Assembly: GCA_051294375.1 (NCBI GenBank)
Contig: JBJCIZ010001662.1
Span: forward strand, 1-64,000
Reading direction: 5' to 3'
Source of the DNA: Paraspadella gotoi
Taxonomy: Eukaryota > Animalia > Chaetognatha
Length of the DNA: 64,000 nucleotides
The notes below the pieces were generated by a model, which ran no database searches, was not told where the DNA came from, and was given only the letters and a program-made list of their open reading frames with translations. The number at the start of each line of letters is the position of its first letter. Within the stretch, counting starts at the first letter, position 1. This document shows, in pieces, positions 1 to 64,000 of this stretch. The translations under genes were made by a program, and so were the position numbers.

Positions 1-1455
1 AAACATGTTAAAAAACTAACCAAATTTTTTCGAGCGCACGTAAACTGGGCGATCATATGCATCCATGCGCTCAAAATGTACATAAAATTTGGTATTAACG
101 TATCTATTTACTATGCGTTCCATTTTTGATATCTAATTATAAAGTAAAATTCAAAATAAATTTTTAATACCAAAATCTTCAAAAATAAAACAAATTCAAT
201 TTTTTTTAAAAATTGTTTTCATTGGTAAATATTTTAATAATAGTATATAAATGTATAAACATGTTTAAAATTATTTGGATAATATCTTTCTTTTCAAAAA
301 AANNNNNNNNNNCGACTAAAAATTCAATAATAATAAGTAAACTTAATGTTTAAACTAGTAGATTTAACAAAGAATAATTTGACTAGTTTATTATTAACCG
401 CTTTCCTTTTCTGCACTCTCCTTACTTTCACCTGTCCTCAAATCTGACCGCTGTCCTTTTCTCACTCTTTGTTGGAAGCTTTATCTCTCTTTCTCTCTCT
501 CTCTCTCTCTAACTCAATGTTAAGAGAAAATTTGTTTGATTGAACAAACGCTGTTAACGGTTAAAAATAATTTTAACTTAACCGTTAATATATTTATTTT
601 AACGGTTAATTTCGGTTAGTTTTAAAATGTGATTTTTTAAAATTTTTGGTATGAAATCTTGAAATTAAAAAAAAACTATTTTTTTCCTGTTCTCTCTTAT
701 TCTCCTCTCCCCTTCTCACCATATTTTTATCCCTCTCTTTCTTCTCCACTTTTTCCATGCTTTTTTCCTTTATTTTTTTTCTATCCTAATCTCTCTCTTA
801 TTCTTTCTTCCTCTTTATTTATCTCCTCCTGTTCCTTTCTTTTTCTTTCTCACTTTCCCCTTTTTTCCCCCCCTTCTTTTTTCTCCTTTTTTTCGCCCTT
901 TGCTTTTACTGTTTTCCTTTTTTTTGCCCTTCCATGCAATAATATATATTCTATTTAGCTAAAAATAAATAATCCCTCTTATTTTACTTTTTCTTTTTTT
1001 TTCTTTCCTTCTTTAAAACGATCAAAGAAGCAAATGAAATAAAACCAAATGAATGAAAAAAAAATCAAAAACCAAATAAAAAAAATTATTTTAAAAATTT
1101 TAAAAATTAATAATAGAAGGAACGAATCTTAGGCTGACTAAAACTATCCTTCATTAATGATGATATACTTTTTAATTTAACTGAAAAATATATTTATTAA
1201 TCAATAAATCTTTTGATCAATCGATAAATCAACCAGTTTATCAATAAATAAAAATTCATATTTATATTTATGGTCAATGACCATTGGTCCTAGTTTATGA
1301 AAGACTACAAAAATAATGAGGAAGAGAAGAAGTAGAGAAAGAGAAAGAGAAAACAAAATATAAAATTAGAATTTGATGGTATCCTTTTGTTTCATTGTGT
1401 TATGAGATTAGCAAAAATATTTGTTTTGTTACAACAATTTTATTTGACATAAAAA

Positions 1456-1494
1456 CAGACATGTTTCGACACTGTTTCAAGTCTTTATCAGCGC
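1456..1494 (-). ncRNA. Penelope-type minimal hammerhead ribozyme relic (core mutated)
   Basis: Minus strand reads CTGATAA-A-GAC-TTGAAACAGT-GTC-GAAA-CATGTC: hammerhead layout with a GUC cleavage triplet, but CUGAUAA in place of CUGAUGA. Confidence 0.55.
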
Positions 1495-2595
1495 ATTCTA
1501 GTGCCAGAGTTAAAGAGAAAATACCATTAAATACTTTAGTTTGTTTTAAATCTTAATATTTTAAATTTAAATTATAAAATTAACCGATCTTCACAGTTAA
1601 CTGTTAAAAATGTTAGTTTTAACGGTTAAGCGAATTTCCTAAAAAATTAACGGTTATCGGAACTCTATACCATCACAGAGGAATGAAACCCGGAAACAGA
1701 GAAAAGGATTAAGGAAGAGGATTCCGGAAGAGGAAGAAGATTCTGGAATGATTTCGAACGGGATTTTGGAAGCCAAATCCAGAAAAGGAACAATAGTTTC
1801 TGGAAGAGGAAAAGAAGGTTCCAGAAGAGGAAGAGGAGGATTCCGGAAGAGGAATCTGGCTTCGTCTACTTACCCTTTATAAATAGCCTCTGTTTCTGCT
1901 TTGATTCACTCTGTCTGAAAATTGACACCGTCTTCATGTCTATATTCTAAGAATAAAATTCCACTTTAGTTTCATATTGAAATCTCTATCTACTTACTTA
2001 AATGATACGCAACCACAACGAAAAGAAAGGAAATTCACGAAGTTTACATTTAAAATAGTCTTTTTATGTCAAAATATCCTAGCCAGAATTAGGGGCAAGA
2101 TGCTTAATTATAAACGAAGGATTCTTTTTATAATGGCTTTACCAATTTTATAATATATTAATCTTGAAAAATTCTTTAACTCGTGCTAAATATTCAAATA
2201 TATAATTATATTGACGTTTAATTTTTTCTGATAAATAGCTTTAAAAGAACCCTAACCTGTGTTAAATAATAACGAGAGAATATCAATCATTTTTAATAGG
2301 TCGCTCTTAACTTAATTTGCTATTCACGATTGATTAATATAAGGAAAATGATACTGATATTAAACATGCAAAACATAGGTTTAGGGTTATTTTTTATCAT
2401 TAAAATATATATTTATATATTTATAATTCCAACCCTGACCTCTGTATACTGTTTCCAGGGGTGTTTTTTACATAACCTTCTTTCGGTCTGATTTGTTTTT
2501 CTTTGATTTGTTATCATCAGTCAATGGCTCACCTGAGACGATGGTTTCATCACATTTCTTCCTTTTCTAACCGCGAGCGGCGCGACTTCCCCGGC

Positions 2596-2715
2596 AGTCC
2601 ACGACCCCTCTCTGAGCTTGGCCCCCAAAAGTTCAATCCCGTCAAATATTTCTCCATCGATCGGGTCTTCAGGAATGAGACCCTTGATGCCACCCATTTA
2701 GCGGAATTTCACCAG
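2596..2715 (+). CDS. FARSA: Phenylalanyl-tRNA synthetase alpha subunit, internal exon (5' boundary unresolved)
   Basis: Translates ..[36 protein letters not shown], the motif-2 region of eukaryotic PheRS alpha. It ends CAG|GTACT (GT donor at 2716, phase 0). Sequence upstream of ~2600 is too corrupted to place the acceptor. Confidence 0.9.
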
Positions 2716-3482
2716 GTACTAGCTTCCGCCTTAAATTTTTAAAATTTTTTACTCCTTTAGTTGCGCCGCGAGTACTCTCGATGCAACTCTAAGTCACTTT
2801 GTGGTCGGTCGGTATGTCTGTTGGTCTGTCCCACTTATGTTAAAAATGTTCATCAATTCAGTTCATATTTGGTAAGAAAGTATGGTAACATAACTTATGT
2901 CATAAGACCTTTGATGTGCATATGGATCATACTTAATTACTTATGCATTACTTATGCAGTGACGTCACTTTACAAAGCGATAATATGGCCTAAAATCCAA
3001 AGCAGCATAACTCATGAAATAATAAAGTATTTGAATTAATACTGGGCAGTGGGCAGACTAATAAGGTATGAATGATTGTTTATATTGCTTATAGGTAGCC
3101 ATAGCCAATGAAATTTAAATGCTAATGTATACAGCATTAAAATAATCTATAATGAGCATAGATTATGGTATTAAAATATTTTTTGTCAAAAATGCTTTCT
3201 TCTGAGGGTACTATCCTATATTACTATAAAGATAAAAAAAATTTTTTTTGAATACTTACAATTTTTTGATAGATTCTGATAGAGCATAAAAAATTAAACA
3301 AGAAATTTAATTACAGGTTTTAAAAATTCTTACTTTTTTTAAGTGAAAATGTCCATGGTATATCCTTTCTTTTCGTTGTTGTATAGAGATTTACAAGTGG
3401 CCAGCAGGGGGCTCCCCAAGTAACCGCTGACGTTGGCACATCCTCTACCCCCCAGAAGGATGGTTGGGATCTTGCTGCCGAA

Positions 3483-4110
3483 GTGCCAACCGCGCCCACC
3501 ACAGCGCAAATGGAAGATAGGCAGAAGCGTCCCAAGAACGTGGGTCACCTGTCCCTCCCCTACCACCAGGGGATCACTGATTCTTTGGTGCGGGTGCAAG
3601 CAAAGCAGGGGATCTCCACCTCAGTGACGACTCGCGGTTCTCTACGTGAGCAATTGGTGAAACCAAAAAATAAAAACCCCAGACAGAAAACATCAGGAGC
3701 CGTCTATTGGACAGCCTGTACAGAGGCGGGCAACCAAGCCTGTGCATCAGAATACGCGGGCGAGACAGGCAAGTCTGACAGACCGCATTCAGCAACACAT
3801 AGCCTAATCGCGATGCGAGAGGGCATTACCTATCTGCTGTAGCCGAACATACAGCAAACACTGGCCATCTATTTAGAGAGTCAGACTGTCTTGTGCTGTC
3901 CCATGACCCAAACTGGTTCTCAAGAACTATTAGAGAGGCGATTTACATTAAAGCCCTCGAGCCCTCTTTAAACCGTGATGGAGGACGATTCGGTCTCCCT
4001 CCAAGCTATGATACCCTTATCAAAATTGTGGTGGAGGCCCCGTCTCCACCATGTTCACACAATGACTCCCGTATCCACTCAACGAAACAGGCGGAGACCT
4101 TTGCGCAGGC
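3483..4110 (+). mobile_element. Penelope-like element fragment: RT thumb end plus GIY-YIG endonuclease, frameshifted
   Basis: LSLPYHQGITDSL..., GAVYWTAC...C..EYAGETGK (GIY-YIG) and ..EH...TGH...R.IREAIYIK..EPSLNRDGG..LP..Y are typical of the PLE C-terminus. They are split over ORFs 3483..3842 and 3893..4159. Confidence 0.88.
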
Positions 4111-4219
4111 AATGGGCAATAGAGTGGAGGACTCAAAAACAAAAAATTTACTTGAGTGATCGAACAAGGATATTTAGTTGTGAGATAATATAATAAACTA
4201 GTACAAAAAATATTTTGTT

Positions 4220-4451
4220 TGAAGAGACAGTGATAATTGTTGTGTTAATGACAGAACCGTTCCATATAAGCAGTCCCTGAGCTTCGGATCAGGCTGTAAC
4301 ACCGTGTTACAGGCGGGTTAAGCGCCTCGTCCTTCTTAATTGCCAGACGACCACCGGGCTAGAACCCCGGACCTTTGGGTTGGGAAGCGAATGACTTGCC
4401 TCCGGCACCATTGGCCGCTGATGAACGGTTGGTGGATTTTAGTCCACCATA
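4220..4451 (-). mobile_element. Solo LTR of the tRNA-containing TRIM
   Basis: Reverse complement of the 57242-57475 LTR, flanked by a TGTT/TGTT TSD. An empty-site paralogue of the host repeat is at ~16680-16720 (opposite strand). Confidence 0.88.
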
Positions 4452-4685
4452 TGTTCATATTATTTCGGGAATAGAATAGTAAAATATAATATATTTGAAG
4501 TAATATTCTTATAAAATAGTAAATTTTCAAAATTATTTCTTTAAAACTTTTAATAAAGATTTAGATTCTTCATAAAAAGTTGAGTCATAAATATAAAACA
4601 TGTTATCAAAAATTCTGTCATCTTCAGCGTTTAAATTGGAAAAAAGGTAAAAATTTTATTCTCTCTAGTAAAAACTTATATATAT

Positions 4686-7600
4686 TATTAGTACTGTTAT
4701 AAGATCGCCTCAGCTCAAAAATTCCCTAACTCCAGAACGCCCATGTTGATAACGGACTGCGTGATGTAGTGTAGCGCAGTGTAGTGATGTACAGATGTTA
4801 AAAACCTTTAACAACAATAATAATAATACAGACAATTATTCTTCAAGTTCATTTCTTATTTCTTACGTAGTAGGTATTCTCAGGGGAGTGTAGAAAAATA
4901 TCTTAATATCTTCGTTAACGGGCGATCCCTGGCGTTCTTTTTAACTGTACTGAGCTTTTCTAAAATGGTTGGCAACGAACTAACAAAGATCAGTATTTAC
5001 ATAACGACGCCAAGTATTGCACGCGTACGATCTCTCTTTACACTCCCCCTGTACGTATCACGGACACTAATACTTAAGAGAGGTCGTACATCTAACTGGT
5101 CTTCGCCCTAGCGGCATATGTCTTTGCTGCAGCATTCTATTCCCCTTCAGCATGCGACCCGAGTTCATATCCCCTCCCCAAATGCAAGGTAGTTCAGCAT
5201 GACGGCCCGTTTGACGCGTCTAGATCTTGTCGATCCCGTTGGCTCCGTACGGCCCGAACAGTTCGAACTCCCCCGTTGACATCCCAAGACGGCGTCACCT
5301 TCCCGTCAGACCGGCGTCATCTCCTTGACGATGATCCAAGAGGCGCCGCCGGCGTCGTCTCCTTGACGACACCGCGAACGGCGGCGCCATCTTGACGACG
5401 CCCACATAGCCGCCACCGGCGCCTCCTTGACGATGCCCAGCTTGAAGTCGCTCCCCCCGTGACGTCTTGTCCTCTCAGCCGGATCTGGAGTGCAACTTTG
5501 TGCATGCGTCGTTCACAAAAAGAGTTGAGGGTGCATGTCTTGGGTGCAGAAACCGATCACTAATATTGTCTCACTATATGGGTCTTAGGCTATTGAAAGT
5601 CTCATTCTTGGGGTTTCCTCCCCCTCTTGTTTCACAAGATCAAATTGTTTGTTTAGTTTATCATCACTGTATATAAAAAACAATCAAATTCAACAAAATT
5701 CTTTTCCTAACTAATTAACTCAGTTTCACATCTTTTCAAGACTGGTTTAAGCCTCATAAAATTTTCTTTAACTTTTTTTTTTTTTTTTTTGAAAGTTTTT
5801 CTGTCGTTGTTCTTGAGTCGTTTTTGTGACATAAGTTCGTTAGGTAAATAGAGTGTATTCTTGACTTTTACACTCATAACTTTGTTGCTAAGCAACTTCG
5901 ATCTCACTCTTTACTTCTAGTCTCAGAAACTTTCATTACTGGGCATCAAATTGAGATAAACAAGTCTAATTATCACTGCATCTGTCTTCTCATTGCTTCT
6001 CTTACTTTTACTTCATTTGTAAAGTTGAAAGGTTAACCTGGTCCACAAACTTTAATAATTTTGATTTGTTTTGACGACAACTCATCGTCATCTCTCTGAG
6101 CCATAGAAGACCGTTCCTCTTCCTCTCATATGGTCCTCTCAACTCATGTACATCCAAGCCTCTTGAATGTGTTCATTAATTTTAAACTATTCCAGAGTTT
6201 ACTTTTCACTCCAGAATATTTTTAACTCACATCTTTATCCTCTAGAATGTGAGTCCTCAGACGCAAAATTTTTCGTTTCCACCTGCAAGTTTGAAGCACC
6301 TTTTCCTAAGGCATCAAACTTTGTCAGCTGCTCCAAGCAGCAAGTTCGAAGGAGTCCTCCTCCTAGACACTCTTCCTCGTCTTTCTTCTTCCACTTAGAC
6401 GAGCATCATATACTATATTTTGTATTCTATCAATATTAGAATTTTTTTGACAGTGAGACCATTTGTGGAAAAAATTGATATCATAAATCTTTCTTAAATT
6501 TCCTTATTCTTCTCATTAAGCCTCATCTTGTAGCCCAGCAGTGTTTATTTGTCAGACACAGGGATTTTTTCTTTGTCCTTACATTTTATAACAAGTAGAT
6601 GCGATAAACCGTAGTGAGTTTGTGATTATGAGTTGGATCCAAACCGTAGTGTCATGAACCATAATCCTTTACATTTCCGTCTTATTGATCTCCTTACTTC
6701 ATAGAATGATTTGATGGGAATTAGAGAGAGAAAGCTGTGGGTGGAGGCTCCCCGACGCTCTCCATGTTCTTGACCCTGAAATTCAACCCAATGGGTTGTG
6801 CATCATCAGACTGAGTATGTAGTACAGCCTCAAAACTCAAAAGCTTGAAGTTAAGCTCAAAGGGTAGTATCAACAAAACTTCTCTTTTACGCAAACAATG
6901 GCAGTGCTTACTAATGGCCAGCAATGGGATTACAACCTCAGATGCCGCAATGTCTCCTTTATCACAGGTGGATGGATGGCAGATAGATCTCTCCTTAACA
7001 GTTTCCTCTTTGACAGCTCCTTTAGACAGTTCTCCAACAGCTTCTCCAAAAGCTTCTTCCGCTACATCCAAAGCAACATTTTCTGCAACCCTTTCCGCAG
7101 CTTTTTTCACAACTTCTACCGCAGCTTTTTCCGCAACTTCTATATCTTCTATCGAAACCTTTTCCGCAACTGCTTCCCAAACTTTTTTCTCAACTTCTTT
7201 AGAAACTTCTTGGGCAGCAACTTCTTCTGTACTGACTTTCTCTGCAGCAACTACTTCTTTTTCAGCAAGCTCCTTTGCAGCAACCTCCTTGGCAGTGACT
7301 TTTTCTTCAGCAACTTCTTTTGCAGCAACCTCGTCTGCAGCAACCTCCGCAGCAACTTTTTCCTTAGCTTCCTCCTCAGCAACTTCTTCTGTAGCAACTT
7401 TTTTAGGAGTATCTTCTTCTGCAGCATGTTTTTCTTTCGCCACTTCCTTTTCAGCAGCTTCTGCAGCAACTCTTTCTGAAGCAAGTTTTTCTCCGGCAAC
7501 TCTTTCTGCAGCAAATTCATTCGCAACAACCTCTTCTGCAGCAACCTCCTAAGCAGCAACCTTTGCAGCAACTTTTTTCTCAATGACCTCTTCCTCAGCC

Positions 7601-9452
7601 ACTTCTTCTGCAGACAGCATCGAAACTTTTGTGACGGGTTTCTCACGCAGCAGTTTCAGCTTCTGAATCGGTCCTTCATGCAGCGATGTCGAAACAACAG
7701 GTGGAACTTCCCGCGGCGCGAGTGAGGCCGTCGTCGTCTTCGTCTTCCACGGCAAAGGTTCCAGGTCGCGGAGGTCGGCTGCCGGATGATCCTCGTCGCG
7801 GCGTTTGCTTCGATGGCTTCGTGATGGCGCCCGTTCGCCTTCTGATCTGCCTCCACTTAATCTCTTCATCCTCTCCCTCTCCGCTCTCTCCTTTTTTTCC
7901 TCGTTTTTTCGTCTGTATTCTTTCTCCCATTCTCTATGATCTTCCACTGCCTTCATTATTCTTTCTTTTGTTCCCTTTCGAATTTCTTTCAATTTTGCTT
8001 CAAGCTCGTCCTCTTTTCTCCCCTCTCGTTTCGCTCTCTCCTTTTCACGTTCTACATCCATTTGCTCTTTCTCCCTCTCTAACACTATCCTCTCTTCCAA
8101 ACACTTTTCCAGCTCATTTACCAACTCTTGGCAGATCTTCTGGCGAGACGATTGAGATGACGTCGTTCCATTTTTTCGTGACGATCTGAGGGAGATTCCC
8201 GTCGCGGATCTCGGCTCGACGCGCGACTTGACGTGATCTCGAGGAGGAGTACTGAGAATAGGAGGGTGATTTTGTGGGGACGCCAAAACGGACGATGCGC
8301 CACCCATACAGACGGATTTCTCAAATTCCTCATCAGAAACCTCAACTATCTTGTCACCCGACGCGGCACTCGCTCCTCTAACAATCAATATGGGTCGTGC
8401 CCTCAATATGCCCGGTACTGAACGGTCAAAACTCTCATCTAATAACAGCCTTACGCAATCATTTCAAGTGCAGGGTTTGCCATGATAAATTGTGACAGTT
8501 CAATGTGCATTGTCCGGGCCATCTCGCGAGCCCATTCGACCCGCTCAACACGCCTGAACCTCCGACAAAAACTTTGGCATCATATATAATTTTAAAAATT
8601 TTTCGAGTATGCTTTACAATTCTCTCACAAACTGTCTTACTCCTTGCTCGTTCTGATTCTTTTTGTTGTTAAAAAATCCTGGTTTTATGGCCAAAGTTTC
8701 ATCGTCGCCACCGTGCGAAGATGGCATTTTTTTTGTAACTCACTTTGCGTAGGCTTCTGCTTCGGCCGTGTGCCAGACTTAATGGCCCGGTCACAATAGA
8801 CCCGGCCCTGATAGCGTTAAAAAATGTTTGGCACCCGGCAGGGCCCTGACGGTGGCTCCCGCGTTCCTCCAAACTCCTCAGTCGGTTCACAGCTAGAACG
8901 CGAACAAGGTTATGTTATGATTTAGACCCAGTTCTCGGAAGCCAAAGTCTCCCAAGTTCCAGGTTGCTTCGGTGTATTTTTATTTTAATTAGATAGTTTG
9001 TTGAGTTAGTTTAATTTATTAGTTTCCCGTTGAAGGTCCCCAAGTCTTTAATATTTAATCCCCGGATTATGACATTTACATTTTTAATATTTAGTACTGT
9101 TATAAGATCGCCTCAGCTCAAAAATTCCCTAACTCCAGAACGCCCATGTTGATAACCGGACTGCGTGATGTAGTGTAAGCGCAGTGTAAGTGATGTTACA
9201 GATGTTAAAAACCTTTAACAACAATAATAATAATACTCAGACAATTATTCTTGCAAGTTCATTTCTTATTTCTTACGTAGTAGGATTCTCAGGGGAGTGT
9301 AAAAAAATATCTAATATCTTCCGTTAACGGGCGATCCCTGGCGTTCTTGTTTACTGTACTGAGCTTTTCTAAAATGGTTGGCAACGAACTAACAAAGATC
9401 AGTATTTACATAAGCGACGCCCAGTATTGCACGCGTACGATCTCTCTTTACA
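4686..9452 (-). mobile_element. Non-autonomous LTR retrotransposon, ~4.8 kb, ~357-bp LTRs
   Basis: Direct repeats at 4686-5042 and ~9088-9452 (again at ~12279-12638 in the duplicated block). A PPT (AGGGGGAG on the minus strand) abuts the LTR at 5043-5050. TATAT TSD at 4681-4685 and 9453-9457. The empty host site is visible at ~16445-16470. No pol motifs or clear PBS seen. Confidence 0.8.
6721..8406 (-). pseudogene. Gag-like/coiled-coil ORF with E-V-A-A-K repeats inside the LTR element, broken by one in-frame stop
   Basis: ORFs 7549..8406 and 6721..7443 share a frame and are separated by one TAG (7549-7551) where the repeat predicts AAG/GAG. A charged coiled-coil segment precedes the low-complexity repeat. 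Confidence 0.55.
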
Positions 9453-12400
9453 TATATTAAAACGTTTTAGTCATTTTTTGTTATCCAAACATTAAAACAT
9501 CATATAATGCCTCTCCCTCAACTGCAGCAACTCATTCCCTCTCTCGACAGGCGTACCAGGCCAGAGAGACATTAGGGTAGCCTTTAGACTCTTCCCGTAA
9601 GGAAGCCTCCTAGTCCAACACACACAGGCTCGACCAACATGTCCTCTCAACCATTGACGCATCAATGACTCGACCACATTGTCAGGGCCTTTGATTTGCT
9701 CCAACCAAAGGGGCCAGCTCATTTTGAGCTCCTTTCTTAATTCTTAATTCTTGAATTTTCATTTTTCATATTAACTCACATCTCTCAAATTTCATTTTTT
9801 TCACTTTTCATTTTCACATTCACTTATTTATTTAGTAGTTAATTGTTAAGAAAAAGGGTCATTCAATTCAACTTCAAAATAGTCTAAAATGGAGTACAAA
9901 TTCACAAAGCTGAGCTCCTGGCGATTCCGAATGTATTCATTTTAAGCATTTGATGCTGTTCTACCCCTTTATATCGGTTTTTAGATTTAATTATAAATAT
10001 AATAGAAACCTATTCTGAAGAAGTTCAGGTCAAACGAAAAGGCCAATCATCTGATATTTGTTTTATGAATTCTGTTATTACTGAATTTAAAAATGTAATA
10101 TGAGAGAAATTTTTAAATTTGCACTGTGTATCTCTTGAAAATAAGATTTTTAAACTTTAACCCTGAATTCTTTTTAACTGGAACGCATTTATCAAAATGT
10201 TCTCTTATTCTTTACAAATGTTTTTAAGATTGCTAATCAATATTTTTAATTCAATGATTATTACAGGTCGTTTTAGGGCCTGCAACTCTTCAAATTCATG
10301 TAGACTTCATGTAAGCTTCGAATTTCTTTACCAATCTCTTAAGCTTTACATGATTTGTTCATGACTGGAACCAACAAGAGTAACGAGATTAATTGTTTAA
10401 TTTCTTCCCCATTCTAAACTAATCCATTACCGTGTTTTTAACTTCTTACCTTAGAATTTTTTAACAACCAGATTGAAAAACAAATTTTTATAAAATGTGC
10501 TTACCCATTTACTTAACATTTTGTTATTTACCCATTTAAAAAAAATTGATTGAAAACAGAATGAGACACAAATAAATAAAACGTTATTTGTTTGATGATT
10601 ACTGATGACTATATGTATTGTCTCGATATATGATAGCCTTAAGTGGAAAGGTCATTCAGCATAACAATTACGTAATCATTGATGTATTAGAGCTAATACA
10701 TCGATGAAATACATCGTAATCACCAGTAATCACCAAAAAAATTTTTTATTTATGATGTCAACATTGTGTTTTATTTTTTTTTTAAATCGGTAAATAAGAA
10801 AATTGTTATACTTAATCGGGTAAGTCACATTTTTTAAAGATTTTTTTCAATCATGTTTGTTAAAAATTCTAAGGTAGAGAAGTTAAAACACTGTATGGGT
10901 GTAGTTTGAAGGGGAGAATAAGAACATTAATTCGTTATCTCTGTTGGTTTTCCAGTCATGACAAAATCTTCAGTTAAATAGATGGTAAATGAAATTGCGA
11001 GCTACAAGAATCTACACTGAATTTGAAGAGTTGCAGCCTAGACGACTGCAATAATATTGAATTAAAAATTTGATAGCAATCTTAAAAACATTTGTAAAAA
11101 TGTAATAGAGAGACATTTTGATAAAACGCGTTCCAGTTAGAAAGAATTCAGGGTTAAAGTTTAAAAAACGTTTCATTTTCAAGGATACAAGTTGAAATTT
11201 AAAAAATGTCTCTCTATTACATTTTTCTAATTCAGTAATAAAAATTCATAAAAATATCAGATGGATTGGCCNNNNNNNNNNNNNNNNNNNNNNNNNCACT
11301 TTTCCAGCTCATTTACCAACTCTTGGCAGATCTTCTGGCGAGACGATTGAGATGACGTCGTTCCATTTTTTCGTGACGATCTGAGGGAGATTCCCGTCGC
11401 GGATCTCGGCTCAACTGCGCGACTTACTGATCTCGAGGAGGAGTACTGAGAATAGGAGGGGATTTTGTGGGGACGCCAAAACGGACGATGCGCCACCCAT
11501 ACAGACGGATTTCTCAAATTCCTCATCAGAAACCTCAACTATCTTGTCACCCGACGCGGCACTCGCTCCTCTAACAATCAATATGGGTCGTGCCCTCAAT
11601 ATGCCGGTACTGAACGGTCAAAACTCTCATCTAATAACAGCCTTACGCAATCAGTTTCAAGTGCAGGGTTTGCCATGATAAATTGTGACAGTTCAATGTG
11701 CATTGTCCGGGCCATCTCGCGAGCCCATTCGACCCGCTCAACAGCCTGAACCTCCGACAAAACTTTGGCATCATATATAATTTTAAAAATTTTTCGAGTA
11801 TGCTTTACAATTCTCTCACAAACTGTCTTACTCCTTGCTCGTTCTGATTCTTTTTGTTGTTAAAAAATCCTGGTTTTATGGCCAAAGTTTCATCGTCGCC
11901 ACCGTGCGAAGATGGCATTTTTTTTGTAACTCACTTTGCGTAGGCTTCTGCTTCGGCCGTGTGCCAGACTTAATGGCCCGGTCACAATAGACCCGGCCCT
12001 GATAGCGTTAAAAAATGTTTGGCACCCGGCAGGGCCCTGACGGTGGCTCCCGCGTTCCTCCAAACTCCTCAGTCGGTTCACAGCTAGAACGCGAACAAGG
12101 TTATGTTATGATTTAGACCCAGTTCTCGGAAGCCAAAGTCTCCCAAGTTCCAGGTTGCTTCGGTGTATTTTTATTTTAATTAGATAGTTTGTTGAGTTAG
12201 TTTAATTTATTAGTTTCCCGTTGAAGGTCCCCAAGTCTTTAATATTTAATCCCCGGATTATGACATTTACGTTTTTAATATTTAGTACTGTTATAAGATC
12301 GCCTCAGCTCAAAAATTCCCTAACTCCAGAACGCCCATGTTGATAACGGACTGCGTGATGTAGTGTAGCGCAGTGTAGTGATGTACAGATGTTAAAAACC

Positions 12401-14442
12401 TTTAACAACAATAATAATAATATCAGACAATTATTCTTCAAGTTCATTTCTTATTTCTTACGTAGTAGGCATTCTCAGGGGAGTGTAAAAAAATATCTTA
12501 ATATCTTCCGTTAACGGGCGATCCCTGGCGTTCTTTTTAACAGTACTGAGCTTTTCTAAAATGGTTGGCAACGAACTAACAAAGATCAGTATTTACATAA
12601 CGACGCCAAGTATTGCACGCGTACGATCTCTCTTTACATATATTAAAACGTTTTAGTCATTTTTTGTTATCCAAACATTAAAACATCATATAATGCCTCT
12701 CCCTCAACTGCAGCAACTCATTCCCTCTCTCGACAGGCGTACCAGGCCAGAGAGACATTAGGGTAGCCTTTAGACTCTTCCCGTAAGGAAGCCTCCCTAG
12801 TCCAACACACACAGGCTCGACCAACATGTCCTCTCAACCATTGACGCATCAATGACTCGACCACATTGTCAGGGCCTTTGATTTGCTCCAACCAAAGGGG
12901 GCCAGCTCATTTTGAGCTCCTTTCTTAATTCTTAATTCTTGAATTTTTCATTTTTCATATTAACTCACATCTCTCAAATTTCATTTTTTTCACTTTTCAT
13001 TTTCACATTCACTTATTTATTTAGTAGTTAATTGTTAAGAAAAAGGGTCATTCAATTCAACTTCAAAATAGTCTAAAATGGAGTACAAATTCACAAAGCT
13101 GAGCTCCTGGCGATTCCGAAAATGTATTCATTTTAAGCATTTGATGCTTTCTACCCCATTTTAATATGCGATTTTAAATTATAATATAAAATAAAAGAAA
13201 CCTATCTGAAGAGTTGCAGGTCAAACGAAAAGGCCAATCCATCTGATATTTTTTATATGAATTCTTTATTACTGAATTTAAAAAATGTAATAGAGAGAAA
13301 TTTTTAAATTTCAACTTGTATCCTTGAAAATGAAACGTTTTTAAACTTTAACCCTGAATTCTTTTTAACTGGAACGCATTTATCAAAATGTCTCTCTATT
13401 ACATTTTTACAAATGTTTTTAAGATTGCTAATCAAATTTTTAATTCAATATTATTACAGTCGTTTAGGCTGCAACTCTTCAAATTCAGTGTAGATTCATT
13501 GTAGCTCGAATTTCTTTACCATCTACTTAACTGAAGATTTGTTCATGACTGGAAAACCAACAGAGTAACGAGATTAATTGTTTAATTCTCCCCTTCTAAA
13601 CTATCCCATACCGTGTTTTAACTTCTTACCTAGAATTTTTTAACAACCAGATTGAAAAACAAATCTTTAAAAAATGTGCTTACCCATTTAACTTAACAAT
13701 TTTGTTATTTACCCATTTAAAAAAAATTATTGAAAACAGAATGAACACAAATAAATAAAAACTTATTTGTTTGTGATTACTGATGACTATAATGTATTTC
13801 TCGATATATTAGCCTTAAGAGGAAAGGTCATTCAGCATAACAATACGTAATCATTGATGTATTAGAGCTAATACATCGAGAAATACATCGTAATCACCAG
13901 TAATCACCAAAAAAATTTTTTTATTTATATGTCAACATTGTGTTTTAATTTTTTTTTTAAATCGGTAAATAAGAAAATTGTTAAGTTAAATGGGTAAGCA
14001 CATTTTTAAAGATTTGTTTTTCAATCTGTTTGTTAAAAATTCTAGGTAAGAAGTTAAAACACGGTATGGGTTAGTTTAGAAGGGGAGAATAAAACAATTA
14101 ATCTCGTTACTCTGTTGGTTTTCCAGTCATGAACAAAATCTTCAGTTAAATAGATGGTAAAGAAATTCGAGCTACAATGAATCTACACTGAATTTGAAGA
14201 GTTGCAGCTAGACGACTGCAATAATATTGAATTAAAAATTTGATTAGCAATCTTAAAAACATTTGTAAAAATGTAATAGAGAGACATTTTGATAAACGCG
14301 TTCCAGTTAGAAAGAATTCAGGGTTAAAGTTTAAAAACGTTTCATTTTCAAGGATACAAGTTGAAATTTAAAAATGTCTCTCTATTACATTTTTTCTAAT
14401 TCAGTAATAAAAAATTCATAAAAAATATCAGATGGATTGGCC
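8102..14442. repeat. ~3.15-kb tandem duplication across an N gap
   Basis: 8102-11271 is repeated as 11297-14442 on either side of the gap at 11272-11296. The first copy carries many 1-bp indels. Confidence 0.9.
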
Positions 14443-14679
14443 TTTTCGTTTGACCTGCAACTCTTCAGATAGGTTTCTTTTATTTTATTTTATAATTAAA
14501 ACCGATATAAAATGGGGTAGAATGCATCAAATGTTTAAAGTGAATACATTTTCGGAATCGCCAGGAGCTCAGCTTTCTGAATTTGTACTCCATTTTGGCC
14601 TATTTTGAAGTTGAATTGAATGACCCTTTTTCTTAACACATCAATGATTACGTATTGTTATGCTGAATGACCATTCCTC
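13039..14679. mobile_element. Kolobok-like non-autonomous DNA element with a second copy nested in opposite orientation
   Basis: Outer copy: TTAA|GAAAAAGGGTCATTCA (13039) to TGAATGACCATTCCTC|TTAA (14679). Inner copy: TTAA|GAGGAAAGGTCATTCA (13819) to TGAATGACCCTTTTTC|TTAA (14632). TTAA TSD with purine-purine termini fits Kolobok rather than piggyBac. Confidence 0.75.
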
Positions 14680-15448
14680 TTAAAAATATTTAATTTCACT
14701 GTTAGTCTAAATAATTTATCTTTGTTGTACATTGCACAATTTATTATTTTCTAATGTTTTCTCTCTATCTCTCTTTCTCTCAATTTTTTACCATTTAATT
14801 TCTTTTCACAATTTAGTTCAATCTGTCTTAACCTTAACCTGTCCTCTCATCTAACCACTGTTTTTTTTTAAACTCTCTCTCTCTCCTTTTCTTTTGCACA
14901 AATATCTTTCAAAATTCAAAAACAATTTTTGGCGCTGATGAAGGCTTGTACTAGATTTCTCCATAAATTTTTAAATTTGTCAGAACGTTTTTCTCTTTTT
15001 TTTCCCATATTTTTTGACACGCTAAACGTTTCTCTGATTACGCAAAATTTCATGAAAAAAATAAAAAACTAAAAGTACCAATAGTTAGTGTTATGTCTCG
15101 AATATATGGCAAAAAAACCTCAACAAGAAGGTAGACGTCCAGACTGTTTATATCAATCTGAAAATATTTTTGTATTTATCATTTTTCGTATTTAAAAAAA
15201 CATTTTATCCAGCTACTTCATAAATTTTTGCTTGTTTTTTACTTTAACTAAAAAATACAAGCAAATTTATAGAGTAGAGAAAATTTAATGGTAATCAAAA
15301 TGTAATTTAGTCTTTCCTTTTTCAAATTACGAAAGAAGAAAAAAATTTTCACATGCCTTCATTGAAATTTTTAATGCAAAAAACTGTTATATATATATAT
15401 AACTCTGATTTAAATAAAAGCTGTGTAAAGATTTATGGATAAAATTTA

Positions 15449-15653
15449 GTTTAGAGATGAAACGAAAAATTCATTGTAATAGCAATTTTTTTTTTATTAA
15501 TGTACATGTTTCGACTCTTAGTGTTACGAGTCTTCATCAGTAACACTAAGAGTCGAAACATGTACATTAATAAAAATAAAAAATTGCTATTACAACGAAT
15601 TTTTCGTTTCATCTCTAAACTATTTTAAATAGCAAAAAGAAAGTCAAAATACA
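15449..15653. mobile_element. Short Penelope-like insertion with inverted pLTR segment and hammerhead core
   Basis: ~80-bp inverted arms (15447-15527 and 15540-15622). Minus strand 15501-15540 reads CTGATGA-A-GACTC-loop-GAGTC-GAAA-CATGTA. A 14-bp direct repeat ATGGATAAAATTTA flanks the insertion (15435-15448 and 15654-15667). Confidence 0.75.
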
Positions 15654-18024
15654 ATGGATAAAATTTAATAAAACTATTTTATAAAGGTGTCCCATGATTA
15701 GGGCTTTAATTTAATACCTCACCCACATTCCTACCTCTTTTTTTTCCAAAGTTATTCAAGAAAATAACTTTTTTAACTGTTACAGAACTAAGGATTTGAA
15801 CTACGCAGTACAAATCTTTGTTAAATAAAAGTTTCGACAAAGCGGGAGTATCTCAATTTTGGTACAATACCTAAATTTTAAAATAAAACCTAAAGAAAAA
15901 TTTTTGGTCCTCTAGAGACATATCACTTTCAGGTATACCCATCGTCTTACACATTTATGGATTATGCTGGAAGAAATCAGCAAAACGTTGTCTTTTTTTA
16001 AAATAGTTTGTACTAGCTCGTCAGAAATCTAAGAAGAAACTCGAAAATTTTATTCTGACAAATTTTGCCTTTCAAGGCTGACGTTTATGACTATATCTCG
16101 GAAACCATTGTAGGAATTTAAAAACGGTTTTTTGCAAGTGAATATTGATATCATCCTCCAGGGACCCCGATAAAAATATATAAAAAAATATAAAAAAATA
16201 CTAATATTGGCTCTCTATTTTTTTCTGCCTATGAACATGTAATTAATAAATTTTAAATCCTTTTAAAAATTTTTTTTAGCTTAACAGTAAATTCAGTTAT
16301 TTATGTAGTAATATCCTTATAAAATCGTCAAATTTCAAAGTATTTTTATTTTTAAGAACAGATTTGGATTCGCCATAAAAAACTAAGAAACTTATATAAA
16401 ATATGTTATATGATATTTTAATGTTTAGATAATAAAAAATGATAAAAACGTTTTAATATATATAAGTTTCTACTACAGAAAATAAAAAAGCTTGAATTTT
16501 TATTTTTTTTCAAATTTTAAATGCTGAAGATGACAGAATTTTTGATAACATGTTTTATATTTTTGATTCAACTTTTTATTTAGAATCTGAATCTTTATTA
16601 AAAGTTTTTAAAAAATTATTTTTAAAATTTACTATTTTATTAGGATATTACTACAAATATATTATATTTTACTATTCTGTTTCCAAGATAATATGAACAA
16701 AATATTTTTTGTACTAGTTAATCATACTGTCTCACATCTAAATATCCTTGTTCGATCATTCAAATAATTTTTTTGTTTTTGAGTGCTCCACTCTATTGTA
16801 CAGTGTACACTAAGGCGTAGTAACATTTCTAAATTTCAGTTTAATTAAAATTCTAAAAGTGAGTAACGAACAACATTATATTAATGAACATTTATGTAAT
16901 AAAAAAATTTATAATAAATTTTATAATTTACGCAGTAGGCCATATTTATACTAGTACTAAATCAATAAATGTTAAAATTTCAAAACAGTTTTTTCTAAGA
17001 TTTTTTTTGCAGATTTGGATTCGTCATAAAAAGTTGATAAAAAGAAATATAACTCCTTCATTAAGTGGGTCAAAAATTAGAAAAAACTATATTTAAGCTA
17101 AAAATTAATTTTTTATTTATTAAATATAGTTTATAATTTTTAACCCACTTAATGAAATAATTTTTAAAAATGATTTATATTTTCTTTTATCAACTTTTGA
17201 CAAGGAATTCAAATCTGCAATCAAAATTAATAAAAGCTTATTTTGAAATTTTCCGATTTTATAAGGATAGTACTATATATAATTATAGCCTACTGCAAAA
17301 ATTAAAAAATATAAAATTAATTTTTTTTATAAATTAATGTTCACTGATGGTATGTTGTTCATAATTGACTTTTAGAATTTTCGTATGTAACTTTCACTAC
17401 ACCAATGTACACAGAGCCGAAATATTGTACGTTCAAACGTCTTCTACTAATTTAAAACAACGAAATGAAAGGAAATTCACGATGGTTTAAATATTATGTA
17501 AACATTGATATTTGTAATAATATACTGGTTTAGACAGGATTTACCCTGCCGTCCAATTCTCCTTTTTCTTTTCTTTTCTCCTCCTCCTGCCCCTCAGTAT
17601 ATTTTGTTTAGTGATACATTATCTCGTTTCTACTCTTTGCGAAATATACTATTATTTTCCCTCTATTTCCTCACGCCTTCAATACCCCTCAATTTTAAAT
17701 TTGTAATTTTTATAGATTTTTGCCCCAAAACGCTTCATTTTCAATCAAAAATGGGCTAATTTTTCTGTTAAACTAGGTCAAACTTTTTTCCCTGTATTCA
17801 CAAGACATTAAGTAACCAGTATCCGGAGTTTTGAAGAAAAATTTTTTGTCCATTGAAAGTATACTTAAAAATGTATAAGTTTTTGTTTGAGCATGTACTC
17901 TCTAAATTTTTTACTCACCCTATTGAGTGTGGCTACACCTATTATAGGCGTGGCGAAAGTACTGCAATACCAGAATACACATATCTTAAATATTCCTTGA
18001 TAATATTGCAATGTTTTTCATAAG

Positions 18025-18170
18025 GTTGAAGGCGTAATTGCCGACTACGGGCTAACACTCGGTGATCTCATCGGTATCCTTTACGCTTTTTTCAGCAAAC
18101 TAGGAATTGATAAGCTTCGCTTTAAACCAGCGTACAATCCGTACACTGAACCATCAATGGAGATTTTCAG
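18025..18170 (+). CDS. FARSA: Phenylalanyl-tRNA synthetase alpha subunit, penultimate exon (absent from the ORF track)
   Basis: Acceptor TTTTTCATAAG|GTTGAA, donor TTCAG|GTGTTT. Translates [48 protein letters not shown](S). It continues in frame from AEFHQ and joins the next exon in phase 2 (AG+C = Ser). Confidence 0.95.
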
Positions 18171-19219
18171 GTGTTTTTAACCAATCACTGGTTTGTAACT
18201 TTGACGCTATTTAATTGACATATACAGTAGGCTTCATATTAGAAAATGCTCTGATTTGCACTCCCGTTTTTTCAAACCGAGAATTGCTTCCCGTCAAACT
18301 ACAAGGCCGACTTTGGTAAAATTTTGAATCAATTATTTTAAGCCTGGGATCAGTGGCCAAAAGTTATAATTAGGATGAAATAAAGCTTGTATTCGGAAAG
18401 TAGAGGTGTCCAGTTGATTCTGAAAATGTATTCACTTTATCTTCTCTTCGAATCCATTGCTGTTTTTTTGAATTTTATAATATTATATAAAATAAAAGAA
18501 ACCTTGCGGAAGAGTTGCGGCCCAAACGGCTAAGCGGATTTTCTTGAAATTTTATATAAATTTACTTGAGGACAAGGGTCCCAATTCTTTGAGAGGGATT
18601 TTTCAAATTCACTTATCTTCATAAGAAAAAAAAAGATTAATAAAATTTTGGCATTAAATTCTAAATATCTTGAAAACTAGTAACATTTTTCAAAATCCTT
18701 CTCATAGAATTTCTCCCATCTTTCCATACTTATAAAAAAAAATTTTAGTTTGTTTATTTATTTATTTATTTTTTTCTGTAGATTTTACAGAACTGAAAGT
18801 CGAGCAAAGAACTTTAAAATCGCTTTTCCAAAATCTATTTTCATTTCTAGTTTAAATGATGGCTTTACCGATCTTTAAAGTTTTATCCAAATTTTGTTCA
18901 TTTCTTTTTTAAATTTATAAACGGCTGTGGCTGGGGAAAGCAGACAGTAAACATTAAACAAGGAGGAATGCTGCAAAGAGTTTATTTATTTTTTCTGTCT
19001 TTGGTCAAGCTTTAACGCCAGTTTTGAACCTGGGGAACAAACTAAATGTCAAAAGTAGAGCATGAGGCTGGTCCGTCTGTGGAATCTGTGGCAGTCTATG
19101 GCCTCATTGAGGGTTGTTATCTCAGTGGACCCAACTTCAGATGCCAGTGGACGAATGTCTTTGAATTTTACAATTTTTAATCATTCTTTTTTGTAATAAA
19201 ATGGTAATAGACATGCTTA

Positions 19220-21015
19220 TTAGGAGTCTACGTCGTTCTTAGAAATCGAGGAAGACTTTTTCAATGGAGATTTTCATTAAAATCTGACTACCAAATATTG
19301 TCAACGCCCCTGGGAAAAATTCAGGTAAAAAATAGATGTAAAAAAACTCGATTCCGATCCTGTTGCATCTGAAGGGCTCGCATTTTTTTTCTCTTGACAA
19401 ATAACCATCATTTTGATATCAAACCATAAGATTCAAATGGACTGGTCCGCTCGGGAAAATATTTTCAACGCAATTTTTATATATAAAATAAAGGGATTTC
19501 TCTACTTCAATACAATGTCAACGCATTTAACATATGTTGTGATTTTACAATTAACTTCGAATTCAGGAATCCAATAGCCATATGTCTGAAGGGCTCTCAA
19601 AATTTTTCTTTACATTTTATTTGGTTATTTTGATATTATACGATCATGGGAAAGTGAATTAGTCCATTTTGGTGAAATTTTTATTTAAAGTAAAAGTAAG
19701 AGGAGCTAACGATCGGAATTCTAAGAGTTTTCAACCGGGAGTCAGATTTGGGAAAAATCTTCTATGGCGAAAATCTTCCAAAGAAGGGGTCGATTTTCCA
19801 AAGATTTTGGTTAATATTTTCTATATTTATGGTAGGATTTTTTTGAAACTTAATATTAACAATATTGCCATCATTCTACCTTGGCCGGTATAAGAATATA
19901 TTAAAAAAACCTCTGGCTTTGTTCGTCAGAGCTTAGTCCTATGCTTATATAGGCGTTCTGCTCTCTCTCTCTTCATAAACATTTATGTTTTCATCATTAA
20001 TTGATTCTATAACATAATTGGAATGACTTGGTTTTAGTTGCTAATATTACACTGAGGTAGGTGCTGTTAATTGAAAAAAAAATTTGCGTTTAAAAATGAC
20101 TTTACCGTATTGGATGAAATTTTTAAGGTTTACTGATAAAAACAATTGTTCGATTTTTAGTTGCCTCTTGAAGCTGAACCTTAATCAAATTGAGAGTTGT
20201 TTTTTTTTGAAACGTGAAGGGAATACACTTCTTTTGGCATAATAACAGATTGTTCAAAGCTTTATGCAATTCTTGTTTGAATGATCCCAGGCCTTAAGGG
20301 CAATAGAAATGGGACTATCGATAGGGATCGGAACACCGCACTATATGAGCTTAGTAGGGTGGATGACGGAAAATATCACAGGGCCTCGCTATCGAGCCAG
20401 AACGACTACACTATATGAGCTTAGTAGGGTGGATGACGGAAAATATCACAGGGCCTCGCTATCGAGCCAGAACGACTACACTATATGATATTTTAATGTT
20501 TAGATAATATTAAAAACTCTTAGAATTCTGATTGTTAGCTCGTCTTTTACTTTTACTTTAAATAAAAATTCCACCAAAATGGACTAATTCACTTTACCAT
20601 GATCGTATCATATTAAAATAATTAAATAAAATGTAAAGAAAAATTTTGAGAGCCCTTCAGACATATGGCTATCAGATTCCTGAATTTTAAGTTTATTGTA
20701 AAATCACAACATATGTTAAATGCATGGAAGTGGAGAAATCCTTTTATTTTATATATAAAAATTGTGTCAAAAATATTTTCCCAAGCGGACCAGTCCATTT
20801 GAATCTGATGGTTTGATGCCAAAATGATGGTTATTTGTCAAGAGGAAAAAAATGCGAGCTCTTGAGATGCAACAGGATCTAAATCGAGTGTTTTTACATC
20901 TATTTTTTACCTGAATTTTTCCCAGGGGCGTTTACATTGTTTGGTAGTCAGATTTTAACGAAAATCTCCATTGAAAAAGTCTTCCTCGATTTCTAAGAAC
21001 GACGTAGACTCCTAA
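19220..21015. mobile_element. Fold-back type element with ~500-bp inverted arms
   Basis: TTAGGAGTCTACGTCGTTCTTAGAAATCGAGG... (19220 to ~19728) is the reverse complement of ~20512-21015. No clear TSD or ORF. Confidence 0.75.
20339..20489. repeat. 70-bp exact tandem duplication (2 copies plus a partial)
   Basis: CTATATGA recurs at 20341, 20411 and 20481 with identical intervening sequence. Confidence 0.9.
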
Positions 21016-21590
21016 GTAAGAGGAGCTCTCTCCTGATCCACTTTTATCAACACCTGGACCAACTTGACCTGACCTCACACCAAATTTTTATCAAATGTTA
21101 TTGTAGATGTCGCTCCACGCTTGAAAAAAAAATTCAAAAGAACGAAACGGTTTCTGATAATTTTGGTTCCTAGCAATTTTTGCACCAGTAGCTCCGTAGA
21201 TATTACCAAACCATGGATGATTTCTGAAACTGCAGATTTTGGGCTATCCAACGCCGCCGGAACAAAGAAAATCCATAAAGGTCTTGACTATAAAATACTG
21301 TATAAGTCAAATAAATATACAGCAGTCATGCACTGATTCCGATTCTGTTGGGTTTAGCCTAACTTTCAAGCACATAACCAAAAAAAAATTGATGTCATAG
21401 TAAGAAATAATAGTAATTAATCCAAATTTTTTTCTCAAAATTTGTAATCTGTAATTCTGAATGGAATTATGATTCTTATCGAAACCCCTCCCCACATTAG
21501 CCTTTTGTCTCTCCAAAAGGCGAGACACCGCGCTGTGACCAGACGTGTGAAACAGAAACAAAAGTCAAACGAAAAAAATATCTCCCGGCC

Positions 21591-22856
21591 TCAGCGACAG
21601 CAAAGCTGCTGCAAGGCCCAGTCCCGACGCTGCATCACTCTGTCGAAGTGCTGCTGAGCCGGGGGATGCGTTACTAGTCCCGAGAAACGCCAAACGAAGC
21701 GCCCCATGAGACGTCCCTGCAATAGAACCGGAAAAAAGTCTGATCTCCGGACCAGTCTCCGGCCCTGAGAATGACGCCGAGATCGATGCCGCGGGCGAAA
21801 GCTTCCGAGACCGCCATGGCACGCGTAGACCCTGGCGGAGCGTCGACATCCGCCTCCAAAAAAGAGCGCCTTGAGGATCGCCGCAAAACGTTGAGGCGAA
21901 AGCGGAGAAAAGGGCGGCAAAGGGGCGCAGAAAAGAAAAACGTGAGACGGCGCTAAACATTCGCGGACTCGAAGCCACTTCCTCAGAGCCGCAATGGGAC
22001 AACGCGGAGACGCCGGCAGGGCGTCCACCCTGAAGGACGGGCCCATGTGCCCGACGCGATCTGTCTTGGAGAGCTTGGACGGAACGAAGCGTCCGTGATT
22101 CGTTGCGAGCGAGAAATGGGCTAGATCACACTTGAGTGAGACTAATTCCGAAGCGAGCGCCAAAAGAAAGAGCGCCGAAGAACGTGAGTGGGAGCCGGTG
22201 GGAGGGCGACGCTGTCCAAAACGCGTAGAACCGACGCCGTATCCCATGGAGGAAAAATCCGACGAGAAGGGGGACGCTGCTCGAAGGTCCCCTTGAGAAA
22301 ACGTCGAACGAGGGGGCGCTCCCCAATCGAGTACAATCCCTGCGACGGCAAAGTGGCCGAAATCGCTGAGTGGTGAAGGTTCACCGTGCTGTACAACCCC
22401 AACCCAACGAGATGGGCTAGGTACTCCAGAACATCCTTCAGAGACGCATCAAGTCCTCGAATCTCCTTACATCGAAGGAAGGAGCAGAAAGAGGTGTCAG
22501 CGATGATGTCGAAGGCCGAATCGCTGAGGTCGTCAAGGCCGTTCGCCAGCCGAAAATCTGCCAAACGACCAGCTTGAGACGATCGGCTTGCGGCGGTGGG
22601 GATCCTGTGCTGAGGTCGACGACGGCGTCCTCCGGGACCGGAAGGCGTCAAGCCTCCAGATCTTCAGGTTCAACAACGACGGGAACCACTTCTGGGCTGA
22701 CCAGAAAGGGGCGATCAGAAGGAAGATCTCCGATGACTCCTCCAGCTTCCGGATGACGCTCGGAGAAGAGGTGGTGGAGGAAAGAGAAAGGACGGATCGA
22801 AGCTCCAAATCTGGGCGAGGGCGTCCACACCCTCCGTTGGCGCCTCCGCCTTCCAA
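21591..22856 (-). mobile_element. DIRS-type tyrosine-recombinase retrotransposon relic (MT-like tail plus YR), frameshifted
   Basis: GC-rich island. VIRKLEE..IFLLIAPFWSAQKWFPSLLNL (DIRS MT-like region); VLEYLAHL..GL.YSTVNLHHSAIS..PLVRRFLKG..RPP...PPWD (integrase N-terminal domain); CPIAAL; GSTR...A..G...ILRAGDWS..TFFRFY (YR catalytic end). Confidence 0.9.
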
Positions 22857-23247
22857 GAGAAGAAACGGCGCACCTGCGTCAAATCCTTCGTCGCAAAGAG
22901 ATTCCGTTTATTTTAATAGAGAATAAATGAATGGCGAAATAAATGTATTTGTCGAATCATTTGGGCTCCCAAAGTACAATTAATTTGTTTAAAAAATCAT
23001 TGGATTCCATAAAAACTAGTTTGATAGGCCGATCTTTTACTGAGAAACGATTATGATCGAATAACAAGTGACGAGATTTTCGGCCGAAAGAAAGTCACGA
23101 GAAAGTGATAGAACGGTAAAAATCTTTCAATTACTTAATATTTATTTCTCATGGTAAAGCTAAAGGCAGAAAAATCGAAAAACTTTGTTTACAAACGATT
23201 TATTTAAATTATATTTTTAATTGCGAGACTTTATCAGCGTAAAGTAT

Positions 23248-23300
23248 TATGGTGAACCAATGACCGCTGATGAACGGTTGGTGGATTTTGGTCCACCATA
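23248..23300. mobile_element. 53-bp derivative of the TRIM LTR with two inverted left ends
   Basis: GTAT|TATGGTG-AACCAATGACCGCTGATGAACGGTTGGTGGATTTTGGTC-CACCATA|GTAT. Confidence 0.7.
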
Positions 23301-23959
23301 GTATGTAATTTTTAAGAGAGAGAGAATTTGAGAGATGACAGATATTAGAGATGAGGAGTTTGAGGACGGCTGAAGATAATAATAATGTCAGATAGGAATG
23401 GAAGAACAATGTCGTACCAAATTTTACATCTCCAAGAGCCTGACGAACATAATGGGGGAATTTTTGATTATAGCAGATCCCGGCTCTATAATTCACTTTG
23501 TCTGTCCGTCGGTCCGCCCCCCCAATCTTGTCAGGCTTTCACTTATATCATGTCAGAACATCGAATTATGATAAATTATTCAAAAGAAATGTCCATCCGT
23601 CTGTCCATCCGTCCATCCATCCATCCCACCTTAGCAAAAAACACCAATTACTCGTGATTGGATGGATGGATTTAGATAAAATTTTGTGTGTGGGTAGGGA
23701 AGTGTTTGATTGAGCTGGATATGAAGTTTCAATGGAATCGTCCAAGTGGAAATGAGTTAAAATGGAAAAAAACAAAAAAATGTATTTCACTATTTGAACG
23801 CCAATTATTCGTGAGTGCATGGGGCAATTGACCTCAAATTTTGTATGTGGGTAGGAAAGTGTGAGATTGAGCAGGAAATAAAGTTTCGATGGAATCGTCC
23901 AAGTGAAAATGAGTTAAAAGGGAAAAAAACAAACAATCTATTTCACTATTTGATTATGC

Positions 23960-24316
23960 TTTTTTATCGTCGCAATCGCTAAGCGTTTGCGACGATATTG
24001 TATCGCTTTTGCCCATAAGTGGCGTCGTCGTCGTCGTCGGCGTTCCAAATTATAGATCGCCTTTTTTATGATTAAATTTGGGTGTATGAAGCTGAAACTT
24101 TATATACAGCTTCTTATCATCGATGTGCTTAAAATTGAGTCTGGACAGTTATTAAATGTTTTGTTTACGTTTTATCAAAACAAACAATTTTTTTCTTTTA
24201 TTTTCATATTTCTTTCTCTCTCTCTTTTAATTACGAGCCTGCAGCTGGCTCTACAGGGGCTTATTCTTTTTCTCTCTTTTCTCCTGCTGCTTCTGCTGCT
24301 GCCTTTTGATTTCTTT

Positions 24317-24357
<41 letters not shown>

Positions 24358-24578
24358 GTTTTTATTAAAAAAAAAATTTGAATTAGGATTGAACTCGTAA
24401 CTTAAATTTTCTTCCGTACTTTATTATTTTTTTTTATTGACAATCGCAAAATATAATTTTTCTTTGTTTATAATTTAATTTTCTTTTCTCAAATTTTATT
24501 TTTTTAGTATCAAAATTTGTTGTCAATCCAGATTTTTCTTATGCTATTGCGACGTTCCTTATGCTTTTAAGATTTTTT
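23960..24578 (+). mobile_element. DINE-1/Helentron-like non-autonomous element, family B
   Basis: T-run, ATCGTCGCAATCGC-TAA-GCGTTTGCGACGAT palindrome, (GTC)n, then 3' subterminal IR ATTGCGACG, CTTA..TAAG hairpin and T-run. Other copies at ~53115-53991 and ~58985-60462. Confidence 0.72.
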
Positions 24579-24634
24579 ATTTTTATATTAAATGTAAATT
24601 CAAGCTGCATTAATTAATTATTAGTAATTAATTA

Positions 24635-25356
24635 CAGAAGGCTTCATATTATAAAATGTAGTACCCCTTTTTTGTGACCAGAACACGTTCCGAGAAAACT
24701 ACTGAATAGAATTTAATGAAATTTTGCATGCGGAGTCCCAGTAGAGATACAAATGGAACTATCAAGGCGAATTTTTACATTCAACCCCTAAGCTGAGATA
24801 AGGGGCCCTGAGGGGGCAGCCCCTGAGGGCCACATATGGTCAAAAAAATTTTTCAACTTTTTTAATTATTTTTGTTTTAAACAGTTGCACAGACGTTTAC
24901 TCTTCCACAAAAATGTATTTATTACCTCAAAAATCTTCATTTACCTTAATTTTTAGCTTCATGAACATCAGCAGTTAGTCAGATTTGGAAAATTTGGGAA
25001 AATTGGAAGTAAAACGATGAACCATGCATTTTCAACCATGCTTAATTGTTGCAAATTTATCAATTTTAGTTTTAAAATGTTTTTTTCTTATGTTTAAAAC
25101 GTACATAATACTAATAAAAAAAATTTGAAAAATAAAAAAAAAATTTTTAGCATTTTTTGGCCCCCCCAGGGGTCCACCCCCAGGGCCCTGTATCTCTTGT
25201 TAGGGGTTGAATATCAAAATTCGCCTCAATAGTTTTATTTATATAGTCATTAGCACTCTAAATGTAAAATTTCATTAAATTCGATTGGGTAGTTTGGTGG
25301 GAACAGATTCTGGTCACAAAAAAGGGGTACTACATTTTATAATATGAAGCCTTCTG
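24635..25356. mobile_element. Tc1/mariner-like MITE
   Basis: TA|CAGAAGGCTTCATATTATAAAATGTAGTACCCCTTTTTTGTGACCAGAA ... exact reverse complement ending CTTCTG|TA, with longer imperfect inner IRs. Confidence 0.88.
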
Positions 25357-26188
25357 TAATTAATTTTGTGATCGAGATTGTTGTTTTGTGATTGAGAGGC
25401 GAGACAAAGTGGAAAACTATTTTGACACGAATTAAAAAAATTAATATTAATTAACTAATTAATAATTATCTGATCAGCTGGTTACCGCTAATGATCGTGG
25501 GCAGATCCGGCATTGTTTGCTAAAACTTGTTTTCAATCAAACAATTAAAAAGCCTTTTGTTTTCAGATAGTTCCGCTAGGGAAATAAAAAATAAATAAAG
25601 AGAAGGAAAAAATCATTTTAATTTAATCGTTTTAAATTTTGCGCAAACATTTGTGAGCATATTTCGTCGAATTGTTATGATAATTATTTAATAAAATGTT
25701 AGTAATAGGGGCCGGAGCATTTTTAGATTCGAGTGGAGAGGTACTTATTAGACGTAATGAACATTTCCAAAAATAATTATAGTAACACAAGGGCCAAAAT
25801 ATCTCACATATCTTGGCGCACAATTAAAAGCGATAAAATTTTTCTGCCTATTTTTAATTTTATGCTCTATTTTTTAATAAATCAACCTTGCGGAACTTTT
25901 GGAAACCAGGCAATTTAATTGTTAAGAAAAAATATAATGTATTTAATATTATAATTTTAGAAGGTATATTTATTATTTATGAATAAAAATTTAATTTAAA
26001 ATTTATGTCATTTATATACACATTGATATTATTAGAGGGTGAGATTCTGGGTTATATGGCCATTTAGATACTGTATGCAATATCGTTCAGTGTTTTGGTC
26101 AGAACCGATTCTCGGTCAGAAAAACGGGGAGAGCATTTTCTAATATGAAGACTTCTGTAATTGACTTCTTGATTTTGTGTGGTTTCAG

Positions 26189-26420
26189 CTACCATGATGG
26201 TCTTGAAAAATGGGTGGAGGTTGGAAACTCTGGAATTTTTCGTCCAGAGATGATTCTCCCCATGGGACTGCCCAAAGATGTTGGCGTCGTTGCATGGGGT
26301 CTATCATTAGAAAGACCCACAATGATCAAATATGGATATGACAACATCCGAGACTTGATCGGTCCGAGGGTCGATCTCGAAATGATCCGACGAAATCCTC
26401 TCTGCCGCCTGGAGAAGTAA
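26189..26420 (+). CDS. FARSA: Phenylalanyl-tRNA synthetase alpha subunit, last coding exon
   Basis: Acceptor GGTTTCAG|C. Translates [64 protein letters not shown], containing motif 3 ([10 protein letters not shown]). Confidence 0.96.
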
Positions 26421-26534
26421 ATTTGAAAGACATATTTTAGAAACTGTTAAGGACTCATGGTGGATACTATCATTACCGAAGCAAGCTCAAATTTGTTGTA
26501 ATCGAACGGACCATCCATATTTGGTTCTGTGATT

Positions 26535-26559
26535 CTCTCTTAACTTTTTCGTTTTTCAG
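26535..26559 (+). promoter_or_regulatory. Unpaired 3' splice acceptor (candidate trans-splice site) upstream of EMC4
   Basis: CTCTCTTAACTTTTTCGTTTTTCAG: a branch-point-like TTAAC, a pyrimidine tract and TTTTCAG, 33 nt before the EMC4 ATG and within a 172-bp intergenic gap. Confidence 0.55.
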
Positions 26560-26592
26560 TTTCTTGTGTAATCGAGTAATAGTCAGTTTTCA

Positions 26593-26865
26593 ATGATGAG
26601 AATGCCATCGGCGCCCGTAACGACGAGATCTTCGAAAGAAGCGACGCCGACGACGATCAAATGGCTCGTCGACTTCACCGGCCGCAGCGGGGCTCGAAGC
26701 GCTGGCCTCGGCGATCGACATATCAGCCAATGCGCTCAGTTCGATCTCGCCTCGCCGCCGGGATTTAGCCATGACAAGCTGGCCCCTGATGTCGCCGCAA
26801 AGGAACAAGATCACAAGCTCGTGGTTAAGAGGTCGTGGGACGTCGCCCTGGGACCTTTGAAACAG
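26593..26865 (+). CDS. EMC4: ER membrane protein complex subunit 4 (TMEM85), first coding exon
   Basis: KWLVDF...PPGF..DK..PD...KEQDHKLVVKRSWDVALGPLKQ matches the EMC4 N-terminus (KWAIEL..PVGY..KRCWDIALGPLKQ). It ends CAG|GTTGT (donor at 26866). I did not find downstream exons in this window. Confidence 0.9.
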
Positions 26866-29800
26866 GTTGTCTTAAGTTGTTTTTTTTGGTATTTGTATTT
26901 TTGAGTTCAAATGAGTGTGAGAAATCAAATCTAAAAGGTTATCTAAAGCAATAATAATGAATAATGTTAAAATTTATTTTATTATTTTTTCTCATTTGTC
27001 CTTATTTAGTTTAATTACAAAAAAGCTTAAACTATTTAATTTTACTTTTTACAAACAGGAGTATGATATGATATGACTTAATTCTAATAAATTATATTGA
27101 ATAATTTTGTACAATTATAAGAAAAAATGATTATAAAAAAATAAATAATAAAGAAATAAGAAAATATTACTTGTAAGTCGATTATCTCGTGAATGAATTA
27201 TCTTAAAATGATGTGAATGGGTTCATCTGGATGGTCTTAAAAAATGCATCAGGATGTGTTTGTGCTTCGAGCTTATTATTTCTAATTTTCGTTGGCTGAC
27301 TTTGGTTTCGAGAAAGACGATACAGAATTTGGAATGCGTTGGTAAGTTTATTCTTTCACAAAATATGGCTACGCGAAATTAACGAGTTTAAAAAAGATAA
27401 AACGTGAGGTTAAAAACGAGCTTAAAATATAAACCACCAATATATGGTTAAAAACGTGTACGTCCGGGGCTCTCGAAGCCACTCAATTTTGCCTCCCGCG
27501 ACGTTCTAAAGTAAAAAATAATCATGATATCGTCTTCACATTCGATATTTTTCTTCGCGTAAAACGGGCGAGGCACGACGCGGATCTCTCCCGTCGTCGG
27601 GTACGACGGCCACGGTCGTGTCGAATCATGACCGGCGTAACACCCCCTCCCACGACCACAAGGCCGCAGAGTCATTCCGGATATCCTGGAAGGGGAAGGG
27701 TTGTTCAAGGGAAAGGAAAAAGAAATCATTAATAAACCAATTCTACATATCATTCAATTCTAGTCTAATTAGAACTAAATAAAATGCCTCAAAATTTAAG
27801 TAAGGTTCAATCAAAAATAAAATCGTCGCCAAACTAATACTAAAATTCGAATTCAAAACAAAAACTTAGCGGAGTCTCATCGCTAAACAATTCGATTTTT
27901 CGTGTTCTAAAACGCGTCTTAGTAAGAATTAAATGCACGCAAAAAAATAAATTCAGAAGTAAATAAAAAAAATCTATGACCATTGACCAACCTTACCTTT
28001 CCTGAAATAAAAGGGTTAGCAACAGAATTTAAGACAGAAAAAATTCAAATGGTACCTGTGACCTGTAAGGTTAAATTAAAAAAGTTACAGCGGTTATAAA
28101 TTCAAAACGAAATAATTACATTAATTTCGTAACAAAATAAAAAACTTTTCCCCCCTCCGTAAAAAGGGAAAAGAATCTTCAGATCTTTTGCATCAGACGA
28201 CTCGTCAACAAAACAAGTTTGAGCAAACAATGTCGGATCTGCCTACGATAATTAATTAATTATTAAATAATTATTAATTTAATAAATAATTATTAATAAA
28301 TAATTTTTAATAAATAATTATTATTAATTAATTAATTTTTAATTAATCCCAATATTGTCCATGCTTCAGTGTAGCCCTTGCGCAGCCTTAACTTCATGGT
28401 TTTGTCCTTGTCAGGCTGAAGGTGCGGCGACCAGTGAAGTGAGGTCGAAGCCATGGGGTTCTGTCTGGGTAAGGAAGAGAAAAAACAAATTAAAAAAGAC
28501 GAGAATCTCGTCCAAATCAAAATTCAAAAGGGCGAGCAGCGCCGTCTCCAGTGCTGAGTTGCAAAAGCAAACTGGCGCGGCTTCAGCCGTCAATTCTTTA
28601 AAATTCACAATCTTTCTTTCGTCAGCCAACGTCTTTCAAGGAGGAGAGACCAGAGGTTGAAAAACCTCCGGCGTCAGTCGTCGCCGCGCGGTCCAAAGAA
28701 CGTCGAGGGAGAGCAAGAGAGAAGGTCGGCACCAGATCCGACCGTCGTCGCTGCTTTCGAATTTTTGATTGCTTCGACGTCGGGAGTCTTTAGGCCGGGG
28801 GGTTCTGGGTCCCAGCATCAAAATGAAGGTCGCAGCGCACTCTTCAATTCGAAGCCATGGGCTCGCGACCAGGAAGCTCGTAACAAAGAAATATCTAATT
28901 TATAATATATTTATATATATGACACAATTGAAAAATAACGTGGCGAAAACGGTCTCGTGCTGATTTTGTCGCCTTTAAAATTGTTTCGGAGCCAAATTAA
29001 TTGATCATTATTTTTGGTAATATGTGCGATATACATACTGGACATTACTGTATCTGATCATAACCCTTGACCATCACAAAAAAGCTAACTAGATCAAAAA
29101 TAGTAAAAAAGATGAAGCAATATAGCTTGAAACGCTTACAAAATTTTAGACCATTGCTTTTATAAATGCAAAAAAAATTAATATTATTAAAACAAAACTT
29201 AACGATAACCTAATAGTTAACCGAGACCAAGATGAATATTTTTTACGCCATCATTTCCTCAATTTATATGGAATCATTTGTTGTGTAATTAGTCAATTAA
29301 TCTAAATAACAATATGACAAATTCAATTTTCAATTTTCTTTATGAATGGAAGTTTTCTCTGCTTTACTCCCTTGTGTCTAATTATTTAATATTTTAAAAG
29401 ATATTTTCAAAAACCTTATATAATTGCTCTATTTTTTACTTTTTTTCAAAATTCTTTCAAACCAAAAACAACATCATAAAAACATTTAAATTAATAAAAA
29501 ATTGATTGAATGATTTTGGAAAAAAAATATTTTGAAACTTGAGATAATGGATTATGATGAGTCAGGAAAAAAATTTTGCATTCTAAAAAAAATCAGCCCT
29601 CTTAGCCTTTCAATTTTTCTAGAGCTGATTTTTTTTTTTTGATATTTTGATTTCTATGCAAAACCATTATTCTCAATGAGCATAGGTCGGGACGAAATTT
29701 TTTTCCAACAATTTGAAAAAATTTCACTTTTTTAATTAGGCTTTTTGGGGGAAATAAATAAATAAATTATTATACGATGGGTAATTCTGAATAGTGATTG

Positions 29801-31134
29801 TCTCTAAATGACAAAAAAAATTTCTTCAAGTTTTATTTTGAAATTTAAGTATGTACCAATAAAATAAGTGAGATACTCTCGCTTTGCCGAATTTTTATTT
29901 AACAAAGTTTGTACTGCGTAATTTAAAAAAAATTATTTTTTTTAAATAAACTTTTGAAAGAAAAGAGGTAGCAAGGTGGATGTGTGATCAAATTAAAGCC
30001 TAATCATAGGACAACTTTCTAAAAGAGTTTTAATTAATTAAATCCATAAATCTTTATACACAGCTTTTGTTTAAATCAGAGTTAAAAGTATAACAGTTTT
30101 TTGCTTTAAAATTTTAATGAAGGCATATAAATTTTGTTTTTTCTTTTGTAATTTTGAAAAAGGAAAGACTGAATTAATTTGTTTGATTATTAATTTTTTT
30201 TATTCCAATAAAATGCTTATATTTTTCAGTTAAAGTAAAAAACAAGCAAAAATTTATGTTGTAGCTTGATAAAATGTATTTTTAATATTAAAAATGATAA
30301 ATACAAATGTTTTCAGCTTGATAAAAACAGTCTGGACATCTACCTTCTTGTCTGTGAAAAAAAAATCGTCATTTTTCATTATCTTTAACTGCAAACTAAA
30401 AGCTTGACAACTGCTTGTTTATATAAATAAAGTTGTAAAAATAATTATATAGCTGGGTAAACATATTTGACAAAAAAACATCATTGAGTTAAATTGTATT
30501 GAATAATTTTTTTTTAAAATATAGCAAGGAATTATAATTCTATTATTTTTATCATGCCTATTTAATTAAGAAAAAAATATTTCTCGTAATAGCCCATTAG
30601 AAAGGTTTCATTGATGAGCTTATGATAAAATATATTTAGATTTTCTTTACCTAGCCCCTATTATTCACAAGATAATAAAAGGTCATGTTATCATGTCAAA
30701 TAGTCCAGATTATCTGTACCCTTTCTGCCAACCTGCATTCAATTTTCTTTTTTTCCCTTTCAAATGTATTAAATAAAAAAATTATTTGAGAGAATCAATT
30801 GGTGTGGAGGTTGCCATTGGTAAGCCTTAGTTACCCCACTTCCCGATCAAAATTTTAATGATGAGGTTTTTTTTTCCATCTATTTGAGACATAACTCTAA
30901 CTATTAGTACTATTATTTTTTCTATTAGAGATCTATGAATAAATATGAATAAGTAACTTTTCACCTATATTAGTGTATCAAAGATGGATTCGGATTTTTA
31001 AAAAACGTTTACACAAGTGATCACACACCTAATATACTTTAATTTAAAACACCTTTTATTCGATTTGAAATTCTCAACATGAGAGATCCCGCGGTCGATT
31101 TTATCTGGCCCTAAATTATGCAATATTAGCTTAA

Positions 31135-31953
31135 GAGGAAAGGTCATTCAGCATAACAATATGTAATCATTGATGTATTAGAGCTAATATATCGAGAAAT
31201 ACATTATAAATCTCAAGTATTCACAAAAAAAATAAGTTTTTATTTATATGTAAACATTCGTTTTTATTCATTTTTTTTTAAATGGGTACATAACAAAATT
31301 TTAAGTTAAATGGTAAGCACATTTTTTAAAGATTTGTTTTTCAAATCTGTTTGTTAAATAATTCTAGTAGAAGTTAAAAACACGGTGTGGGTTAGTTTAG
31401 AAGGGGGAATTAAAACAATTAAATTCTCGTTACTCTGTTGGTTTTTCCAAGTCAGTGAACAAAATCTTCAGTTAAATAGATGGTAAAGAAATTCAAGCTA
31501 CATAGGAATATACACTGAATTTGAAGAGTTGCAGCCTAAACGACTGCAATAATATTGATTAAAAAAATTTGATTAAGCAATCTTAAAAACATTTGTAAAA
31601 TTGTAATAGAGAGACATTTTGATAAACGCGTTCCATGTTGAAAGAATTCAGGGTTAAAGTTTAAAAACGTTTCATTTTCAAGGATACAAGTTGAAATTTA
31701 AAATGTCTCTCTATTATTTTTCTAAATTCAGTAATAGAAATTCATAAAAATATCAGATGGATTGACCTTGTTTCGTTTTGACCCTGCAACTCTTTCAGAT
31801 AGGTTTTCTTTTATTTTATATTATAATTAAACCAATATAAAATGGGGTAGAATGCATCAAATGTTTAAAGTGAATACATTTTCGGAATGCCAGGAGCTCA
31901 GCTTTACTCGCATTTTAGCTCTATTTTGAAGTTGAATTGAATGACCCTTTTTC
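31135..31953. mobile_element. Kolobok-like non-autonomous element, monomer
   Basis: TTAA|GAGGAAAGGTCATTCA ... TGAATGACCCTTTTTC|TTAA. Duplicate at 40436-41255. Confidence 0.78.
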
Positions 31954-34077
31954 TTAAGATTCGAAGTTGTCAGAATAACGATGAGTCTCCTTTTATTCGC
32001 GTAATTTTAAAAACGTTTCTTATTTGTAATATTATAATATATTTAAATATTAAAGTTTTTAGAATATATGTTTATAAATATAAAATAGTTTATAGATTAT
32101 ACTAATAATAAATGATATAATAAAAAATATTTTTAAGTTTTTAAATATATTTTATAAATATAAATGTTGGATTACATTATAAATTATACTTATGAGAAGC
32201 TGAAATGCTTTTTCTAGCAAATGAGGAATTCTGATACAGATTTTTGCCATAAAAAATTAATAAATTAACTTATTTTTCTTGCTTAATAAATCCTTAATTA
32301 CATAATTATTATTAACTTTATAAATGAATAATTCGATTCGTTTAATTTACCTGTTATATTGTGCTTTTAATAAATAGGTAAATTTCCGAGAAAACATGAT
32401 ACATGGAAAGATAACAAGATAACCAATTAAAGAGGTAAAATATTTGAAGAGGAATAAAAAATAATTAATATTAATATTATAAAATATATTAATATAATAT
32501 TAATATAATATATAATAATAGTATTTATAATTATATATAAATTATTTTTTTTTCTTTTAAAAAAACTAGGAAAATTATTACAATTTTTAGAGCAAAGCTT
32601 GGAAAGCAGGGCAATTTTATGATTAGTCTAATCTTATCTCCATGTACCATCATAATAAATCATGACTTTTACATTATAATACTGATATCAATAGATAATT
32701 GAAAAATATTTTTCTCTTTCACTAATACAAAATTTTAAAAAGTCTAAAATTAAAAGCTAAAAACTGTGAAAGTTAAATGTCATTCATTTCGATATAATTC
32801 TAACTGTATATACATATAGATTTAAGTGAATAAGGATCCCTATCTCATGGTAGTCGAGATCAATGATTTAAGTTTTTATATGTTTTGAACTGATCGGCTT
32901 AAGAATTAATAATACTGGTCTATAAACATTAACTAATTAAACAATAATAAATATTTATGTAACTATTAGTAATAATAAAGTAGTTTCATTCAAAGCAAAC
33001 AGAGAACACTTGAGAAGGAAACTTAACTTCCAAGATTTTAACAGATTGCTTTGTTTATAAGTTTTTTTAAATCAAAACCCCGTATATTAATAGTCCAATA
33101 CATGTCAATTAATATAAAATAATCAAGCTTTGTCCTGTATACCTTGACAGATGGCTTTTATCTTAATTCTTCAATCAACAATATTGAAAAGTTCAGTAAA
33201 CAAATTTTGATAAAAACTCCAAAAACACATGATAATATTTTAATTGTTAACAACAACGATGAAAGCAATGAATTAGTCCGAATATGCATTTTATGTTAAA
33301 AAAATTAATGTCCTTATTGTTAACCATTAAAAAAGTTATTATTTCGCTCTAAATCAGAACACAAATATAGACGGAAATAATTACATTGACTAAAAACTCA
33401 AAAAACATCCGAGATAATTTTTTTATAATTGAAAAAAAGGTTGTGCCTATGGATGCGCAAACCCTCTACATCCCTTGGAATTATTAGCCTATTAAATTAT
33501 CAAAACGACCAAACCACCCGAGCGCCGAGTCTCGTCCAGCACCCGCATTCACCTTCCTCTTCCTCCTCCTATGCACCCAGGGCTCGAAGGCTCACTCGCC
33601 AGTTTTTCACTTCTCGTTTCCTCCTCTCTCCTCTCTACTTCCTCCTCTCCGCTCCTTCGAATTTCCCTCCAAAGTTTTTTTGTACACCTTTTTTGCCTTT
33701 TTTAAGTAGTATATTACACGTTTTTTCCTAGCATTTTGCCTTCTTTCCCTTACGACTTCGTTATATTAGACGCCATGATTACACCATCACCAGATAGAGT
33801 GCGCCCAATGTGTTACTCTTACATAACCACTATGAAATCCCCAAACATTTTCCACATCCACGCCGCTGAGCTGCCTAATCCGGGACTTAACCAAAAATAA
33901 GATCTCACCCTTAAAATTTCCCTCTTTCTCTCTACCCATCACAAATAACAAACCTTTCACCCATTTCCTCTTTTCCTCTCTGAACCCGCTCTCTGACACC
34001 TTATTTAACCTTTCTCTGAGGTTATAAAAATGACAAACTATAGTACATAGGAAAAAGGCTTAATAATTGTATATTAA

Positions 34078-34728
34078 TGAAGAGACAGTATTATATGTTA
34101 TATGTTAGTGAAGAACCGATTCAATATAAGCAGTCCTGAAGCTTCGGATCAGGCTGTAACACCATGTTACAGGCGGTTAAGCCGCCCGGTCCCTCTTAAC
34201 TGCCAGACGACGCACCGGGCTACGAACCCCGACCTTTGGGTGGGAGGCCGCAACTGACTTGCCTCCGGCAGCCAATGGCCGCTGATGAACGTTGGTGGAT
34301 TTTAGTCACCATACATCCCCCCTCCGCGTAGGAGAATCTGTTGCGTCTCTTCAGTGAATTGTTGTGGTGGAAAGTTCGTACCAAGTTTGAGGCATGTTTG
34401 CCTGATGTGTTGTGGGCGGAAGTGCATCGCCAGGTTGAGGCATGTCGCCTGAAAAGTGTTGTTGTTGTGTTGTTTTCGGAATCGGGGCTACCAATGAAGA
34501 GACAGTAATTATTGTTATATGTAGTGACTAGAACCGTTCATAATAAGCAGTCCCCTGAGCTTCGGATAAGGCTGTAACACCATGTTACAGGCGGGTTAAG
34601 CGCCCGTCCTTCTAAACTGCCAGACTAAACACCGGGCTAGAACCCCGGAACGCTTTGGTTGGGAGGCGAATGACTTGCTCCGGCACCAATGGCCGCTGAT
34701 GAACGGTTGTGGATTTTAGTCCACCATA
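34078..34728 (-). mobile_element. Full TRIM with tRNA-containing LTRs (error-rich copy)
   Basis: LTRs at 34078-34313 and 34495-34728 around a ~180-bp interior with PBS and PPT, matching 59245-59891. Confidence 0.85.
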
Positions 34729-35157
34729 ATAAAAATTATATAAAAAGAAGAAGGGGATAAAATTGTCAATCAAATATATCCGATTTAAAGCATTTATGTT
34801 TTTGTATAAACTTTGATCATTGTTAAAATATAATTTTATCTTTTATAAATTTACTTATATTTATTTTATTTTCATTGACTATATAAGATCGGATTTTAAT
34901 TAATTTTCACTTTAAAATAAGTTCAGTACTGAATTTCAGTAAAGCAAAACAAAACGATTAATTTCTAAAACGTTTTCCTATAAAAACAGAAAAAACTATA
35001 TAAAATTACACATAGTCAGCTATTAAAAACTATAAATTATTAAGCATATATGAAATTATTAATAAACATTAGAAAATAATATTAATAAGTACAACATGTT
35101 AATTATAAAAAAACTAAACTCATTCGTCAGATTCATCAGGCAAAATGCTCTTTTATG

Positions 35158-35209
35158 AAACAAGTTTGAGCAAAGTCGGGATCTGCTGATAAGCAGAACC
35201 GACTAAAAA
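35158..35209 (-). mobile_element. ~50-bp minimal family A element (both termini fused)
   Basis: AAACAAGTTTGAGCAAA-GTCGGGATCTGCTGATAAGCAGAACCGACTAAAAA. It is absent from the duplicated copy (TATGAAAAATTCG at ~44437-44449). Confidence 0.75.
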
Positions 35210-35428
35210 TTCGAGAAAGGAGAATGGATTTCTCCATGAAAATTAATTTCTTAAGTGCAATTTACAATACTTAAACGTACAAAAGGTATAAATTACAAAT
35301 GATTTCCGCGGCGAGGATCTCGCTCACGTCTTATTTCTTGTTCAAAATTTTCAAATCATAATCAAATCCAAAGATCTTAATTCGAGTTTGTGAAACAATT
35401 CCGGGTTCATAATTAGAATTTGATAAAA

Positions 35429-38150
35429 TTAAATAAAAATCCTTACTTTTTTCTGACGGCGACGTCGCCATCGTCTCTCTTTATGCAGAAATTTTTGGAT
35501 GAGGGGAGGTGAAGAAATTCTCCGCGCCGTCAGGGGAACCCTTGTTAAAGGCTCTCCCCTCTCCTTCTGCTGACCAGCGGAGGTCCTCCTTTCACGCTTC
35601 AGTCTTTCACCAGCAGGTTCCTTTGACATGTTCTGACGTTTACCACTTGTCTGACTGTAAACAAGGTCAGTCAGTCTGTCATTCATTGTTTCATTTCTTT
35701 TACGTCGTCTTCTTTTGGCATTACATCGCCCATTTGACCCTTGCCTTCTCTCTTGGTCATGCTTCAAGGCGGAGCCCCTTCCATCAGCAGATTCCAGCTC
35801 TGGAACAGGCGGAGCAGCACCTTTAAAAGAGGTTTGCTGCAAATCTACTGACGGGGCTAAATCATGCTTTTCTTTTGACAATTCAACCTTCTTTACAGTA
35901 GTAGATGGATTCAGGGTAATCAAAGCAGACAGAACTGGTCCTGGAAGGCTTTTCTTCCCGGTCACAGTCCAGCCCCAAAGTGTGCACAAGGCTGTGAATC
36001 CAGACTTGCCTCCTCTTCGGAGGTTCACTACAGATCGGCATCGACCTACAGGTTCACCCTCCTGAGATAGGCTCATCGGAGCAGCCTGCTGCTGACAATC
36101 ATTTTCAGTGTTTTCCATATCAGATTGATTAGGGCTCCAGTCTTCTGCTTCAGAAGGCGGCCTTCCTAAACCAATATCTTCAATTTCTAAGTTCTTAAGA
36201 GTCTGTGCATCATGGCTAGCAGGCATGTCTGCTACAACCTTGTCCTGTTTTCTTTTCAACTTTAGATTCTCATTCAGGCAATTCTGTTTGGAAAAACCTA
36301 ATCGATCAGCAGTTTCCAACTCAGTAAATGGAAGAGTGGGAAAATCACCACCCTGACCAACCTCATAAGCTGGAGCAGCTTTTCCAAAAGAGTTATGCTG
36401 CAGATCCGCTGCCAAGATCCAGTCAATCTTTTTTTTTCGATACTTGACCCTCTTTTTCAATAGGTGGGTCACCAAATTCTGGCCTGGAGTCTGGGTTTTG
36501 CTGATCAGTCAGCTTCTCTCTCTCCAGGGTCACCTCAGTTGGTAAATTTGTGTCAGAATGGGTCACAGTCGACACACCAAGGGTGAGTGGAGATTTTAAG
36601 TCACTCATCTCTATGGACATTCAGCATGGCTGAATAATCCGCCAAAGCATGAATATCTTCCAAAGGGCTTGTCAGACTGGCCAAATGCTGACAGTCATTA
36701 TCTATCATCTTAGTTTTAGGATCCATCTCGACAGTGGTAGTCTTGGGGTCTTCACTGGAGGAGATCACATTTTCTTCAATACTTTGATCTGGATTTCAAT
36801 CCTCTGCATCAGGTTTACTGGAAGAGGCGGTACCAACAGATCCTAAATCACATTTTGATTGAACAGTTTTCTGTTCTTTGACTTCAGCATTGATGGAAGT
36901 ACCATCACTGAAGGAGAAAACAGTCTCTGGATTACCAAAAGACTTCAACTCCTCAGCATCAGCAGAGGTGGAAGAAGAGATCGTACATTTATCATTATCA
37001 CAAATGACATCTTTTTTCTCGGAGGGAGCGTCTTTTTTAAAAATTTTCAACCCACTCCTGAGTTGTCATTTGTGATCGAGCCTTAAGATCAGCCTTAGTT
37101 CTTTTCTTATCTAAATCCTTTCTTCTCTCCTTGGAGGCCTTCCTTCTCCTTTCTTTCTTCTTTCTGGCTCTTTTCTTTTCATTCAACTCTTTGAGCCTAT
37201 TTTCTAATTCCAGCTTTTCCATTTCATACTCTCTCTTTCTCTCCTTAACCTCTATCTTCTTCTGTTCATAAGACTTAAAGGACAGGGTAAAATCTTGCTC
37301 ATTAAATCTTTTTTCAGTTACTAAGCTGGCTGACCCCCAATTCCTCACACTCCTTGACTGCCTGCTTGAGTGGGAAGATTGTCCCTCAGAGGCCTTGCAA
37401 GGGCGGCTTTGATTCCGCTTAGTCTTAGGAATGGCATGCGACATCACAGTACCATCTCTAATACTTCCTTGTCTCAGCACACTAGAAGAGGTACAACCCA
37501 GGGACAATCCAACCCTTGGAACAACTTTTTCAATCTGCAGCGGCTCCTTAAATTCCTCAAAGTGAACAGGCCTCACTGCACCTTGACTGAAAGGGATATC
37601 CAAGGTCTCACAAGCTGAGTCAGAGAAGGACAAAATAGTTGGGACCATAGGTACTCCTTTCAATGCCATCAAATTTTCCCATGCCTTCAGTGTAGCCCTT
37701 GCCGCACTTACTTCATGGTTCTTGTCCTTGTCAGGCTGAAGGTGCGGCGACCAATGAAGTGAGGTCGAAGCCGTGGGGTTCTGTCTGGGTAAGGAAGAGA
37801 AAAAACAAATTAAAAAAGACGAGAATCTCGTCCAAATCAAAATTCAAAAGGGCGAGCAGCGCCGTCTCCAGTGCCGAGTTGCAAAGCAAACTGGTGGCGT
37901 GCTTCAGCCGTCAATTCTTTCTAAAAATTCACAATCTTTTTCGTCAGCCAACGCCTTTAATGGAGGGAAGACCAGAGATTGGAAAATCTCCGGCGTCAGT
38001 CGTCACCGCGCGTCCAATAAACGTCGTTGGAGAGCAAGAGAGAAAGGTCAGCACCAGAGCCGACCGTCGTCGCTGCCTTTCGAAGTTTTGATTGCTTCGA
38101 CGTCGGGAGTCTTTAGGCCGGGGGGTTCTGGGGTCCCCAGCATCAAATGA
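35429..38150 (-). mobile_element. Decayed retroelement-like coding region, possibly BEL/Pao gag-pro related
   Basis: Chain of frameshifted minus-strand ORFs (37037..37840, 36796..37050, 36423..36620, 35429..36475) with a coiled-coil segment and ALCTLWGWTVTG, which resembles the BEL/Pao A..T.xGW.V.G motif. No RT or integrase motifs seen. Confidence 0.4.
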
Positions 38151-41100
38151 AGGTCGCAGCGCACTTTAATTCGAAGCCATGGCTCGCGACCAGAAGCTCG
38201 TAACAAAGAATATCTAATTTATAATATATTTATATATATGACACAATGTGATGGACGAAAGACGGTCTCGTGCTGATTTTGTCCCTTTAAAATTGTTTCG
38301 GAGCCAAATTAATTGATCATTATTTTTGGTAATATGTGCGATATACATACTGGACATTACTGTATCTGATCATAACCCTTGACCATCAACAAAAAAGCTA
38401 ACTAGATCAAAAATAGTAAAAAAGATGAAGCAATATAGCTTGAAACGCTTACAAAATTTTAGACCATTGCTTTTATAAATGCAAAAAAATATTAATATTA
38501 TTAAAACAAAACTTTAACGATAACCTAATAGTTAACCGAGACCAAGATGAATATTTTTTACCCATCATTTCCTCAATTTATATGGAATCATTTGTTTGTA
38601 ATTAGTCAATTAATCTAAATAACAATATGACAAATTCATTTTCAATTTTCTTTATGAATGGAAGTTTTCTCTGCTTACTCCCTTGTGTCTAATTATTTAA
38701 TATTTTAAAAGATATTTTCAAAAACCTTATATAATTGCTCTATTTTTTACTTTTTTTCAATTCTTTCAAACCAAAACAACATCATAAAAACATTTTAAAT
38801 TTAATAAAAAATTGATTGAATGATTTTGGAAAAAAATATTTTGAAACTTGAGATAATGGAGTTATGATGAGTCAGGAAAAAAATTTTGCATTCTAAAAAA
38901 ATAGCCCTCTAGCCTTTCAATTTTTCTAGAGCTGATTTTTTATTTTTTTGATATTTTGATTTCTAGTGCAAAACCATTATTCTCAATGAGCATAGGTCGG
39001 ACGAAATTTTTTTCCAACAATTTGAAAAAATTTCAACTTTTTTAATTAGGCTTTTTGGGGGAAATAAATAAATAAATTATTATACGATGGGTAATCTGAA
39101 AGTGATTGTCTCTAAATGACAAAAAAAATTTCTTCAAGTTTTATTTTGAAATTAAGTATGTACCAATAAATAAGTGAGATACTCTCGCTTTGCCAGAATT
39201 TTTATTTAACAAAGATTTGTACTGCGTAATTTAAAAAAATTATTTTTTTAAATAAACTTTTGAAAGAAAAGAGGTAGCAAGGTGGATGTGTGATCAAATT
39301 AAAGCCCTAATCATAGGACAACTTTCTAAAAGAGTTTTATTAATTAAATCCATAAATCTTTATACAAGCTTTTGTTTAAATCAGAGTTAAAAGTATAACA
39401 GTTTTTTGCTTTAAAATTTTAATGAAGGCATATAAATTTTGTTTTTTCTTTTGTAATTTTGAAAAAGGAAAGACTGAATTAACATTTGTTTATTATTAAT
39501 TTTTTTTATTCCAATAAAATGCTTATATTTTTCAGTTAAAGTAAAAAACAAGCAAAAATTTATGTTGTAGCTTGATAAATGTATTTTTAATATTAAAAAT
39601 GATAAATACAAAATGTTTTCAGCTTGATAAAAACAGTCTGGACATCTACCTTCTTGTCTGTGAAAAAAAAATCGTCATTTTTCATTATCTTTAACTGCAA
39701 ACTAAAAGCTTGACAACTGCTTGTTTATCATAAATAAAGTTGTAAAAAAATATATAGCTGGTAAACATATTTGACAAAGAAAACATCATTGAGTTAAATT
39801 GTATTGAATAATTTTTTTTTAAAATATAGCAAAGGAATTTAATTCTATATTTTATCATGCCTATTTAATTAAGAAAAAATATTTCTCGTAATAGCCCATT
39901 AGAAAGGTTTCATTGACTGAGCTTATGATAAAAATTATTTAGATTTTCTTTACCTAGCCCCTATTATTCACAAGATAATAAAAGGTCATGTTATCATGTC
40001 AAATAGTCCAATTATCTGTACCCTTTCTGGCAACCTGCATTCCAATTTCTTTTTTTCCCTTTCAAATGTATTAAATAAAAAAATTATTTGAGAGAAACAA
40101 TTGGTGTGGAGGTTGCCATTGGTAAGCCTTAGTTACCCCACTTCCCGATCAAAATTTTAATGATGAGGTTTTTTTTTCCATCTATTTGAGAATAACTCTA
40201 ACTATTAGTACTATTATTTTTTCTATTAGAGATCTATGAATAAATATGAATAAGTAACTTTTCACCTATATTAGTGTATCAAAGATGGATTCGGATTTTT
40301 AAAAAACGTTTACACAAGTGATCACACACCTAATATACTTTAATTTAAAACACCTTTTATTCGATTTGAAATTCTCAACATGAGAGATCCCGCGGTCGAT
40401 TTTATCTGGCCCTAAATTATGCAATATTAGCTTAAGAGGAAAGGTCATTCAGCATAACAATATGTAATCATTGATGTATTAGAGCTAATATATCGAGAAA
40501 TACATTATAAATCTCAAGTATACACAAAAAAAATAAGTTTTTATTTATATGTAAACATTCGTTTTTATTCATTTTTTTTTAAATGGGTACATAACAAAAT
40601 TTTAAGTTAAATGGTAAGCACATTTTTTAAAGATTTGTTTTTCAAATCTGTTTGTTAAAATATTCTAGTAGAAGTTAAAAACACGGTGTGGGTTAGTTTA
40701 GAAGGGGGAATTAAAACAATTAAATACTCGTTACTCTGTTGGTTTTTCCAAGTCAGTGAACAAAATCTTCAGTTAAATAGATGGTAAAGAAATTCAAGCT
40801 ACATAGGAATATACACTGAATTTGAAGAGTTGCAGCCTAAACGACTGCAATAATATTGATTAAAAAAATTTGATTAAGCAATCTTAAAAACATTTGTAAA
40901 ATTGTAATAGAGAGACATTTTGATAAACGCGTTCCATGTTAGAAAGAATTCAGGGTTAAAGTTTAAAAACGTTTCATTTTCAAGGATACAAGTTGAAATT
41001 TAAAATGTCTCTCTATTATTTTTCTAAATTCAGTAATAGAAATTCATAAAAATATCAGATGGATTGACCTTGTTTCGTTTTGACCCTGCAACTCTTTCAG

Positions 41101-43349
41101 ATAGGTTTTCTTTTATTTTATATTATAATTAAACCAATATAAAATGGGGTAGAATGCATCAAATGTTTAAAGTGAATACATTTTCGGAATGCCAGGAGCT
41201 CAGCTTTACTCGCATTTTAGCTCTATTTTGAAGTTGAATTGAATGACCCTTTTTCTTAAGATTCGAAGTTGTCAGAATAACGATGAGTCTCCTTTTATTC
41301 GCGTAATTTTAAAAACGTTTCTCATATTGGTTAATATTATAAAATTTAAATATTAAAGTTTTTAGAATATATGTATTATATAATATAAAATAAGTTATAG
41401 GATTTACTAATAATAAATCTGTATATAATAAATTAATTAGTTAGAATATATGTTTAAAATATAAGTTTATGGATTCTTATATCATAGATAAATACTTTAA
41501 ACGAGAAGCTCGAAATGCTTTTTCCTATGACAAATGAGGAATTCGATACAGGATTTTTGCCCAATAAAAATTACATAAAATTAACTTATTTTTCTTGCTT
41601 AAAATCCTTATTACATTAATATTATTAACTTTTATAAATTGAATAATTTCGATTCGTTTATTTTTACCGTTATATCAGTGCTTTTAATAAATAGGGTAAA
41701 TCTCCGAGAAAAACATGGATAATAACGATAACTAAATAACCAATTAAAAGTAAAAATTTGAAGAGGAATAAAAAGATAATATGAATATTATGAATAATAA
41801 TTAAATATATTATACAATAGATAATATCATATATTATAATGTGATTTATAATTATATATAAAATTATTTTTTTTTCTTTTAAAAACTAGGAAAATTTTAC
41901 ATTTTTAGAGCAAAGCTTGGAAAGCAGGGCAATTTTAGTGATTAGTCTAATCTTATCTCCATGTACTCATAATAAATCAGACTTTTACATTATAATCTGA
42001 TAATCATAATAATTGAAAAATATTTTTCTCTTCAACTAAACAAAAATTTTAAAAAGTCTAAAATTAAAAGCTAAAAACTGAAAGTTAAAAGTCAATTCAT
42101 TTCGATAAATTCCTAGTATATCAATATAGATTAAGTGAAAAGGATCCATTCAGTATCAGAATCAATGATTTAAGTTTATTATTATGTTTGAATGATCGGT
42201 AAGAAAATTAAATACCTGTTAAATACTGTCTAATAAACATTACTAAATTAAAATAGTAAATATTTTGTAACTATTATAAATAAAAGTAGTTTCATTCAAA
42301 GCAAACAGAGAACACTTGAGAAGGAAACTTAACTTCCAAGATTTTAAAGAATTGCTTTTGTTTTATAAGTTTTTTAAATCAAAACTCGTATATGTAGATA
42401 GTCCAAACATGTCAATTAATTATAAAATTAATCAAAGCTTGTCTGTAAACCTTGACAGATGGCTTTATTAATTCTTCAATCAACAATATTGAAAAAGTCA
42501 GTAAACAAATTTTGATTAAAAACTCAAAAACAATATGATAATATTTTAATTGTTAACAACAACGATGAAAGCTATGAATTAGTCCGAAAATATGCATTTT
42601 TATGTAAAAAAATTATGTCCTTATTGTTAACCATTAAAAAGTTATTATTTCGTCTCTAAATCAGACAACAAAATAGACGAAATAATACATTGACTAAAAA
42701 CTCAAAAAAACATCCGAGATAATTTTTTATAATTGAAAAAAAAGGTTGCCTATGGATGCGCAAACCCTCATACATCCTGAATTATTAGCCTATTAATAGT
42801 TATCAACGACCAAACCAGCCCGAGCGCGAGTCTCGTCAGCCACGCATTCACCTTCCTCTTCCTCCTCCTAGCACCCAGGGCTCGAGGCTCACCCAGTTTT
42901 CACTTCCTCGTTTCTCCTCTCTCTCTTCTACTTCCTCCTCTCCGCTCCTTCTGATTTTTCCCTCCAGTTTTTGTACACCTTTTTTGCCTTTTTTAGTAGT
43001 ATATACACGTTTTCCTACATTTTGCCTTCTTCCTTTACGACTTCGTTAGTTAGACCCAGATTACCACCATCCCAGATAGAGTGGCGCCCAATGTGTTACT
43101 CTTACATAACCACTAATGAAATCCCCAAACATTTTCCACTCACCCCTGAGCTGCTAACCGGGACTTAACCAAAATGAGAATCTCACCTATTTCCCTATTT
43201 CCTCTCTAACCATCACAATAACAAACCTCACCCATTTCCCTCTTTCCTCTCTGACCCGCTCTCTGAACATCCTATTTAAACGCTTTCTCTGAGGTTATAA
43301 AAATGAAACTATAGTACATAGGAAAAAGGCTTTTATAATTGTAATATAA

Positions 43350-44004
43350 TGAAAGAGACAGTAATATTGTTATATGTTAGTGACAGAACCGTTCAATATA
43401 AGCAGTCCCTGAGCTTGCGATCAGGCTGTAACACATGTTACAGGCGGGTTAAGCGGCCCCGTCCCTCTTAACTGCCAGACGACCACCGGCTAGAACCCCG
43501 GACCTTTGGGTTGGGAGGCGAATGACTTGCTCCGGCACCAATGGCCGCTGATGAAACGGTTGGTGGATTTTAGTCCACCATACATCCCCCCTCCCGCCGT
43601 AGGGAGAAAGTCTGTTGCGTCTCTTCAGTGAATTGTTGTTGGTGGAAAGTTCGTCACCAAGTGGCATGTTGCCTGAATGTGTTGTGGCGGAAAGTGCATC
43701 GCCAGGTTGAGGCATGTCGCCTGAAAGTGTTGTTGTTGTGTTGTGTTCGGAAGTCGGGCTCACCAATGAAGAGACAGTAATTATTGTTATATGTTATAGT
43801 GACAGAACCGTTAATATAAGCAGTCCCTGAGCTTCGGATCAGGCTGTAACACCATGTTACAGGCGGGTTAAGCGCCCCGTCCCTCTTTAACTGCCAGACG
43901 ACCACCGGGCTAGAACCCCGGACCTTTGGGTTGGGAGGACGAATGACTTGCCTCCGGCACGCAATGGCCGCTGATGAACGGTTGGTGGATTTTAGTCCAC
44001 CATA
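43350..44004 (-). mobile_element. Full TRIM with tRNA-containing LTRs
   Basis: LTRs at 43350-43582 and 43767-44004. Minus-strand PBS TGGTGAGCCCGAC, PPT GGGAGGGGGATG, ATAA/ATAA TSD. Confidence 0.9.
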
Positions 44005-46519
44005 ATAATAATAGTTTAAGAAGAAGGGGATAAAATTGTAATCAAATCATATCCGTTTAAAGCATTTATGTTTATGTATAAACTTTGTCATTGTTAAAAA
44101 AATAATAATTTATCTTTTCATAAATATTAATATTATATTTATTATTATTTATCATTTGACTATATAAGATCGGATTTTATATTAATTTTTCTTCAAAAAT
44201 AAGTTCAGACTGAATTTCAGTAAAGCAAAACAAAAAATAGCGATTAATTTCTAAACTGTTTTCCTATAAAAACAGAAAAAAACTATTAAAAATTACAACC
44301 TGCAGCTACTAAAAACTAATAAAATTATTAAGAATTATGAAATTATTAATAAAACATAGAAAATATCATTAATAAGACCTTGTTATTAAAAAAAACTAAA
44401 CTCATTGTCAGATTTCACAGGCAAAGATGCTCTTTTTATGAAAAATTCGCAAATATCCGCCAGGTTCGCTAGTATTTTTTGTTCTTTTTGACCGGCTTGA
44501 CCGGTCTTTAACATTAAAAAAGATCGAAATGACGTATTCGATCTCGGGATCTCTCATGTTCGATGCATTAAAGTTAAATATTTTTATACGAAAATTATTT
44601 ATTTATTCGTCTGATTAAGTGTGCGAACGTTTTAATGAAACTCGATGTCTGTATATTTCCAACTTTTGGGACTACCTATATTCAGTCATATCTGAAAAAC
44701 AAAAAAAGATTTTGCATTGATATTTTGGATATCAACATATGAAACTATAACGTTTCAAAAAATAAAAAGAAATATAATAATATTGAACAGTGAATTTTTT
44801 TTATGCACGGAACAGTAACGTTACGCCATTTTTCATTGTGTCATATATATATATTATATTGTAACACAATTAAAAACTTTGTTTTTTCTCTAAATATATA
44901 TATTTATAATATATATATTTTTATATTGGTTGTACCAATTTCATATACATATATATATAAAAGATATATATATATATATAAGATTCTGGCGACTCGAGTT
45001 GACCTCAGTCAACCAGATGACCTTCGTCACAAAGAGACTGTGAACCCTCAGTCGTCGTCGTCGTCGGCTGACTACTTCTTCTTACATTGTAAAGTTTCTC
45101 TCTCTTTTCGAATTCCAAGCCAAGAACTAAAAACTACGTTTTTATCTTTTTAATCGACGTTCAAATGAATTGCTATTAACTACATTTTACCCACGTTAAA
45201 TCTTCTTCAAGTATATCGTCTTTTATTATTGTTTTGAACAATTGTAATAGGTTGATGAAACGTGGAACTCTTTTTGCCTTGTTACTGACTGTTTAAATAG
45301 TTATTATAAAATTAATTAAATTTAATCAACGACTTAATTCTTTGTGACGGGGGTCAACAAAAGATATAATTTAAAAAAGCCGCGGTTGCTCGTCGCAAGG
45401 CCATGGCTTTCGGATTTTGATTCGCAGTAGAGTCAATTATGCGCGTTTGGGTCCAATATAAAATGTAAAACGTAGCTAAAGCCCTTTGATTTCTTCGGAT
45501 TTATTTGAACGTTTAGAAAATTGATCCCGCGCTCCCCAAAAAATTGAAAGTAGACACCCTGGGCTCTCTTCCGGTGTATTCAAAATACTTTTTTTGATTG
45601 CTTGAGGTCGGAATTAACGGTTAAAAAAGTTGTTTATTTGATTACCTAAACAAGCAATCAAGCTTGGATTTTTTTTTTCATTTTTTTAGTCAGGTGCTTG
45701 GAGGAGACCAAATGCCTTCTATATATAAAGTCAAAGTGTTCTTTTGTTGAGTACAATTGAAGCACGAGCTGGTCTACGGAGAGGAAGATTTGAAGGGGTA
45801 GAACCAATCTATTTCAAATGCATTTTAATACATGAAAATGTTGAAATTAAGCTCGCGCTCCCCATTCATGTCCTTCCCAAGAACCTACGATTTCCGAATA
45901 TACCCATATTGCCTCACTTTATTAAGGGCGTGACCTCGGAATTTTGAAAAATATCGATTTCTAGAGAAAACTTGATCCCCCCATCGTGCGAAACGACTGG
46001 CACCCCCACTTAATTTTAATACAAATGAAAATAAAATCTTTTACAAGCTAAGATTGGAAAAAATTGTAACAATTTCCAATTGTAAACAATTGTAACATTT
46101 TTTTTCCTTTTATTTCTTTAAATTATATATGTATTTTTCTTCCTATTTTTGTCAGTTGCTGCCTCTTCTGAACCCTTTAAAAACGAGTTCAGGCTCTGCA
46201 GTTATTGTACAACTGCCTTCCAGCGGCTGTCCAGCTTTCTCTCTTTCTCTGTCTGTCTCTCTCTGTCTTTCTCTTTCTGTCTCTCTGTCTCTCTCCCTCT
46301 CTCTGTACAATCTCTTGTGTGATGGTTTTTTGAAAAAATTTTGATTATTTTTTTCCTTTTAAAAACTTTTATTATCGCCATTTATTCTGCGCTTTTTTCT
46401 CAATGCAAAATCCCAAATTTACATACGAGATTTTCGTGGATTTATTCTCTTTCTCTCTTTCTTTCTCTCTCTCTCTCTCTTTCACTCATACACGCATTTG
46501 TTTGTTTTATTTATGATGA

Positions 46520-46796
46520 ATGATTCATTGCGTCAATGAATGACTATCATCGCATCAATGAATGACTATCATCGTATCAATGAATGATTATCATCACATC
46601 AATGAATGACTATCATCCCATCAATCATTTGGTTATTATCACATCAATCATTTGGTTATCATCACATCGATCATTTGGTTATCATCGCATCATTTATTGG
46701 TTATCATCGCATCAATATTTGATTATCATCGCATCAATCATTTGGTTATCATCGCATCAATCCTTTGGTTATCATCGCATCAATATTTGGTTATGA
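46520..46796. repeat. ~23-bp minisatellite
   Basis: About 12 copies of ATCATCGCATCAAT(GAATGACT or CATTTGGTT), with two variants in succession. Confidence 0.9.
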
Positions 46797-47219
46797 TTGA
46801 AGGTAAGCAAGATCCTATTCTTTTAAGATTTTTTGACATATGAATTAAGATTCATCCCTGAATGTATCCTTATGGAGATAAAGCAATAACCAATTGACAT
46901 GAGACTGAGAAAAGGCAGGCATTTTTAATAGTAATGGTTAAAATCAAAAAGTAATAAAAAGAACCGGAAATGAGTATCAATAAAAAGTATAGATATAAAA
47001 AAGATAAAAATGAAGGAAGTATTTTTTTGGACAACGTATTTTCTTTTACATGGAACTCCTGTATTTTTTGCCATACATAAATGAGACACTGCTTATATGA
47101 ATCACAAAAGGCCAAAGTTTTTTATATCTAAATTTTATTTTTCGATTCTTACATTAACAAATGCCCAAACAAATAACTGAAAAAGTAACCGCGACACTTT
47201 TTTCCCTCATGGTTAGTGT

Positions 47220-48155
47220 ATGGTGGAATGGCATTATAAATTCACAGCCACAGTGGAACAACGGGACGGCAGCCCTGTCTCGCAACTGAACATTGGCCAG
47301 CAATCCGATGTCAAAGTCGTTCAGGCGAAAACTATCTTGAATCGCAGGCTGGTGTGGGCGTCCGCCAGGAGTTGCTGGATCTCCTTGTTAGAACTCTGGT
47401 CACCGGCTCAAGCGGCAAAATCGACGCCTTGGGGGCCAACTGCGTTGACCGTTGCGACCAAAGAGGGCATTTCTGAAGGTTCTGATGAAAGTGATGATCC
47501 TTCAGGTTCTGGGCCACTGCTTGCTGGGCTGATGAATCTTGATAGTGTGTCCGCTACCACGTTGGCCTTGCCCTTGATGTATCGGATGTCTGTTGTATAT
47601 TCGGAGATGGCAGATAATTGATATGTTTGACGCATTTAGTGTGGCTCTGATTTCTTGCGAATGGTTTGAACTAGGCTGTTCTGGTCAGAGAACAGAACAA
47701 AATTGTGCCCTTCCAGGAAGGGCCTGAAGTGCCGGACTGAGCGGTGTCCGGCTCAAGCGGCAAAATCGACGCCTTGGGGGCCAACTGCGTGACCGTTGCG
47801 ACCAAGAGGGCATTCTGAAGGTTCTGATGAAATGTGATGATCCTTCAGGTTCTGGCCACTGCTTGCTGGGCTGATGAATCTTGATAGTGTGTCCGCTACC
47901 ACGTTGGCCTTGCCCTTGATGTATCGGATGTCTGTTGTATATTCGGAGATGGCAGATAATTGATATGTTTGACGCATTTAGTGTGCTCTGCATTTCTTGC
48001 CAATGGTTTGAACTAGGCATGTTTCTGGTCAGAGAACAGAACAAAATTGTGCCCTTCCAGGAAGGGCCTGAGTGCCGGACTGACGCGTGGCGGCAAGGAA
48101 TTCACCCGGTCAAAAGGTTGGCCAATTTTGTCTGGTTCTGAGCTAGCGGGCTGAG
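47220..48155 (-). mobile_element. Gypsy pol fragment (RNase H C-terminal half and linker) with ~345-bp internal tandem duplication
   Basis: ..WPTF.., AVRHFRPFLEG.., RQTYQLSAISEYTTDIRYIKGKANVVADTLSR present twice (47408..47635 and 47753..47977). Confidence 0.9.
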
Positions 48156-51100
48156 AAACAAGTTTGAGCAAACAATGTCGGATCTGCCTACGAAAATTAA
48201 TTAATTAATCGATTAATTAATTTTAATATTTAATAATTAATATAAATTTATATACAGCTTATCATCATCGATGTCCTTAAAAATAAAGTAAATGTGACTT
48301 ATATTTTTCCATTTAAACTCATTCCACTGGCACAATTCCGTCAAAACTTTATATCTCGCTTCTCACAAACTTTCCTTCCCGCTCACAAAATTTCATCTCA
48401 ATCTATTATGGGTTAAAATAAGTAAAGAGTCAAGTAAATGTGACTCATATTTTTTTCATTTAAACTCATTTCCACTCGTACCAAACTTTATATCAAGCTT
48501 CGTCACACATTTTCCTACCCACACACAAAATTTGAACTCAATCTAACCATCCAATTATGATTAATTAGAGTATTTTATGGTTAAAATAAGTAAAAAGATT
48601 TTAGAATGCAACTTATGTTTTTTTCCATTTAAACTCATATCACTCACACGATTCCGTCGAAACTTTATATCCAGCTTCATCACACATGTTCCTACCAATA
48701 CACAAAATTTCATTCCGATCCAACCAGCCAATCACGAGTTATTGGGCTTTTTGCTAAGGTGGGACGGATGGACGGATTGATTGACTGATTAATTAGTGAT
48801 TAATTAATTGACTAATTGATTAATTAACTGATTAATTATTTGATTTATAATACATCCTGCATATACATTAGACACATTTTTTTCCGCTGAAAAATTGTCA
48901 TAGAGTTATGAAAAAGGTGTCATTCTTTTCGTATTTTAGAGCTATAAAAAATAAATGTATTTTCGTACATTTTTTTTATATCTCGCCTTTCCAGAAGCGT
49001 TAAAGTGCCACGGGCGTCAAAATAATTGATTTTCAGCAATTTCATGGTTTTTCAGAAAATATTTTAGATAATTATAAAAATAATGATAAAATTTGTATTA
49101 TCTGTTTTACTCTGTTATCTGAAATATTTAATCATAAATTAATAAACTCAAACGTTATTGGAATTTTTAGAAATATATTAAAACCGGAAGTTAATTTATT
49201 TTGCCATGAACTTTTTCTTAAAAGCGAAAAGTTAAGATCACAGATTTCAATACTTTTAATTGCTTCAGAAAACTGGCAAAGACCAAGTTTTAAAAAGTAG
49301 AATAATAATGGATTTCATAACAAAAGTTTTATGGCGACAAAAAAATCATAAAAAAGGACCATAGCTGAGAATGTGTGACATCAAAATTCTTGTACAAATC
49401 TCGTTCATCCTGCTCTGTCGAGAGAGAGATCTTCACGTAAATCAAGGATTCGCTTCGTTTCTCCGAGTTTCCATAATTTTGTCAGCTGGACAACGACAGT
49501 ATGAGCCGTAATTTTCTTATTTCAATCGTTTGTTGACTAGAAAGAAGCGCTGAAAAACTTTTCTGACTTTTGAAGGTTCAGACGACGAAGTCTGAAATGT
49601 TTCCAGCCGTTTTGTAATACCAAACTCTGCATATAACGGCACAAGGGTTTGTATTGTTGTATTTACAATGAAACCCGCCTCTAGAAAAAAATCGCCCTTT
49701 GTAGTAAAAACCAAAATTATTTGAGTTGCCTCAACTTTCTGGCTGACTTTCAAGATGGCAACGATCGTGTTTTCAAATGTTTATTACAAATTCGAGGTTA
49801 AAACAGTTCATAATTAATCTATAATTAAGTCCATAAATTCATAAAAAGGCCAGTAAATTATAAACAAACTGCCAGTCTTAAAACCGTACAACATCGGATG
49901 CAACTCCCCTGACTAAGGTACATTTAAAATATAATCAGGATATTTGCCGAGTTCACGTTTCTTCTTCGTCTTCATCATCGTCGTCGCGTTCTTTTTCTCG
50001 AGAAACCAGGCAAAGTGAAACGCCGATATCAAATCCATGGCCGTCAGACGTCAAGCCCGTTTTCTCCCTCAACGGTCACGCCCACACGCAGCCACAATTT
50101 ATATATCTAAATTTTATATTGATTTGGTTTTGATTTGGACTTGGAAATTAGTTTTAAAAATGAAATACAATTGTTAACCATTTTTTTTCTTTGCCCATAG
50201 CCAAGTTAAATCATAACCATCAATATGAAATTTGGATATTTAAATGATTTTGGTTTTTAAAAGAAAAAAAATATTTCTGATTAAAAATCTTGACTGGTTT
50301 ACAAATGACAATTTATTTTTAGCGGCGGGTTTCAGTGTGTGTCATCTGTTTAAAAAAAAAACCATTAAAAAATTGAATGGATAATTTTTATATTGGTTGT
50401 ACCAATTTCATATATATATTTTAATTAAATAAAAATTACAATATTGACTAGCTTCTTTTGTTTTTTTTTTGTTCAAACTTCTTAAGTTTAATTTTTTATC
50501 AAAATAAAAACGGTTTTTCAGAGTCACTTCCGGTCTGCGGAATTATTTCCGGTTTAATGATACTGATTTAAAGCAAATATAAATCTTAGAAAGATTTTTT
50601 TATTGGAATAAATCCTAATAAATCATAAAATATCATTTAAAATGATTCAAATTGGCTATTATCACAAGAAAATATAGAAATTGTCAAAAATCTATAAATT
50701 TGACGCTCGTGGCACTTTGACGCCCCTGGGAGAAGGCGAAGATGTTTTGAAAAAGTCTTTGCAAGTTTTTTTTTCTTAAAGNNNNNNNNNNNNNNNNNNN
50801 NNNNNNNNNNNNNNNNNNNNNNNNNNNNNNNNNNNNNNNNNNNNNNNNNNNNNNNNNNNNNNNNNNNNNNNNNNNNNNNNNNNNNNNNNNNNNNNNNNNN
50901 NNNNNNNNNNNNNNNNNNNNNNNNNNNNNNNNNNNNNNNNNNNNNNNNNNNNNNNNNNNNNNNNNNNNNNNNNNNNNNNNNNNNNNNNNNNNNNNNNNNN
51001 NNNNNNNNNNNNNNNNNNNNNNNNNNNNNNNNNNNNNNNNNNNNNNNNNNNNNNNNNNNNNNNNNNNNNNNNNNNNNNNNNNNNNNNNNNNNNNNNNNNN

Positions 51101-51714
51101 NNNNNNNNNNNNNNNNNNNNNNNNNNNNNNNAACGTTTAAATACAAACAGAATGACACCTTTTTGAAGACTATGACCATTTTCCGCGGAAAAAAATGTGT
51201 CTAATATACATTTAATATAAAAGGGGAAAAAAATCATAATCAATTAATGAAACAGGTTTTTTTGTTTTTTTTCCATTTAAACTCATTTCCACTTAAAACG
51301 ATTCCATCGAAACTTGGTTTCCTGTTCAATCACACACCTTCCTACTCACATACAAAATTCCAGGTCAATCGCCCCATCCACTCATGAGCAATTGGTGTTC
51401 AAATAGTGAATTATATATTTTTTTTTTCATTTAAACTTATTTCCACTCGGACGATTCCATCGAAACTTTATATCAAGCTCAATCACACACTTCCCTACCC
51501 ACACACACAAATTTCATTCAAATCCATCCATCCAATCAAGAGTAATTGGTGTTTTTTGCTAAGGTGGGACGGACAGACGAACATTTTTTTTGCATAATTT
51601 ATCATAATTTGATGTTTTGACATGATATAAGTTAGTGCCCGACAATATTGAGGGGCGACGACGGCGACCGACAAAGTGAATTATAGAGTTGGGATCTGCT
51701 GATCCGACTAAAAA
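48156..51714 (-). mobile_element. Family A DINE-1/Helentron-like element (spans an N gap, with internal inserts) splitting the Gypsy RNase H
   Basis: AAACAAGTTTGAGCAAACAATGTCGGATCTGCC at 48156 and GGATCTGCTGATCCGACTAAAAA at ~51692-51714. The flanks rejoin as WQPLGF|FSAR. Confidence 0.75.
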
Positions 51715-51935
51715 CCTAAGGGTTGCCATTGGCATTGACCACCAATCTTCTGCTCCAGGATGCCGCCGATGGTCGTCAGTGACGCATCGACGGTCAGGGC
51801 CAGAGGTGCCCCGTCCACAGGGTGGACAAGCATAGTTGCATTTTCTAGAGCTTCTATCGACTTGAAGGCTTGAGTCATCTCCTCGTTCCATTTGAGGACT
51901 CGGGTATTGCCTTTTAAGGCTTGGTACAATGGTAA
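51715..51935 (-). mobile_element. Gypsy pol fragment (RT connection and RNase H N-terminus)
   Basis: LYQALKG...LKWNEEMTQAF....ALENATMLVHP..GAPLALTVDAS..IGGILEQ....WQPLGF. Confidence 0.9.
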
Positions 51936-51939
51936 GTTG

Positions 51940-52851
51940 CTTCACTTGCATACTTTTTTTTAACTTGCATAATTTTTTCAACTTGCATAATTTTTTTAAC
52001 TTGCATAATTTTTTTCACTTGCATAAATTTTTCAACTTGTATAATTTTTTCAACTTGTATAATTTTTTCAACTTGCATATTTTTTCAACTTGCATACTTT
52101 TTTGACTTGCATACTTTTTTTGACTTGCATACTTTTTTCAACTTGCATACTTTTTTCAACTTGCATACTTTTTTCAACTTGCATCCTTTTTTAACTTGTA
52201 TACTTTTTTTCAACTTGTATACTTTTTTCAACTTGTATACTTTTTTCAACTTGTATACTTTTTTCAACTTGCATACTTTTTTCTACTTGCATACTTTTTT
52301 CTACTTGCATACTTTTTTCTACTTGCATACTTTTTTCTACAACTTGCATACTTTTTTAACTTACATAATTTTTTCAACTTTCAACTATCTAGTTATCAAG
52401 TTCCATTAGTGAGGCATCAAAGAAAATTAATGCAAAAGTACTATAATATAATTTGCATATCGCAATATTTGAATCGATATAAACAAAGAAAATGGACACA
52501 CATTTCAACTTCCTCACTGCCTCACTAATGGAACTTGATAACTAGATAGTTGAAAGTTGAAAAAATTATGTAAGTTAAAAAAGTATGCAAGTTGTAGAAA
52601 AAAGTATGCAAGTAGAAAAAAGTATGCAAGTAGAAAAAAGTATGCAAGTAGAAAAAAGTATGCAAGTAGAAAAAAGTATGCAAGTTGAAAAAAGTATACA
52701 AGTTGAAAAAAGTATACAAGTTGAAAAAAAGTATACAAGTTAAAAAAGGATGCAAGTTGAAAAAGTATGCAAGTTGAAAAAAGTATGCAAGTTGAAAAAA
52801 GTATGCAAGTTGAAAAAAGTATGCAAGTCAAAAAAGTATGCAAGTTGAAAA
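51940..52851. repeat. ~20-bp minisatellite (CAACTTGCATACTTTTTT) as two inverted arrays
   Basis: Forward array at ~51940-52385 and reverse-complement array at ~52550-52851, with mirrored flanks, ending at an N gap. A related array is at ~62030-62290. Confidence 0.9.
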
Positions 52852-53114
52852 NNNNNNNNNNNNNNNNNNNNNNNNNAATCTTAAACAGCTATAATGATCT
52901 CGCCAGACCTTACTATCAAAGAAAATTAATGCAAAAGTACTATAATATAATTTGCATATCGCAATATTTGAATCGATATAAAACAAAGAAAATGGACACA
53001 CATTTCAACTTCCTCACTGCCTCACTAGTAAGGTCTGGCGAGATCATTATACTTTTAAGATTTTTTTTGCAGATTTGGATTTGTTATAAAAGGTGGATAA
53101 AAGAAATTTAACTT

Positions 53115-53991
53115 TTTTTTTTCGTCGTAATCGCTTACCGTTTGCGACTATATTGTAACGCTTTTGCACATAAGTGGCGTCGTAGTTGTCGTCGGCGTTC
53201 CAAATTATAGATCGCCTTTTTTATGATTAAATTTGGGTGTATGAAGCTGAAAATTTTTATACAGCTTCTCATCATCGATGTGCTTAAAATTGGTTATTGA
53301 ATATGTTTTGTTTGTTTTATCAAAACAAACAAATTTCCTCTTTTAGTTTTATGTTTTCTTTTTTTTCTCTTTTCTCTTTTGATTATATGTAGCTCTCTCT
53401 CTCTCTCTTTTCATCGGATTCATCGGAAAAAAAAAACGAATCTGCAGCTGGCTCTGCAGGGGCTCTTTCTTTTTCTCTCTTTTCTCCATCTTCTTCTGCT
53501 GCTGCCTTTTGAGTCTACAGCTGGCTCTGCAGGGGCTCTCTTTTTTTTTCTCTTTTCTCCTGCTGCTTCAGCTGCTGCCTTTTGATTTCTTTCTTTTTTT
53601 CTTTCTCTCTCTCTCTCTCTCTGCATTTTTATTTAAAAAAAAAATTGAATTAGGATTAACTCGTAAAATAAGGCATCGCATTTGTGCATGTTATCATTTT
53701 GCTATCGCAACATCGGGTTTTTATTTCGTTTTTTTTTTCAGGGACTGCGTCTGCTGATCGGTTTATTTTTTGACAATGAAAAAGTTTTTTTTTTTTTTTT
53801 TCAGAAACGGTAACGTTAATTTTTCTCAGTACTTTTTTTTTTTTAAATTGACAATCGCAAAATATAATTTTTTTTGCTGTTTATAAATTAATTTTCTTTT
53901 CTCAAATTTTATTTTTTTTAGTATAAAAATTTGGCGTCAATCCAGATTTTTCTTATGCGATTGCAACGATCCTTATGCTTTTAAGATTTTT
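53115..53991 (+). mobile_element. Family B DINE-1/Helentron-like element
   Basis: Same termini and CTGCAGCTGGCTCTGCAGGGG internal repeats as 23960-24578. Confidence 0.72.
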
Positions 53992-54632
53992 ATTAGTATA
54001 CTTTCCTTTCTTTTTCGTTGGTTTCAGAATTTGAGATAAGAAAATCTTTTTTTGTTTTGACAACAAATTTTGTATAGAAGGCTTCATATTATAGAATGAA
54101 GCACCCCTTTTTTGTGACCAGAACTCGTTTCGAGAAAACTACTGGACCAAATTTTTAAAAATTTGGTATGAACGATCCCTATGTGAATACAAATAGAACT
54201 ATCAAGGCGAATTTCAATATTTGACCCCTGAGCCGAGATATGGGCCCCCCGGGGTTTATCCATAAGGGCAAAAAATGATAAAAATTTTTTTTCAAATTTT
54301 TTCAGTATTTTTGTTTTGAACAGTTGCATAGACGTTTACTCAGCAGTTCAAGTCAGATTTGGAATAAAGTGGAAGTAAAACGATAAACCATGCATCTTCA
54401 AACAATGCATAATTATTTAAAATTTATCAATTTTAGTTCTAAAATGTTTTTTTCGTATGTTTAAAACTTCAATGCACCTGATGCTACTAATTTTTTTTTA
54501 AAAAAGAAAAAAAAAATTTTTAGGTTTTTTTGGCCCCCCAGGGGTCCACCTTTGCAGGGGCGGCGAGAGAAATGGTGTGCCCCCCCACTGGTCTCCTGGC
54601 TGGTCCCCCCCCGCTCTCCATAATTTTTCAGT

Positions 54633-56360
54633 GGAGGATTTAGCCTGCCGTCCAATTCTCCTCTTCTTCTTCTTTCCTCCTCCTCCTGCCCCTCAGTATA
54701 TTTTGTCTAGCGATACATTCTCTCGTTTCTACTCTTCGTGAAATATACCATTATTTTCCCTCTATTTCTTCACGCCTTCCATACCCCTCAAGTGACGCTT
54801 TCTTCGCGGCTCGACACCCTACTCAACGTGGATTAAGTTTCCTGTGCAAACCCTCAGCAAAAAAAACAAAAAAACAAGGAAATTATAAAAAAAACTATCT
54901 TTCTTCACTAACAACCAAAAACAAACTTAAAATAAACCAAATTTACAAACTTCAATCTCAAAAAAAGATACCATTTTACAAAATAAATATTAAAATCACT
55001 ACAAAGAAATTGCATAATTTTAGAAAGAAAACCCTACTTTATGTTAATTACAAGATAATTTTCTCCTTTTTCACTCTTCGTCAACCGAAACTTCTTAAGA
55101 AAAAGGAAAGGAAAACATTAGCTCCTTTGAAAAACATAAAAAGAAAAATTAAAATAACTGTCCAGTGTCCAGAAAAATCGATACCTTTTTTACCCTAAAT
55201 CTTGAAACATAAATCCAAAAATGGCCGCAATAAACTTTAGAGATCAATTCAATTCTGATGACCTCAAAGGAGAATATATTGGCATCTTGGAAAATCTGAT
55301 GAATTTTTTTAAAAGATTGCATACTAATAATGCAAACCCACGAATTCTGGACAAGAATATAATGGATCTACTTGCTTTGGTGCAGAATACACATATGTCC
55401 CCTCTGCCTTTAAAAACCCAAACTGTTTCCACTTCAACTCAAACCTATTTCACCCAAGCCAATGTAATAAATCAACTCGGACAAAAATTCCGTACTCAAC
55501 CTCTTCCCAAACTACCCAAACCGCCATCATTTCTGATTCAGTTTCCACACAAACCAATGTTGCCAAGACTGATTCTCAAGTGCAGACCAACTTACCAACT
55601 GTCAAAGACTATGCTAAAGATATAAAAACTCAAGCTGGAAAAATCCAAGGAGAAACTTCATTTGCAAGAATCAAGTCAAACAAGAATCAACACAAAAATC
55701 AAGCCTGCTCTTATCAGTCTCTGGTCAAGAAATGGGGAACAAAATCAAGAAATGAAAGAACTGGACCCTGGAAAGAATACATGATCCCTCAAACCTGCGC
55801 TGAAAAGATCTATATCTCCTCTCATCAACGTGTTCTTGAAGACCAAAGAAGGCAACCAGCTTTTGGAAAATGCAAAAATACTTACCCTAAACTGATGAAA
55901 ATAGACTTACGACCATGGTTGCGCCAGAAGTTTGCTGCATTTTTGACCCAGACTTTACCATTGCCTTTTTTTTTAAGAATCAATATCAGTCATGGTGCAG
56001 TGGCTTAACTTGTCAATGACTGTGACATCAATTAAAAATACACTTTTAATCATTTAAATAGCTTTTGATAGAAATCCAATAGTTTTAATTTGTGACTTCT
56101 CTCACTTTTTTAGTTCTGAGTCATTGTTTTTTTTTAGTCCTGAGGGAAGCATGACGATGTCATGCCACGCCATTGGGGGCCTGGACATGACATCTTGGAC
56201 GCAGAGGAGGATTTAGCCTGCCGTCCAATTCTCCTCTTCCTCTTCTTTCCTCCTCCTCCTGCCCCTCTGTATATTTTGTCTAGCGATACATTCTCTCGTT
56301 TTTACTCTTCGTGAAATATACCATTTTTTTCCCTCTATTTCGCCTTCAATACCCCTCAAG
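54633..56360 (+). mobile_element. ~157-bp direct repeats flanking a 1.4-kb interior with a frameshifted unknown ORF
   Basis: GGAGGATTTAGCCTGCCGTCC...ATACCCCTCAAG at ~54633-54792 and ~56206-56360, with a solo copy at ~17536-17692. ORFs 55221..55625 and 55580..56008 lie between. Confidence 0.55.
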
Positions 56361-56473
56361 TTTTTGTTTTCGATTACCGACTTTCTGCCTTGAAAATTTC
56401 TCCAGTGCTCAGACTTCTGCCTCCAGGACTTGCAACCTGGCATTGGTGTTTTACTGACACTTTTTTTTTCTTT

Positions 56474-56635
56474 TTAAATTTTTAGAGAAAAGCAAAGTGT
56501 TTTAGAATTTGTTACGATTTTATTTTTAATCGACGGACATGTTTCGACTCTTTGAATTCGAGTCTTCATTGAGTCAAAACATGTCCGTCTTTTAAAAATA
56601 AAATTGTTGTAACACTTTTCTCTAAATATTAAACA
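56474..56635. mobile_element. Penelope-like inverted pLTR fragment with truncated hammerhead
   Basis: Inverted arms around GACGGACATGTTTCGACTC..GAGTCAAAACATGTCCGTC. Minus strand reads ATGA-A-GACTC-loop-GAGTC-GAAA-CATGTC with the CTG lost at the inversion point. Confidence 0.6.
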
Positions 56636-57241
56636 ACAACGAAAAGAAAGGATTATCACATTTTTTTAAAATCACAATTATTGTGCCTCTCTAGTCTCTA
56701 GTCTGAGCGAGGGGTCTAAATTTGTTAAACCTTCTGACGAGATGAGATTTAGCGCTTATTTTTAACCATGAGCGGCAATAGAGATAAAATATAATATATA
56801 TAAATATATAAATTAATAATAACCCAAATCCCAAAGAAAAGGATTATCGTCTATGCTATCATTGCTTTGGTTACTATCTCATAAAGTATTGTGGGACCCT
56901 TATTGATTTTAAACAAAGTCATACGAACTTTCCTTTGAAATTGATTTTTTTTACCTCTAGAAGGGCCCTAACTTGACTGAATTATTGGCCCTATCAATAG
57001 GGGTAGCCACACTCAATGGGGTGAGTCAAAAATTTAGAGTGAGTACAAGCTCAAACGAAAATTTATACATTTTTAAGTATACTTTCAATGAACAAAAAAA
57101 TTCTTATACGGCTCTATACCCTAGTAATTAATTTTTTAATATTTATTTATAAATAGGAAAGGCCAAAATTTTTTTTTTGAGAAATTTTACATTTTAAGAC
57201 CAGATTCAGATAGCTTATAAAAAGTTGTCTACATAAAGTAT

Positions 57242-57475
57242 TATGGTGGACTAAAATCCACCAACCATTCATCAGCGGCCATTGGTGCCGGAGGCAAGTC
57301 ATTCGCCTCCCAACCCAAAGGTCCGGGGTTCTAGCCCGGTGGCCGCCTAGCAGTTAAGAGGGACGGGGCGCTTAACCCGCCTGTAACATGGTGTTACAGC
57401 CTGATCCGAAGCTCAGGGACTGCTTATATTGAACGGTTCTGTCATTAACACTTATCAATAATTACTGTCTCTTCA
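57242..57475 (+). mobile_element. Solo LTR of the tRNA-containing TRIM
   Basis: TATGGTGGAC...CTGTCTCTTCA, 234 bp, GTAT/GTAT TSD. Confidence 0.9.
57275..57346 (+). promoter_or_regulatory. tRNA-Gly(CCC)-like module with Pol III A- and B-box-like motifs inside the LTR (not a functional tRNA)
   Basis: 72 nt. Acceptor stem GCGGCCA/TGGCCGC, A-box-like TGGTGCCGGAGG, loop CT-CCC-AA, T arm CCGGG-GTTCTAG-CCCGG. The anticodon stem pairs only 3 of 5. Confidence 0.75.
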
Positions 57476-58984
57476 GTATAATTCTTTTTTAAATATTTTT
57501 ATGATAAGTAGTTAAAAAATAAGAAAAACCATAAAAAATCGTTATCATCATCATCATATTTGATGATTTTATTAGTTTTTTAAAATTTTTACTAAGAAAT
57601 CGTAGGAATTTTTAAAAGCTGTAATTATATTTCTTGTTTAACCTTTTATGCTCTATCAGAATCCATTAAAAAATTTAAGATTTCCAAAAAAATTTTTCTT
57701 TATATAGTAATATAATAATTTTAATTAGGCTTGTACCCTCAGAAAAATTTATTTTTTACAAAAAATATTTTAATACTATAATCTTTGCTTATGATTCATT
57801 ATTTTAATGTTGTATACATTAGAATTTCAATTTCATCGGCTATGGCTACCATTAAAAGTGAAATGGACTATATCTTGAAACAGTTGGGACATTACCAATG
57901 GGCCTTGATTTGACTTAAATAGGCGCTCAACTTGACCCCTAAAGTCTAAAGGGGCCCCAAGCATGATCTAACCTGAATTTGATCAGTTAGATTAATATGC
58001 ACAGACTGAACCTTTTTTCATAATCACTAAATTCCTTTTTTTATTCCTTTTTTTCCTTTTTTTTTTCTTCTTTTCTTTTTTTCTCTTCTCAGGGGCCCGG
58101 GCCCATCTCCTGAGGCGAGGGTGTCCCTCCCTCTCGCCACCCCTGATCTCTTGTCAGGGGTTGAATATAAAAATTCGATAGTTCCATTTAAATTGTCATT
58201 AGCACTCTAAATGTAAAATTTCATGAAATTTGATCGGGTACTTTGGTGGGAACAGGTTCTGGTCACAAAAAAGGGGTACCTAATTTTATAATATGAAGCC
58301 TTCTGTATTTGTCCGCGTTTCCTCAGATGCAAATATTGCGAAGATGCAGGACAATCGATCAATCGATTCTCTTTACTGTCGGCCTCATCTCGCGAAGATT
58401 CGAAGCGTCACACTCATGTTATTTTTCTCTTATATGTTTGCCTGAAAAACATTTGTCGAACTTCGCGGTTCGAAAACTTTGTCTCGGTGATTCTTCGTTC
58501 TCATCTGTGTTCATCACTTCCATCGATCACATCTCCGGCGCCGGCGCCCAATTTCGGGGTTTTAAATTGTGGAAGGCCCATTGTCTCAAAGACCGTGATG
58601 GTGAGCAGTTTATTTCACCTAGTAATTCTTGATTCATAACAGAAGGCGTCATATTATGAAATGATATTGTGGCAACAGGAGGATTGCCTGTGATACCCGG
58701 GGCGGGGCACGGGGGTATCTCACCAACAGGCGAAGGGGCTGTAGACCCTCAGTGACTGTCTCCTGTCACTGGCATGTCTAGTCTACACCGGTCCCGTCAC
58801 ATTTAAGCCAAAACCGGGATACCTGGTAAGGCGGGCCAAAATTGAACACTTTTTATAGTTCTCTCAAAAAAATATCTTTTTTACTTCTATTACTAAATCG
58901 ATTTTCAATGCAACTTTTTGAATTAGTTCATTGGGTTGTTGCTCTAAAGCTTTTAAATATTTATTAATACATAAATGGCAACAA

Positions 58985-60462
58985 TTTTTATCGTCGCAAT
59001 CGCTTTGCGTTTGAGACGATATTGCTGTGGTTTTGCTCATAAGTGGCGTCGTCGTCGTCGTCATTGTCGTCGTCATTGGCGTTCCAAATTATAGATCGCA
59101 TTTTTTATGATTAAATTTCAATGTATGAAGCTGAAAATTTATATACAGCTTCTCATCATCGATGTGCTTAAAATTGAGTCAGGACAGTTATTATTAATAT
59201 TAAATATGTTTTGTTTACGTTTTATCAAAACAAATTTTCTCTCTTATGGTGGACTAAAATCCACCAACCGTTCATCAGCGGCCATTGGTGCCGGAGGCAA
59301 GTCAGTTGTCTCCCAACCCAAAGGTTCGGGATTCTAGCCCGGTGGCCACCTTGCAGTTAAGAGGGACGGGGCGCTTAACCCGCCTGTAACACGGTGTTAC
59401 AGCCTGATCCGAAGCTCAGGGACTGCTTATATTGAACGGTTTTGTCACTAACAAATAACAATTATCACTGTCTCATTGGTGAGCCCGACTTCCGAACACA
59501 ACAACAACAACACTTTCAGGCGACATGCCTCAACCTGGCGATGCACTTTCGCCAACAACACATCAGGCGACATGACTCAACTTGGTGACGCACTTTCCAC
59601 CAATAACAATTCACTGAAGAGACGCAACAGACTTCTCCCTACGGGAGGGGGGGGATGTATGGTGGACTAAAATCCACCAACCGTTCATCAGCGGCCATTA
59701 GTGCCGGAGGCAAGTCAGTTGCCTCCCAACCCAAAGGTCCGGGGTTCTAGCCCGGTGGCCGCCTAGCAGTTAAGAGGGACGGGGCGCTTAACCCGCGTGT
59801 AACACGGTGTTACAGCCTGATCCGAAGCTCAGGGACTGCTTATATTGAACGGTTCTGTCACTAACAAATAACAATTATCACTGTCTCTTCACTCTTTTAT
59901 TTTTTTGTTTCCTTCTCTCTCTCTTTTCTCTTTTAAATATATGTAGCTCTCTCTCTCTCTCTTTTCCCCAGTGCTGATTCATTGGGAAAAAAACGAATCT
60001 GCAGCTGGCTCTGCAGGGGCTCTTTTTTTTTCTTTTTTTTCCTGCTGCTGCTCCCTTCTGCGTCTGCAGCTGGCTCTGCAGGGGCTTATTCTTTTTCTCT
60101 TTTCTTCTGCTTCTTCTGCTGCTGCCTTTTGATTTCTTTTTTTTACTTTCTCTCTCTTTCTGCGTTTTTATTTAAAAAAAAATCGAAATAGGATTGAACT
60201 CGTAAAATTAGGCATCGTATTCGTGCCTGTTATCATTTTGCTGCGTCTGCTGATTAGTTTATTTTTTGACAATGAAAATTTTTTTTTTCTTTTTTTTCAG
60301 AAACTGTAACTTTAATTTATAATTTATAAAATCTAATTTTTCTTTCTGTTTATAAATTAATTTTCTTTTCACAATTTTTTTTTTTTTAGTATAAAAATTT
60401 GTCGTCAATCCAGATTTTTCTTATGCAATTGCGACGATCCTTATGATTTTAAGATTTTTTTT
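58985..60462 (+). mobile_element. Family B DINE-1/Helentron-like element interrupted by the TRIM
   Basis: Same termini as the other family B copies, with the TRIM inserted at 59245-59891. Confidence 0.72.
59245..59891 (+). mobile_element. Full TRIM (647 bp) with tRNA-containing LTRs
   Basis: 5' LTR 59245-59475, PBS TGGTGAGCCCGAC from 59477, PPT GGGAGGGGGGGGA at ~59643-59655, 3' LTR 59658-59891, CTCT/CTCT TSD. Confidence 0.93.
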
Positions 60463-61937
60463 AATAATTTTATTTTTTAAAAACGGATTCCTATAGAGCT
60501 TAAAAAAAATGAAAGTTAAATGAAAGTTAGTACTACAATTTTTTTTAAATTTTAACTATAAATTGGTTAAAAATAGAAAAAACCTTTAAAAATTTATTAT
60601 CATCGACTGAATTTTATGGTTTTTTTAAAATTTGTATCAATAAAACAAAAAAATTAAAAAGTTATATTAATAACCTTTATCTAACTTTTAAAGCTCTACC
60701 AGAATCTATTAAAAAAAAATTTAAAAATTAAAAAAAATTTTAAACTTTATATTAAGCGTCAAAAAAATGTTTAATTTTAAAAATTTTAATTAATGGTTAA
60801 AATGCTAAAATTTAACCAGTGAACTGTTAAAATCGATATTTTTTTCTTTTCAAAAAAATGAATTAAAAAGGAATTCATCAAAGAAAAAATTGTGATAACA
60901 AAAAACAAAACAAAACATCAAAAAATCAATTATTGTTGGAAGTGGTAAAGTGAATTAAGCTGAATTAACTTTTTATTATTTAAATTGTTTGTTCCCCGTT
61001 ATTTTAAAGTGGGAAATCTCTTTGCTTTTTTTCTGCAAAATGTTAGCCTTCTATGAGATAATGAGAGAGAGAGAGAGAGAAAAAGAGAGAGAGGGTGAGA
61101 GAGAGAGAGAGAGAATGTTTGATTACATGTTAATGTCTGTTAGATTGAGAAAGGGAAATTAAAAAGAAATTAAAATTCATTTAGTACAGTAAAATACATT
61201 TAGGCAATGTAAATAAGTAAGCAGTAACGTGATTAAAATTTGAAACTACGAAATTAATAAATAACTACATTGTTAAATAATAAACATTGAAATAAATGAA
61301 AGTAAAGGTGAAAATATAAAGTAGATAGATTTTTTTTTTAATATGGTAAAATTATAAGAAGAAGAAAGAGCTCTCTCTCTCATTATCATATATTGGGAAA
61401 TTTCACAAACCAAATTTGAACTGAGGAAGGCTAACAACATCCCCGGAACATGTGTTTTTTTTTAAATTAAATTAAATTCATAGTTTAAAATTAAAAATTA
61501 TTTTTCACTTTTAATACGACTCAGAGACATCACGCTTAATTTCATGTGCACGAAAAAAAAATTATCGGTCATTGAATTTACTTTGTCTGAATTTACTTTG
61601 TACTAACAAGTCATCCCTTCCTGACAGTTATGCTGGACAAACACATGCAAAATATGATTCGGCCCAGAATGATACAGTAAAATACAGTGTAAAAGTTGAA
61701 ATTTGGACTAGATACTTTGTTTCTCTGAATTCTTAAACCATAAGCCATAAACGAGTAAGACGATGGGTACAACTGAAAGTGATATGTCTCTAGATGATAA
61801 AAATTTTTTCTTTAGTTTTTATTTTGAAATATAGGTATTATACAAATAGAATAAATTGAGATACTCCCACTTTGCCAAAATTTTTATTTAACAAAGATTT
61901 GTACTGCGTATTTCAAATCCTTAGTTCTCCGATGATA

Positions 61938-63260
61938 AAACAAGTTTGAGCAAACAATGTCGGATCTGCCTACAATAATTAAGTGGTAATCTGCTAATCA
62001 GATGATAAATCACAATATTTTTTTAAATTTTTTTTAACTCGCATCATTTTTTGAACTCATATAATTTTTCAACTCATCATTTTTTCAATTTACATCATTT
62101 TTACAATTCGCATCATTTTTTTTAACTTGCATCATTTTTACAACTTGCATAATTTTTACAACTTGCATAATTTTTACAACTTGCGTAATTTTTTCAACTT
62201 GCGTAATTTTTTCAACTTGCATAATTTTTTCAACTTGCTTATTTTTTTCAACTTGCATAATTTTTTTAAATTGTATCATTTTTTTCAAATTAATTAATTA
62301 ATGAATTAATTAAAACATTTATTAGTAATCATAAATAAAAAAGATTCAAGAAAATGTGAATTATGTTTTTTCCATTTAAACTCATTTCCACAGGCACAAT
62401 TCCGTCAAAACTTTATATCTAGCTTCTTCACACACTTTCCTTTTCAATCTATTAATTCAATTCTATTAATTCAATCTATTAATTCAATTTGAGTAATTAT
62501 GGGTTAAAATAAGTAACATTGCAGGACTAACAAGATCGTGAAAACAAAAAGATTCAAGTAAATGTGACTCATATTTTTTTTATTTGGGTAGTACCCACAC
62601 ACAAAATTTAAACTAAATCTATTCATCCAATTATGATTAAATAGAGTATTTATTGGTTAAAATAAGTAAAAAGATTTTAGTAAATGCAACTTATGTTTTT
62701 TCCATTTAAACTCATTTTCACTCGCACGATTCCATCGAAACTTTATATCCAGCTTCATCTCACACTGTCTTACCCACACACAAAATTTCATTCTAATCCA
62801 ACCAGCCAATCACGAGTTATTGGAGCTTTTTGTTAAGATGGGAGGGATGGATGGATTGATTGACTAATTAATTATTTATTGATTAATTAATAGACTAATT
62901 GATTAATTAACTGATTAATTATTTGATTTATTAATATATCCTTCATTTACATTTAATATAAAAGGAAAAAGAAGCATAATCAATGAGTGAAACAGGTTTT
63001 TTGTTTTTTTCCATTTAAACTCATTTCCACTCAAACGATTCCATCGAAACTTGATTTCCAGCTCAATCACACACTTTCCTACGCAAATACAAATTGTGGG
63101 ACGGACGGACGGACGGACATAATTTTTTTTGCATAATTTATCATAATTTGATGTTCTGACATGATATAAGTTAGTGCCCGACAATATTGAGGGGGCGGAC
63201 CGACGGACCGACAGTAAATTATAGAGTCGTGATCTGCTGATAAGCAGATCCGACTAAAAA
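61938..63260 (-). mobile_element. Complete family A DINE-1/Helentron-like element with central tandem repeat
   Basis: Minus strand: TTTTTAGTCGGATCTGC-TTATCA-GCAGATC, (GTCC)n, 20-bp array, GCAGATCCGAC, GTTTG-CT-CAAAC hairpin, CTTGTTTT. An empty-site paralogue at ~15740-15815 shows insertion into an A/T run without TSD. Confidence 0.82.
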
Positions 63261-63583
63261 GTTATTTTTTTGCATAACTTTTGAAAGAAAAAAGATAGGA
63301 TGGTGGGCGAGGTATCAAATTAAAGCCCTAATTATGGGACACCTTCTGAAAAAGTTTTTATAAATTTTATCCTAAGTTGTAGTTCATTCAATAGCGATGT
63401 CGCCGGCGATTCACGCACGAGTTGCAGGTGTGGTTCTAGTTGGTTGGCGACTTCGCCATGGCGATATCGCCAGGGCTTTGGCGATGTCGCCAGTCCCCCA
63501 CTGGCGACCCGCCAGTGATAAAAATAGCGAATATAATGAAAAGCGCAGCTAACACGGGATGAGCATCACCTTCAGGCTCCTCT

Positions 63584-64000
63584 CCCAACCCTAACCCTAA
63601 ACCAAACCTCCCGTTCAACTCTGTGCCTCTCCCTAACCCTAACCCGGGCCTGGGCCTCCCATACATCTCCATGCCTCAACCCTAAACCTAACCGCCTTTG
63701 ATGCATCAACCACGGGCCCTCCCCCAACCCTAACCCTAAACCAAGCCTTCCGTTCAACTCTGTGCCTCTCCCCTAACCCTAACCCAGGCTCAGCCTCCCG
63801 TACATCTCCGTGCCTCAACCCTAACCCTAACCGCCTTCGATGCATCAACCACGGGCCCCTCCCCAACCCTAAACTAAGCCTCCCGTTCAACTCCATGCCT
63901 CTCCCCTAACCCTAACCCAGGCCCAGCCTCCCGTACATCTCCGTGCCTCAACCCTAACCCTAACCGCCTTCGATGCATCAACCATGGGTCCCTCCCGCAA
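63584..64000. repeat. ~139-bp satellite containing telomeric CCCTAA doublets
   Basis: Units start at 63584, 63723 and 63862, each with three short (CCCTAA)2-like tracts separated by GC-rich spacers. The array runs off the window end. Confidence 0.88.

What the first reader, a model, noticed from the sequence alone, without database searches (positions are those of the whole stretch)
59245..59891. Miniature LTR retrotransposon (TRIM) whose LTRs carry a tRNA-derived Pol III promoter
Seen in sequence: a 647-bp non-coding LTR-PBS-interior-PPT-LTR element, in 3 full copies (34078, 43350, 59245; the first two belong to one duplicated block) and 2 solo LTRs (4220, 57242). Four of these have exact 4-bp TSDs (TGTT, ATAA, GTAT, CTCT), and two have empty-site paralogues in the window. 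Each LTR holds, 33 nt from its start, a 72-nt tRNA-Gly-like fold with acceptor stem, T arm and A/B-box-like motifs but a broken anticodon stem. Established knowledge: plant Cassandra TRIMs carry 5S rRNA in their LTRs, and as I recall tRNA-bearing TRIMs (Helenus type) have been reported, so the concept has precedent while this family and host may be new. Inference: it is a SINE/LTR hybrid, transcribed by Pol III and mobilised by a Gypsy RT/integrase.
Basis: partly seen in the sequence, partly recalled or inferred. Interest (0 to 1): 0.85.

Follow-up and report, generated by a model that had tools for sequence, protein, structure and literature searches.

The report
Helenus-type mini-retrotransposon in an animal
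This is a real, multi-copy, gene-less 647-base jumping element whose two end-repeats each carry a decayed tRNA gene that likely serves as its promoter; that kind of element was described in 2024 as Helenus, so this is a new family of a known kind, probably in a new animal host.

Summary
Observation confirmed. The window holds 3 full copies and 2 solo LTRs; 4 of 5 have exact 4-bp target duplications and 2 have empty-site paralogues. Sequencing runs show at least 152 distinct 3' junction contigs in one run. LTR nt 34-106 is tRNA-derived: a tRNA covariance model ranks six LTR copies 1-6 in the window (25.9-12.9 bits, best background 8.2), though Rfam and default ARAGORN miss it. The 'Gly' label is uncertain: the best sequence match was a eukaryotic tRNA-Arg(TCT). 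The primer site matches tRNA-Trp at 12 of 13 bases. All this fits animal Helenus (Kojima 2024, PMC10886601); no listed animal family resembles it. Pol III transcription and the Gypsy helper are inferred, not shown: the A and B boxes each lack a canonical base and are not more conserved than the rest. New here: a 53-bp insertion with two left LTR ends and its own 4-bp duplication (23248-23300). A 5S origin of the LTR 3' half was tested and rejected. The scan has found Helenus-like elements before in other genomes (19 notes, at least 8 genomes).

The parts
59245..59891 (+). Full element, 647 bp, ends TA...CA, flanked by CTCT (59241-59244, 59892-59895)
   Evidence: contig loose ends pile up at both ends
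59245..59475 (+). 5' LTR (231 nt; 8 substitutions and a 3-nt deletion against the 3' LTR, one of them in the B box at 59331)
59278..59350 (+). tRNA-derived segment of the 5' LTR
   Evidence: 13.2 bits, rank 5; ARAGORN 89.1
59477..59489 (+). Primer-binding site, 1 nt after the LTR end; 12 of 13 bases match the tRNA-Trp 3' end printed in Kojima Fig. S2
   Evidence: by-eye comparison with the Apis tRNA; host tRNA not available
59476..59657 (+). Internal region, 182 nt, non-coding, with a degenerate ~50-nt duplication and a 9-nt complement of the LTR 3' end
59643..59655 (+). Polypurine tract, followed by TG (59656-59657) that is absent from integrated left ends
59658..59891 (+). 3' LTR (234 nt)
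59691..59763 (+). tRNA-derived segment of the 3' LTR; A-box-like 59699-59710, B-box-like 59743-59753
   Evidence: 19.2 bits; ARAGORN 95.0; best match tRNA-Arg(TCT), 0 of 300 shuffles
59765..59841 (+). Second structured domain of the LTR (multi-hairpin junction, LTR nt ~108-184), origin unknown
   Evidence: fold z about -1.9; ARAGORN 80-83, reached by 21 and 5 of 600 shuffles; no 5S or tRNA model hit
57242..57475 (+). Solo LTR, GTAT duplication; best-preserved tRNA segment at 57275-57347
   Evidence: 25.9 bits, E about 1e-5
4220..4451 (-). Solo LTR, TGTT duplication, empty site at 16696-16699
43350..44004 (-). Full copy, ATAA duplication, indel-rich sequence
34078..34728 (-). Full copy, same insertion as 43350 in the duplicated block, indel-rich; tRNA segments not detected by the model
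23248..23300 (-). 53-bp mini insertion: LTR nt 1-45 followed by an inverted copy of the left end (13-bp inverted repeat, 12 of 13), flanked by an exact 4-bp duplication (ATAC in element orientation)
   Evidence: no empty-site paralogue in the window

Best explanation
It is a non-coding miniature LTR retrotransposon (TRIM) with a decayed tRNA gene in each LTR, which likely acts as an internal RNA polymerase III promoter, and it is likely copied and inserted by the enzymes of a Gypsy-type element. Shown: LTR-PBS-interior-PPT-LTR anatomy, precise TA...CA ends, 4-bp target duplications, empty sites, solo LTRs, many insertion junctions, tRNA ancestry of LTR nt 34-106. Inferred: Pol III would start near LTR nt 25-34 of the 5' LTR, meet no run of four T inside the element, and stop at the first T run of the AT-rich flank (4-23 nt past the end in all 5 copies). 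That would give an R region of about 200 nt and a U3 of about 30 nt. A host tRNA-Trp would prime minus-strand synthesis, the PPT the plus strand, and the integrase would trim two bases from each end (the TG before the 3' LTR; the TT after the 5' LTR) and insert with a 4-bp stagger into AT-rich DNA. Solo LTRs arise by LTR-LTR recombination. The tRNA segment probably came from a tRNA gene or SINE head captured in an LTR and is not a working tRNA.
For: Anatomy and duplications. Sharp ends with diverse AT-rich flanks: 152, 90 and 34 contigs with loose ends at the 3' end in three runs of three studies; 149 and 121. tRNA ancestry: own covariance model from 30 tRNAs puts 6 of 8 LTR copies at ranks 1-6 of 12 hits; local alignment to a eukaryotic tRNA-Arg(TCT) beats 300 of 300 shuffles for three LTRs and 297 of 300 for a fourth. 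GGTTC of box B is intact in register; a minor allele at 57289 (12.5%, 3.5%, 6% of depth in three runs) carries the canonical A14 of box A. Promoter faces into the element. No T4 run in 3 of 5 copies, one private run in each of the other two. Animal Helenus have 4-bp duplications and Gypsy-like primer sites, including Trp (PMC10886601).
Against: The majority allele lacks A14 in box A and has T at purine position 57 of box B. The boxes are not more conserved than the rest of the LTR. The lack of T4 runs is not significant (P 0.24 in dinucleotide shuffles). The copy named in the finding has a further B-box change in its 5' LTR (59331). No autonomous partner sharing ends or primer site is in the window. 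Kojima states that Pol III function of Helenus is itself not validated.
Confidence: 0.65

Rival explanations
1. Same TRIM, but the tRNA segment is a passive relic; RNA comes from a Pol II promoter in the LTR (a TATA-like stretch lies near LTR nt 183-192) or from host read-through transcripts.
For: Both boxes deviate from consensus in the majority allele; no excess conservation; Rfam tRNA model does not hit; two copies lie between exons of a host gene.
Against: The young majority form still keeps GGTTC, box spacing and orientation; no canonical AATAAA signal is in the LTR; the pattern recurs across Helenus lineages.
Confidence: 0.25
2. The tRNA segment works at the RNA level: its intact acceptor stem and T arm are cut by RNase P or RNase Z, which would define the ends of the element RNA whichever polymerase made it.
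For: Acceptor stem (7 bp) and T arm (5 bp) pair fully while D and anticodon stems and both boxes are damaged; the two common non-CpG variants in the acceptor stem (57343, 57346) turn G-C into G-U and keep pairing; domain folds with z -3.4 to -3.9.
Against: Only two such variants, one-sided, no compensatory double changes; pairing may simply be inherited; the minimum-energy fold of one copy is not a cloverleaf; equal cuts in both LTRs leave no R overlap or sever the primer site; no RNA evidence; 0 of 8 papers listed describe this for an LTR element by title or abstract start.
Confidence: 0.07
3. An ordinary TRIM whose GC-rich hairpins only look like a tRNA.
For: Default ARAGORN and Rfam find nothing; relaxed ARAGORN gives many background hits (12 of 16 at 85%).
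Against: Shuffle tests and the covariance model ranking all reject chance.
Confidence: 0.02

Closest known systems
Helenus (TRIMp3), Kojima 2024, Biology 13:119, PMC10886601 (read: main text parts 1-4 and 6 of 6; supplement parts 1 and 5-11 of 11; fungal parts 2-4 not read)
   Same: TRIM with tRNA-derived sequence in both LTRs, PBS and PPT, length within 311-1263 bp, 4-bp duplications as in animal families, GGTTC box B, non-functional tRNA, solo LTRs. Trp primer site as in Helenus-2_SyJa; TA...CA ends as in five wasp families (4_MusRap, 3_TheEle, 2_EuAn, 1_MeDo, 3_MeDo).
   Different: No listed animal family resembles it in sequence (by eye over; three motif searches empty, line breaks could hide a hit). 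Box A is more decayed than TRGCY...YGG. The tRNA lies near the LTR start with 128 nt behind it and no T run, whereas many bivalve, wasp and fungal families have a T run just after it (fish families do not). Host appears distant from the named Helenus hosts that were among the hits.
Cassandra (plants; PMC7215508, passages only; bioRxiv 10.1101/2023.07.14.548913, passages only) and Ajax (nemerteans; PMC10886601)
   Same: TRIMs with a small-RNA-derived Pol III promoter in the LTR; Cassandra is the only lineage with shown Pol III transcription according to Kojima.
   Different: Their promoter is 5S-derived (boxes A, IE, C); tested here and not found. Ajax makes 5-bp duplications.
tRNA-derived SINEs (SINE2)
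   Same: tRNA-like head with A and B boxes and decayed cloverleaf.
   Different: SINEs use LINE target-primed insertion with tails; this has paired LTRs, PBS, PPT, solo LTRs and fixed 4-bp duplications.
Retrozymes (cited in PMC10886601; otherwise recalled)
   Same: Small non-autonomous LTR elements with structured RNA in each LTR.
   Different: They carry hammerhead ribozymes; Rfam scans found none here.

Membership tests
Helenus | TRIM anatomy: two LTRs, PBS, PPT, short, no protein | tested here: met
   no ORF of 150 aa in the copies; four shorter frames over the 34078 and 43350 copies gave no Pfam hit over cut-off (107 of 120 frames scanned; those left out include three that touch the ends of the 59245 copy)
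Helenus | tRNA-derived sequence inside the LTRs | tested here: met
   6 of 8 LTR copies detected, the two indel-rich LTRs of 34078 missed
Helenus | Box B core GGTTC kept | tested here: met
   present in 6 of 8 window LTRs; C56 variant at 3.2%, 0.9%, 0.5% of depth
Helenus | Box A TRGCY and YGG (most families) | tested here: inconclusive
   TRGY present, fifth base and YGG deviate, A14 only in a minor allele
Helenus | 4-bp target duplication (animal families) | tested here: met
   4 of 5 exact, 2 empty sites
Helenus | PBS complementary to a tRNA 3' end | tested here: met
   12 of 13 to Apis tRNA-Trp in Fig. S2; best of 95 other tRNAs 11 of 13 with G-U allowed and only 5 contiguous; host tRNA not available
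Helenus | tRNA copy not functional | tested here: met
   anticodon and D stems broken; ARAGORN default 0 genes, Rfam no hit
Helenus | Transcription by Pol III from the LTR | not testable with these tools
   no run on record as RNA; only contigs
Helenus | PBS shared with a Gypsy element of the same genome | not testable with these tools
   no whole genome held; no other PBS-like site in the window
A named Helenus family | Sequence similarity to a published consensus | tested here: not met
   (animal and plant consensi read by eye; Repbase and Dfam not available)
Cassandra / Ajax | 5S rRNA-derived box A, IE, box C in the LTR | tested here: not met
   0 of 15 hits of a 5S covariance model on an LTR; local alignments not above shuffles (70-461 of 500 reach them); nhmmer none
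SINE2 | LINE-type 3' tail and variable-length duplications, no LTRs | tested here: not met
Retrozyme | Hammerhead ribozyme in each LTR | tested here: not met
   Rfam scans

The most novel reading that the evidence does not exclude
The tRNA relic has changed jobs from DNA promoter to RNA processing signal: the element keeps only the acceptor stem and T arm so that RNase P/Z cut its RNA out of any read-through transcript, the way hammerheads do for retrozymes, with the overlapping second fold acting as a switch between the two LTRs.
Probability: 0.07. Interest if true: 0.75.

Novelty: new member of a known kind. Interest (0 to 1): 0.28.

Why it matters
It adds an independent, young, multi-copy Helenus-type family, probably in an animal lineage not listed by Kojima, which supports repeated capture of tRNA promoters by LTRs. 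Because its boxes are decayed and it has no internal terminator, it is a good test case for the open question of whether Helenus elements are really Pol III-driven and where their RNA ends. The 53-bp two-left-end insertion suggests the helper integrase accepts a TA end on both sides. None of this changes the known picture unless the RNA-processing reading holds.

Tried and rejected
Rfam scans: no tRNA, 5S or ribozyme hit; listed weak hits are chance. 5S origin of the LTR 3' half, suggested by an AGTTAAG stretch like 5S box A: rejected. Second tRNA (type II, Leu/Ser-like) in the 3' half: no sequence similarity (78 of 300 shuffles) and no hit of a 7-sequence type II model there; only relaxed ARAGORN sees it. 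Self-priming: only 5 bases near the LTR start complement the PBS, and the tRNA segment's own 3' end does not (read from the sequence). T4 depletion: not significant. Metagenome scan: 1 hit, L001, a chance 22-mer in a prokaryote-like contig. Viral contig scan for 5S boxes: 0. Expression: no RNA holder listed; X6 is only guessed as RNA and covers flanks too, so no inference. Organisms B and C: no cover of the element, which is no proof of absence. Summed depths were not used as copy numbers. Host placement: PheRS tree unresolved and only a quick tree; insert search gave 2 unnamed hits; EMC4-like frame gave none; Atlas none. Helper: only a 60-aa RNase H-like piece at 51711-51941, no link to the element. 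Literature searches for a report of this family or of tRNA-TRIMs after 2024 returned only Kojima 2024 and papers citing it (PMC13570524, passages); subscription papers, Repbase and Dfam were not searchable.

Full report
Observation. The element at 59245-59891 reads LTR (59245-59475), T, primer site (59477-59489), interior, polypurine tract (59643-59655), TG, LTR (59658-59891). blastn finds two more full copies, two solo LTRs and one short piece in the window. Four of five copies have exact 4-bp duplications, each with a chance of 0.0057. Paralogous repeats at 16696-16699 and 53338-53341 carry the 4-mer once, so they are empty sites. The copies at 34078 and 43350 are one insertion in a 7-kb block that differs mostly by indels, so there are four independent insertions. 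All six left ends in the window begin with TA; the TG that precedes the 3' LTR is not in them.

Beyond the window. No genome was held. Nine of 11 listed runs, from three studies of one coded organism, hold the stretch. Laying contigs shows sharp ends with diverse AT-rich flanks: 98 contigs loose at the left end and 149 at the right in X3, 121 at the right in X1; 152, 90 and 34 at the right end of the solo LTR in X3, X5, X6. These are lower bounds on insertion sites; summed depth is not a copy number. Most contigs are at least 95% alike (11999 of 17697 in X3), and minor variants are mostly CpG transitions, so the family is young. No run is on record as RNA, so expression is untested.

Is the segment tRNA-derived? 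Standard tools say nothing: ARAGORN default 0 genes, Rfam no tRNA hit even on 96 bases at E<=10. More sensitive tests agree that it is. ARAGORN scores of 89.4, 95.0 and 87.5 are reached by 2, 1 and 8 of 1000 shuffles, and a descriptor (7-bp acceptor, TRGY, GGTTC in place) by 9 of 20000. I collected 95 distinct tRNAs from prokaryote genomes and eukaryotic contaminant contigs in them. The best local match for all four LTRs tested is a eukaryotic tRNA-Arg(TCT) (L140), beaten by 0, 0, 3 and 0 of 300 shuffles. A covariance model from 30 of these, run without filters on the whole window, ranks six LTR copies 1-6 of 12 hits at 25.9-12.9 bits against 8.2 for the best background; the two indel-rich LTRs of the 34078 copy are missed. 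The isotype is open: CCC and the GCG start suggest Gly, the body suggests Arg, and my set had no eukaryotic Gly(CCC) or Trp.

Is it a working promoter? Box B keeps GGTTC, A58 and C61 but has T at purine 57. Box A keeps TRGY and GG but has C at A14, except in a minor allele (57289 C>A: 12.5%, 3.5%, 6% of depth). Sites varying in at least 10% of X3 depth number 5 in the 73-nt segment and 9 in the other 161 nt (40 of 46 variant rows were shown): no excess conservation, though a young family gives little power. The element has no run of four T apart from one private run in each of two copies, and the flank supplies one within 4-23 nt in all five; the absence is not significant on its own (P 0.24). 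The 5' LTR of the 59245 copy differs from its 3' LTR at 8 sites plus a 3-nt deletion, including a B-box G, so this copy is probably decaying.

The LTR 3' half. Nt 108-184 fold as a multi-hairpin junction (z about -1.9). I tested a 5S origin with eukaryotic 5S genes fetched and confirmed: local alignments are within the shuffle range, and a 5S model hits no LTR. A type II tRNA origin also failed, although relaxed ARAGORN scores are reached by only 21 and 5 of 600 shuffles. Its origin is unexplained.

Primer and helper. The primer site matches the Apis tRNA-Trp 3' end in Kojima's Fig. S2 at 12 of 13 bases, the primer of Gypsy-32_NVi and Helenus-2_SyJa; none of my 95 tRNAs fits as well. With 4-bp duplications this points to a Gypsy helper, as Kojima argues for animal Helenus. 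No helper was found in the window.

A missed piece. At 23248-23300 the first 45 nt of the LTR continue into an inverted copy of the left end, making a 53-bp unit with a 13-bp inverted repeat (12 of 13) and an exact 4-bp duplication. It is likely an integrase product with two left ends. It is a single case with no empty site in the window.

Host. PheRS alpha exons in the window are 88-90% identical to unnamed 583-585-aa proteins and at most about 81% to named animals, among them Lineus (81%), Mytilus (78%) and hymenopterans (76-78%). Fish, brachiopod and ctenophore sequences were not among the 120 hits shown. A quick tree of 56 of the fetched proteins places the unnamed relatives among animals without resolving them. 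So the host is an animal, probably outside the lineages Kojima lists; this is not proven.

Comparison and verdict. Kojima 2024 (PMC10886601) defines Helenus as TRIMs with tRNA-derived LTR sequence, 311-1263 bp, 4-bp duplications in animals. Every feature that could be tested is met, apart from a weak box A. TA...CA ends and a Trp primer have precedent in wasp families. No animal or plant consensus resembles this family by eye, and three motif searches were empty; three fungal supplement parts, Repbase and Dfam were not seen. Searches found no other report. The scan has noted the same kind in other genomes (unchecked AI notes, not used as support) and nothing on this DNA. It is a new member of a known kind. 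The most likely mechanism is Pol III transcription with Gypsy mobilisation (0.65); a passive relic (0.25) and RNA-level processing (0.07) remain open. Interest 0.28.

Noticed in passing
window 23248-23300 (-): 53-bp insertion made of the LTR left end and an inverted copy of it, with an exact 4-bp duplication; likely a fold-back or deletion product inserted by the same integrase.
   Followed up: partly
window 2521-2718, 18016-18168, 26184-26417 (+): Exons of a phenylalanyl-tRNA synthetase alpha gene with 8-15 kb gaps. Its nearest relatives (unnamed, 583-585 aa) and the window exon share an insert in the catalytic domain that weakly matches Arc1p_N_like (E 0.003-0.06).
   Followed up: partly
window 26572-26901 (+): Frame with a weak EMC4 match (E 5e-5, under cut-off) right behind the PheRS end.
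   Followed up: partly
window 21565-22663 (-): Broken frames that look by eye like a DIRS-type tyrosine recombinase region (recalled resemblance; Pfam and NCBIfam gave no hit).
   Followed up: partly
window 51711-51941 (-): Short RT-associated RNase H-like fragment (PF17919, E 1e-10) between 18-nt tandem repeats.
   Followed up: partly
window 28359-35160 / 37679-44443 and 8102-11271 / 11297-14442: Two duplicated blocks whose differences are mostly indels, suggesting long-read errors or uncollapsed haplotypes.
   Followed up: partly
window 57369-57380; Ajax consensi: A 12-base stretch in a hairpin of the LTR 3' half also occurs in both Ajax LTRs upstream of their 5S part; seen after the fact, may be chance.
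   Followed up: no
window 57242-57475 in runs X3, X5, X6: Minor variants are mostly C>T and G>A at CpG sites, which suggests the host methylates these copies.
   Followed up: partly
PMC10886601 supplement, Helenus-2_SyJa and Helenus-2_SyUm LTRs: These published wasp LTRs appear by eye to hold a hammerhead ribozyme core behind the tRNA part (recalled motif, not tested); I did not see this mentioned in the parts of the paper read.
   Followed up: no
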